Source: Ylistrum balloti (Eukaryota). From it: a stretch of DNA of 64,000 nt. The stretch's first letter is position 1, and the number at the start of each line of letters is the position of its first letter. Of this stretch, positions 1 through 64,000 are shown piece by piece. The notes below the pieces were generated by a model. That model was not told where the DNA came from and ran no database searches. It was given only the letters and a program-made list of their open reading frames with translations. The translations under genes were made by a program, and so were the position numbers. Location: assembly GCF_031769215.1 (NCBI RefSeq), contig NW_026781911.1:310001-374000 (forward strand), written 5' to 3'.

Positions 1-415
1 AGTTAGACACTACCTTCCCTAAAACACTGGTGTGGGTTACCTAAATACAGGCAGGATGTTGGGAGATTCATATCAGTGATAGTTTTACTAACAGTGCTTT
101 GTAGATCAGGTAAATCAGGTGAATGTTGATGTGTTTACATTAATGTACTCCACTTTTAATGTTAAATCTAAAAAGAATAGAAAATCATTTGGTGAAAACC
201 AGCAAAATGATGGAAACAAATAAAGAAAAACTCGCAATTGGTTTGATCATAGTTTAGTTCTATGGTTCAAGTATGAGGTGAATTTAAATAGATTAAGAAT
301 AGTTATGTAGAAAGTATGAAGGGTTGTTTAGAGTGTATAATTAGGATATCATTTCCAACTCTACTGTACATATACATGGGACTAGTGGTTTTTTAATGTC
401 TCTTCTTATATCCAG

Positions 416-560
416 CGAAGGCAGAATTCCTCAGCTTAGCAGATTTGTTGGAGCTACGACTTTCAGAGGTGCATGACCGCCTCACGTTCCTGGAACTTAA
501 GATTCCGTATATATACAACTCCAGGATCAGCAACTTTATCAAGAAAGTTGTTAGACACAA
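416..560 (+). CDS. TPCN3: TPC3 exon (interdomain linker, KAEFLSLADLL...KKVVRH)
   Basis: tatccag acceptor and gtgagt donor. 145 nt, and the phase fits the next exon. Confidence 0.85.
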
Positions 561-3500
561 GTGAGTAAGGTCGGCCATAGCCACCTTTACCTTCACACAG
601 AAATGTCAATTATAACACAGGTCCTATGAGCTCCCTTCTCATTTGTGCTTTCATAGACAGGCATTCATCAAAATTCCAGCATCAATGTATTACACCACTT
701 AGTAATGAATACAGGTCCGATGAATTCTCTTCACTTTGGTGCTTTTATAGATAGGAGACAGTCATTTAATAAGTGACTTTTCTTGCGTTTTTGTTGCTTG
801 TAAAACAACTTTGTTTTATTGTATATATTTTTTTCTATTTACAGATTTTTTCGCTTCTTCTTTGACTTTCTGATTTTCCTGAATGCCTGGTTTATTGGGT
901 TTGATGTGGATAGTGCTGACTGGTTCTTCCTCTCGGTCTTTTTGTTGGAGATCAGCTTTAAACTCTATGTCTTTGGGCCTCGTGAGTTCTTCATAAGATT
1001 TTGGAACATGTAAGAATCTCTTTATTTAAACAGTAATTATCAAAGTGCTGAGATTGTACTTGCTTACAGCGTGTTTACATATGATATTGAAATCTGATAA
1101 ATAAACACAATAGCAGTCTTTAAACAACATATTTTTGGCTATTGTATTGTGATGAAAATGTCCAGAATTTAAGTTTAGTTTAAGTATTAATCACAAGCTT
1201 TGTCCTGTGTTTAAGATGTATATCTAAACTACGAGTTTTGTCGTGTGTTTGTGATGTATATCTAAACTACGAGTTTTGTCGTGTGTTTGTGATGTATATC
1301 TAAACTACGAGTTTTGTCGTGTGCTTGTGATGTATATCTAAACTACGAGTTTTGTCGTGTGTTTGTGATGTATATCTAAACTACGAGTTTTGTCATGTGT
1401 TTGTGATGTATATCTAAACTACGAGTTTTGTCGCGTGTTTGTGATGTATATCTAAACTACGAGTTTTGTCGCGTGTTTGTGATGTATATCTAAACTACGA
1501 GTTTTGTCGCGTGTTTGTGATGTATATCTAAACTACGAGTTTTGTCGCGTGTTTGTGATGTATATCTAAACTACGAGTTTTGTCGTGTGTTTGTGATGTA
1601 TATCTAAACTACGAGCTTTGTCGTGTGTTTGTGATGTATATCTAAACTACGAGTTTTGTCGTGTGTTTGTGATGTATATCTAAACTACGAGTTTTGCCCT
1701 GTGTTTGTTACAGATTTGATTTCCTTGTCATTGTATCAGCTGCTATAGCCACTGTAGTAGAAGCAGCAGGAGGAGCTTGTAAGTTATATTTCACCTACAA
1801 ACCGTGATAGACTTTAACATTTATCTTACATGAAGTGTTTTAATCTCAATACTTAGCACCTGAAACATACAGACCACCAGGGTTGTGGGTCTGGGATAAA
1901 TACAAACCACCAGAGTTGTGGGTCTGGGATACATACAGATCACCAGGGTTGTGGGTGTGAAATACATACAGATCACCAGGGTTGTGGGTCTGGGATAAAT
2001 ACAGATCACCAAGGTTGTGGGTGTGAAATACATACAGATCACAAGGGTTGTGGGTCTGGGATAAATACAGATCACCAGGGTTGTGGGTGTGAAATACATA
2101 CAGATCACCAGGGTTGTGGGTCTGGGATAAATACAGATCACCAGGGTTGTGGGTCTGGGATACATACAGATCACCAGGGTTGTGGGTCTGGGATAGATAC
2201 AGATCACCAGTGTTGTAGGTCTTGGATAGATACAGATCACCAGGGTTATGGGTCTTGGATAAATACAGATCACCAGGGTTGTGGGTGTGAAATACATACA
2301 GATCACCAGGGTTGTGGGTCTGTGGATACAGATCACCAAGGTTGTGGGTCTTGGATGATCACCAGGGTTGTAGGGTTGTGGGTCTGAAATACATACAGAT
2401 CACCAGGGTTGTGGGTCTGGGATAAATACAGATCACCAGTGTTGTGGGTCTGGGATACATACAGATCACCAGGGTTGTGGGTCTGGGATACATACAGATC
2501 ACCAGTGTTGTAGGTCTTGGATAAATACAGATCACCAGGGTTGTGGGTCTGGGATACATACAGATCACCAGGGTTGTGGGTCTGGGATAGATACAGATCA
2601 CCAGTGTTGTAGGTCTTGGATAAATACAGATCACCAGGGTTGTGGGTCTTAGATAGATACCGATCACCAGGGTTGTGGGTCTGTGGATATAGACAGATCA
2701 CCAAGGTTGTGGGTCTTGGATAGATACAGATCACCAGGGTTATGGGTCTTGGATAAATACAGATCACCAGGGTTGTGGGTGTGAAATACATACAGATCAC
2801 CAGGGTTGTGGGTCTGGGATAAATACAGATCACCAGGGTTGTGGGTCTGGGATACATACAGATCACCAGGGTTGTGGGTCTGGTATAGATACAGATCACC
2901 AGTGTTGTAGGTCTTGGATAAATACAGATCACCAGGGTTGTGGGTCTTAGATAGATACCGATCATCAGGGTTGTGGGTCTGTGGATATAGACAGATCACC
3001 AAGGTTGTGGGTCTTGGATAGATACAGATCACCAGGGTTATGGGTCTTGGATAAATACAGATCACCAGGGTTGTGGGTGTGAAATACATACAGATCACCA
3101 GGGTTGTGGGTCTGGGATAGATACTGATCACCAGGGTTGTAGGTCTTGGATAAATACAGATCACCAGGGTTGTGGGTCTTAGATAGATACCGATCACCAG
3201 GGTTGTGGGTCTGTGGATATAGACAGATCACCAAGGTTGTGGGTCTTGGATAGATACAGATCACCAGGGTTATGGGTCTGTGGATATAGACAGATCACTA
3301 AGGTTGTGGGTCTGGGATAGATACAGATCACCAGGGTTGTAGGTCTTGGATAAATACAGATCACCAGGGTTGTGGGTCTTAGATAGATACCGATCACCAG
3401 GGTTGTGGGTCTGTGGATATAGACAGATCACCAAGGTTGTGGGTCTTGGATAGATACCGATCACCAGGGTTGTGGATCTGTGGATATAGACAGATCACCA

Positions 3501-6500
3501 AGGTTGTGGGTCTTGGATAGATACAGATCACCAGGGTTATGAGTCTTGGATAAATACAGATCACTAGGGTTTTTTGGGTCTGGAATACATATGAATTACC
3601 AGGATAGTGAGTCTGTGGGTATAGACAGATTACTAAGAGTTTTTTTTAGACATTATAGACTTGCAAAGTGCTTACTGAATGTCAAAATTACACATCTTCC
3701 CGTTGTTACATGTCATGTCAGTTCATTAAATACAGATGTATATATTTCTTTACAGGTGTTCATTAAGTGTAGTTTTTATATTAAAATACCTTCTAGCATT
3801 GCCTTACACTCTGAATTGATTCAATTTTCCACATCCCTATCTCAGCCCAGTTGGAAGTCAATCAGCATAGAATGTGTCAAATGGTTGCCTGGAATGTTTT
3901 TTATTGTATATTGTTACCAATAAGTGCATATGTAACACAATTGTGACTACATGTTTGACGCAATTGTTTATGTTTACAGTAGACATTCCTTTTACGAGTC
4001 AAATTTTTTAATGTAAAGAAAAATATCCTAGCAAAAATTCTGTCTATATGGTATCATGCATGTGGATAGGAGAAAGCAGTCTTTCTTATCTTAGCATTAC
4101 TTTGCTGGGCTGTCTTCGTTATCCCAGCATTACTTTGCTGAGCAGTCTTCCTTATCTCAGCATTACTTTGCTGAGCTGTCTTACTTATCTCAGCATTACT
4201 TTGCTGAGCTGTCTTCCTTATCTCAGCATTACTTTGCTCTGTCTTCCTTATCTCAGCATTACTTTGCTGAGCTGTCTTCGTTATCTCAGCATTACTTTGC
4301 TGAGCAGTTTTCCTTATCTCAGCATTACTTTGCTGAGCTGTCTTCCTTATCTCAGCATTACTTTGCTGAGCAGTCTTCCTTATCTCAGTATTACTTTGCT
4401 GAGTAGTCTACCTTATCTAAGCATTACTTTGTTGGGCTGTCTTCCTTATCTCAGCGTTACTTTGCTGAGTAGTCTACCTTATTTAAGCATTACTTTGCTG
4501 GGCTGTCTTCCTTATCCCAGCGTTACTTTGCTGAGCAGTCTTCCTTATCTCAGCATTACTTTACTGAGCTGTCTTCGTTATCTCAGCATTACTTTACTGA
4601 GCAGTCTTCCTTATCTCAGCAATACTTTGCTGAGCAGTCTTCCTTATCTCAACATTACTTTGCTGAGCTGTCTTCGTTATCTCAGCATTACTTTGCTGAG
4701 TAATCTCCCTTATCTCAGTATTACTTTGGTGTATATGTTTTTCTTGCTCTACAGCCAGTGATGAGTTGCGGACACTGGATCCACTACTGGTTTTGAGGGT
4801 TGTACGACTCATTAAGATATTCGGCAGTATACAAAGGTTTGTAAATCACCCTTGATTGGTACTATCTGATATTTTGTAAAATACAAACTGTTTTTAATGA
4901 GTAGTATACAACACAATATCATTTCCTATTTAAGTGAAATATATTCAATATCAAATATCCGACTGAGATGGTAATTTTTGTTATAGGTCTTACAAGTTAT
5001 TTAAACAGGATATGGTAGAGTTTAGAAATTGTTCAAGATAATAAACTGTAATGGATCTTACCACTTTAAATACAATACGATGTAGCTGATTTGAGAAACA
5101 TTGGTAAGACCCAACTTTAAAGATTATCTACAGTAGAACCTTACATGTGAGACCACCTGTTGTATTTGTGGAGTAAACCTGTCTGTTGAGACCACCATCT
5201 TTTTTAATGAAGGGGTCTTTCTCTTTGGTTTTGTCTTCCAGAATTACAACTTTTGTGGTACATAACTTTATTACTAACAATTCTATCGCTTTGGTGCTAG
5301 CTTAAAGGATTTTAGAATTTCAGAGACTTATTCTATTCTAAGTGGATGATTCTGAAAATAGTAAAAAAAAAAAATACAAAAAACAAATTCTCCAAATGTT
5401 GCTGTAAAAAGGATTTAAATGATTACCCAACAAGTTACTTTATATTGCAGGTTCAAAGTTATATTGATGACGATTATAAATATTGGACCATCTATACTAA
5501 CATACGGAGGAGTCATCTTTGTAAGTATACATTGGAGGACAACTGTAATCAGGTAAATAAGGTAGAGAGGTAAAATCCAGTGGTGTTATATAGCAGTACC
5601 AGGTAACATCAGATACACCAACGTTACTTATACTGGTGTGTGATCATGTTATCCACCAGTTTTCATTTTTGTTTACAAATATTGAAGACATAAAGAAGTC
5701 TTATCCATTTATACCCCCTGCAATGAGATGGGTTAGCTGGAAAAGCCTTGTCTCTCTGTCCATTAATCTGTTAACTGTATAAGTTACCCTCTAGCTGGAA
5801 AAGCCTTGTCTCTCTGTCCATTAATCTGTTCACTGTATAAGTTACCCTCTAGCTGGATTAGCCTTGTCTCTCTGTCCATTAATCTGTTCACTGTATAAGT
5901 TACCCTCTAGCTGGAAAAAAAGCCATTAATCTGTTCTCTCTAAGTCCATTAATCTGTCTCTCTGTCCATTAATCTGTTCACTGTATAAGTTACCCTCTAG
6001 CTGGATTAGCCTTGTCTCTCTGTCCATTAATCTGTTCACTGTATAAGTTACCCTCTAGCTGGAAAAGCCTTGTCTCTCTGTCCATTAATCTGTTCACTGT
6101 ATAAGTTACCCTTTAACTGGAATAGCCTTGTCTCTCTGTCCATTAATCTGTTCACTGTATAAGTTACCCTCTAGCTGGAATAGCCTTGTCTCTCTGTCCA
6201 TTAATCTGTTCACTGTATAAGTTACCCTCTAGCTGGATTAGCCTTGTCTCTCTGTCCATTAATCTATTCACTGTATAAGTTACCCTTTAACTGGAAAAGC
6301 CTTGTCTCTCTGTCCATTAATCTGTTCACTGTATAAGTTACCCTCTAGCTGTAACAGACTTGTCTCTTTGTCCATTAATCTGTTCACCCTCATGGACAAC
6401 AGCTTTGTTTTGTATTTTTACACCTAACTTAAAAGTGTATGTTTACCTGTTTATCTCTCTACAGGTGTTTTACTGCACATTTTTACCAATATTTGTATCC

Positions 6501-9500
6501 TTTTTACCTGTATTTTACTGTACAAATGTTTTACTATATATTTGCTATTAAATTTTTCTCTATATCTCTCTACAGGTGTTTTACTATATTTTTGCCAGTA
6601 AATTTTTCTCTATATCTCTCTAAAGGTATCTTACCATATTTTTGCCAGTAAGTTTTTCCTCTTTGTCTCTCTACAGGTGTTTTACTATATTTTTGCCAGT
6701 AAATTTTTCTCTATATCTCTCTACAGGTACCTTACTATATTTTTGCCAGTAAATTTTTCTCTATATCTCTCTACAGGTATCTTACCATATTTTCGCCAGT
6801 AAGTTATTCCTCTTTGTCTCTCTACAGGTGTTTTACTATATTTTTGCCAGTAAATTTTTCTCTATATCTCTCTACAGGTGTTTTACTATATTTTTGCCAG
6901 TAAATTTTTCTCTATATCTCTCTAAAGGTATCTTACCATATTTTTGCCAGTAAGTTTTTCCTCTTTGTCTCTCTACAGGTGTTTTACTATATTTTTGCCA
7001 GTAAGTTTTTCTCAATATCTCTCTACAGGTGTTTTACTATATTTTTGCCATTATTGGTATGGAGGTGTTCCATGGCCTGATCCGTTTCTATCCGTACAAT
7101 GCTGACAGGCAACCTAGTGAGCTGTTCTGTGGGAATGTACTTCTCAACAATACAGCCTTCTATAGAAACCACTACTGCAACAACAACTTCAACGACATCC
7201 TCAGGGCACTTGTTGTTCTGTTTGAGCTTACTGTCGTCAATCAGTGGCATGATATCCTTTTTATGCTTCCAAAATGTTTTGGGGAAGATATAGACACTAC
7301 TTTGTTTGTCCATGTTTCCATCTGTCCCTTTGTGTGCTGAGCATAACTTTGCCCACAGTTAAGCAAGGATCATGAAACTTTGTTGAATACATTTGTCATA
7401 CTAAGCAATATGTGATGTACAAAATTCAGGGCCTATGACCCCTGCATTACAGACTTAATCCCTTTGTTAAATTTTTATTCAGTATACAAAATTCAGGGCC
7501 TATGACCCCTCCATTACAGACTTAATCCCTTTGTTAAAATTGTTTGCAGTGTGCAAAATTCAGGGCCCATGACCCCACATTACAAACTTAATGCCCTTTG
7601 TTAAAATTGTTTGCAGTGTACAAAATTCAGGGCCCATGACCCCACATTACAGACTTAATGCCCTTCGTTAAAATTTTGTGCAGTGTACAAAATTCAGGGC
7701 CCATGACTCCTCCATTACAGACTTTTTGTGCAGTGTACCAAATTCAGAGCCTGTGACTCCTCCATTACAGACTTATTGCCCTTTATTAACATTTTTTGTC
7801 CAGAACACAACTTTAAATTGCTTACATTTAAATTAGGATAATGACACTTAGTGTATACATTGATCATACAAAGACAGAATTTAGTTTCCAGTTATGTTGT
7901 TTTTGGGGAGCACTTATCAGTTTCAATGATACTCCTGTTATTTACAGATTAACTAGTGAAAAAAAATGGATATATATTTAATATATGTTGTGTTTTATGA
8001 CATGTTTTTATTTTGGAAATATATTATAGAAGTAGGAATTTTTAATTGCTTATTGTAAAATCATGTATAATCATGGGTCTCAATTTTCAAGGTGTTTCAA
8101 AAAAATACTGATTCATGGGTATTTTCATTGATAAGCACAATACTGGTGAAACTCACTTGCACTATTAATTCATCCTAGTCATTACTGTTTATCACTTCAT
8201 GGGCAGATGAATTGGTGGATTATACCCACAAAATCAACAAAAGCTAAACCCCTCAAAATAAATTGTATTCCAGAATAAAGAGTGAATCATCTTCACAATA
8301 CTTGATTGAACATGTGATAAGGTCACTGACCGTTCCAAGGTTGACATTTGATTCCTTGACCCTGTGTTACTGATCACTTCTGGGTTTGTGATAGTTACCA
8401 ACAAGGCTGCCAGGATCTACTTTTTTGTATTCCATCTCTGTTGTGTTGTCATCGTCCTAAAGTAAGTCAGAATCCTTCTCACTATCTCACTATCCCAGTA
8501 ATACGCCCAAAATAATGAATGTCACACTCTAATCTTCTACTGGTTGTGTTGTAAGAACTTTTATTCTATTGACATTAGCAGCCTAAAGAAAATGTTCTGA
8601 AAATGTTCTGAAATACAAAAAACAGTATTGTCATCAGATGGTTGATGCAACAGCATATTTTTCATCAGGTATTTAGATATAGATATCAATGACTTTATTT
8701 GTCCTGTAAATCATCGGTATATCATTTTGATTTTTATGCTTGCTAAATTTTTAATTTTATTCCAATTCAAATTTTACTTTCAGCATTTTCATAGCATTCA
8801 TCCTTGAAGCATTTATACTAGAATACTCGCTACAGAAAGCTGGTAGAATGGAGACTTTTGTGGAGAAAAAGATCAAGGAACTGGGATTAGGTGTTGGACA
8901 GTGAGTTTGTACCATGTTATAATGTATACAGGATTCATACAGGTCCTTCAAAACTCCTGGAATTTTACTGAAGATTTGAAACTCCTTGAGAAACAGAAAA
9001 GTTGAAAAATATCTTGGAATAGTCCTTCAATTATTTGAAATTCTCCTTGATTTTGTTCAAAATTTGTTAAGAAATGAAGTTCGTTATCAAATGATTCACA
9101 TACCAAATTATTATATTTTTCTAACTTGCGATATGTCAGCATAATTAAAGAGTTATATTGTTGTTCATGTGCTAGCATTAATGTCATTAAAGTTTTGTAA
9201 GTTTCATAAATAAGGTGCTGGAAAATAAACTATATCTCTTTTAATATTCCCTGAAATCTTCTGAAATTTGTTAAAGTAAAGTCTGTTTAAACCATGGTGT
9301 AGCACATTGATACCTGATACAAAGTAGTTTTCAATTTCATGAACAAAATTTCGAACTGAATACAGAAATAAACATAACTAATTACATGAATTTTGTTTAT
9401 TAGTCAATATACACATGTATAATTTTTTACATGTGTAATATAGCCTACAAGTATTGTGATGTCAGATTTAGACGATGATATCACAGACAATGGAGACCAT

Positions 9501-10336
9501 GTGTGGTAGAACTGTAATGACTACAAATTAGATATTAAAATGTATGTTTTCTGGAATATTAGCCTGAAATAATTGATGATTTGATAAAACAGATCTTGTT
9601 TCCATTTCGTATGTGATTGATGATACTGGCCATAGACATGGCAAAATTGAAAATGAAATTAGACCTGTTTCATAATTACATGTGTAATGGAAACTCATAC
9701 ATTGGCGAGGTCATATGTATGTATTACATTTTCTGTAGGGTACTGTACACTGTTCTGTACTAATGAATATGATATTATACAGAATAGCAGTCTGTGATTT
9801 GTTGGTATAACAGGCTGGTGAAGCCTCATGAGTCATTAAAGATGGACGACATGGAGCTTGTGTCACATGAAGAGGAACCAGACCGAACACATGTCCCTCC
9901 CACCTCCAGCCATGATGATCAGGATAATGACTCAGATGACTCTGATGTTGACAGCATTCCTGACTTGTCTGCCGAAGAGGGACTTCGTTTCCATCTAAAG
10001 AAAAAGAGTAAGTTTATGTACTAACAAAGTTATTTAATATATCACTTATTCACACCTTATAACACTGTAAAACAGTAAATTGTCATAAAAAGTAAATGCA
10101 GTTATCCCCCTTGACTATACTATATGTGATGTTCATTGACTCGCTTATCTGATGATCACCCCACTATGTATGTAAAACCAGATCTGGTACACATCTAACA
10201 TGTTATACTTACAGGTAGGAAGAAAGTTGAGGTTCTACTACAGCAAATGTTTGAGGGAGAAATAGACCCTGAGGACCTGGGAAATGATTTAAATGAGGAG
10301 AGGCCACGAACCGTTACATTTGACTCTGTGACATGA
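416..10336 (+). CDS. TPCN3: Two-pore channel TPC3, 3' half (domain II and C-tail), 10 coding exons; the 5' part lies upstream of the window
   Basis: The exons join in phase to give KAEFLSLADLLELRL...FLNAWFIGFD...EISFKLYVFGPREFFIRFWNIFDFLVIV...LRVVRLIKIFGSIQRFKVILMTIINIGPSILTYGG...FELTVVNQWHVITSGF...NIFIAFILEAF...KKVEVLLQQMFEGEIDPEDL...DSVT*. The VVNQW filter and GPSILTYGG are TPC3-type; TPC1 and TPC2 have VVNNW. Confidence 0.9.
845..1009 (+). CDS. TPCN3: TPC3 exon (IIS1-IIS2)
   Basis: tttacag / gtaaga. FFRFFFDFLIFLNAWFIGFDVDSADWFFLSVFLLEISFKLYVFGPREFFIRFWN. Confidence 0.9.
1200..1710. repeat. 38-bp minisatellite, about 13 copies, running into the TPC3 acceptor
   Basis: Unit gtgtttgtgatgtatatctaaactacgagttttgtcgt; tctaaact recurs at 1223, 1261 and onward. 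Confidence 0.95.
1714..1778 (+). CDS. TPCN3: TPC3 exon (IIS3)
   Basis: gttacag / gtaagt. FDFLVIVSAAIATVVEAAGGA. Confidence 0.9.
1862..3600. repeat. 33-bp G-rich minisatellite, about 52 copies
   Basis: Unit tacagatcaccagggttgtgggtctgggataaa. It produces the artefactual VICIYPRPTTL ORFs. Confidence 0.97.
4080..4728. repeat. 33-bp hairpin-containing minisatellite, about 19-20 copies
   Basis: Unit ttatctcagcattactttgctgagcagtcttcc. It produces the artefactual LSITLLSSLPY ORF. Confidence 0.95.
4755..4836 (+). CDS. TPCN3: TPC3 exon (IIS4 voltage sensor)
   Basis: ctctacag / gtttgt. SDELRTLDPLLVLRVVRLIKIFGSIQ. Confidence 0.88.
5451..5520 (+). CDS. TPCN3: TPC3 exon (S4-S5 linker and start of IIS5)
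   Basis: ttgcag / gtaagt. FKVILMTIINIGPSILTYGGVIF. Confidence 0.9.
5735..6390. repeat. 58-bp minisatellite, about 11 copies
   Basis: Unit agctggaaaagccttgtctctctgtccattaatctgttcactgtataagttaccctct. Confidence 0.93.
6450..7050 (+). repeat. 50-bp minisatellite made of the TPC3 acceptor plus exon start, about 12 copies
   Basis: Unit gtaaatttttctctatatctctctacag|gtgttttactatatttttgcca. The last copy is the real exon start at 7029. Confidence 0.93.
7029..7251 (+). CDS. TPCN3: TPC3 exon (IIS5, pore and filter)
   Basis: ctctacag acceptor. VFYYIFAIIGMEVFHG...CNNNFNDILRALVVLFELTVVNQWH. Ends at the U12 donor ATATCCTTT. Confidence 0.9.
7415..7790. repeat. About 67-bp tandem repeat inside the U12 intron, about 6 copies
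   Basis: aaaattcagggcc recurs at 7421, 7488, 7555 and onward. Confidence 0.9.
8050..8275. mobile_element. Degenerate MITE-like fragment
   Basis: The ends ttattgtaaaatcat... and ...aataaattgtattccag loosely resemble TACTGT...ACAGTA-type bivalve MITEs, recalled from memory. Confidence 0.3.
8371..8461 (+). CDS. TPCN3: TPC3 exon (pore helix 2 and IIS6)
   Basis: Follows the AC acceptor. ITSGFVIVTNKAARIYFFVFHLCCVVIVL, then a gtaagt donor. Confidence 0.9.
8784..8900 (+). CDS. TPCN3: TPC3 exon (end of IIS6)
   Basis: tttcag / gtgagt. IFIAFILEAFILEYSLQKAGRMETFVEKKIKELGLGVG. Confidence 0.9.
9814..10007 (+). CDS. TPCN3: TPC3 exon (acidic C-tail)
   Basis: taacag / gtaagt. LVKPHESLKMDD...SDDSDVDS...LRFHLKKK, in phase on both sides. 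Confidence 0.85.
10215..10336 (+). CDS. TPCN3: TPC3 last coding exon
   Basis: ttacag acceptor. RKKVEVLLQQMFEGEIDPEDLGNDLNEERPRTVTFDSVT then TGA. Confidence 0.88.
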
Positions 10337-13300
10337 TCATTCTAAGGCCTCGTGACTTTTTACCTGATTGTCTTATTTTATTTTTATACTTGATTTAAGT
10401 TGTATACACAAACGCTTTTGAAAGTTATAGCAATGGTTAAGATGGGAGAAACTAGATGAATTTAAAACTTTTTAATTGGTCATACACAATGATATTCAGT
10501 AACATAAACAGTTTTTTTTTTATTTAGTTGTTATATGTCAATACTCATTGTTAAGATATAAATCATTTCAGATGTGAACAAATCAGCTTTAAACCGTGAC
10601 ATATTATTACATGTGCAATAGTATTAAACATTGTTTTTTGCATATTGTTGTTTTCTTCAAATTTTACTGGAACAGTAAATTGTATCAGCAATAAGTCAAT
10701 TTTTCTGACTTACTTTTAATCTGCTATGATTAAGCATTATTTGACTCCTCACAAGGTAATTTATATATTAAAATCTATATTCAAATCATACATTGAATAA
10801 AAAGATGCATGTCTATAATTGGAAAACTGTGAACAAGTATAGAATTTGTGGTTCATATCTTCAACACCATTACCATCACACAAAAAAAAAACCATCAATT
10901 TTTCTTGTATATTTGTTAGAAACATCTTTGTGTGTGTAGGTTAAAAAATGTAATAGTTTGTTTTAGTTACAAACATTTTTTGTTGTTAAATCTAATCCAA
11001 AATCATATCTCTCACAGCACTTCATTTTCCTTTTTACACGGAGATCCATTGAAGCCTGTCAGAATCTATTTTTGACCAATCAGTGGGCTCCTTTCTCGCA
11101 TGATTGCTTCAGGGATCAAAATGGTGCCAAATCTGTATTCATGTAATAGATGCAGTGATAAGAAAATTTCCTATTATTTTTTTAACGTCGAAAAGATTTA
11201 GAGACAGGCCAAATTTGCATAATTCAGTCATTTTCAATTACATGAATGTGACTTAATTATGAATATCTCTTTCTCTATCTTATATAAATATGTATGTCTT
11301 TATGTGTCTTTGTTACAAATGGATTTTGTGCCTTAATTACAAACAATGTGTTTTTGTTTCATCTTAGTAAATTGCTTACGAACGTTTTAATGACATTCTG
11401 AAATGACCGAGATATTTTGCAGATTATCTCCCTTACTTAACTTTTTCTCCCCAAATATCTTGAAATGCTGTTATTGAAACATCACAAGAAAGACTATGTT
11501 TGTCAAGTGTTTTATTTAAAGCAATGGAGGTCACCTGGTGACGAACAATTGCTAATTCTTATCTGGAGATGTAATATCAGAGCCATGTATTGACAGAGGA
11601 CTTCATTGATATTTTTCAATCTGCTACTTAGTCATGTCTGTTTTTGTAACTTTATCATGTGCCATTTCCTTATGGAAAGATGCATAATTTTCACATAAGT
11701 AAATTTTCAGGAAAAGTTAATTTTAGCAGAAAAATGTTATTTTGAAGGGTTTATTTCCCGTGTGCTTATACAGATGTTCCATTGGTAAGGTTAAGTAGGC
11801 ACTTCACATGGGATAGCGTCACTTCATCCTCTTACACCTCTTTACTATAGACTTGTAGTCTGACATTCAGGCATGATGAAAGACATATCAAGTTTGGAAA
11901 ATACAAAAAAGTTCGTTAATCATAATGGGTTTCTTTTTTCCCAAAAATTCTCACAATAGTAACTAAATACTTGGCTAATTTTTTTTCTTAAATTTTACAT
12001 CATTCTTCTAAGCATTTGCACTGAGTATGATTGATGATAGTGTTTTAAATGGAAAAGTAGGAAATCAGTCTCTAATCTGTGAGTGAAATTTACCAGAAAA
12101 GTTTTGTCTGTGTCCAGGATGTTATAGATCAGTATCAGTATTACTTGGTATATTGTACAATGCATCAAAAAAGTAAATTAAAAACATGCCATATAAAGCT
12201 TAAGGCTGAAAATTTAAGAAATATTCAAATTTGTATCTGATTTATTTTCTAATTAAAATGGTTTCCCACAAGTAAGAATACCAATTTGGTGTGATTATTT
12301 GCTGTATAGGATCATTACTATATAGCTGTGTAAAGATTAAGAATGAAATATTTCTGCGTGAAATTACTTTATGGATGTTATTCTGCTCCTAAGTTATCAT
12401 AAATGAAATACAATTTATTGATAAGTGATTTTATGAATCAAGCTATCGGCAGAAACAGTCACAACAGAAATATGATATATCACAATGTATATTTTACTTA
12501 TTCCTTTTGTGTTTTATTAATTAGGTATTTATCCCTCATTTTTCATTTCCCACTGGCCTGTAAAAACATAAATCGTTATTGCTCTTGAAAATGTGGAATA
12601 GGATGGATTTAGTGTGATAATGATGGAATTAATTAAAAAAGAAAGCATGTGAATCTTCAGTGTATTGTGTACAGAATAGTCATAAATACATACATGTTAA
12701 ATGTGTTTAAGACATGTCTAAAATTAAGTTAAGTTGCAGAGAGGAAATTATTTTGAATGAAATTATATGTTTACAAAATGAGAAAATGCTAGCTTCTGTT
12801 ACAGGTGCAATAACTGATTCAAAACTCAATTTTGAAACACAAATCACAACACATGGCCTTTTTTATGATGCAATTAAAGTGTCGGCGCATTGCTACATTG
12901 TATTTATCTATTGTTATGGCTAAATGTAGACAGTTTTGCAATAAAAAAATTCCAGTCTGACTCATTCTGTTCAACTCTCATTGTTGAATGGATCATCAAG
13001 TTATTGTTCTGAAATAAAGAAAACATGTGCTGTGATGTAATACAGACAAGATTTGTTGATCGACCTTTTGGCAGATAGATTATTATTCACCAGAAAGATA
13101 TTCAGGCAGTTTTGGATTCATTGGAAGACACAAAAGATATTTAGATAGTCGAGGATTTGATGAAAAAGCAGACAGACATTCAATTACTGTTACAGATTTC
13201 TGATAACAACCACTGACATAAAAAGAAGTATAAAAATGTGTGATGATTGAAAACATTTAAAAAAACATGTCCATCTGAACAACAGGAATAGTAATACATG

Positions 13301-14261
13301 AACAGATACGTCCGAACAACATGTTCATGCAAATAACTTAAATTTGATGATACCAAAATCTAAATACTCATGAAATGCCTGAAATTGATTTAAGATATAT
13401 AGACTAAGCTGATTTAGTAAACAAATTAAAGTACCAGCCAGGAAGTATATCACAAAAACGAATATGAAACTAGAATTTCGTTTCAGAATAGACCATAGAT
13501 TATTTTAAAGTACATGTTTCGACCTCTAGATATGTCCTTGTGCACTTTAATTAGCTGTTGAGTGATTTCATCAGCCAGTTTGGCTGTTTAACTATACAGA
13601 TTATTGATACTAATCCGATCTAAAAGAAATGCTTATGCTACATTTGGCAGGCACTGCATGCTACTGGCTTTTGACATTAACACTTGTGTAGCGTTATCAT
13701 GTATTCCTTCAGCAACTGGTATAGAATAGCATATGCATCCACTAAGGTAACTTAACGTACAAGTTTACATACACAGTAGCTATTTTATAGCTGAGAATTT
13801 TGAGGTATTTATAAGAATGAAAAGAAAATATTCTGCCAGAAATATGAATTATGTAAAATAATGAAAGTTAGATCTAGTTATAAAGTACCAGCATAACAAG
13901 ATCACTGACTTTTATCAATAAAGATCAACTTAAGTTTATCCATTAAGTGAAATTAGAAAATCAATCACAATGTTAATTTAATAGCAATGGAAAGGAAAGG
14001 CAATAATACTAGCTCCTCAGTTTCTGCACTGCTGGTGGCGATATGGGATGTCATGTAGTCTTTCAGATTTTCTCACGATGATTATCAAATAGCATTGATA
14101 TACTTAGCAATGACTATAAATTTGGTGTTGAAGCTATAGGAAACCCTGGATAGATAACCTGGCTCCCGTATTGCTGAATATAAATACAGAATACATTCCA
14201 GGTACAACATAATGTGGAGTATAATATAGGACATTGTTACACCTAAGGCGTCGTAGAGAGT

Positions 14262-14369
14262 TGTAACGTTACCAACATATTGTAGGGACCTGTAACGTTA
14301 CCAACATATTGTAGGGACCTGTAACGTTACCAACATATTGTAGGGACCTGTAACGTTACCAACATATTG
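14262..14369. repeat. 29-bp tandem repeat, about 3.7 copies
   Basis: Unit tgtaacgttaccaacatattgtagggacc, containing the palindrome GTAACGTTAC. Confidence 0.95.
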
Positions 14370-15003
14370 GCGCCATTCAGGTGACACTTTTGAATCATTC
14401 TTATGTTAGGATTTTGTCCTCACACATTGTCGACCTTTTAGATCTTTTCCAAATCACTCAGTTGTCAGAAATGCGATATACGTACCGATGTTTACATTTT
14501 GTTCTGTCAGATCAGAGACGTATATATATACAGATGTAATCTAGCTATACATTACCTTGACATTCTTACGTAAAGGCTCACCGACATTTGAAGTCATACT
14601 GACCACAGTAATAGAGATCTAAAGGAACCCTTGTTTATTATCAACCTCTGTGTGATATTTAATCTCTTACGACACATTGTTTGGCATGTATACAACAACT
14701 GACGCTATGTACCTGCCAGCGGGCCAACAATTCTGACGTAAGAATATCGATTCTAACAAAACTAGGGATAATCCATTTTCTGTTCTTTTCATATTTTGCA
14801 TTATGTATTTAAATAGAGAGATTAAAAAAAAGAAAGAAAATAATAAAAGTTTTATGTGTAGAAATTTCCACTTATCTAAAACGAAAGTGAAAGTAGAACC
14901 CTTATTTGTGAAGTGTGTATATTTGCTTTCAGATTGTTGTATCGATTGCTAGAACCCAATTATAACTCAACACTGATGTGAAGTACTGACATAGTCGTTT
15001 AAA

Positions 15004-16502
15004 TTTTTAGCCCACCATCATCAGATGGTGGGGTATTCAAATCGCCCTGCCGTCCGTCGTCCGTCCGTCGTCCGTCCGTAAACAATTCTTGTTACCGCTA
15101 TTTCTGGAAAAGTACTGGATGGATCAATCTCAAATTTCATATGCAGGTTCCCCTTGGTCCCTAGTTGTGCATTGTACCTTTTTTGAACTGACTCGCATTC
15201 AAGATGGCCGACAGGTGGCCATCTTGGATTTTGGAAGTAAAAGTTTGTTACCGCTATTTCTGAGAAAGTACTGGATGGATCTTTCTCAAATTTCATATGC
15301 AGTTTCCCCTTTGTCCCTAGTTGTGCATTGTACCTTTTTGGACTGATTCGAATTCAAGATGGCCGACAGGCATCCATCTTGGATTTTTGGAAGTAAAATT
15401 TTGTTACTGCTATTTCTTGGAAAGTACTGGATGGATCTTTCTCAAATTTCATATACAGGTTCCCCTTGGTCCCTAATTGTGCATTGTACCTTTTTTGGAC
15501 TGATTCGAATTCAAGATGGCCGACAGGCAGCCAAGAAGTAAAAGTTTGGCTATTTCATGGAAAGACAGACCTTTCTTAAATTTCATATGCAGCCATCTTT
15601 TTTGGATTTTGGAAGTGAAAAAAGTTTGTTACTGCTATTTCTTGGAAAGTACTGGATGGATCTTTCTCAAATTTCATATACAGGTTCCCCTTGGTCCCTA
15701 ATTGTGCATTGTACCTTTTTTGGACTGATTCGAATTCAAGATGGCCGACAGGCAGCCATCTTGGATTTTGGAAGTAAAAGTTTGTTACTGCTATTTCATG
15801 GAAAGTACTGGATGGACCTTTCTTAAATTTCATATGCAGTTTCCCCTTGGTCCCTAGTTGTGCATTGTACCTTTTTTGGACTGATTCGAATTCAACATGG
15901 CCGACAGGTGGCCATCTCGGATTTTGAAAGTTAAAGTTTGTTACTGCTATTTCTTGGAAAGTACTGGATGGATCTTTCTCAAATTTCATATGCAGGTTCC
16001 CTTTGGTTCCAAGTTGTGCATTATACCTTTTTGGAATGATCCGAAATCAAGATGGCTGACAGGCAGCCATATTGGATTTTGAGAGTAAAATCTTGTTACT
16101 GCTATATCTGAGGAAGTACTGGATGGTTCCTTCTGACATTTCATAGATATTGGTTTCCCTTGGTCCCTAGTTGTGCATTGTACCTTTTTTGGACTGATTT
16201 GAAATCAAGGTGGCCCACAGGCAGCCATCTTGGATGTCGACAGTAATACAACACAAGCATATTGTCCATTATCCACCTGTAACTGACTGCTATCTAATAA
16301 TACTTTGGGATCTTTTTCAAATGATATTTGCTAATAGGTGCTTAATAAAAAATTCTTGTGCCATCATTGAGTACATTCAATGAAGACCAGTTCATGAACA
16401 TTTACAACTCCTGTAACAAACAAAAAAAAATAAACAAATCTTCAAGAACTGAAAACAGATCCTCAAATGGTGGGCGCCAAGATCCCTCTGGGATCTCTTG
16501 TC
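15004..16502 (+). mobile_element. Non-autonomous Helentron/HINE (DINE-1/pearl-like) element with internal tandem repeats of about 150 bp
   Basis: T-rich 5' start with GCCCACCAT and a local inverted copy. (GTCC)n microsatellite. About 7-8 core repeats of roughly 150 bp. 3' subTIR ATGGTGGGC at 16467-16475 and terminal hairpin GATCCC-TCT-GGGATC at 16481-16495. Confidence 0.8.
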
Positions 16503-17459
16503 AGTTAATTTAATGCCATTTAGCTAATAACTTGAGTTGATTCTAGATAATATTTTTAAGACACGTGTAGTTGTATGAACGGATACGTTGAAAAACACCG
16601 TATTTTGGGTGCTTCTGACTATGTAAAGTGGATGATTAATGAGTAAATTGAAAATTTTCTCTCGAATCCCATAAAACCACGAACTGATTTAATCATACAA
16701 CAATTACTGTACCTGCTTACCGTAGTATTGTTTATCACTCCGGAAGTCACAATGACCAACTTCCTTCCGGGTTAACTTATTTTATGTACATTGTACCACA
16801 TTTATTTCTATGATTATACATGCACGGTGAGAAGAAAGTGACATATTTCCTGAATACGTATTTTTTTCTTTGGAATACGGCGGACGTGATCTCCCATTAT
16901 ATTAGACATAAACCACAAGATTGGTTTCTACTTTAGCTCAGGTATAAAAAAAAATCGTCCATTGTGATAGGTTTCTGGGCTACCGAAAGTGTTCAATGAT
17001 TTCTTTTGATGGAATTTCTAGGTTAGTGAAAGTGTAACTAAACTCAATTTCTTTGTATTTCTGGAATATTAGATATTGGGGATATCGAGGAAAATAAAAA
17101 TGTCCATCTTGGATTTTGACTGAATAAGTTTCTATTCCTTGGTTTAGAAGAAATGATTGAATAATTCGAAAATTAAGTGCATATCTGTATGGGTTTCCAT
17201 TGGTCCAAAATGCTGGATGTTCAGTTCTGATTCCAGTCGGAAAAAAACAAATGGTCTACAACATTTTTTAGAATTATACAAAACATGGGATCAAATATTA
17301 AGGCTATTCTTAACGTTCACTTATCCCATATTTGGTTTTGGAACTGACTGTAAAGGTTACTTGCTATCGTTATCTTTATAAAAGATACTTGATATTTTTC
17401 TCGAATATCATTTGTAGGTGCCAATTAATCCTTACTTTACATATTGCAGCTTGGGTATG

Positions 17460-17752
17460 GTAATGCTTTAGGATTTTCTGTCTCAGAACTACAGTATCAC
17501 AATGACTAGGATTTTCTGTCTCAGAACCAGGGTATCACAATGATTTAGGATCTTCTGTCTCAGAACCAGGGTATCACAATGCTTTAGGATCTTGTCTCAG
17601 AACCAGGGTATCACAATGCTTTAGGATCTTCTGTCTCAGAACCAGGGTATCACAATGCTTTAGGATCTTCTGTCTCAGAACCAGGGTATCACAATGATTT
17701 AGGATCTTCTGTCTCAGAACTACAGTATCGTAACGTTTTAGGATCTTCTGTC
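17460..17752. repeat. 38/39-bp minisatellite, about 7 copies
   Basis: Unit taggatcttctgtctcagaaccagggtatcacaatgctt. Confidence 0.93.
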
Positions 17753-18711
17753 TTAGATGGCAAAATCCTCGAACGTGGTTATGAGGACCGCACCGAGAAA
17801 TTTAGTGTCAAATCCATCGGTATCCTTGATAAACATTGCTTAATATCATAGCATATACACTGTTTTGAAACCAGCTTAACATCACTTGCGACATCATTGG
17901 CGTGCTGTCATTATGGAAGAATGGTTATATTCTGCAGCTAAATAAGAAAAAAACAGGATTATGCCAAAGAGTGAGCCTGCTGACATTGTCGTTTTAATTT
18001 TTTTCTTTTGTACTTTTATCAGACATTTTTCTTAATGTTCTTCCAAGTATATGCAATTACTTGACAGCTGAACATTTAGCATGGTCATTACACGAAAACG
18101 ACTAAAGTTAATAGTCCAATAACTGATAGAATATATTTTGTCTGGGCCGAACAAAAATCCTGTTCACCAATCTAAATTTCAATGTCTGCATAGCAAATAA
18201 ATTATTCATCATAAAATTTGTCCTCTAACATCAACCGCCCAGTGTTTATATCCTGTCTATAGTACTCTCGCGTGATACCCGAGTCCATTATTGAATATTT
18301 GACATGTAATAATTATAACGGAAGTGCATATCTAAAGAGGCCGTTTCCGATGTACCTGATACAAGAATAATTATCCTTGTCGCCTCCAGTGTTTTCATGC
18401 ATACGATAATATATGATGACGGCGATAAAAAGATAATCATGGTAAATATGACGCCTTACTGAAATCGATCGCCACGTGTTCTATAGGAGATTTTAGAATA
18501 TTGTTAATTAACATCACGCAGTACACCCGTACAAATGCTGTGTATTTATCAATATCAAATACCCGTAGAATACAACAAACAATAATATTTACTGTAATAC
18601 AATCTCCGGCAAATCATGAGGTATAAGCATAGCGATTTGTATCTACATTTCCTGTTGTAAGCTGAAACTTGGGATGGTCACAGTGGATCGTGGTAATTCC
18701 ATTATTGTGCT

Positions 18712-18902
18712 TTAAACATGATCAGACATGTTTTAACATCGTGCTTTAAATGTGATCAGACGTGTGCCAGCATCGTGCTGTAAATGAGATCAGACTTGTT
18801 TAAACATCGTGCTTTAAATGAGATCAGACTTGTTTTAACACCGTTCTTTAAATGATGTCAGACTTGTTTTAACCTCGTGCTGTAAATGAGATCAGACTTG
18901 CT
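18712..18902. repeat. 34-bp tandem repeat, about 6 diverged copies
   Basis: Unit approximately atgagatcagacttgttttaacatcgtgctttaa. Confidence 0.85.
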
Positions 18903-19399
18903 CCAATATCAAACGATAGGTGTTTTTTTTTCAGTTTAATGTTGAAGCGATTTTTCTATTGATATTCTAAACTATGTTCGGTCCGGTTTATTAATGGTTG
19001 GAAGAAATTGTCCTTTTCTACGTTGTTAACACTAAGTAGGAAGGTTCTATAACTAAATCAGTTCCAACGTCCTCAAGAGGCAAGGTCAAGGTCAAGGCAT
19101 TTTCTCATGTCTTTGACTGCTTTTTGGGGTACAAATAAAATGTGGTTAGTTTTGAGAATATGACTTCAAAAGCCGCAAGCATACTCTAAAAGAGTGTTGC
19201 ATTCCAGGACAGTGGACATGTTGATAATTATTTCGAAGATTAAACAACATCTTCATTGCTTTAGGCATTTACATGTTGTCGTAGCTACTGAATTCTCATG
19301 TTTCTGGATTTTGTACGGTTTCAGCGTTTGCTGAGTATTGCGTTTCAGACAGTTATGGGCATCGGGGAGAGAAGGGTATTCGTCACGTTGTATTTTTTT

Positions 19400-19460
19400 C
19401 TTTTCTTTTTTTTTTTTTTTTTTGGGGGGGGGGGGGGGGATGGGGTAGGGGGGAGGGGGG
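19400..19460. repeat. Poly-T tract followed by poly-G and G-runs
   Basis: Read directly from the sequence. Confidence 0.9.
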
Positions 19461-21165
19461 TTTGGACAATGTAGATACATATTTTAGTTGAGTGATACAC
19501 ATCTCGTGAACTGTGTTAATCATGATTTGTTTTTGTACGTAGACTGATGCTGAATTTTATCTATAAATACTGCAATTCGAGATAATAGTAACAGTCTATT
19601 GATTCATTCTGGTTGTACTGGGCAAGTACCCCCAAAACTACCAAGTTATGTTCGTAGGGAATCCCACATTACTATCACGTTTTAGCTTATAGTATAAAGT
19701 ATGGGTGAAGTGACGAGAGTCACGTCCGACATATACTCACTCCATTTTGAATGAGTGCAACCATAACGATTTTGTGAAACATTATAGTAATATCGTAGTA
19801 TTTTGTCGTCATCATCATCCACTTCCGTCAATCTTATGAATGAAACAAAAACATCATTGACGCAAAGATATTGACCAGGAAGGCAACAAGCTTTTATATG
19901 TGTTTACGTCAACATATCAAAGTGCGTCATAACTTGACCTTAATCATTTTTAAAAGGCGTGCCAAGGTCGTTTATATACATGTTAATTTTATATTTGATA
20001 ACATAATTGTTATGAAGTGGCATGATTTGTATTCTATTGACAACTGCATGGCGTAGACAGAAAGAAGTACATGTAAACAACTGAACAGTGTAGTATAAGG
20101 TTCTGAATACATATATGTATGAACTTTACATAGTGTAGTGTGATGTGTTACATAATGTACAATCCCAGTGTTCAATGGTGCATTCAACGACACAAACAAG
20201 TGTATATGGAGCGACAGACACTAAGCAGACAACATAGAGAAATAATAACGACTAGAAATGGAATACTGTCGACTAAATAACTTGTTTATTTTAACGTGCA
20301 ATATTTATACAGCTCTCATCACGATTGATCTTTTTAACATCGATAAATAGCTATGGCGCGTTTGTCCAAACCACAAGTAGGAAGGTAGTGTATAATTAAT
20401 TACCTCACCTGTCAAAGTCTAGACAACAAGACAAACTGCAGTGCTTGCCCGTAAATAGTATCTAGAAAAGTCATTCCGTAAACATAAGTGGGGTGCAATA
20501 TTCCAGCTCACTAAAGTCGCTAGTAGTGTAAATTATGCAGGTGCAAATGAGCATTGCAAACCCAACATATCGTGAGTAGTGAGAGAGGATCAAACGGGCC
20601 ACTTATTTCAGTGTAAATTCTGTATATACATTGTTCAAACTAGACTTACCTAACATGAAAAAGTAGCTAAAACATGCATCATAATGTAACGTCATGTGGG
20701 TCTTTGGAATCTGAACATTTATAGATCTGACATCAAATCGGAGTAGTAATACTAAAACAAACTTCACAGGAGAGCAAACACTTGCCAGTCAACTCATCTA
20801 CTTAGCCAAGAATAATTCATATAAGGATCACCAGGCTTACGGGAATACAATACAAATTCGCGATTTTTATTTTAAAATTTCACTAAGAAGCACTTTATAT
20901 ATATATTTTAAAAATATTTTTGAATGCTAATACTGCCTCCTGTATTCGGTAGCGATAGTTTACCTACAACTAGAGTACATTTCACGACGGCCTACTACGG
21001 CATAGTGTCATGTGATGTGTTGGAAATGTAAACTCTTTACGCAGTATGGTGTTACATTTTGTTGAAACTGATACAAGCCAGTATATATACACTTCCTGGA
21101 CTGCCTATGAAACCAGCGACACAAATATAAAAGTTTTATGTGGATATGTTAGGTGTTTCACTTAA

Positions 21166-24100
21166 GAAGATTATTTTGCAGGGAGTTATATAGAACACTG
21201 ACGAAACATACAATTATTACAAAATCAAAGTCAGACTCTAGTTACGTACATGTTAAAGTTGAATTCGTGAGGTTTTTGTCAGCACGATTTTACAGCTCAA
21301 TAAATTACAACATACTTATTATTCCTGGTTCAATGGAAGTCTGAATTTTATGGAAGAAGGTAATAAAATGTATTCGGACATTTGTTTCGCTCTTTGTGAA
21401 TATCGGAAAGGGATTGGCACAATTTTTAATACGTTCAGTTGGATTTTATTATATAGATAAATAATGATGCGGTCTTATGACACGTAATCTATGATTTTAC
21501 AGTCAATCCACGCAAAATAAAGAATAATGAAAAGAGGAATGAAATAAAAAAAATAAACCCAAAAGAATCATTCACATGGAGACGCCGTAAAACATTATAA
21601 GATTGAACAAAAGACACACAGGTGAATGGCGCCTTTAATGTCAATTTAGAGTTACAGTAGAGCCAAACAAGGAATTAAAGTGTATGGTACAGTTGTATTG
21701 TCCTAGGACTTGTCAGTGATGCACAGTCATTGTAATATAGAATGTTAAAGATACCAACGGTTTCGGAAGGGTAAACGTAACATGTGCTGAAAATTGAATA
21801 CATGTACAATGTAACATTGCAATCAAATCGAAATTTGATATGTATTCACAACCCAGGGATCGTACGTTGCTTTTGTTCTATCCTATCATTTAGTTTGTTC
21901 ATGTTTTGTATCTAAACTTAAATTTCATTACTGAAGATTGCTTTCAAAATTATCTTAAGATAAAATATAGGTCGTATAACTAATGGCATGACGTCGGTTA
22001 GGACTAATAATATTGATACACTATTACTACAAGATATCGATATCATGTACAGAACATGTGTTATATCGACATACAGTACATGTATAGAATAGTGGTCCAT
22101 GAAATATAAACAACAGGTTAAATAAGTACGAAAAAAGAACAAAACAAAATAAGAAAAGATAACTAAGTGCAAGTCGGCAATTCATACGTAAATTTTCACC
22201 AGAAATCGTGTGGAGATTTCTCTCTCCCCATCCCGGAAGTTTACATGATTTACATTTGTTATGTTAAACACATGTTAAAGGGAACACACCCTTATATTGT
22301 TTACACGTGGTGGTGTCGTCATCACATACTGATATGGGATGACTTTCTCTCTTTGTTTCCTTTACCTTTTTTTCATTTTCTAAACAATAAGATTGAAGAT
22401 TATTTTGCAGGGAGTTATATAGAACACTGACGAAACATACATTATTACAAAATCAAAGTCAGACTCTAGTTACGTACATGTTAAAGTTGAATTCGTGAGG
22501 TTTTTGTCAGCACGATTTTACAGCTCAATAAATTACAACATACTTATTATTCCTGGTTCAATGGAAGTCTGAATTTTATGGAAGAAGGTAATAAAATGTA
22601 TTCGGACATTTGTTTCGCTCTTTGTGAATATCGGAAAGGGATTGGCACAATTTTTAATACGTTCAGTTGGATTTTATTATATAGATAAATAATGATGCGG
22701 TCTTATGACACGTAATCTATGATTTTACAGTCAATCCACGCAAAATAAAGAATAATGAAAAGAGGAATGAAATAAAAAAAATAAGAGAAAAGAATCATTC
22801 ACATGGAGACGCCGTAAAACATTATAAGATTGAACAAAAGATACACAGGTGAATGGCGCCTTTAATGTCAATTTAGAGTTACAGTAGAGCCAAACAAGGA
22901 ATTAAAGTGTATGGTACAGTTGTATTGTCCTAGGACTCGTCAGTGATGCACAGTCATTGTAATATAGAATGTTAAAGATACCAACGGTTTCGGAAGGGTA
23001 AACGTAACATGTGCTGAAAATTGAATACATGTACAATGTAACATTGCAATCAAATCGAAATTTGATATGTATTCACAACCCAGGGATCGTACGTTGCTTT
23101 TGTTCTATCCTATCATTTAGTTTGTTCATGTTTTGTATCTAAACTTAAATTTCATTACTGAAGATTGCTTTCAAAATTATCTTAAGATAAAATATAGGTC
23201 GTATAACTAATGGCATGACGTCGGTTAGGACTAATAATATTGATACACTATTACCACAAGATATCGATATCATGTACAGAACATGTGTTATATCGACATA
23301 CAGTACATGTATAGAATAGTGGTCCATGAAATATAAACAACAGGTTAAATAAGTACGAAAAAAGAACAAAACAAAATAAGAAAAGATAACTAAGTGCAAG
23401 TCGGCAATTCATACGTAAATTTTCACCAGAAATCGTGTGGAGATTTCTCTCTCCCCATCCCGGAAGTTTACATGATTTACATTTGTTATGTTAAACACAT
23501 GTTAAAGGGAACACACCCTTATATTGTTTACACGTGGTGGTGTCGTCATCACATACTGATATGGGATGACTTTCTCTCTTTGTTTCCTTTACCTTTTTTT
23601 CATTTTCTAAACAATAAGATTGAAGATTATTTTGCAGGGAGTTATATAGAACACTGACGAAACATACAATTATTACAAAATCAAAGTCAGACTCTAGTTA
23701 CGTACATGTTAAAGTTGAATTCGTGAGGTTTTTGTCAGCACGATTTTACAGCTCCATAAATTACAACATACTTATTATTCCTGGTTCAATGGAAGTCTGA
23801 ATTTTATGGAAGAAGGTAATAAAATGTATTCGGACATTTGTTTCGCTCTTTGTGAATATCGGAAAGGGATTGGCACAATTTTTAATACGTTCAGTTGGAT
23901 TTTATTATATAGATAAATAATGATGCGGTCTTATGACACGTAATCTATGATGTTTACAGTCAATCCACGCAAAATAAAGAATAATGAAAAGAGGAATGAA
24001 ATAAAAAAAATAAACCCAAAAGAATCATTCACATGGAGACGCCGTAAAACATTATAAGATTGAACAAAAGATACACAGGTGAATGGCGCCTTTAATGTCA

Positions 24101-24859
24101 ATTTAGAGTTACAGTAGAGCCAAACAAGGAATTAAAGTGTATGGTACAGTTGTATTGTCCTAGGACTCGTCAGTGATGCACAGTCATTGTAATATAGAAT
24201 GTTAAAGATACCAACGGTTTCGGATATATATAAACGTAACATGTGCTGAAAATTGAATACATGTACAATGTAACATTGCAATCAAATCGAAATTTGATAT
24301 GTATTCACAACCCAGGGATCGTACGTTGCTTTTGTTCTATCCTATCATTTAGTTTGTTCATGTTTTGTATCTAAACTTAAATTTCATTACTGAAGATTGC
24401 TTTCAAAATTATCTTAAGATAAAATATAGGTCGTATAACTAATGGCATGACGTCGGTTAGGACTAATAATATTGATACACTATTACCACAAGATATCGAT
24501 ATCATGTACAGAACATGTGTTATATCGACATACAGTACATGTATAGAATAGTGGTCCATGAAATATAAACAACAGGTTAAATAAGTTTGCTAAAAAAGAA
24601 CAAAACAAAATAAGAAAAGATAACTAAGTGCAAGTCGGCAATTCATACGTAAATTTTCACCAGAAATCGTGTGGAGATTTCTCTCTCCCCATCCCGGAAG
24701 TTTACATGATTTACATTTGTTATGTTAAACACATGTTAAAGGGAACACACCCTTATATTGTTTACACGTGGTGGTGTCGTCATCACATACTGATATGGGA
24801 TGACTTTCTCTCTTTGTTTCCTTTACCTTTTTTTCATTTTCTAAACAATAAGATTGAAG
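21166..24859. repeat. Three tandem copies of an approximately 1.23-kb unit
   Basis: GAAGA(ttattttgcagggag) starts at 21166, 22395 and 23622, and the array ends at GAAG 24856-24859. The same spurious ORFs recur at 22167, 23394 and 24628. Confidence 0.97.
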
Positions 24860-26433
24860 CAAACAGAAGAAACAAAGAGAAACTTTACCCGGAAGAATTG
24901 TGTTTGAACTAATCCTAAAATAACAACTCCACTATAACGATCACATAAGCATACGAACTATATGTCATTAATTATTTATTTCTCGATAAAGACACGAAGC
25001 ATCCATTTTTGTAAAACGATAGAAATGAAGGGTAATGATCTTTAAAGCAGATAACTATTTATGTGTGTAATATATGAAATGTTAACTAGTTTTTTTTCAT
25101 TGTATTATCATATTAGACGTCAAAAACTTTGGTCAGTAAGTTTTTCCAGCTTTAGGCGACTTATCTCTAGATACACGTGTTCTATCGTACAACAAAAAAC
25201 ACATGGTTACATATTAAAATACGAAATATATAAAGATTAGAGAAACATTTTGTACTACATATAGCTACTACATATAGAAAGGCAATGGAGAGAGAGAGAT
25301 AGAGATCAATATGTTGGCTGTTGATGGTTTAAACTTGTCCATTTGTAATCTGAAGATTAAATGTCTACTGGAAATTTTCAGTGTACAGTAAATAGGTCAA
25401 GTAAGACCTTATTCTAGAATAGTTATTTTGAAGGGAGCTAAAGTTGTTTGTTTTCCACGTTATCAATCAGGTTTGCTACTGTGTTATTTGATAAATTTAT
25501 GTTGCAATAAATAAGTTTCAAGCTTGATTTTCCTTCCCATATGAAATGCATGTATATGTTTGTGTATATGTGTAATATGGTTGAATATTCAATAAATATT
25601 GTTTAAACTAACCAAACTAGATTATCGAACCACCAAGCCGCATATTCTTTATACAACTGAGGACCGGTTTCTGTAACAAGTCCATTACCGAATTGAATTT
25701 AGCATTGGAGAAGACGTCGTTACATCAAATCCGAATTCACTCAAGGAGAGCATTATTTTAGAAACGTAATTTAGATCAGAATTAATTTACATGTAATGGC
25801 TTAACCCTTCCATGCCTTTGTCTTGTTAACGATTTTGCCAACTGTAAACTGATGACTTATATGCTGCCAAGATTAAAACTTTCTGTTGTTCGTGAGAAAT
25901 TGAAAGAACTTGATGTTACATGTATATATTTCAGTCCATACTAAAATGAAAACAGAGTTAGAAGCGTTGTCCAGAGGAAGTGAATTACTGATTTTCAGAA
26001 TTGGTCAATGATGACCAAGAAAGGTACACGTATAGGGAAAGACAAAAGTATCTCAGTACGACATATTACATCCTACACTTTGTTAGTAAATTTTCAGAAA
26101 AAGAGTTGTTCACGGATAAATTACCTATTTGGACATAATGTCGTTTATCTGACTCAATGATAAGATCAATCTGATTTAATTAGGTTTTACGAGTAAATTA
26201 GCATGATAAAAATACGGTATGTTGTCATACTTCCTTATTTCATGTACATGTACTCGAGACACGAACTGTATGTTTCATCATACCTTTGGAAAGATTGCTA
26301 TCTGGCATGGACTTAAAACGTTCTAGCATATTAAAATTACATTTATCAGTTCAAAGGTAGGAATTAATGTATGTTCTAATAGTTCAATAGTATTGATTAC
26401 TGATAAGGAGTCCCCATAAAACGTTACCAAATA

Positions 26434-27009
26434 CAGTCAAACTTCGGTATTTCGAACTTCAATATTTCGAATTTTTTTTACTATATTACTATAGTAATTT
26501 TACCTTACTTATTTCGAACTTTTACATATCGAATTTCTCGCTATTTCGAACTTCTTTCTAGTCCTATTGCAATAAAAACATAGGAACATACACACCGGCG
26601 TGTATGACTGCACTCGGAGTGTGTGTATACAAGAGTGATTAATTAAAAAAACATAACACGGACCAATCTATGATGTTTACTTCACGGCAATTTGGACAGT
26701 GTACGAGATTTTCTTATATCAGCATGGAGTCGGTAACGACACCGACAGTGTTAGCGTGACACTCGGTGACATTAGTGCTACTTTAGAAAAACATTTTGTG
26801 CGGGGGGTTGACAGAAGACTACGGAAGCCGGTTAGTCCGGCTTCCGTAGAAGACAAACAACGATGCAAGACTTCTTCATAGACACAACTCGAGAAAAGTA
26901 GTTATTTAAAACAGACTTTAGTGCTTTGATTCAATCATTTAAATGGTTAACGATAATGCTGGAATACAGTAATCACTATTACCCAAGCTTGTGTATAAAC
27001 TTATTCCCC
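26434..27009 (+). mobile_element. Possible Tc1/mariner-type MITE remnant
   Basis: Begins TA|CAGTCAAACTTCGGTATTTCGAAC, which resembles a TIR. No right TIR was found. It is flanked by a 25-bp direct repeat. Confidence 0.35.
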
Positions 27010-29999
27010 AGTCCCCATAAAACGTTACCAAATATAGAATTATTCCCCAGTCTTTTTATTCATCATTTCGAATCGGGAAACAGCCTATGTTATACAAGCT
27101 CTCTTCCTTGAAATACAGGCATTTCAAACAATAACAGGATGATTACTTAGTCATAAACAGGTCAGCACTGGCTTGGAAGATGAAGTGGGATTGATTAAAT
27201 AAAATTCCAGGTTGCGGTAGACAGCTGTTTTAAATAAACAATACATTTACCACATCATACATGTATGGACACGTGGATATAAAACTAATGATATTTAATG
27301 ATTATACGCATAATGTTATTTGAATTAAGTTAAGGACAGAAAGAGAATATAAATTACATTATTATACTCCTTAGTCTCCAGATATCAATTATAACAAGCC
27401 TGCGCGAAAATGTTCTTAATAATGTTAAGGTTTTTAATGTTACAAACAAATTGGAAACTCTATATTAACTCTATAAAGTAACAAAGGTAAGGTATGTAGA
27501 AAGACAGTTGTAATATAATATTATATACCACACTTAGGGAGACTTTTGACACTGTTCACTAGTGTTTGAGATCAGTCTCCATATATAGATATATATTGAT
27601 TTGGCGGGTATTTTAACAGTATTCTTTTACGGAAGGGTTGCGCTTCGGACATTCTGAACTTTCCACCTGTATGACCTTATTACCGGGACGTTATATATAT
27701 ATATATACTGAACTTTTCACTGATATATCTTATCACAGGCTGTGCAATTAAACACTTCCTGGTTGTAGTGTTGATAATAGAGATCGATTCCGAGAACCAA
27801 ATGAACCGATATCAGTGAAATAACCCGTGATAGGTCACGTATACAGAAAACTGATAGTCAACGTCCTGTTAGCTTAAGTAACAAAATATATGTTTTGTTA
27901 TCTCCATCTTCCTCCAAAACATCATATTATAGTTATGAATAAAACTACGCTGACAGATGGCGTTGAACTGCAGAAAACTTTTGTCATTGAAGCTCCTGAC
28001 CAGTAACCAGTGAAGATGTGTGGGGCGGCAGAAAATTTTCAATTAAATTAGTTGGTTGGAATGAAACGTGTGTGTCATATATTGTCCTGAGAGGAGGAAA
28101 TAACTGACTGTGTTGGATGTAAACCCAATGCATCAAGATTACTGATCGGGACGAAATCATTCAGCATGATTTATTTACAATTCTATCTTTAATCCCTTAC
28201 GAAACAAGCATTTTCATTGGCCATTATTTTTATATAAACATCACCATAACATAAAAAAAAAAAATCGACGTCATTTTGTACTTTTATGTTTGATTGACGA
28301 ATGCGGCGGTGTTAGATATTATCAAAGAAAAAAGCTCACTGAAGGCAAAATTTTGCAAGCTTCGATATGATCTAAGGTTTAACTTAAAAAATAATTTTTA
28401 TCAAACTCAAAGAAAGTTGCAATAAAACGAGAACGTAATAAGCGTTTGAATTGTATTTTTCTTTCCAGTAATAAGTTTAATGCCGTATATCTTGTACTCA
28501 ACACATGTTTTATGAAGTGTGACTACCCATATCAGTTGCTGGACGTGTTTCAATCATACTTTAAACGATATGTTTGACTATGTCGTGTAAACATATTTCA
28601 CAAAATCTATCATTAAGTCCCTGTGATAATTTTACATACACGTTTTATACTAGTTCGACCTAATCACTATCAAAATTTCTCAATAATATGTTGAAGTAAT
28701 TATAAACTGACTTTTTGATGTTATTGTACACCTGTCTATCCATACGTATGGTCTTAAGACCAGAACTAAACATCATCAAACACCTATTAAACACAGCCGT
28801 CCGGAAAGTCTATATACATATATCTTTTTTTAAATACAAGTTTAACAGAACGATAATTGGGGTGTTGCCTCAGCGACATGGAGAGAAATAATGAAATTAA
28901 GAACATGACTCATAGAAAAATACACTTAAGAACACTCGTTGTGGTTACACAGCTATATGTAGTCAGTTTCATGGATGATATATCTACTACTGTATTACAT
29001 GATAACCATACATTTAGTTAAAGTTATGTGCTATATCACATTTTATACCTAGGATTTGTGCAAGTGTAAGCTCATCAGTGTATAGCCCTTGTTATATTCC
29101 GTACATACCTGCAAGTATCATAAATAACACCTATGATAACATATATATGATAGTTTTGTTGTTAAAATATATTTTAAAGATGTTCGTATTGTGTGATTCA
29201 GAGGAGGAAACGAACAGCCTTGATATACGACACCTAGACAGTAAATTGACAACTGATTAGGGTTTTTGAAGCCCGCCGACGTATCCTCCAACGAGATATG
29301 CGAATAACTATGGCTAACATTTAGACAGAATCGTTATGTGATGAATCAGGCACTATTTACTCTATCGGAAAATTTGTCATATAAATTCTTTCCCTCCCAA
29401 GCATTACCCTGAGTCAACCGGACATGTCACAGCAAGGTTTACCTGCTTCTAGGCCACTGCTTGTTTCTATACCCACCAGTATCTATAACGGTCCGTGTTA
29501 ATGGTTTAGAAACTGAGCAATGTATTCGTAATCATGGTTGAAACACATTGTTGATGGCGCATCGGATGTAGATTTTTTCCGAAAGTGTCCAGAACTAATA
29601 GGGATTTTTTTGACAATGGTATCGCTTTACCTTTCTCACATATGACTTGATATCTCAGACTTAGCTTTATGAAATCTGCAATCAAATATCTTGGAATTAA
29701 TTTTTACGATAGACAGTATCTTTCAATACAAATTCGCAGTTATTCGAACTGCACCAATCAGTTGTTTCGTCCTTCTAGAACCACCAGTTCTGCTCGGAGG
29801 CTAACATGTGGGAATCTCTAAAGGGGTTTTGATATTGGTATATAGATCAAAAGATATAGGTAGTGAAGACATGTAAGTAAATACCAAATGATGAATTTAA
29901 CTGATTTATGAAAACTTAAAAGGTGACTTAGTAAAATCGTAATTCGTTCCTGCAAATAATAAAAAAACAAATGGGGTCATGCATTAAACCTTTAATATT

Positions 30000-30775
30000 T
30001 TGTCTAGCCTTAAGAACAATTTTCAACAAAATTATTTACAACGCCATCCACAACTTGTGGAAATCCCTTGCCATTATCAGTTTTTTTACGGCCAATCTGA
30101 AATACTTGAACGCAATACTTCTATATTTGTACACAATCTTTCACATCAGCTGCTTATCTCGATCTTTTCCTACAACGAAAACCAACATGGACAGCTTGCC
30201 ACCAAGCTGCAAGATAAACGTAATGATTTCAATTTTCCTTTAGTAAATTTTTCATTTCTGGATAACAATATCCATGCATCTCCAAACTATGGCATTAACA
30301 TTTCACAGTTGATTCGTTATTCAAGGGCCAGTGCCTATTATCACGATATTCGTGCAAGAAGTCTTCTGACGGACAAACTCATGGCACAGGGTTTAAAAAA
30401 ATGTAGGTTGGTGAAAATTATGGGAAAGTTGTATGGCTGCAATAGTAATCTAATTGAGAAATATTCTATTTCTTTGTGTGACATAAAGCTGGACATGTTT
30501 GATGCACGTTAGTTTGCCTGTTGGTTCCGCTGTGTGTTGTATACCTTGGTCTCATTTGAGAACGTGAAATTACTTACTTACTTGGATTGACCAAGGTTTA
30601 CATAGAGGTGGTCGCCGATGAAGTAGAAGACGCTTACTTTTGCGGAACACCTGATCTTCTTCTCCTAGTACTTTTTCAGGAGTCTCCGTGTAAACTTTCA
30701 TTTGTTCATATTTTGTCCCTGTTTTATTGAATTAGAGTTTGGATTTTGATGATGTTGAGATGTTGGTATGTTCTT
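30000..30775 (+). mobile_element. Penelope-like retroelement 3' fragment (RT C-terminus/thumb plus 3' tail), frameshifted
   Basis: TSAAYLDLFL in one frame, then KLQDKRNDFNFPLVNFSFLDNNIHASPNYGINISQLIRYSRAS...KLMAQG. This matches the YDKRDDFNFPIVNFP...SQLIRYAR motif of PLE-type RTs. The ORF stops right after the thumb. Confidence 0.75.
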
Positions 30776-31014
30776 GATGTTTTTAAGGTAAAGATAAACA
30801 ATTGTGTACTTATACTATTTAGTAATGATACAAGAATAAATAAAAAAAATAGTTATAGACCTTAATGGGCTGTATAAACATACCTACATAAATGACTATC
30901 AATGATCACATTACCAGAAGAGCTTGTATATTTGTATGTGCTTATCAAGTGGCGTTCATAAATGGAAATAACTTTACATTTATTTACAACAAAAAGTTCT
31001 TTAAAAAAAGGGGT

Positions 31015-31051
<37 letters not shown>

Positions 31052-31052
31052 T
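31015..31052. repeat. (GT)n microsatellite
   Basis: Read directly from the sequence. Confidence 0.97.
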
Positions 31053-31914
31053 GGTATGAAAATAGAGATTTGAAACGTTTGAGCCATGAAATTATCGAAC
31101 CAATCAGATCCTATCTAATTTTCGGTTATAGTTATCATGCTGTCCAACGTCTGTAGTGATACGTCTGGAACGCCGATTAAACGTACATTCAACTATTTGA
31201 ATCTATTTTAAAATGATTAAACTTAGATATTATCGAATTAAACAACCTTGATTTAGATAAAACTAATTAATCCTAGTATAAATGAACTTTACCTAAAGGT
31301 AGAAATCAATTAAACCTTCAGAATGATGGAGATGCTGGATCTACCTCTGTAAAATTGAATTTGACCTAGATACAATTCTACTACACCTAGTTTAAAATAA
31401 ATGTACTTAGGTTTCATTCAATTATATCTAAGTTCAATTATTTAAGATAAATTCAAATAATCTAATGTAATAAAATGGCTTTCCTTAAGTAGAGTTAAAA
31501 AAAACCCCATTTTTTTCCATATTGTTAGAGGATATAGAACTTGGGGACAAAGAGTTATTTTGGTATAAAATCTAAGATATTAGCGTGTTCCTTTTATATG
31601 TAAGTTTATTTATACCTTTGAGTAATCACCTGATTCTCCCTTTTGTCCCACATTGTCAATACCACAATGGATAGTAGTCAGACGCACGTGACGGTCATAA
31701 GTAGAAACATCTGTCGTACAATACCGTTATATAATGTTAAGTCATATCTTCATTTGGACTGAATGTATAGTTGAACAGCTTCACCTCTTCTTTCCTAAAA
31801 GGCTAACATTCAAACGCTATGTAACTGATACTTACGTTTATAAAGTTAATTAGGCGTTTTTAATCGAATGAATAATGCATGGTTTTTTGTTTGGCGGTTT
31901 TCTCACACCTACAA

Positions 31915-32310
31915 GGATATACCAACATAGCAACATAACCATAATCCAAACTTAAATTCAATAAAACTAGTGCAAAATGTAAACAAAACAAAGAAAGAGA
32001 CTCACAAAAAAGTACAAGGATAACAAGCCAGGTGTTCCGGAAATGTAAGAGTCTTCTACTTCATCGACGACAACCTCCATGTAAACCTTGGTCAGTCAAA
32101 GAAAGGAATGCTACGTTCTCACATGAGAACAATGTATTCAACAGCGGAACTAATGGCAAAGTGAGAAGCCTCTAACACGCCCAGCTTCTTATTTCGATGA
32201 GATCATTATGACGACCGTAAAACTTCCCCATAATTTTCACCTACCTGCATCTATAAAACCCAGTGTTTCGAGTTTGTCCGTCAGTTGAATACTTCTTGTT
32301 ATCGTCCTTC
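31915..32310 (-). mobile_element. Second, 5'-truncated copy of the same PLE, inverted relative to the first
   Basis: Its reverse complement aligns with 30350-30775, e.g. gaccaaggtttacatggaggttgtcgtcgatgaagtagaagactcttac vs gaccaaggtttacatagaggtggtcgccgatgaagtagaagacgcttac. Confidence 0.85.
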
Positions 32311-32330
32311 AAAATGAAAGAGAGGGTGAT

Positions 32331-32790
32331 TTTTAGTCCGTAATTTTATACAGCGGACTGTTCAAATTGACCTGCGTCCGTCCGGGTGTGTGAGGTCCGT
32401 CGTCCGTCCTTAAACATGTATTGTTATGACTATTTTTAAGGAGTACTAGTTGGCTGGATGGTTCTCTCCTTTTGGACTGAGCATAAACAAAATAGCTGCC
32501 ATGCAGCAATCTTTGATTTTGACAATAAAAGTTTGTTATCATTGTTTCTCGAGAAATATTGGATACACAAGTTTCTCTGGTCGGTCTCTGGTTGTGCCGT
32601 CTTGATTCTGATTCAGAAAATCAAACTCACTGGCAAAAACAAGGAAAGTTTGATAGTGCTATTTCTTGAGAAGGTCTTTCTGGACCTTTTATCAAATTTC
32701 ATATGTAGGCTCCCTTGGTCCCTAGTTGTGTCCCTTTGATTTTGGGACTGATTTTATTGGTATTTCTGAAGAGGAATTCCCAGATTTCAT
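32331..32790 (+). mobile_element. Degenerate HINE-like element related to the one at 15004-16502
   Basis: tttttagtccg...cagcggact hairpin start, gtcc microsatellite, and core similarity (aaatttcatatgtaggctcccttggtccctagttgtg). Confidence 0.65.
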
Positions 32791-34650
32791 ATATAGAAGA
32801 GAAAAGTAGTGGATAAATAAAACAATGGTTTCTTTGCTTTCTTCTCGGTTTAAGGATCTGATTGTAACATCAAAATAATGAAAAAGGTCTTAAATAAAAT
32901 TGTTCTATTTATTTTCTCCAGTACGAAGATTTTTTTAACAGAGAAACACATGCAGCATTCTCAAATACAATATCAGCACATTTACATCGAATTAGAGTAT
33001 CTACTTTATCTGGAATAATTAACATTATGATGACATTATTTACACACTAATGAAAGTTATTAGCAATAGATTAAGAATACATTGTTTATTTACTTAGTAA
33101 ACATTCAATATAAAACTAAAATAAAATTAGAATACTAAAACATTGACTAATAAGGTGACACGGGGTATTTTGCTGTGTTTATGCGAAAACGAGCGGGTAT
33201 TATCTAAGGAACAATTTTTCATTTTTGTTGATTACTGGTGTGTAACTTGCAATGCTTTTAAATAATGCGTGTTATGTCGAAATATCTGTTTGGAAATGCA
33301 CTTTACCGCACAACATTAAAGAACCAAAAGAAAAAGGGAAAATAAGAGAAAACATATCACTTAAATTTACATTTCGACATTTTTGTTTTATTTACGCTTC
33401 TTAAAAAAGTGATAACCGTCATTAAATGACCGTTGTACACCCTGACGGCATAGCAAATCGGTGTGTCCAAACTTGTGGAAAAAGTTGTCACTACAATTTT
33501 GTTCGTAAGGTCAAGTAGAGATGATACCACACCACGTGTGTATTGTTACTATACTTCCTTGTAATCCAGATGTCACACGTGCAGAGATATTACACGAAGT
33601 ATAATTACGATATTTAAGACAATAACATATTGATTTCTAAATATAGGGAGATTTATCAACAGCAGAATCATACTTTACTAAAAAAAAAAACACATGCTGT
33701 TTATCTTTAGATGTAATACCATCCTCTGTGGTTCAAGTGTTAGATATAACCTACCACACCCATCTGCAAACAATTTGATATATACATCTGTAAACATTCG
33801 TGCGTGATGATATGTCCCTGTGACTAAAACTGTTAAAAAAACTGTTGACATATACAATATCATTCAACGCCCAAAGCAATACACAGGGAGGAAATAATTT
33901 CTGGTGGACAAGGCAAGTGAATATTTTATACCCATAGTTTGTACCCATTGCTGGTAGGCTTAAGTATCTCATTCTACTTTGAAATGTCCGAATTCAGATC
34001 AACAACTGCATTGAAAAAGAGAAGAGTGCACGATGATAACAAGAATATCATGTTTTATGTGTGAATACGATAAGAGATACCTTTCATACTGTTTCAAAAT
34101 ATGCGTTGTATGTAAAGTCAGTACGTACATTTTGTTTGAAGGTTTATACCACTTTTTGAATGTCATGTCATAGTTGATTTAATATTAATTTCCTTGAAGG
34201 TTGTCGACAGCTGACAACACATAGTTTCGAGAGCTTTGGGTTGATGCCAAAGACTGTAAAGAAGTTATGTAGTCGTTTTCTTGATTCTGTTGAGAAATAT
34301 ACACGTGTTCTTCCAAAATTACCAAATATATGAAAATTTATTTAATTATGAGGGTTGGTGCACCTTCCTTTCTAGGTTTCATATTTCTTTCGATCATTTT
34401 AAGTTTCCTCAGTCGCCTCTTACGTTTCAACATTTAGGCCCTTAGCAACACTGGCGAATCCCAGACGGAGCTGTATGAAGCAGTTTCATAGTTTGGCTCT
34501 ACCATATTTAATATAAATTGTGTATGAAAAGATGCTATTCACTAACATGTCTTCTATATTCCTTGACCGATCTGCAGATACATGTGTTCGATGTATTGTG
34601 GTTTTGTTGTAACATTGTTTTTTATTTTGAGGACGTGACATTGTGACATT

Positions 34651-37600
34651 CGGGTACGCTAACAGACAGCACAAACAATGAATCTGTCTGGAACGCTAAC
34701 AGACATCACAAACGATGAACCTGTCGGGCACGCTAACAGACAGCACAAACGATGAACCAGCCGGGCACGCTAATAGACACCACAAACGATGAACCTGCCT
34801 GGTACGCTAACAGACATCACAAACGATGAACCAGCCGGGCACGCGAACAGCAATCACAAACGATGAACCTGCCTGGTACGCTAACAGACATCACAAACGA
34901 TGAACCTGCCGGGCACGCGAACAGACATCACAAACGATGAACCAGTCTGGAACGCTAACAGACATCACAAACGATGAACTTGTTGGGCACGCTAACAGAC
35001 ACCACAAGCAATGAACCTTTCGGGTACACTAACAGACATCACAAACGATCAACCTGTCTGGCACGCTAACAGACATCACAAACGATGAACCTGCCGGGCA
35101 CGCTAATAGACATCAGAAACGATGAACCTGCCGGGCACGCGAACAGCAATCACAAACGATGAACCTGCCTGGTACGCTAACAGATAGCACAAATGATGAA
35201 CCTGTCGGGCACGCTAACAGACATCACAAACGATGAACCTGCCTGCCGGGCACGCTAGACATCAGAAACGATGAACCTGCCGGGCACGCGAACAGCAATC
35301 ACAAACGAAACGATGAATCACTAACGATGAACCTGTCGGGCACACTAACAGACATCACAAGCAATGAACCTGTTGGGCACGCTAATAGACACAACAAAAG
35401 ATGAACCTGCCTGGCACGCTAACAGACAGCACAAACGATGAACCTTTCGGGTACACTAACGGACATCACAAACGATGAACCTATCTGGAACGCTAACAGA
35501 CATCACAAACGTTGAACCTGTCTGGAACGCTCACAAACGATGAACCTGCAATGAACCTTTCGGGTACACTAACAGACACCACAAGCACGAACCTGCCGGG
35601 CACGCACACACAAACGATGAACCTGTCGGGCACGCTAACAGACATCACAAACGATGAACCTGTCGGGCACGCTAACAGACATCACAAACGATGAACCTGC
35701 CGGGCACGCTAATAGACATCAGAAACGATGAACCTGCCGGGCACGCGAACAGCAATCACAAACGATGAACCTGCCTGGTACGCTAACAGATAGCACAAAT
35801 GATGAACCTGTCGGGCACGCTAACAGACATCACAAACGATGAACCTGCCGGGCACGCTAACAGACATCACAAACGATGAACCTGTCGGGCACACTTACAG
35901 ACATCACAAACGATGAACTGTCGGGCACGCTAATAGACATCAGAAACGATGAACCTGCCGGGCACGCGAACAGCAATCACAAACGATGAACCTGTCTGGT
36001 ACGCTAACAGACAGCACAAACGATGAACCTGCCTGGTACGCTAACAGATAGCACAAATGATGAACCTGTCGGGCACGCTAATAGACATCAGAAACGATGA
36101 ACCTGCCGGGCACGCGAACAGCAATCACAAACGATGAACCTGCCTGGTACGCTAACAGACATCACTAACGATGAACCTGTCGGGCACACTAACAGACATC
36201 ACAAACGATGAACTGTCGGGCACGCGAACAGCAATCACAAACGATGAACCTGCCTGGTACGCTAACAGACATCACTAACGATGAACCTGTCGGGCACACT
36301 AACAGACATCACAAGCAATGAACCTGTTGGGCACGCTAATAGACACAACAAAAGATGAACCTGCCTGGCACGCTAACAGACAGCACAAACGATGAACCTT
36401 TCGGGTACACTAACGGACATCACAAACGATGAACCTATCTGGAACGCTAACAGACATCACAAACGTTGAACCTGTCTGGAACGCTAACAGACATCACAAA
36501 CGATGAACCTGTCGGGCACGCTAACAGACACCACAAGCAATGAACCTTTCGGGTACACTAACAGACACCACAAGCAATGAACCTGTCTAGTACGCTAACA
36601 GACACCACAAGCAATGAACCTGCCGGGCACGCTAATAGACATCAGAAACGATGAACCTGCCGGGCACGCGAACAGCAATCACAAACGATGAACCTGCCTG
36701 GTACGCTAACAGATAGCACAAATGATGAACCTGTCGGGCACGCTAATAGACATCACAAACGATGAACTGTCGGGCACGCTAATAGACATCAGAAACGATG
36801 AACCTGCCGGGCACGCGAACAGCAATCACAAACGATGAACCTGCCTGGTACGCTAACAGACATCACTAACGATGAACCTGTCGGGCACACTAACAGACAT
36901 CACAAACGATGAACTGTCGGGCACGCTAATAGACATCAGAAACGATGAACCTGCCGGGCACGCGAACAGCAATCACAAACGATGAACCTGTCTGGTACGC
37001 TAACAGACATCACTAACGATGAACCTGTCGGGCACACTAACAGACATCACAAGCAATGAACCTGTTGGGCACGCTAATAGACATCACAAACGATGAACCT
37101 GTCGGGCACACTTACAGACATCACAAACGATGAACTGTCGGGCACGCTAATAGACATCAGAAACGATGAACCTGCCGGGCACGCGAACAGCAATCACAAA
37201 CGATGAACCTGCCTGGTACGCTAACAGACATCACTAACGATGAACCTGTCGGGCACACTAACAGACATCACAAACGATGAACTGTCGGGCACGCTAATAG
37301 ACATCAGAAACGATGAACCTGCCGGGCACGCGAACAGCAATCACAAACGATGAACCTGCCTGGTACGCTAACAGACATCACTAACGATGAACCTGCTTGG
37401 TACGCTAACAGACATCACAAACGATGAACCTGCCTGGTACGCTAACAGACATCACAAACGATGAACCTGCCTGGTACGCTAACAGACATAACTAACGATG
37501 AACCTGTCGGGCACACTAACAGACATCACAAGCAATGAACCTGTTGGGCACGCTAATAGACACCACAAAAGATGAACTTACCTGGTACGCTAACAGACAG

Positions 37601-37930
37601 CACAAACGATGAACCTGTCTAGTACGCTAACAGACATCACAAACGATGAACCAGTCTGGAACGCTAACAGACAGCACAAACGATTGACCTGTCGGGCACA
37701 CTAACAGACATCACAAACAATGAACCTGTCGGGCACACTAACAGACATCACAAACGATGAACCTGTCGGGCACACTAACAGACATCACAAACGATGAACC
37801 TGTCGGGCACACTAACAGACATCACAAACGATGAACCTGTCGGGCACACTAACAGACATCACAAAAGACGAAACCTTCGAGCACGCTAACAGACATCACA
37901 AACGATGAACCTGTCGGGCACGCTTACAGG
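34651..37930. repeat. 37-bp minisatellite, about 88 copies, with higher-order variant blocks
   Basis: Unit acaaacgatgaacctgtcgggcacgctaacagacatc. It decays into degenerate units up to about 38060. Confidence 0.97.
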
Positions 37931-39054
37931 CATTATAAAAAATTTAAGCAATGAGTACACCAACATGCATAAAAACCGATGAAACCTTCAGGCATATATC
38001 AACAGACATCAGCGGACACACTAACAGGCACTTAAACGATTAAACCATCGGTCACGCCTAGAGAAAAACCAAGAAATATTTAAATACTGGAAGTAACCAA
38101 AAGGCACTAGATACTATAGAATCGCCAGTCAGTCACCCTAACATGCATCAAAGTAATGAAAGCGTCTGGCATTCAAATATGCTAATTGAAATGCAGGAAC
38201 AACGAAAACTTTAGATACAAACATCTAGATCACTATTTCTTCACTAGTCATTGCTTTTAAAAAAGGATTGTTTGTTGTCTAAATATAACGTAATTTCCGT
38301 GCGTGAGGTGGAGCAGGTAGTCTTACAAACCAGATTTTCCTGTTTTAAACATGTGTATAGAAAACTGATGATATCGTTGTATTACCTCATTCTCTAGCAA
38401 TTATTTATTTTAGACACGTACATTAAAAAGACATGTAACTTACTAAAGTTAGGTACAACTCAAATGTATGTAACATGGTATTAGTGACCATATGGAGCAC
38501 CCAAGTAATCGGTAACAATTAGTGTCCATACAGAATAGTGTCTTAGAATTTTCTAGAATAAAAAACTGTCTTTATCACTCGTGTCTTTATTTTCGAAGTA
38601 ATCTGCTCCTTTATCAAGACGCAAGTATTACATAAATTACATCACAGACATATAACATTTAAAAAGTATCTACAGATATAAAGTTAAATCGAGAGCAGTG
38701 TTGTAAATTTAGGTGTCTCGATAATCCCTTCGACCCTTTATCAGATACAAAAAGTCATCCTTAGTTATCAAAAATATGTTCAATCAATTTCGGTATGTCT
38801 TGTATGCAACGAAAACAATCGCATGTCACAGTACGAGAAAAGTAGTCTACCGGTTCATCTCGGCTACATTCTAAACGAGGAAATATAAATGTGCATATAT
38901 ATATATATATATAACAATACACGTAAATACACGATGTACATCGACTTACCAATTTATGACAACGGTAGATTAATACTAATAACATGATAGATGTTCGCAA
39001 TCAGTTAAAGTTTTGCCTTGTAGGTAGGGCGTAAACATTGTACCTACTGTCTTC

Positions 39055-39240
39055 AGTTCATGATTGTGAGAGGCGACTAAACTTTTGATCTTAATGTTTC
39101 ACTCTCTGTCCCTAAACACTACTTCACTGTTGGCCTGTAATGAGTGCATTCTTCACTGTGGAGAACCGTTTTGGTTCTGTCCCAGGTCGAGACATACCAT
39201 TTAAAAATGATGGTTACCTCTACCTGTTTAACTTCTAGCA
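39055..39240 (+). mobile_element. tRNA-derived SINE fragments (Meta-SINE-like)
   Basis: Tail-like catgattgtgagaggcgactaaa, then B-box-like ggttctgtcccaggtcgagacatacc...aaaaatgatgg. Family assignment is from memory. Confidence 0.4.
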
Positions 39241-40379
39241 TTTGATAAAGTAACTATTGGTTCACTCTTGTCAGTTTAATGCGACCGGGTTTGGTGTTCT
39301 GCCTGCTGGGGAGGCATTCGGTAGTAAGAAATGTAAAGCTTACTATCAAATGAGGCTTACGCATACGCCGGGAGACCATACCTAAATGAACCTAGTGGTT
39401 TATAGAAAGTTAAGCAGTATAAGCTCTGATTATCAGTATAAATCTCCCTAACAAATTGTTCCGATCATCGAACTTTTAGTACGTGTTTAGCCCTTAGAAA
39501 GATTAAACGATGAATTAACTAAAACAAAGTTAGGACCGATCTCATAGCTAACATATCACTAAATCGATAAATGTGTACCTAATGCACTTCTAACTTGGTG
39601 ACAATCGTGACATCCATAAAGAACATGTAATTTGTACCTTGTCACTTCGTGTTATCAGCGCTAAGTAAAACATGATTTTATTTGAAAGACAACCCGACAA
39701 TGTTCTATATATTGACCGAGCAACGAATATCATGTGTTTAGTATATCTGCATTGACTAGACCAACGCAGATTTAAGGTGCCTTATAATATCAAATGACAC
39801 CAGGGTTCTTCATTATATATTTTTTTATAAATACATAGTGGATTTCCATTTTTGCCTTAACAATTTTGGTAAGTTAAAATAGCATGTTCCATGACGAATT
39901 ATTGTGCAATCAATAGATATGCTAATAAATCCACAATTAAATGAAGCTTACACGGATGTGTGAACGTTCTATTTATTGGCCTTAAGTAATATATTCTGTA
40001 ATAAAATCGTTAAGTTCTTCAAAAGATGTTTAAAATTTCGGGGAAATGTTATTTTTTTGCTATAATTAAGATATGTTACAGTAGACGAGCAATTTAAATA
40101 AATAAAAACAAAATTAAATTTGATTGAACCAAGAAAATTATGTTTGTTTGGTGTTATTTGGTGTTATTTATTGAATAATAAATGACTGTTTGGAAATGAA
40201 ACATATAATATTAGTTAATACTTTGAATAAAGATATAAAAAGAGATGTCCATGTTTCGAATGTTCAAAAGTAAAGACTATGACTTCATATATCCAAAACG
40301 CAAACACTGTATATCCATGTAGGTTATAAGAGTGAATTTAAAACAATTGTGTACAAAAAAAAACACTTATATGTCCTTA

Positions 40380-40700
40380 ATGTGTACCAACAGAACATTA
40401 TAAGTCCTACCTAGCACCAACAGAACATCATGGTTTCTAAATGGCACTGACAGAACAATATACGTCCTTAATGGCACAGTGTATAGATAAACATTGAAGG
40501 TGTTTAATGCATATCAATTAAACATAATAGGTCCAAATTGTACCAAGTTGAGAATATTACAGTTTCTAAATGGCACGAACAGAAAGCTATACATCCTAAC
40601 TGGCACTGTGTACATATAAACATTATAGGTCCTACATTTGTACCAATAGAACATTATAGTTCCTACATATATACCAATAAAGTCACACACGTGCAGTGGT
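40380..40700. repeat. Old, diverged tandem repeat of about 30 bp
   Basis: Recurrent accaacagaacattata...cctac / atggcac motifs. Confidence 0.6.
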
Positions 40701-43700
40701 ATACCCTTGGAGATAGATCGTGGATGCATATAAAATGTCAGTTTTAAGTTAGAGAGACATTTCCTTTCCTTAAAGACATTTGCTAAACAATTGTGTGATC
40801 ATATTCTATAAATCATACAACTGTTAGAATTGCACGAATGATGCATTTAAGAACGCACCTGTTGAATGCAGGTTGCTGGTGTTGAATTTGTCCTACATTT
40901 TATACTTTAAAATCTGGTTAAGGAGAATTATAAAGTCTATATGTAGGCAACTACAAGGATACTTAAGGTGACATTGTTTATTTACATCTTGTAATGGCGT
41001 GTAAGATTTCTATTAATTCTAAGTTTCCAGCGTGTTTTGCAATTGGAGATCTTTTACGTTGCCGTAATTGTTTTATTATTTTAAACATGTATATCAGGGT
41101 GAATATACACCGACTTAACTCCTAATATATTCAGTTGCGCAACGTTCATAAAGTACATTGACCCTGGATTTTCCTTTTTGCAAAAAAAAATTTAAAAAAA
41201 TAAAGAAAAAAAGTAGATAAAATTGATAAATAAAAAATGTATCCAATGGGACCGAGCAAATACTATTTCATCTATCTATCTATCTATCTATCTATCGATA
41301 CGTAGGAGTCAAAATGTCATAATCTATATGAAACAGTACGAAATAACAACAGAGAGACAACGGGGCAATACTGTTTATCTACTGGGAATCCTGCTTTTAT
41401 ACGTCCAGTAACAACACGTAGATTATAATCGTGATTAAGCTGGGCAATGTCATTGTTACACTATTGTGATATATACGTTTCACACCAGCCCTGAAAACCC
41501 CCTATATATCCTAGACAGAATGTAGAATCGAGATATTTATATCCATGTCCATGCCCTTCCTTGTCTAAACTGAAAATTTTCGGTCGTGTACAATGGTAAA
41601 ATATGTTGTCAGCTGTTCTAGAAGGAAGCTCGATTTTTTTCCTCTGTATCCTCGATTCTTCGATATAGCAAAAGCCAACGAAAACATACTCCACACTTTA
41701 TAATCTAGTAAAACAGCTAAAATTTCTTTTGGCTAAATGACAAATGTATTATCAAGATGAAAGGCTTAAAACCTTTTAGCTAATGCTGCATTAAAAAAAC
41801 AATCTGAGTCCCAGCTGAAGAACACGGTACCATAAACTGAGTAAACATACTTCAGTAAAGGCATAAACATATTATCGTAAACAACTATTATGTGACACTA
41901 TGTTTATGGGTTAAAGGATCTCGGTACAGGTGAACTTGTTTACAGTCTGACCGATATAAAACAAGTGAGGTGTTGATTGACCTTCTTTACTACATCCGGG
42001 CTATTTCAGTATCCTTCTTGGAAAGGCTTTCATGTACAGTTACTTAAGAAAGGATTGTACGAAATATATACCAGTGAATAAAACATTTCAGTACAAATCT
42101 ACTACAGATTAAATTATAGATTGTTAAAACTTAAGAGGCGATATAGAAAAATCAATTTTTCCGGAACTAGATGTGCTTATTCCATCAATTAAAATTAATG
42201 ATTTTCAATTTTGAATAATTTCAGAAGAACGTCAAGTACATGTATATATTATTAAAACGTAGCATGCAGACTGTAAGCAAAATTTTGAGACATGCCTTAT
42301 CACCTGCAATGTCAAAGAACTGTACAATAACACGCAATGAAATATAACACTAGACATCATTGGCAGCTGCAAGAAACAGATTAATTCATAGTCCGACTAT
42401 CGCTCCTACTGTATCATTGACACGTCTTTATGGTCAGCTTACTTCTTCATATACTTTGTATCTTTAAAGTTTGATTTCTGAGTGTGACTTATAGTGTGTT
42501 GACTAGTTAGGCATATTTCGTATTGGTTTTTTTGACGATTTAGTATATTTATAATGTTGGTGTATTTTTTTATGTTCGAGCATCTGATGTATATTATATC
42601 AACGAATGTTTTGGTATATGTTATGTCTGCTGTGTGTTGACATTGTGGTGTACCGTGTTTCTGTGTGTTAACATTATAGGATATTTTGTGCTGACATTAT
42701 ATTTTGTCCTCTGTGTTTAATTTAATATTTCAGGATTTGCTTTAATTATTGATCTACTGCACTGATTACTATAGTCATCAATAGTTTAACAAGACGATAC
42801 CCATAAGCTTTACCTATGTACGTGATGATACTTTCTACAGGTGTACATATTTTTCGACTTCGTAACAACTGTATTCATATTTTAAATATATCATGAGTAA
42901 ATGCTTGTTGTAGGTGTATTAACGGAAATCCAAAATTTCAGATTATGAATTTCTATAAAAGTAACTGTAATGCGAAACAATTTTATACATGTATTAGATT
43001 ACGTGTATGCCTTAACAACATCATAAATGAAAAGCAAATTTATTTATATTCATTCTAAATATATTGTATAGTGCAATTGCAAATTTTACTTCTGAACAAT
43101 TTCATTGTGTCTTTAAATAAAAACATAGGGAATCCCGTATACTATTAATAGATTTGTGATTTACACAACGTTATTCAACATGTATGATCTTTCGATTCTA
43201 TCCCTGGATTTTCTGATAAATATTTCACTGGAAATGAAAGGTAGGTTTGGCGATTTATATGTGATAATACCGTATGGTTTTAAGGTAATCTTTCAATATA
43301 AACGTCCTGTTATGGCGGAAATCCTGTACCAAGTGAACAGTCGTCATGTGTAATCACACTGTGTACACACGTAAACACACGCCACAGAAGTAGCCGTTAT
43401 GATGTCATATTGATAGACAAATTTACTCTATCTCTGTAGATAAAGGAACAATCACAGGTCAAACATGTATATCCTCTTTGTTGAATGACCATCAATTATC
43501 CTCTTCTACGTCTTTATAAACATGTACTAATGATCACTCGGTGCACCTAAAACTCCTCTGCGGGTCATCCGGTACACCTGTGGGGGAGATCTGGCGCCTT
43601 AAAGACAGCTTTCTTGATGTGGGATCTATTATTTTTAGACTAACTACGTAGAAATGATTCATTATTTATGATTTCACTATTGTAACCATTGATAACATCA

Positions 43701-43844
43701 TTGAAACATGACTTCAGCAACATTCCATTTGACTATTTGAACAGGTTCTAAGTTCTAGGCCCTTCTGTCTACAGTAATAACAGCACTGGTGACATCATAA
43801 TATGCCCTTATATATTTTACAATATCACAAAATTTTGCAATGGC

Positions 43845-44170
43845 ATCATAGCCCTCTCTCGACCATGTTTTATTACACTTTTATAAAAAAAAAAACCACT
43901 CAGCCCTCTGTCAACAATATCTTCTTTAAATTCATGAAGTTTATAAAGAGTAATGACAACTAGCATAACTCTCTACTGACAATATTTACTATTTTTATTA
44001 AACATTTGATAACAGGTGACAATATCCCTCTATCGACAATGTTTTATTACAATTTGAAATAAACGTGATGACAATTTACATAACCCTCTATTGACAATAT
44101 TTTATTAGTTATATATAACACGTCATGTCAAATTACAATAGCCCTCTATTGACAATATTTTACTGAGATT
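43845..44170. repeat. Old, diverged tandem repeat of about 58 bp
   Basis: Recurrent atagccctctattgacaatattttatt at roughly 58-bp spacing. Confidence 0.65.
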
Positions 44171-45484
44171 TTATCAAAACAACTGATGATAACTTAATAA
44201 CCTAAAATCAGAATCGTTTCCCACTTAATTAATTTTTAGTAATAATTTTTTCTGTATTCAGCTGGTTTTTAAGCAGATGAATGTTGAATGTCATACTCTT
44301 CGTTTTCTTTTGACAAGAAAATCAGTGAATGAGTGATGATACACGTTAGATATTTGGTTTCATATCAAGGTATCAAGAACCTTAAGTTCAGTGAATATGT
44401 TATAGGAGTGTTGCTCTAAGCGTCGAATCATGTCCAGGATGTATAACATAAGATGCAAATAAAAGAACTGAGATTAAATTCGTTTATCCGGATACTCAGT
44501 TAGATTAGGGATCTACCATCAGATGTCATTAAAGGAAAGTAGTGTCCGGGTCCCAAATCCGGCAGCATTTGCTGTATTTGCTGTTTCATCGTCACAAAAT
44601 TACCACTGATAGTGTATCGACGTTGTAATTGACATTAGTCAGAGTAATAGTTCATTTTACCGAGTATTGTAATGTACGGAAATAATAACTATATTTAAAA
44701 ATTGTAAAATTTCCAAGTCCAATCTTGCATAAAGTATATCTCAACAATGAGTGTGGTTGTGGTTCCAAAAGAAAAAAATTAATGACCCATGGAGGTGTTG
44801 TGGTTAATTCATAACTACGCCTTCAGTTAAAGGAACATTAGTGTCTTTATGTCTGTTTTTAGTTATATCTGTCTAGACACTGACACACCCTTGAGAAATT
44901 TAAAGATCGAAACCAGCAAAAATATATTCTGGAAACAAGAAATCTTAGAAACATATTCTAGATACAAGCACAAAACTTACAAATATGTAGAAATATATTG
45001 TGAATACATATATCAGACTTAAAAGAAACCTACGCATCACTCCGTTGTCCTGGAAGGACGAAATAGCTGTATGATGCATTTTACTTCATTATTTGACTCC
45101 ATCTAACTCTAAATTTATAAGTGTTTTTACTCGTATGTCTTTTGTATCATATTTTACCATTAGACACGATAGCATGTTCCGTTTGCAAGCATAAATCATG
45201 TTGCTTTACAGGAAACGCACTTACACTAATATTATCGTTCTTACAAGTAGGTAGGAGTAAATTACTGTCAAATATAGCAACATCCTTAACTGCCATTTCA
45301 CTGTTAAGTTATATCATCGTTAGTCTTGTTTCTATACCATACAAGGAAAGAGGAATTGAAATAATAAATAATAATAGGCCGCTATGAATATTCATTTCAT
45401 TTTGGGATATGAAACTGGTCATGTTTTATGCTCGTAGCATACTTGTTGGTTACCGTTTTCTCATTTTTTTCACGTTACATTTCT

Positions 45485-45835
45485 TAATTGGACAGATCAA
45501 GATTTACATGTCGGGTGTCATTGATGAAACAGAATACGCTCATTTCAGGTCTTATTCTCCTGTTTCTGGAATCTCCGAATACTTTTATTCATATTGTTTA
45601 TAATTTCCCATAATCTTATTGAATGAGTATTTGAATTCCGGTTCTTTATATCCGGGTTTATATACAGTGAGGTTTTCGGACGAAGTTATGTTGAGGTCAT
45701 TGAATAGCAACAAACACAAGTTTGTATTCTCCGCCATATTTGTTTGTTGACGGATTTGTTCCCATTGACAAGTCAAATTATCTGAATAGCTGATTCTAAT
45801 AATGATAACTACTATTTTCATCCATGTTTTAATGT
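45485..45835. mobile_element. Highly decayed PLE fragments: + strand 3' tail next to a - strand RT remnant
   Basis: 45490-45550 resembles the tail at 30585-30650. The minus strand reads NQLFR* and KPGYKEPEFKYSFNKIMGNYK, similar to SQLIRY and QGY...F.KF.G.Y. Confidence 0.45.
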
Positions 45836-47411
45836 TCAATAAGAATATTTAAGCATGGATGTATAAAGAGTGAAACAATGAACAACCTATATATGTGAGT
45901 GGTATTTTAAACACTGAATGAAGGCAGCGTAATTTTATGTAGCTATTGTCGTTCTTAAAAGGGATCATATGCCTAGAACCAGCTATTGGAACTATTTGTC
46001 AAACAAACCATTAGCAACCAGCATTGGTGTTATATATGTGGGAGGAGTCTTGTACATGTTGAGATGCAGAACCGGCTCTGTGTTGACAACGTACTTTGGG
46101 TGTATTTATCATATCTTTGTGTAGGTAAACTTAATGCATGAAGTGACTAAATATCTAGTTATAGAACTGTATACTAGAATGTGTGTCACGCTAAATATAG
46201 ATATTGTAATACACGCATTGACATATACAATGATAGTTCCCAGTTCAATACTAATCATTTTCGCTCTTGAACATGTTCCCTTTGTCTGTGCTGAAAACAT
46301 ATCATTAATTTGGTATCCAAAGGGAACTACATACATACGTCGTCATGAAAAGTTTCAAAACGTGTCTGTGAAGCCGTCATGTTTTTTTATTTACTATATT
46401 GATAATGTGAAAATACTGTGGATAAAAGCGACTCATCCATTTATTTTAGGGATTAGAACCTTTCCATTTTTAATTGGTTCCACGATTATTTGAATACTAG
46501 CATAAACATTCATACCAATAGAATTTTAAGTGTGGATAATCAACACACTGCACAGACTTGCCATTACTAATAAACAACCTTACCATGTAAAATCAGTTAA
46601 TTAGTAAGAGTAATATGTCGCTACGCCTTGTAAAAATAATATGCCTAACGACGAAGTAGTCAATATAAATCGAACATATTGTGTACAGAAATATTGCCAT
46701 TCTTATTCCCATACTGTAAATTTCCTTTTCTTCTGTAATACGTGGGACGGTGTTACAGATAACTGTAATATAAATCAGAACAGTATACTAGTATTGCATT
46801 TGGTGGTAGCGAGATAAAGTATAATTTACTGACTGAATAAAAACTGACAAGAGCAGGAGAAACCATCTTTGATCCTTTTCTCAACCTGTTAGTAATATAT
46901 TCACACATAATCCTGGTCACAGAGCTTTTAATGGTGGGAACGAAATTTATTTTCGCCTGTATTTCTTTCATTGAGATATCACTAAATTGGAGCAGGCTCA
47001 TTTTCTGGTCTTTAATAGTCACCTTTTAAGCGCATAAGACGAATCAGATGAATAATAACTTCTAATTACGTTTAGATGAATACAAATACATTGGAACTTT
47101 TGTCAAATATTTGCCAAATTGTTCGAATTAAACAATGTATATCTCCGAAGAGAAAGGAACGACAGTTAACTATTGATAATGCCCACAAAATACTTAAGCA
47201 GTAACATTACGATCACCGACTTTGATATGTAAAGACAATTATAGCTGAATAAGTTTCCAAACCAATCTTGCATGGCTTTTCCATTTTCAGAATTTTCAGA
47301 ACAGCATACCAATTATAACAACTCGTTAAGAACATCAAAAGGCAAACACTTTGTAGTACAAAATAATGACAAAGGGCAGCTCAGAATAGCGACCTCGGCG
47401 ACTTGATGTGA

Positions 47412-47672
47412 TGTCTAAATTGGTTAATTCAACATTTAAGCCTCTTCAAGGACAGCAATTGTTCTCTACGGTCATGTTGCAAGGCAAACCGTGTCATAGT
47501 CCATGTCCGTTACTGTAGGAATCAGAAAGCGTGTTATGTTTGTAAAAAAGTCATTGTGCTATTCGTTCTTCATGCTGAACGCTGTGAAGATGAAAAGTGC
47601 GCTGTACTTTGCAGCCATAAAATAAAAACCAAACTGAGGCGTGACAACATGAGACGAGCCAATTTCCAGTGA
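47412..47672 (+). pseudogene. Stand-alone CBP/p300 TAZ2-like zinc finger, probably a pseudogene
   Basis: Stop-to-stop frame CLNWLIQHLSLFKDSNCSLRSCCKANRVIVHVRYCRNQKACYVCKKVIVLFVLHAERCEDEKCAVLCSHKIKTKLRRDNMRRANFQ*. The three H-x3-C...C...C zinc sites line up with TAZ spacing. There is no upstream in-frame ATG and two Cys ligands appear lost. Confidence 0.8.
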
Positions 47673-49011
47673 AGAAAGGGTAGAGCTACTGAGCACAGAA
47701 CCAGTCTGCCAGTCTTGTCCCCGGACACACCATTTCTATAACAAAAACACGCAGGAAGCACACCCTGAAGGCATGGAAAACAGAAAAAGCGTATAGAAGT
47801 TGAAAAAAAACCTGAAGTTGTAGAGAAGTAACCCTACAAATGGAGATATGGTGCAAGGTGCTCGACAAGATACAAAAGGAGACAAAACTGGTCGGTGCGT
47901 GTTTGTCAGCATATCAAGTACAGGTATTATTTTAAAAAGAAGTGGAAAAATTGACAAAAAGTCTTGAAACATCCTTAATTTGACGCTGTAAACATTTACC
48001 TTCTATATTTGTATGAGATCGGCAGATTTTTATTGCTATTAACGAAAATACCTTACATACATTATATATTAATAATATTTTCTTGATCTTGGCAATCAAT
48101 TCCGCCATCAATTTTCATATCGGAGAGTGACCATTTTATAAAGTAATATTTGTATGACATATATTGTCATTTTATCTTCTGCATTTAAAACCTATATCTT
48201 ATTTATACGTTTTATCTCAACGCATTTATGTCATCCACAAATTTGCTAAACATTAAGCCCGAGGAAATGTCTTAGTTCATAATAGCTTACAAAGATATAC
48301 AATAGCAATGGCGATATTTCATTGCAATATTTGACATCCTGCAATGCATGACGCCAAGTTTGTAATATTATTTAAGATTGTGTCAAACTAATGTATAGAA
48401 AGTTAATTAAACCAGTTTTTAAGAACAGCATATGCATTCTGCAGCCTTTTGAAATAAATACTAGACAAACTTATTCATTATTAACCAGACATAAATTTTC
48501 AATCGCTTTTGTGCAAAGTAGATTTTATAGAATATAAGAATTGTAATGTTTTTGTAGGTTAAACAAAGTTAATTCTAGTTATTGTTCTTCACATGGATTA
48601 CATAGGTTGTTTTGTCTGAAGGCGTCTCATAGATCTATTGTTACTTGACAGGCAATAGAATTGTGCTAGAATTATGGACATGCATCTGATTATGCCACAC
48701 GTCAATAGGCACACATTGTCCGATATTTCCCCTATTCATTTTTGCGGTTTGACCTGGAAATCAATTTTCATATATATATGATATTCTGGTTTTCGTCTTT
48801 GAGAAGTGAAGTCATACGTAGGAGTGAGGATATCCATGTGTCGGATTACCTTGGGAGGTAGACAGACCAGTGTCGATATCTATCTATACATGTATTGTAT
48901 CATTAATTAATTTTGTCCATATATTCTTGATTTCTTCTGTCATTCATGAACATGTGTCAAGGTTTAACATGTATAATATCAAGACTCGTACTTTATCAAC
49001 ATGAGAAATGT

Positions 49012-49125
49012 GTGGTCGGGTGACGCATTGGTAATACACATGCATGTACCGGGGTTCGATATCCGGCAGGGCCGTGAAAAGGCAATGGGTCATTAACCTG
49101 ACAACGTGGGTTTTCCTCGAGTTCT
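49012..49125 (+). mobile_element. tRNA-derived SINE head with a V-SINE-like core start
   Basis: A-box-like tggtcgggtgacgcattgg, B-box GGTTCGATATCC at 49053-49064, then cgtgggttttcctcgagt. Confidence 0.5.
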
Positions 49126-49261
49126 GTTTCGCATATGTTTTATAATGAATAGAGTCTGTGGGTCTCAGAGCTTTTGTGTGCGCGTGTGTGTAATATCATA
49201 TATAAACGTAATACATATACAACGTGCATTTGTTCGTTAGGATCCAGGACATCAATGTTAC

Positions 49262-49408
49262 NNNNNNNNNNNNNNNNNNNNNNNNNNNNNNNNNNNNNNN
49301 NNNNNNNNNNNNNNNNNNNNNNNNNNNNNNNNNNNNNNNNNNNNNNNNNNNNNNNNNNNNNNNNNNNNNNNNNNNNNNNNNNNNNNNNNNNNNNNNNNNN
49401 NNNNNNNN
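49262..49408. other. Assembly gap (147 N)
   Basis: Run of N. Confidence 1.
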
Positions 49409-50324
49409 TTCCACTATATACAATGCTGGAAAAGAAAACGATTAAAGAAGCATGGACAACACACTTGTATATTTAAGCCATATTTGACAAAAATAAGATG
49501 CTTGGAAATAAAGCTATTACACAATATTGTAAATTGTTTAAATCATGATTTAAATCATGTAAGTGTAAACAGCCTTTGTCCGGAATTTCTGGGAACGAGT
49601 TAATTTGGTTAGTATACCAATGTTTACATTGATCAGAATTTCAATTAATCTTGAATTATGGCCTTGTATACACCTGAGCTATTTTAATGGTCTATAAATA
49701 CACTTCAACAATAGAAGATATATATCAATAGATACTAACACAGTGTATCGGATCATCTAGAACAATACCGACACCAATGAACACTGCCTAATGTGTAACT
49801 GTTGCTGTATACCAGTAACAATATATGTTTATCGTTATAAATGTATTGCCAATATAGAGCGTGCATTTAACATGAAATGTTATACTTTTGTCGTTTCATT
49901 CATTGCATATGGCATAGTTTTATTCTTTTGACATTATATAACCAATGTATATGTCACTTAATTGCTTTCTCGTGTTATTTGTTGATAACATTATTAAATG
50001 TATTTATATGTATCTTGCCAAGTTTATAGATAAGTAGGCCGATACTATTTTCAGATAACTTTATTATCCAAAATGATGGAGGTCTGAAACATACAAAAAG
50101 TAGCATTGTAAATAAAATCAACTATCTGTTGGTAAGACATAAGTAATAGACTAACAAGTACATAATCCTCTAGTTTATTTCGTTATATTGTGACTCATTA
50201 TGTGCCTTTGGCCGTGTATCATATTCTGTTGTTATTGTATTATGTATGGTGAACATTTTCACTCGTATAATACACTTTTGTCATTATATATATGTATGTG
50301 TCATTACATGATCAGCATGTATAG

Positions 50325-50575
50325 CAACCAAGGCAAAATCACCAGACAAAAGCATAAGACATACCAAAGACAAAATCATCAGAAAACTCCTGGATGAAAT
50401 CACTAGACGACCCAAAACAAAAATCCCGCGACAAACCAGAGACAAAATCACTTGACAAACCAAAGACAAAATCACTAGACAAATCCAGGACAAAATGACT
50501 AGACAAATTCAGGACAAAGCCACTAGTTAAACTGGGACAAAATCCCTAGACAAACCAAAGACAAAATAACTAAAC
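50325..50575. repeat. About 22-bp degenerate tandem repeat
   Basis: Recurrent acaaaatcactagacaaaccagag-like units. Confidence 0.8.
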
Positions 50576-51324
50576 GGCAACAATATATCATTGATATACA
50601 CTATTTAAAAGAAAAAATAAACGACTTTGCAAAGTCTTTGTGGCCAGTTTTGACAAGATCTTAGATAAAGTCAGCCCGGTATGAAAATGAAAACAAGTCG
50701 ACTAAAAGAAGGTGCGCCATTTTTTCCCGATAGTCTATTGGAAGATTTTAGCTGCAAATTTGGAGAAGATATTGCCAGCCAGAAATTCCTCCAATGCAAA
50801 AATATTTAAAGCGATATAAAACTCACAGTTAGCGGAAAATTATGATCGGTATTACTTTCAGTTTTGAATTTGTCACAAGGTTTCGTTTTGTACATCAATG
50901 TCTTTCAAGCCTTCCAATGACCTCGAGTTTAACATGTGCACTGGGTTTTATGTTTTCCTCCATTGAAATGAATATTGACAAAGTAATGAAACATCTATGT
51001 TATCTATTATAAATTAAGCTTCACTGCGGCTGCGCGCAAGGGGTTTTTAGAAAACTACACAAGTAGAGTTTCAGGAGAGGTTCCAGGAAAATCTTTGCTT
51101 TCTCCTCTGTATCGACGTGTTGTATTCTAAATAAATATCTAATTGTTAGTTACTATTGCTGCCGATGTTTTATCACGCTGTAGTCTATAAAAACGTGAAA
51201 AATCAGTGCTGTGATGCCATTACAATCGGTTTATTCTAGCAATGATGATACATGCGTAACGTAGCACACGAGTACACTGTAGCAATGGTTATATGACGTT
51301 TTGGTTTTGAGAAATCTATACAGT

Positions 51325-51370
51325 ATATATATATATATATATATATTCTATAGATTGAGGAAACTAACCA

Positions 51371-51402
<32 letters not shown>
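51325..51402. repeat. Two (AT)n microsatellites
   Basis: Read directly from the sequence. Confidence 0.9.
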
Positions 51403-51406
<4 letters not shown>

Positions 51407-51824
51407 TAAACTGTATTTTATTTTGTGAAATGACAGTACAAAAGTATATATATATATTCAGAAACTACAATGTACTTATATGTACTTATACATTTTTTTT
51501 TTATCTTTTGATATCTGGGGGAATATAAAATATCCCATATTCTACTTTTTTAAAAAAATGTTGTTTGATTTCATTACGAAACGGGCTTTATTTCATATAA
51601 AGCTATCACTGATGTACAAAATTATGAACCATGAACAACTTTAAATATTATGCAATATCAACTTCAAAGTTTATCTTTCATGTGAGGTTTAATAAATCTG
51701 TTAATGTTGCTCAATTCACTAGTCCCGCGTGGGATGATATATGTAAGAGGTAGATACTTACAACTTGTATCATGGTATCCATGTGGAAGGTATTTTAATG
51801 AGTTTTTAGAAACACCAAAGATAA

Positions 51825-52790
51825 AACTGAGGTACTTAATAGATCATCAGGTTGAGTTAGGTACTAAACAGGGTGAAATGAATTTGAGTTAGGTACTTAA
51901 TAGATCACCAGATTGAGTCAGGTACTAAACAGAGTGAAATGAATTTGAGTTAGGTACTTAATAGATCATCAGGTTGAATCAGGTACTAAACAGGGTGAAA
52001 TGAATTTGAGTTAGGTACTTAATAGATCACCAGATTGAGTCAGGTACTAAACAGGGTGAAATGAATTTGAGTTAGGTACTTAATAGATCACCAGATTGAG
52101 TCAGGTACTAAACAGGGTGAAATAAATTTGAGTTAGGTACTTAATAGATCACCAGATTGAGCCAGGTACTAAACAGGGTGAAATGAATTTGAGTTAGGTA
52201 CTTAATAGATCACCAGATTGAGCCAGGTACTAAACAGGGTGAAATGAATTTGAGTTAGGTACTTAATAGATCATCAGATTGAGTCAAGTACTAAACAGGG
52301 TGAAATGAATTTGAGTTAGGTACTTAATAGATCACCAGATTGAGTCAGGTACTAAACAGAGTGAAATGAATTTGAGTTAGGTACTTAATAGATCATCAGG
52401 TTGAATCAGGTACTAAACAGGGTGAAATGAATTTGAGTTAGGTACTTAATAGATCACCAGATTGAGTCAGGTACTAAACAGGGTGAAATGAATTTGAGTT
52501 AGGTACTTAATAGATCACCAGATTGAGTCAGGTACTAAACAGGGTGAAATAAATTTGAGTTAGGTACTTAATAGATCACCAGATTGAGCCAGGTACTAAA
52601 CAGGGTGAAATGAATTTGAGTTAGGTACTTAATAGATCACCAGATTGAGTCAGATACTAAACAGGGTGAAATGAATTTGAGTTAGGTACTTAATAGATCA
52701 CCAGATTGAGTCAGATACTAAACAGGGTGAAATGAATTTGAGTTAGGTACTTAATAGATCACCAGATTGAGCCAGGTACGACATAAGATA
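51825..52790. repeat. 61-bp satellite (dimer of 30-bp and 31-bp subunits), about 16 copies
   Basis: Unit tgagttaggtacttaatagatcaccagat + tgagtcaggtactaaacagggtgaaatgaatt. Older degenerate ~31-bp monomers continue to about 53320 and resume at about 55645-55715. Confidence 0.95.
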
Positions 52791-53324
52791 GAATGAAATT
52801 GAGTTAATTAATTAAAGTTAAGTATTAAATATAATGAAATGAAACTGATACAAGTACTAAATAGTATGACAGAAACTGGGATAGGTAGGTACCAAATAAG
52901 ACGAAATGTAACTGAACTAGGTACCTATTAAGAAGAAATGAATTTGAGCTGAGTACTAATTAGGACCAAATGGAATTGAATTAGGTACAAAATAGGATGA
53001 ATTGAATTGAGTTGGGTTCTACACAGAATGAAATGAAAATGGGTAAGGTACCGAATAAAATGAATTAATTTTAGTTAAATACTATTAAGCTTTGGCAGGA
53101 ATATTTTTAGTTTCAAGCTGGTATGAAAGAAAACCTAATTTGCAAACTGAATGAATGCGTGAGCTAGGTACTAAACAGGATGGGATGAAATCGAGTTATG
53201 TACTAAATTTTATGAATTAATTTGAGCTAAGTACTAAATAGGATGAAATGAAATCTGGTAAGATACCTAACATGAATAATGAATTTGATTTAGGTACTAG
53301 ATACGACGAATACATTTGAGTTCA

Positions 53325-55645
53325 GGATTTTCACAGAGAATCTTGAAAAGTACGAGAACAAGACCATGTGTTCTGGAAGAGTAAAGCGTCTTCTATTTCA
53401 ACGACAAAAGCCATTTAAATTTTGGTCAATCCATGTAAGTAATGTCATGTCCTCAAATTAGAACAAGGTGTACAACAACGGAACCAACAGCCTAATTAAC
53501 GAGCATCAAACACGTCCAGCTTCATATCACAAAGAAACAGGATATTTCTCAATGATTAGAACAAGGTGTACAACAACGGAACCAACAGGTTAATTAACGA
53601 GCATCAAACACGACTAGCTTCATATCACAAAGAAACAGGATATTTCTCAATGATTAGAACAAGGTGTACAACAACGGAACCAACAGGTTAATTAACGAGC
53701 ATCAAACACGACTAGCTTCATATCACAAAGAAACGGGATATTTCTCAATGATTAGAACAAGGTGTACAACAACGGAACCAACAGTTTATTAACGAGCATC
53801 AAACACGACTAGCTTCATATCACAAAGAAACAGGATATTTCTCAATGATTAGAACAATGTGTACAACAACGGAACCAACAGTTTATTAACGAGCATCAAA
53901 CACGTCCAGCTTCATATCACAAAGAAACAGGATATTTCTCAATGATTAGAACAAGGTGTACAACAACGGAACCAACAGGTTAATTAACGAGCATCAAACA
54001 AGACTAGCTTCATATCACAAAGAAACAGGATACTTCTCAATGATTAGAACAAGGTGTACAACAACGGAACCAACAGGTTAATTAACGAGCATCAAACACG
54101 ACCAGCTTCATATCACAAAGAAACAGGATATTTCTCAATGATTAGAACAAGGTGTACAACAACGGAACCAACAGGTTAATTAACGAGCATCAAACACGAC
54201 TAGCTTCATATCACAAAGAAACAGGATATTTCTCAATGTTTAGAACAAGGTGTACAACAACGGAACCAACAGGTTAATTAACGAGCATCAAACACGACTA
54301 GCTTCATATCACAAAGAAACAGGATATTTCTCAATGATTAGAACAAGGTGTACAACAACGGAACCAACAGGTTAATTAACAAGCATCAAACACGACCAGC
54401 TTCATATCACAAAGAAACAGGATATTTCTCGATGATTAGAACAAGGTGTACAACAACGGAACCAACAGGTTAATTAACAAGCATCAAACACGACCAGCTT
54501 CATATCACAAAGAAACAGGATATTTCTCGATGATTAGAACAAGGTGTACAACAACGGAACCAACAGGTTAATTAACAAGCATCAAACACGACCAGCTTCA
54601 TATCACAAAGAAACAGGATATTTCTCGATGATTAGAACAAGGTTTACAACAACGGAACCAACAGGTTAATTAACGAGCATCAAACACGACTAGCTTCATA
54701 TCACAAAGAAACAGGATATTTCTCAATGTTTAGAACAAGGTGTACAACAACGGAACCAACAGGTTAATTAACAAGCATCAAACACGACTAGCTTCATATC
54801 ACAAAGAAACAGGATATTTCTCAATGATTAGAACAATGTGTACAACAACGGAACCAACAGGTTAATTAACAAGCATCAAACACGACCAGCTTCATATCAC
54901 AAAGAAACAGGATATTTCTCAATGATTAGAACAAGGTGTACAACAACGGAACCAACAGGTTAATTAACAAGCATCAAACACGACCAGCTTCATATCACAA
55001 AGAAACAGGATATTTCTCAATGATTAGAACAAGGTGTACAACAACGGAACCAACAGGTTAATTAACGAGCATCAAACACGACCAGCTTCATATCACAAAG
55101 AAACAGGATATTTCTCGATGATTAGAACAAGGTGTACAACAACGGAACCAACAGGTTAATTAACAAGCATCAAACACGACCAGCTTCATATCACAAAGAA
55201 ACAGGATATCTCTCAATGATTAGAACAAGGTGTACAACAACGGAACCAACAGGTTAATTAACGAGCATCAAACACGACCAGCTTCATATCACAAAGAAAC
55301 AGGATATTTCTCAATGATTAGAACAAGGTGTACAACAACGGAACCAACAGGTTAATTAACAAGCATCAAACACGACTAGCTTCATATTACAAAGAAACAG
55401 GATATTTCTCGTTGAGATCACTACGACAACTGAAAACTTGACCATAATTTTCATCAACACGCATTTTTTAAAATCCTGTGTTACGACTTCTTGTACGAAA
55501 ATCGCGATGATGGGAACAGGCTCTTGAATACCAAATCAATTGCAACATGTCAACATCATAGGTAGGGATGCAGAGATGCCTTTTGCTCTTCAGAAATAGA
55601 AAATTCACAATAGGGGAAATTGAAATTATCACGCTTATTACCAAG
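53325..55645 (-). mobile_element. Third PLE copy (5'-truncated) carrying an internal 98-bp satellite
   Basis: The minus strand at 55530-55640 reads KRDNFNFPIVNFLFL...LQLIWYSRACSHHRDF. 53325-53450 matches the PLE 3' tail. Confidence 0.85.
53452..55410. repeat. 98-bp satellite, 20 copies
   Basis: gaacaa(g/t)g recurs from 53461 to 55321 at 98-bp spacing, and the units are nearly identical. Confidence 0.97.
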
Positions 55646-58014
55646 TATGAACTGAAATTGAGCTAGGTATAAAAAAGAATGAAATGAAATTGAGTTCGGT
55701 ACTAAATAGGATCATTCTAGATTGAAAGAGATATTTTAATTTGATAGAAGTATATTTAGTTCCACATTCTCAACGAAAGTTCCTGCTAAATATCACGCAA
55801 TTTATTGAAATATCTTTAAAATAATGTATGTGCCACTGGTAATGAATCTGTGACCATAAAAGGACATGTGTTAGACTGTGATGTTTCATTTTACACTGGT
55901 AATAAATACAGCGAGTTTTAGTTTACAGGGTAAATTCCCGAAATATGTGGCGACAGTCACGTGGTGTACATAAGCAAATATAGTTAAGTGATTTTACATT
56001 AATTATCAAATGATGACCTTTGTACGATATTGTGTAACTCTGATACACTATCACATGTATTCGAGCGAGGTTCAAGTCCAACTTCATATCAGCGTGCCTG
56101 GCACGGCAATACATTACATTAGTGAAATGTTATGTCGTGTTTTGTGGTTTAGAATAGGTATAGTGGACTGGAATGTATAATTAAGGTCCGATAGATTGGA
56201 AATTGAAATATTACACGTAATACGCTGCTAATAACATTTGAAGTAGAAAGTAGGATTTTGATTTAGCGTTAAAGGAAACTGTTCATGTTTTCATTATGAT
56301 GCCGGCATCTTAAACTCAGTTGTATTTTATTGAACTCTGTTGAACATTTACTGTGTTCAGTGAAATAATAAAATTACACTGAAGACTTACCGTGAAAAAC
56401 CGTGTCACGAGTACTTGTTTAAAATGTATTGGTCCGGAAACTATAGTGGGGAGAGCGGTCACTGCTAAGGCTTTTGTTGGTTATTTACCTTAAACAATCC
56501 AAATTTATTGTTTCTCAATATTTCCAATGAAAAAAAATTACTAGGGAAGTATGTCTTCTAGGATTTACTGATCCTGTACCCAAAACTGAAAATCCACAAA
56601 CAATGAAGATGTGCATTTCATGTTCCTGGTTCGGGTTTTACGTCTAATGCGGACGTTTAATTATTACAATGCCGTTGAGAACGGGTCACGGCATGTTCTC
56701 ACAAAGTACTTTAAAACGCAAAGAATCATAAATTCTGTGTTATTTTATTTATTTTTTTTTGCATCATATTTTGTATACACAATTTTTATTGCATAATGAT
56801 TTTTCAAACTATGAACTCGTAAAAATGTTCAATAAACTTCGTACTTCAAACATTAGAAAAATGTATCTACAAATGCACACTCTACTCACTGGGCATAAAG
56901 CACTCTCTCAATTCTTACGTTTTCTCCCTTAGTCTATGACATGTCTGGCATCTTTCACATGCCATATGTCTCTGTTAATTTCCCAACATACCTCATTCTA
57001 AAGCCTGTACAGTTTTGTATGCACTCTTCCCTCAATAGGTTGAACATAGAGCGGTTTGTACATGTTATTTACGCAACTCCAAGATCGACGAACTCCTAAA
57101 GGAGCATGTTGTCTTACTACTCCTTTACATCATCATTGGCATTATTCCTTATACCAAAAGAAAACAATTCAGGAAAATTCCACGCCAACTCCTCTTGGAT
57201 TCGACAGTGACCTTACAAGACTAGTAATGTGCTATATACACAGGGTCTGTGAAAGTGTGGAAAAAATCTGTATGCAAACCTCATTTAGTATTACTAATTG
57301 GTATATTGGGTGTGTTAACCCTACGTATCAAATTATGTTACATATACTTAATTGGTGCATTTCCTCATTATTATACTAACAATATCTATAGGTTCTCTCC
57401 TAACACCAGAATCGAGACAAATATATCAATTTCGACAATGAATTTAAGTCATTAATCAGTTCATGGTATGACGTGTATATGTAATCCTATGCCTAATGTT
57501 TGTGTCTACAAGTGCGAGTGTCTGATAAAACATTGTCTTAGCCCTATATAGCACTATGTGTATGATCACAAAGCACACCCTCTGATACTCTGTAAAGATA
57601 TATCGGTAATGATAATTTAGTAATAACTGTATACAAGAGATCCTGATAAATGTCTATTGCAGATCTATATCTATATCGTTGTCTATCCGTCATGTTTCCA
57701 TGGTGACACTTTATTTCTGTGGTTGGTTTGATTATGTGATTCTACTTGTTTTTTTGTGGTGTTGTAAAATCCTCAGTGTCACATATAAAATATTTGGCAG
57801 GATAGTGAAGCCACTAGTAAAATCACGGATAATCATAAGGGTAGTATTTTTCTGGAAGCTGCATCTGTAGGGCTGTCCGCTTCAAGTCTGACTGGCTCGG
57901 TGTCGGTAACTGAGAGTGGTTGTCATTGACTGGGTGTCCCCACATCTCCTGTCCTGTACTCTGCAATGACCTTGGTGACTTTATATCCTCTCTCGAGTTG
58001 GACAAAATATAAAG

Positions 58015-58032
58015 CTACGAAAAAGACTCATC
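58015..58032 (-). CDS. NFKBIA: IkB last coding exon (DESFS*)
   Basis: ctttacag acceptor, phase 0, then GAT GAG TCT TTT TCG TAG. The exon is short, so this is less certain. Confidence 0.65.
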   Translation of the reverse strand, partial: DESFS

Positions 58033-60141
58033 CTGTAAAGATGGAAAGACGATAATTGCATTATGTATTTTATAAACAATATTTCAAACGTATTGGAAAA
58101 TTTATGATATCATGACTATTGATAACCAATCACACTTACAAGATTGTACAAAATGGTTGTACAAATGTACAAAAGACACATTTAAATCATCACCAATTAT
58201 AACAACAAAACCAGCTAAATCTTCATCACAGGATTATCATTAGTGTTATTACCATGTCATCATCACTATCCGAGTCTTCCCGTGGGAGTTGGAATACTGC
58301 TCCAGCCTGCAAAAGCATTTGGACGATAGCGTTGTGTCCTCGACCTTGGGCAAGCATGAGAGGTGTCTGTCCTCCATATGTCCTTGCATCGACCCTGACC
58401 TTGTAATCCTGGAGGAGAAATGCCAGGAGTTGTGTGTTGTTTGTTTCGGCAGCATAATGCAATACCGTCCTTCCGCTCTTGCCGTCCTGTAACAAAATAT
58501 TAATTTTATAATATTGGAAATGATTACTTGCATTGCTACTTTAAAGGTTAATTTGTATGTTTGTAATCCAATCTTGAATTGTCAAGACACCATTTTATTT
58601 CAAAACTGAATACAAAAATTACATACAGATATCGAAATCAACCCAGTGACCCGTTCTGTATACTGAATGAGGTTTACTTATACAGAAAAGTGTTTTCCAC
58701 ATGAAAATCAAGTGTACGTACCATTGTGTTAATGTCTGACCCTTTGGACAATAGTTGCTTCAACACAACAAAATGTGAACTCTCTGCCGCGACATGTAGA
58801 CAAGTCTGGCCATTGTAATTTCGAAGTTCCAAATTTTGTGGAATTTTCTGGTAGGGGATCTTGTATGAATTCTGCAGAGTTTCTTCATATGATACAGGTT
58901 CTAAAAGTGATCTGACAGTCTCGTGATCGCCATTTCTGGACGCAATGTGAAGTGGGGTGTCGCCCCTATGGTCGCGGAAAGTCACGTCAGCTCCAGCAAC
59001 GATGAGACGTCTCACAATATTAGTCATTTTCATCATCACAGCCAGGTGAAGCACGGTTTGCATTAAATCGTTTTGTAAATTTAGGAAACCAAAATGTGGG
59101 ACAATTTTGATAAAGTATAAACACAGGAGAGGCATTTCTTGAATAATTGCCGAATGAAGCTGCCTGTAAAAATAAGACAAAAACATATATATCATCTGAC
59201 AATATGAACGTTGTATTTGATGTTTAGTATTGTAACACATTGGTTTACGGTATGTCTTTACTTTTAATTAAGACCAAAAAAACCCACATCAAATGTAACC
59301 AATTACTATTTTTATTTGATAATCTATGTTTATTTCTATTGTTTTCATTAACTTCTGTTGGCCTTAGCAACGAAAGTCTCGGCCCATGGGAGTTACATGT
59401 GTACAGGTACAGATTGTACAAAAGACACACATGTGAATTTTAAAACTGTTTCTTCAACTCTCTGAAAGGACAATGCATACAGTTATTAATACATAACTAC
59501 ATTGTATATTGTTACTTTTGTTCCATTTGATAACCGGGAAGAATATTCAAAAGCTTGCCACAAGTTGCACATTAAAGGAAATGTCATGTGACAATCTAAA
59601 CCAATGAAATACGAGTATCTTGGCCAACGATCTAGGCGTCTTTCTGTACGCGTCCGGAGATCAAACTTAATTAAAACACTAAAGTTCGGTGCCCTTTTGT
59701 TCGGTGCCCTTTTGGGTCAAAATGAACGGCAGAAGTGATAACTTACGTGTCACCTTCTCCGTCCTGTTCATAAACAATGTCCTCTTGACTGACTACGGGG
59801 CTAGTGGAGAGACACTGCTTAGGTTCAACCCTGCTTTCCTCAGTTAACTCACAAAAGCTGGTCTTCCCAACGCAAGAATCAAGATGCATATTCTGAAACT
59901 GCTTCCCTAAATCCTGGCTTTTAAAACTATCTCCAATACCAGAGTCATATCGTTCAGGACTAGTAATAGCTCCTTTCTGTGGAAATGAATGGGCATCAAC
60001 ATGACAGAAATTACTCTTAAAATGCGGTGCACAGTCTGGTTCTAAATCGTCACATTCCAAATCGTTAGAATCCAAATTTTGGGTTATGCACATATTTCCT
60101 CCACCAATTTCGAGGTCATTGCAATTGCAATTAGTTTCCAT
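58015..60141 (-). CDS. NFKBIA: IkB / cactus-like NF-kB inhibitor, 4 coding exons, about 362 aa
   Basis: N-terminal DSGIGDS phosphodegron. Ankyrin repeats GDTQLHSAII, QTVLHLAV, GDTPLHIA, GQTCLHVAA, GRTVLHYAA and GQTPLMLA. Acidic PEST-like tail EDSDSDDDMDESFS*. All introns are GT-AG and in phase. Exact orthology among IkB paralogues is not resolved. Confidence 0.93.
58253..58486 (-). CDS. NFKBIA: IkB coding exon 3 (ankyrin repeats 5-6 and PEST)
   Basis: gttacag|GAC GGC AAG ... GAC ATG|gtaata, 234 nt. Confidence 0.92.
58722..59163 (-). CDS. NFKBIA: IkB coding exon 2 (ankyrin repeats 1-4)
   Basis: ttttacag|G CAG CTT CAT ... AAC ACA ATG|gtacgt, 442 nt. Confidence 0.93.
59747..60141 (-). CDS. NFKBIA: IkB coding exon 1 (signal-response domain)
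   Basis: caaaATG start. Ends EGD-AC|gtaagt, 395 nt. Confidence 0.9.
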
Positions 60142-60362
60142 TTTGAACTATAGGTATAGCCACAAGCCAGGCTACGCACAAGTTGAAAGCAAATGGCGGA
60201 CTGCTAATATACACGGCTTCGACCAGCTGTCAAACTTGACAATATTTAGTCGGTAGACGATCACAGTAACTCCACAATGGAATATTATACTCGTTACACA
60301 CCACCAAATAAACTATTTCATATCACAGTTCCACAAATGAATATAAATGTCTGAAATTGACT

Positions 60363-60430
60363 GGAAATCCCCAAAAGCCATTAGGTCAGCCTCATTTTTG
60401 GTTTGGGAATTCCCACATGGGTTTTTCCCC
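60363..60430. promoter_or_regulatory. Cluster of three NF-kB (kB) sites upstream of IkB
   Basis: GGAAATCCCC at 60363-72 (reverse complement GGGGATTTCC), palindromic GGGAATTCCC at 60405-14, and GGGTTTTTCCCC at 60419-30. They lie 220-290 bp upstream of the ATG. Confidence 0.8.
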
Positions 60431-60929
60431 CGGTAAGGCGAGGCGTAGATCAACTGTTCATAAAAGTTTCCAAAGCAAAGTAGTCAGGAGATAAACCATC
60501 TCAAAACGTATGTAGATTGATACATTTACCAAAACAAATACGAATATCTTACCCGTTGTCACATAATGCTTCCAAAGCTAAGCCTCATAAAAACCTACTT
60601 TTCTGAAAAAATTGCTAAAATTGATTTAAGATATAAAGAGTTATTTCCCTTTTCCGGAAGAAGAAACCACGCAGCTATGGACATCACATCATTCTCCAAA
60701 CGTTCAGTGAAAAATGTTATTAAAGTCTGCTATGGACAACAGGGGAAAGAGTTTTGTATACAACAACCCCCAATCAATGTGGCCAAGTGTGGTATATATT
60801 TTTCATTGATTTATTTCGCACTTAATTTCCTTCATGGATGTATACCTCTACAAACTGTTCGCGTGATTCCTAGCGAATTCACTCCAGATCAGGTAAGCTT
60901 ACATGTTATTCCCACTAGCGGATCAAGAT

Positions 60930-60972
60930 GTGAGCCGCCCCGAGCCCGCCCCCTCTCTGCGCCCCACCCCAT
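60930..60972. promoter_or_regulatory. GC-box / KLF-SP motif cluster
   Basis: gagccgccccgagcccgccccctctctgcgccccacccc set in an AT-rich background. Confidence 0.45.
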
Positions 60973-61279
60973 CTTTTAACCTTTGCCAAATGACCATTTT
61001 GTGCGAAATGATAAACTGAAAATGTATAATCACACCTGCTTATTTGACAATCACCTCCGAACTGAGGACGTTATATGATAGTATTCGTATAGAAATAAAG
61101 GGGAAAAAAGTAGGGTTATGCCCCGAATTGGATCCTGAAAATCTGTTACTTTGTACTTTCATTGACAAATTTCTTCACTGAAGATGCTCTCTAGTTCTAA
61201 CTCCATTTAAGTACGTTAAATTGGACCTAAATGTTGCTTAATTATTCATATACAGTATGGTCCATTTATTCATTTTTAT

Positions 61280-61720
61280 TTTTTGGGTTACATGAGACCA
61301 AGTCTCAAGTGATCTATTGAGATCGCCTTTTGTCGGGCATCATCTGGTGTGTGTCGAGCGTCCTAAACAATTTACATTTTCAACTTCTTCTTAATAATCG
61401 AAAGGCCTAGGGTGCTGATATTGAGCCTTTAGTATGGTGGTGTGAGGGGCTACCAAGTTTGTTAAAATCAATGACCTTAACCCACTTTTGAGGTCACAGA
61501 GGCCAAATGTGTTTGAAGTCTTTAAACAATTTCTCAATAGTCAAAAGGTCCATAGTGCGGATATTGGGCATGTACTATGCTGGGATAAATGGCTACCAAG
61601 TTTGTCAAAATAAATGATGTTGCCCCCTTTTCAAGGTCACAGGGGTCAAATAGAGTAGAAACTCCTTATCTTGATATTCATGGGACAGTGGAAAATATTT
61701 TGACCTATCCAAATTCAACT
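61280..61720 (+). mobile_element. Degenerate HINE-like element (second family)
   Basis: T-rich start with a gagacc-aa-gtctc-like hairpin. Two diverged cores of about 150 bp (ggctaccaagtttg...aaggtcacaggggtcaaat). Confidence 0.55.
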
Positions 61721-62739
61721 GAAACAAAGTGTCCAAATAAGCATATCAGTTTCCTGACGTTCATTACAGTTGAACTAAGTAGGGGTACTATAGAATGTTG
61801 GTATAAACAGTGTAATGTAATCTGTTATTTAAAATAGCAGTAAATAAACAGAAACAAATAAATTTCTACTTTTTCCTTTTATTGTTTATTCATCCAAAAA
61901 AATGTAACAACAACAACAATTGAATACATTTGAACTCGTGTTGTTCCATCCCGCACACTTGTACACTACCCTTACTGACCAGGCACATATAGATCTATAG
62001 ATCATATATTTTGTGGAATGACAATAAAAAGAAAATAACTTTTGCTTTTGATGTGCTACTGAAAACAATGTATTAAGCTACAGATCTTATTGGTAGGAAC
62101 ATTATGAATAAATAAACATGAAAAACACCACACTATAGAGTTTTTATCTGTTATAGAAAACATTTTACAGGCACTAGACTTAACAAATTATGCAAAATAT
62201 AGATTCTATCAATGAGAGTCTATCAATGGAAAAATGCTTTCAGCACATCATTGTCAAAGCACTAAATCTAGCAAAGCGCCTGATCATAGTCCTGTAGTAA
62301 ACAAACTCAAAGCTTAGTTTCTCTCAGAGTTGTGGGGATCAGATTTTGTCTTTGTGCTGGTTTGATGGTTTCATTTTGATTCATCCTGAAGATGCACACA
62401 ACCAAGCTAAATGTTTTCATGTCTTGTGTAAACACACTACTCGTTTAACATACAGGTTAGTCATGACTATACGATAATGACATTAATTAATAAGCCAATT
62501 TTTAATTGAATAATTAAACTGGTAATTAATCGCCAAAGATCAAGTGTTGTGTGTACGATGGACCGATACACTATAATTAGCCAAGTGTTATACACAGGTG
62601 ACTTTCTACTCTGTTTATATATTGACTGATTTTGTCAAAAGTTATGCCAATGTTTTGACAAATTTAATTTTGAGAAAACAAATGACTTTTCCCTTGCTTT
62701 ACAATTGAAGGTCACTCGTACTCAAATTTTGATGCAGTG

Positions 62740-63080
62740 AAATTCAGGTCACCTGAACTAAAATTACACAGATATAGAAGGAAAAAATTTGGGATTTGGA
62801 AATTATTTCAACTCAAACGGAATTTGGACTCAAGCGATTTCCAGAGGAGTTTCAACTGCATGTTGAACTCTTTCAACAACTTTTTCTCAATAGCCAAAAG
62901 GCCAAGAGTGTTGATATTCCAAAGTCAAAGGGGTCAAATGTGTTGAAATCTTTAAACAACTCCTTCTCAATGATTAAAAGGCTCATAGTACCAATATTGT
63001 GCCTGTAACATGGTGGTTTGAAGGGCTACCAAGTTTGTTAAAATGTTTGACCTTGTCCCACTTCCAAGGTCACAGGTTTA
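62740..63080 (+). mobile_element. Another degenerate copy of the 61280 family
   Basis: Shares ctttaaacaa...ctcaat...aaaagg...catagt and gggctaccaagtttgttaaaat...aaggtcacagg. Confidence 0.5.
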
Positions 63081-64000
63081 CTTTTGCATTATATGTACAA
63101 TGTAATTAATGTTGTACAAAGTGTATTTTCTTTTGTAGACATTTACTTTGATTTTACCCAAAACTTAAAAACCAAACAATAGGAACCAAGAAAAACGGGC
63201 AAGCCACTAGTGCCTTTCTGACCCGAGTCAAATGCAGCTTAAATTTTAAGACACTGATGATGATTTCTATTTATCCTGCAATATAAATTGAAAATCAGAC
63301 AATCAAAACTGCAATAGTTTTAATCTTTATATACCTGACGTTGAAGTTATGCTGAATTTCAACATATGACATTTGCGAAAATTATAGTTCCAACTTTAAT
63401 GAATATAGCAGCGATTTTTTGAATTTTGTAAAACAACATATGAAATTGCTTATTTCAACAGTTATTTGTGTTGTTCAACACAATTTTTAGTAATTTCAGG
63501 AAGCAATTCTGTCAAATTATCGCACCTGCTAAAATACAACTGTTTTCAATCACTTCCAAATACAGCAAAAAGATATGGCAGGTGTATTCCGGCAGCACTA
63601 GTTGCAGGATAAAATTAATTACTAGCCACGCTATCCTGATTTCTTTCAGGCTTCCTCCTCCCAAGCCCTACTCTCCCGTGGACCCTACAACCCTGAGTGG
63701 CTACATCTCTCATTCAAGAAAAAAAAATTAGTCAGAATCTATTAAAAAACGGATGAGGTGGGGAGAAGGGGAGATTTTTCAGTTTTAGAAAAATTGTACC
63801 CTCTCTAACATGAAATCCTTGAACTTCCCCTGATTCCTACATCTATGCCAGCGGTAGATCTTCCCATATATAGTGTACATTTATTATGTATATTTGAGTA
63901 TATGACTGAAGAAGTGCACAATCAGTCCACACGACAAGTTGAATAATAGTCTTTATAGGTAAGGGTTTCGGGGTTAAATAAATGTGAAAGGACAGAGAAA

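What the first reader, a model, noticed from the sequence alone, without database searches (positions are those of the whole stretch)
47412..47672. Orphan TAZ zinc finger (CBP/p300 TAZ2-like), missed by the ORF track, about 10 kb from IkB
Seen: H-LSL-F-KDSN-C-SLRS-C, H-VRY-C-RNQKA-C-YV-C and H-AER-C-EDEK-C-AVLCS. Established (CBP TAZ2 recalled from memory): HACQCRNANCSLPSCQKMKRVVQHTKGC...CPVCKQLIALCCYHAKHCQENKCPVPFCLNIKHKLR. It aligns almost without gaps. Two ligand Cys are changed by single bases (TTC for TGC, AGC for TGC). An RRL motif sits just upstream in another frame, and the TGA could be a CGA>TGA change. No ZZ, HAT or other CBP sequence was recognisable on either side, so this is a free-standing TAZ rather than a CBP exon in context. 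Inference: it is a decaying member of a TAZ-only gene family, or a retro- or virus-mobilised fragment. CBP TAZ domains bind activation domains such as RelA and p53, so an intact TAZ-only protein could act as a coactivator decoy. Its position near IkB may be chance.
Basis: partly seen in the sequence, partly recalled or inferred. Interest (0 to 1): 0.75.

Follow-up and report, generated by a model that had tools for sequence, protein, structure and literature searches.

The report
Dead TAZ2 zinc-finger gene relic
This stretch of scallop DNA really does encode a recognisable copy of the TAZ2 zinc-binding docking domain known from the CBP/p300 co-activators, but it is a broken, single-copy, non-functional remnant, so it is an ordinary pseudogene rather than a working coactivator decoy.

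Summary
Window 47412-47669 (+) is an 86-codon open frame that passes Pfam zf-TAZ (33.5 bits, cut-off 25) and matches solved p300/CBP TAZ2 chains (E 4e-12); no TAZ1 chain matched.

It cannot make a TAZ domain:
- An in-frame TGA (47409-47411) cuts helix 1.
- There is no in-frame ATG before residue 80, and no AG acceptor between that stop and the first zinc-binding His.
- The second zinc ligand of site 1 is Phe.
- The last Cys of site 3 is Ser, with a Cys one residue earlier.
- A second individual (run X1) shares these defects and adds a 10-nt deletion that stops the frame after residue 25.

The locus is single-copy at 80% DNA likeness or more. No ZZ, HAT, KIX or Creb_binding sequence lies anywhere in the 64 kb, and nothing similar turned up in viral contigs.

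No public protein exceeds 45% identity. The most conserved TAZ columns are kept preferentially. This argues that the fragment diverged under constraint as a lineage-specific paralogue and then died, rather than being a decayed copy of canonical CBP.

Origin (in-situ exon or 5'-truncated retrocopy) is unresolved, and expression could not be tested. The scan had earlier noted a different TAZ2-like domain, in a NIK-like kinase, elsewhere in this genome (s1-236921). Interest is low.

The parts
47379..47408 (+). Upstream continuation of TAZ2 helix-1 homology, in the same frame as the open frame. It ends at stop codons further upstream (around 47364-47369).
   Evidence: tblastn alignments of P0023 and P0017 run through the stop back to 47379/47382. 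The GC-richer island begins at about 47375.
47409..47411 (+). In-frame TGA inside helix 1. It lines up with the Arg of the 'QRC' motif of CBP/p300 TAZ2.
   Evidence: The independent X1 contig shows no difference here.
47412..47669 (+). 86-codon open frame holding the TAZ2-like domain. Zinc sites read H8/F12/C17/C22, H31/C35/C41/C44 and H54/C58/C63/(C67)S68.
   Evidence: Pfam zf-TAZ 33.5 bits; p300 TAZ2 E 4e-12; alignment A1.
47445..47447 (+). TTC (Phe) at the position of the first Cys of zinc site 1 (the site's second ligand).
   Evidence: This column is Cys in 145 of 146 homologous domains.
47610..47615 (+). TGC AGC: Ser at the canonical last Cys of zinc site 3, with a Cys one residue earlier.
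   Evidence: P0005 reads 'PCC' and P0039 reads 'PCY' at the same place.
47485..47495 (+). Site of a 10-nt deletion in the second individual or haplotype (run X1). The deletion shifts the frame into a stop right after residue 25.
   Evidence: read-laying table 4; effect on the frame computed.
47670..47672 (+). TGA that closes the open frame after '...KLRRDNMRRANFQ'.
47673..47930 (+). Purine/A-rich rest of the GC-richer island, with no recognisable coding homology. It may be the former C-terminal tail or 3' UTR of the dead gene.
   Evidence: GC is 0.41-0.45 here against 0.26-0.34 in the flanks, with AT skew up to +0.48. The tblastn extensions into it are low-complexity and cross stops.

Best explanation
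This is a non-functional relic (pseudogene fragment) of a divergent, lineage-specific TAZ2-type zinc-finger domain. It sits alone in a satellite-rich intergenic stretch of a scallop genome.

The ancestral sequence was a four-helix, three-zinc HCCC docking module of the CBP/p300 TAZ2 kind. It had already diverged far from canonical CBP while still under selection for the fold (inferred). It then lost function. Shown directly:
- a nonsense codon, or alternatively a frameshift, in helix 1;
- no start codon and no usable splice acceptor;
- a zinc ligand replaced by Phe;
- a 10-nt frameshifting deletion segregating in the population.

Today it does nothing as a protein. Whether the fragment is the last recognisable exon of a gene that died in place, or a 5'-truncated retrocopy of an mRNA that ended with a TAZ domain, is not resolved.
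For: A real TAZ2: Pfam zf-TAZ above its cut-off and only TAZ2-bearing chains in PDB.

Broken:
- The TGA at 47409-47411 lies inside helix 1, with homology continuing upstream of it.
- The only in-frame ATG is residue 80, and there is no AG between 47389 and 47439.
- It lacks 2 of the 12 canonical ligands. Of 146 homologous domains, 140 keep all twelve, 6 lack one and none lacks two.

Not under present selection:
- An independent contig (about 99.5% identical over 2.9 kb) carries the same TGA, TTC and AGC plus a 10-nt deletion at 47485, which ends the frame after residue 25.
- Differences per base are no lower in the TAZ stretch (2 in 291) than in the flanks (11 in about 2570 and 9 in 1549).

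Divergent parent rather than canonical CBP:
- Best identity to any of 1.84 billion representative proteins is 45%, and the median to 146 TAZ domains is 33%.
- The tree end branch is 1.75 changes per column against a median of 0.17, with no supported clade.
- Matches to the consensus fall with column conservation: 12/15, 9/17, 5/29 and 2/21.
- A uniform-decay model starting from a typical TAZ2 is rejected (LRT 10.9, p 0.012).

Isolated and single-copy: no other CBP-type domain occurs in the 64 kb, and depth is about 11 with one contig at 80% likeness or more.

The GC-richer island at 47375-47930 still stands out from the AT-rich flanks.
Against: - No RNA run holds the stretch, so transcription could not be tested.
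- The open frame of 86 codons with 10 of 12 ligands is better preserved than long neutral decay would give, so the death is either fairly recent or the window allele is the less damaged one.
- The Ser at the last ligand may be a tolerated ligand shift (Cys at the preceding residue, as in P0005 and P0039), which leaves only one certain ligand loss.
- The conservation-class test rests on 82 columns and a hit set biased towards TAZ-like sequences.
- Run X1 is held as contigs, so allele frequencies are unknown.
Confidence: 0.85

Rival explanations
1. Origin variant A: a 5'-truncated processed retrocopy of an mRNA whose coding region ended with a TAZ domain. The TGA at 47670 would be the parent's own stop, 47673-47930 its 3' UTR, and the A-rich patch at about 47930-47962 the remnant of its tail.
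For: - The island of higher GC is isolated, has abrupt edges at about 47375 and 47930, and is followed by an A-rich patch.
- There is no other exon-like homology on either side.
- There is no intron inside the domain.
Against: - The candidate target-site duplication (AAATAATGACAAA / AAAAATTGACAAA) scores no better than 43% of control window pairs.
- No parent was found: no protein exceeds 45% identity and there is no second copy at 80% DNA likeness or more.
- The A-rich patch is short and interrupted.
Confidence: 0.3
2. Origin variant B: a simple dead fragment of the host's own canonical CBP/p300 gene (a DNA or retro copy of the TAZ2 region) that has merely decayed neutrally.
For: - The nearest rows by tree path are canonical CBP domains (P0114, P0108), though only because they sit at the centre of a star tree.
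- The PDB best hits are p300/CBP TAZ2.
Against: - About 60% amino-acid divergence by neutral decay should have scattered stops and indels through 86 codons and removed ligands in proportion. Instead 10 of 12 ligands and 12 of 15 near-invariant columns survive, while moderately conserved columns are mostly changed. Uniform decay is rejected at p 0.012.
- No Creb_binding, ZZ or HAT remnant flanks it.
Confidence: 0.07
3. A live exon of an unannotated gene that encodes a working, divergent TAZ-only or TAZ-terminal protein.
For: - An open frame of 86 codons coincides exactly with the domain.
- GC is 0.42 against 0.33-0.35 in the flanks.
- Free-standing short TAZ or ZZ-TAZ2 proteins do exist in other animals: spider KAG8189092.1, hystricognath-rodent 'p300-like' XP_004845587.1 and porcelain crab KAK3871159.1.
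Against: - The in-frame TGA is shared by two individuals.
- There is no ATG, and no AG acceptor between the stop and the first His.
- Phe sits at a zinc ligand position.
- A 10-nt frameshift allele exists.
- No homologue was found among proteins of 47-150 aa by word search.
Confidence: 0.06
4. A gene fragment captured and moved by a transposon or a virus.
For: The neighbourhood is repeat-rich. It holds satellites at 34.6-37.9, 51.8-52.8 and 53.5-55.4 kb, and very high-copy 70-nt repeats at 45047-45116 and 45472-45544.
Against: - The TAZ island and its 1.8-kb flanks are single-copy in X1 (depth about 11, one contig).
- No terminal repeats bracket it.
- No TE-type ORF lies next to it.
- A viral-contig scan with the alignment profile found no relative.
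Confidence: 0.03

Closest known systems
TAZ2 domain of CBP/p300 (Pfam PF02135 zf-TAZ; e.g. PDB 3io2, 3t92, 2ka6)
   Same: - The same helix order and the same HCCC-HCCC-HCCC spacing.
- Aligned over residues 7-81 with one 2-residue gap.
- 37-41% identity to canonical TAZ2.
- The basic 'IK.KLR' helix-4 end is kept.
   Different: - Not embedded in a CBP/p300 gene: no HAT, ZZ, KIX, bromodomain or Creb_binding nearby.
- One extra residue before the first His.
- The near-invariant 'KMKR' reads 'KANR'.
- Phe replaces a zinc-site-1 Cys, and the last zinc-site-3 Cys is displaced or lost.
- The reading frame is broken.
Free-standing short TAZ or ZZ-TAZ2 proteins of other animals: 'histone acetyltransferase p300-like' of hystricognath rodents (XP_004845587.1, 407 aa, 2x ZZ-TAZ2), Oedothorax gibbosus KAG8189092.1 (337 aa), Petrolisthes cinctipes KAK3871159.1 (360 aa), and unnamed environmental proteins such as P0005 (293 aa, single TAZ)
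   Same: - TAZ2-type domains outside a full CBP/p300 architecture.
- They are the best-scoring hits of the exhaustive search.
- P0005 and P0039 share the Cys one residue before the canonical last ligand.
   Different: - Those are intact predicted proteins with all or 11 of 12 ligands.
- Identity to the window fragment is only 32-45%, and no supported clade joins them.
- None is from a mollusc as far as their names show.
TAZ2-like domain of the mollusc NIK-like kinase noted earlier in this same genome (s1-236921)
   Same: A divergent TAZ2-type domain outside CBP/p300 in the same scallop genome, in a gene of the NF-kB signalling sphere.
   Different: - That domain is reported as part of a conserved, apparently live kinase gene.
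- No kinase-bearing protein appeared among the 123 hits at E <= 0.001, so it is not a close parent of this relic.
- I could not compare the two sequences directly.
Plant BTB-and-TAZ (BT) proteins (from general knowledge, not tested)
   Same: They show that the TAZ fold is reused outside CBP/p300. The nearest Atlas clusters for this query are small TAZ proteins, commonest in Streptophyta and Nematoda.
   Different: They have a different architecture (BTB + TAZ + CaM-binding) and belong to a different kingdom. No specific similarity was found.

Membership tests
zf-TAZ (PF02135), TAZ2 subtype | Sequence match to the family profile above the curated threshold | tested here: met
   33.5 bits against a cut-off of 25, profile positions 9-72 of 72.
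zf-TAZ (PF02135), TAZ2 subtype | Closer to TAZ2 than to TAZ1 | tested here: met
   All 15 PDB matches at E <= 1 are chains that carry TAZ2; no TAZ1 chain is listed.
zf-TAZ (PF02135), TAZ2 subtype | Three complete HCCC zinc sites (12 ligands) | tested here: not met
   The ligand string is HFCC-HCCC-HCCS. 140 of 146 homologues have 12/12 and none lacks two. A Cys at the residue before the last ligand might substitute in site 3.
zf-TAZ (PF02135), TAZ2 subtype | Four-helix TAZ fold | not tested
   No structure was predicted. A model built on a TAZ alignment would not show whether this broken copy folds.
Functional protein-coding gene or exon | Uninterrupted frame over the whole domain, with a start codon or an in-frame splice acceptor | tested here: not met
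   TGA at 47409-47411 lies inside helix 1. The only in-frame ATG is residue 80. There is no AG between 47389 and 47439.
Functional protein-coding gene or exon | Purifying selection or an intact frame across individuals | tested here: not met
   The X1 contig has a 10-nt deletion at 47485 that gives a stop after residue 25. Variant density is no lower than in the flanks.
Functional protein-coding gene or exon | Transcription | not testable with these tools
   Only one run holds the stretch, and it is not on record as RNA.
CBP/p300 gene (KAT3) | TAZ2 flanked by HAT and ZZ upstream and by the Q-rich/Creb_binding (NCBD) region downstream | tested here: not met
   tblastn with proteins carrying HAT_KAT11, ZZ, KIX and Creb_binding (P0114, P0108, P0093, P0059, P0064) finds only the TAZ stretch in 64 kb.
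Processed (retro) pseudogene | Poly(A) remnant and target-site duplications flanking an intron-less cDNA copy of an identifiable parent | tested here: inconclusive
   There is an A-rich patch at about 47930-47962. The best flanking direct repeat is at chance level. No parent was found.
Transposon- or virus-carried gene fragment | Multiple copies, terminal repeats, element genes or viral relatives | tested here: not met
   Single-copy depth, no bracketing repeats, and a blank viral-contig scan.

The most novel reading that the evidence does not exclude
The relic is the last trace of a pectinid- or bivalve-specific free-standing TAZ2 gene that once sat next to IkB. Intact orthologues or paralogues of that gene, so far unannotated, still work in other bivalves as docking or decoy proteins for Rel/NF-kB-type activation domains. 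Together with the TAZ-bearing NIK-like kinase of the same genome, this would point to a mollusc-specific reuse of the TAZ2 fold in NF-kB signalling.
Probability: 0.05. Interest if true: 0.55.

Novelty: new member of a known kind. Interest (0 to 1): 0.15.

Why it matters
It matters little in itself. It is one more pseudogene, and the decoy idea cannot apply to a copy that cannot be translated.

It has modest value in two ways. First, it shows that a TAZ2-type domain once existed in this lineage that was far from canonical CBP, which adds to scattered evidence (spider, crab, hystricognath rodents, and the NIK-like kinase of this genome) that the TAZ2 module is occasionally duplicated out of CBP/p300. 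Second, it marks a locus where an intact gene might be looked for in other bivalves.

Tried and rejected
- **Word-index protein search with the 86-aa frame:** no candidate. It only sees proteins of 47-150 aa, so it says nothing about longer relatives.
- **Other CBP parts in the window:** weak recurrent tblastn matches at 16349-16474 and in the 1.23-kb repeats at 22.2, 23.4 and 24.7 kb were translated and are chance, not TAZ.
- **tblastn extensions past the TGA at 47670:** these align only low-complexity Q/P-rich tails and cross further stops, so I did not accept them as homology.
- **Target-site duplication for a retrocopy:** at chance level.
- **Kinase link to the earlier NIK-like/TAZ note:** no hit carries a kinase motif or a Pkinase domain.
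- **Sources of the nearest hits:** P0005 and P0011 come from unnamed environmental or Logan contigs, so no taxon could be assigned.
- **Tree against 146 TAZ domains:** star-like, with the window sequence on a very long branch, so no parent could be named.
- **Literature:** two full-text searches gave nothing on TAZ-only paralogues in molluscs. The first was badly designed; the second gave no relevant paper.
- **Earlier findings by sequence and by relatives:** blank.
- **Orthologous loci of other scallops:** I did not try to reach these through the IkB neighbour. Its longest exon ORF is 188 aa, so the length window of the protein search (up to 329 aa) would probably miss the roughly 380-aa full-length protein.
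- **Structure prediction:** not run, because it would not bear on function for a broken frame.

Full report
**Observation.** Translating the + strand in the frame that begins at 47412 gives an 86-codon open frame bounded by TGA at 47409-47411 and TGA at 47670-47672. Pfam zf-TAZ matches it at 33.5 bits (curated cut-off 25; E 5.8e-8), covering profile positions 9-72 of 72. phmmer against all PDB chains gives 15 matches, all p300/CBP chains that carry TAZ2. The best is 3io2_A at E 4.4e-12, aligned over residues 7-81 with a single 2-residue gap, and no TAZ1 chain appears. A language-model look-up also lands on TAZ clusters at 0.90. The mechanical ORF list shows only a 38-aa GTG-started piece, because the frame has no start codon. 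This explains why an ORF track missed it.

**Anatomy and defects.** The only in-frame ATG is residue 80. Between 47389 and 47439 there is no AG, so no splice acceptor can bring a reading frame into the domain downstream of the TGA at 47409 and upstream of the first zinc-binding His at 47433. Homology to helix 1 of TAZ2 continues upstream of that TGA in the same frame to about 47379, and the TGA lines up with the Arg of the 'QRC' motif. I cannot decide between a nonsense change and a frameshift, and either way helix 1 is cut.

The first Cys of zinc site 1 (the site's second ligand) is Phe (TTC, 47445-47447). The last Cys of zinc site 3 is Ser (AGC, 47613-47615), with a Cys one residue earlier. 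Among 146 TAZ domains cut from the database hits, 140 have all twelve ligands, six lack one and none lacks two. Two of the nearest hits (P0005 'PCC', P0039 'PCY') also carry the earlier Cys, so the site-3 change may be a shifted ligand rather than a loss. The near-invariant 'KMKR' reads 'KANR', and there is one extra residue before the first His.

**A second individual.** Only one public run holds the stretch. It is kept as contigs and is not on record as RNA, so expression could not be tested. Laid on 44800-49200 at 80% likeness, it gives one 5.4-kb contig over 44800-47660, with 13 substitutions and 22 gap letters, and another over 47652-49200. It is therefore another individual or haplotype of the same species, about 99.5% identical.

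That contig shows no difference at the TGA, the TTC or the AGC. Inside the TAZ frame it has 47435 T>C (synonymous), 47538 G>A (Val to Ile) and a 10-nt deletion at 47485. The deletion runs the frame into a stop right after residue 25 and removes zinc sites 2 and 3. Differences per base are no lower in the TAZ stretch (2 in 291) than in the flanks (11 in about 2570; 9 in 1549). Depth across 45.6-49.2 kb is flat at about 9.5-11.6, with one contig. The locus is therefore single-copy at this likeness. By contrast, two 70-nt patches at 45047-45116 and 45472-45544 are extremely high-copy.

**Context.** tblastn of all 133 retrieved proteins against the window finds only the TAZ stretch. These proteins include ones carrying HAT_KAT11, ZZ, KIX and Creb_binding domains. 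The few weak recurrent matches elsewhere were translated and are chance. The flanks have no convincing coding ORFs and no bracketing repeats. The relic sits between satellite arrays: 37-bp units at 34650-37933, 61-bp units at 51830-52779 and 98-bp units at 53457-55410.

A fine GC profile shows an island of GC 0.41-0.45 from about 47375 to 47930, against 0.26-0.34 on both sides. Its second half is purine-rich and has no recognisable homology.

The IkB-like gene is real. It has ankyrin repeats (Ank_2 at 1e-30), matches IkB-alpha chain 1nfi_E at E 1e-23 over one long stretch, and has a DSGIGDS motif in the first exon. However, it lies 10.5 kb away on the opposite strand, convergent with the relic. 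Nothing links the two.

**Relatives.** The word-index search found no candidate among proteins of 47-150 aa. The exhaustive phmmer search of 1.84 billion representatives found 123 proteins at E <= 0.001, with a best identity of 45%. The highest scores belong to proteins with two or three TAZ2 repeats or ZZ-TAZ2 repeats:
- a spider protein, Oedothorax gibbosus KAG8189092.1;
- 'histone acetyltransferase p300-like' of hystricognath rodents, XP_004845587.1 and relatives;
- a porcelain-crab protein, KAK3871159.1;
- unnamed environmental proteins.

Free-standing TAZ2 proteins are therefore not new as a kind. None of the named hits is from a mollusc, and none carries a kinase. The TAZ2-like domain of the NIK-like kinase that this scan noted elsewhere in this genome (s1-236921) is therefore not a close parent. 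A scan of viral contigs with an alignment profile found no relative. In a tree of 147 domains the window sequence has an end branch of 1.75 changes per column (median 0.17) and sits in no supported clade.

**What kind of ancestor.** Identity to the consensus depends strongly on column conservation:

| Column conservation | Window matches to consensus |
|---|---|
| >= 90% | 12 of 15 |
| 70-90% | 9 of 17 |
| 50-70% | 5 of 29 |
| < 50% | 2 of 21 |

Real domains retain 98%, 79%, 62% and 36% in these classes. A model in which a typical TAZ2 lost residues uniformly is rejected (LRT 10.9, 3 d.f., p 0.012). The core is over-retained and the periphery over-replaced. Most of the divergence was therefore accumulated under constraint on the fold, in a divergent paralogue. 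Only a modest part is neutral decay: one stop, one or two ligand changes, 'KMKR' to 'KANR', and a segregating indel. This is inference from 82 columns and a biased hit set, but it agrees with the survival of an 86-codon open frame and a GC content (0.42) still above the flanks (0.33-0.35).

**Origin.** Two readings remain.
- A gene that died in place, of which only this exon is still recognisable.
- A 5'-truncated retrocopy of an mRNA ending in a TAZ domain. On this reading the TGA at 47670 is the native stop, 47673-47930 is the 3' UTR, and an A-rich patch follows.

The candidate target-site duplication is no better than 43% of control pairs and no parent was found, so I leave this open, at roughly 3 in 10 for the retrocopy.

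**Verdict.** Its reading 'decaying free-standing TAZ' is right as far as it goes. A gene family, mobilisation, a decoy function and a link to IkB have no support here. It is a new instance of a known kind of thing (a pseudogenised copy of a known domain) and of low interest.

The N run at 49262-49408 was left untouched, and no contig was taken for human.

Noticed in passing
window 58208-60141 (-): An IkB/cactus-like gene. The first coding exon (59746-60141) carries a DSGIGDS phospho-degron-like motif. An ankyrin exon (about 58677-59100) matches IkB-alpha 1nfi_E at E 1e-23, and a further ankyrin/acidic-tail exon lies around 58298-58453.
   Followed up: partly
window 45047-45116 and 45472-45544: Two roughly 70-nt patches are extremely high-copy in run X1: summed contig depth reaches about 11,000, more than 120 contigs are involved, and many have loose ends. 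They are probably pieces of a short interspersed or MITE-like repeat.
   Followed up: no
window 34650-37933: A 37-bp satellite of about 88 copies at 81% matches, GC-rich (0.45-0.48) with strong AT skew.
   Followed up: no
window 51830-52779 and 53457-55410: A 61-bp satellite (15.6 copies, 96% matches) and a 98-bp satellite (20 copies, 97% matches). The second is the array another first-stage note (s1-262854) derives from a retroelement reverse transcriptase. I confirmed only that the array exists.
   Followed up: partly
window 22167-24912: At least three tandem copies of a roughly 1.23-kb unit, each with an identical 87-94-aa ORF that has no recognised homology.
   Followed up: no
window 1821-4761: Minisatellite arrays that read as long repetitive ORFs on both strands ('PRPTTLVICIY...' and 'LPYLSITLLS...'). 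They are almost certainly non-coding repeats.
   Followed up: no
window 7029-7340 (+): An exon-like ORF with an ion-channel pore-helix look ('...FNDILRALVVLFELTVVNQWHDI...'). This is the two-pore-channel exon mentioned in another first-stage note (s1-262795).
   Followed up: no
hits P0001, P0002, P0085 (not in the window): Short proteins made only of ZZ-TAZ2 or TAZ2 repeats are annotated in a spider, in several hystricognath rodents (a conserved 406-407-aa 'p300-like' protein with 2x ZZ-TAZ2) and in a porcelain crab. These partial CBP/p300 duplicates look intact and may deserve their own study.
   Followed up: partly
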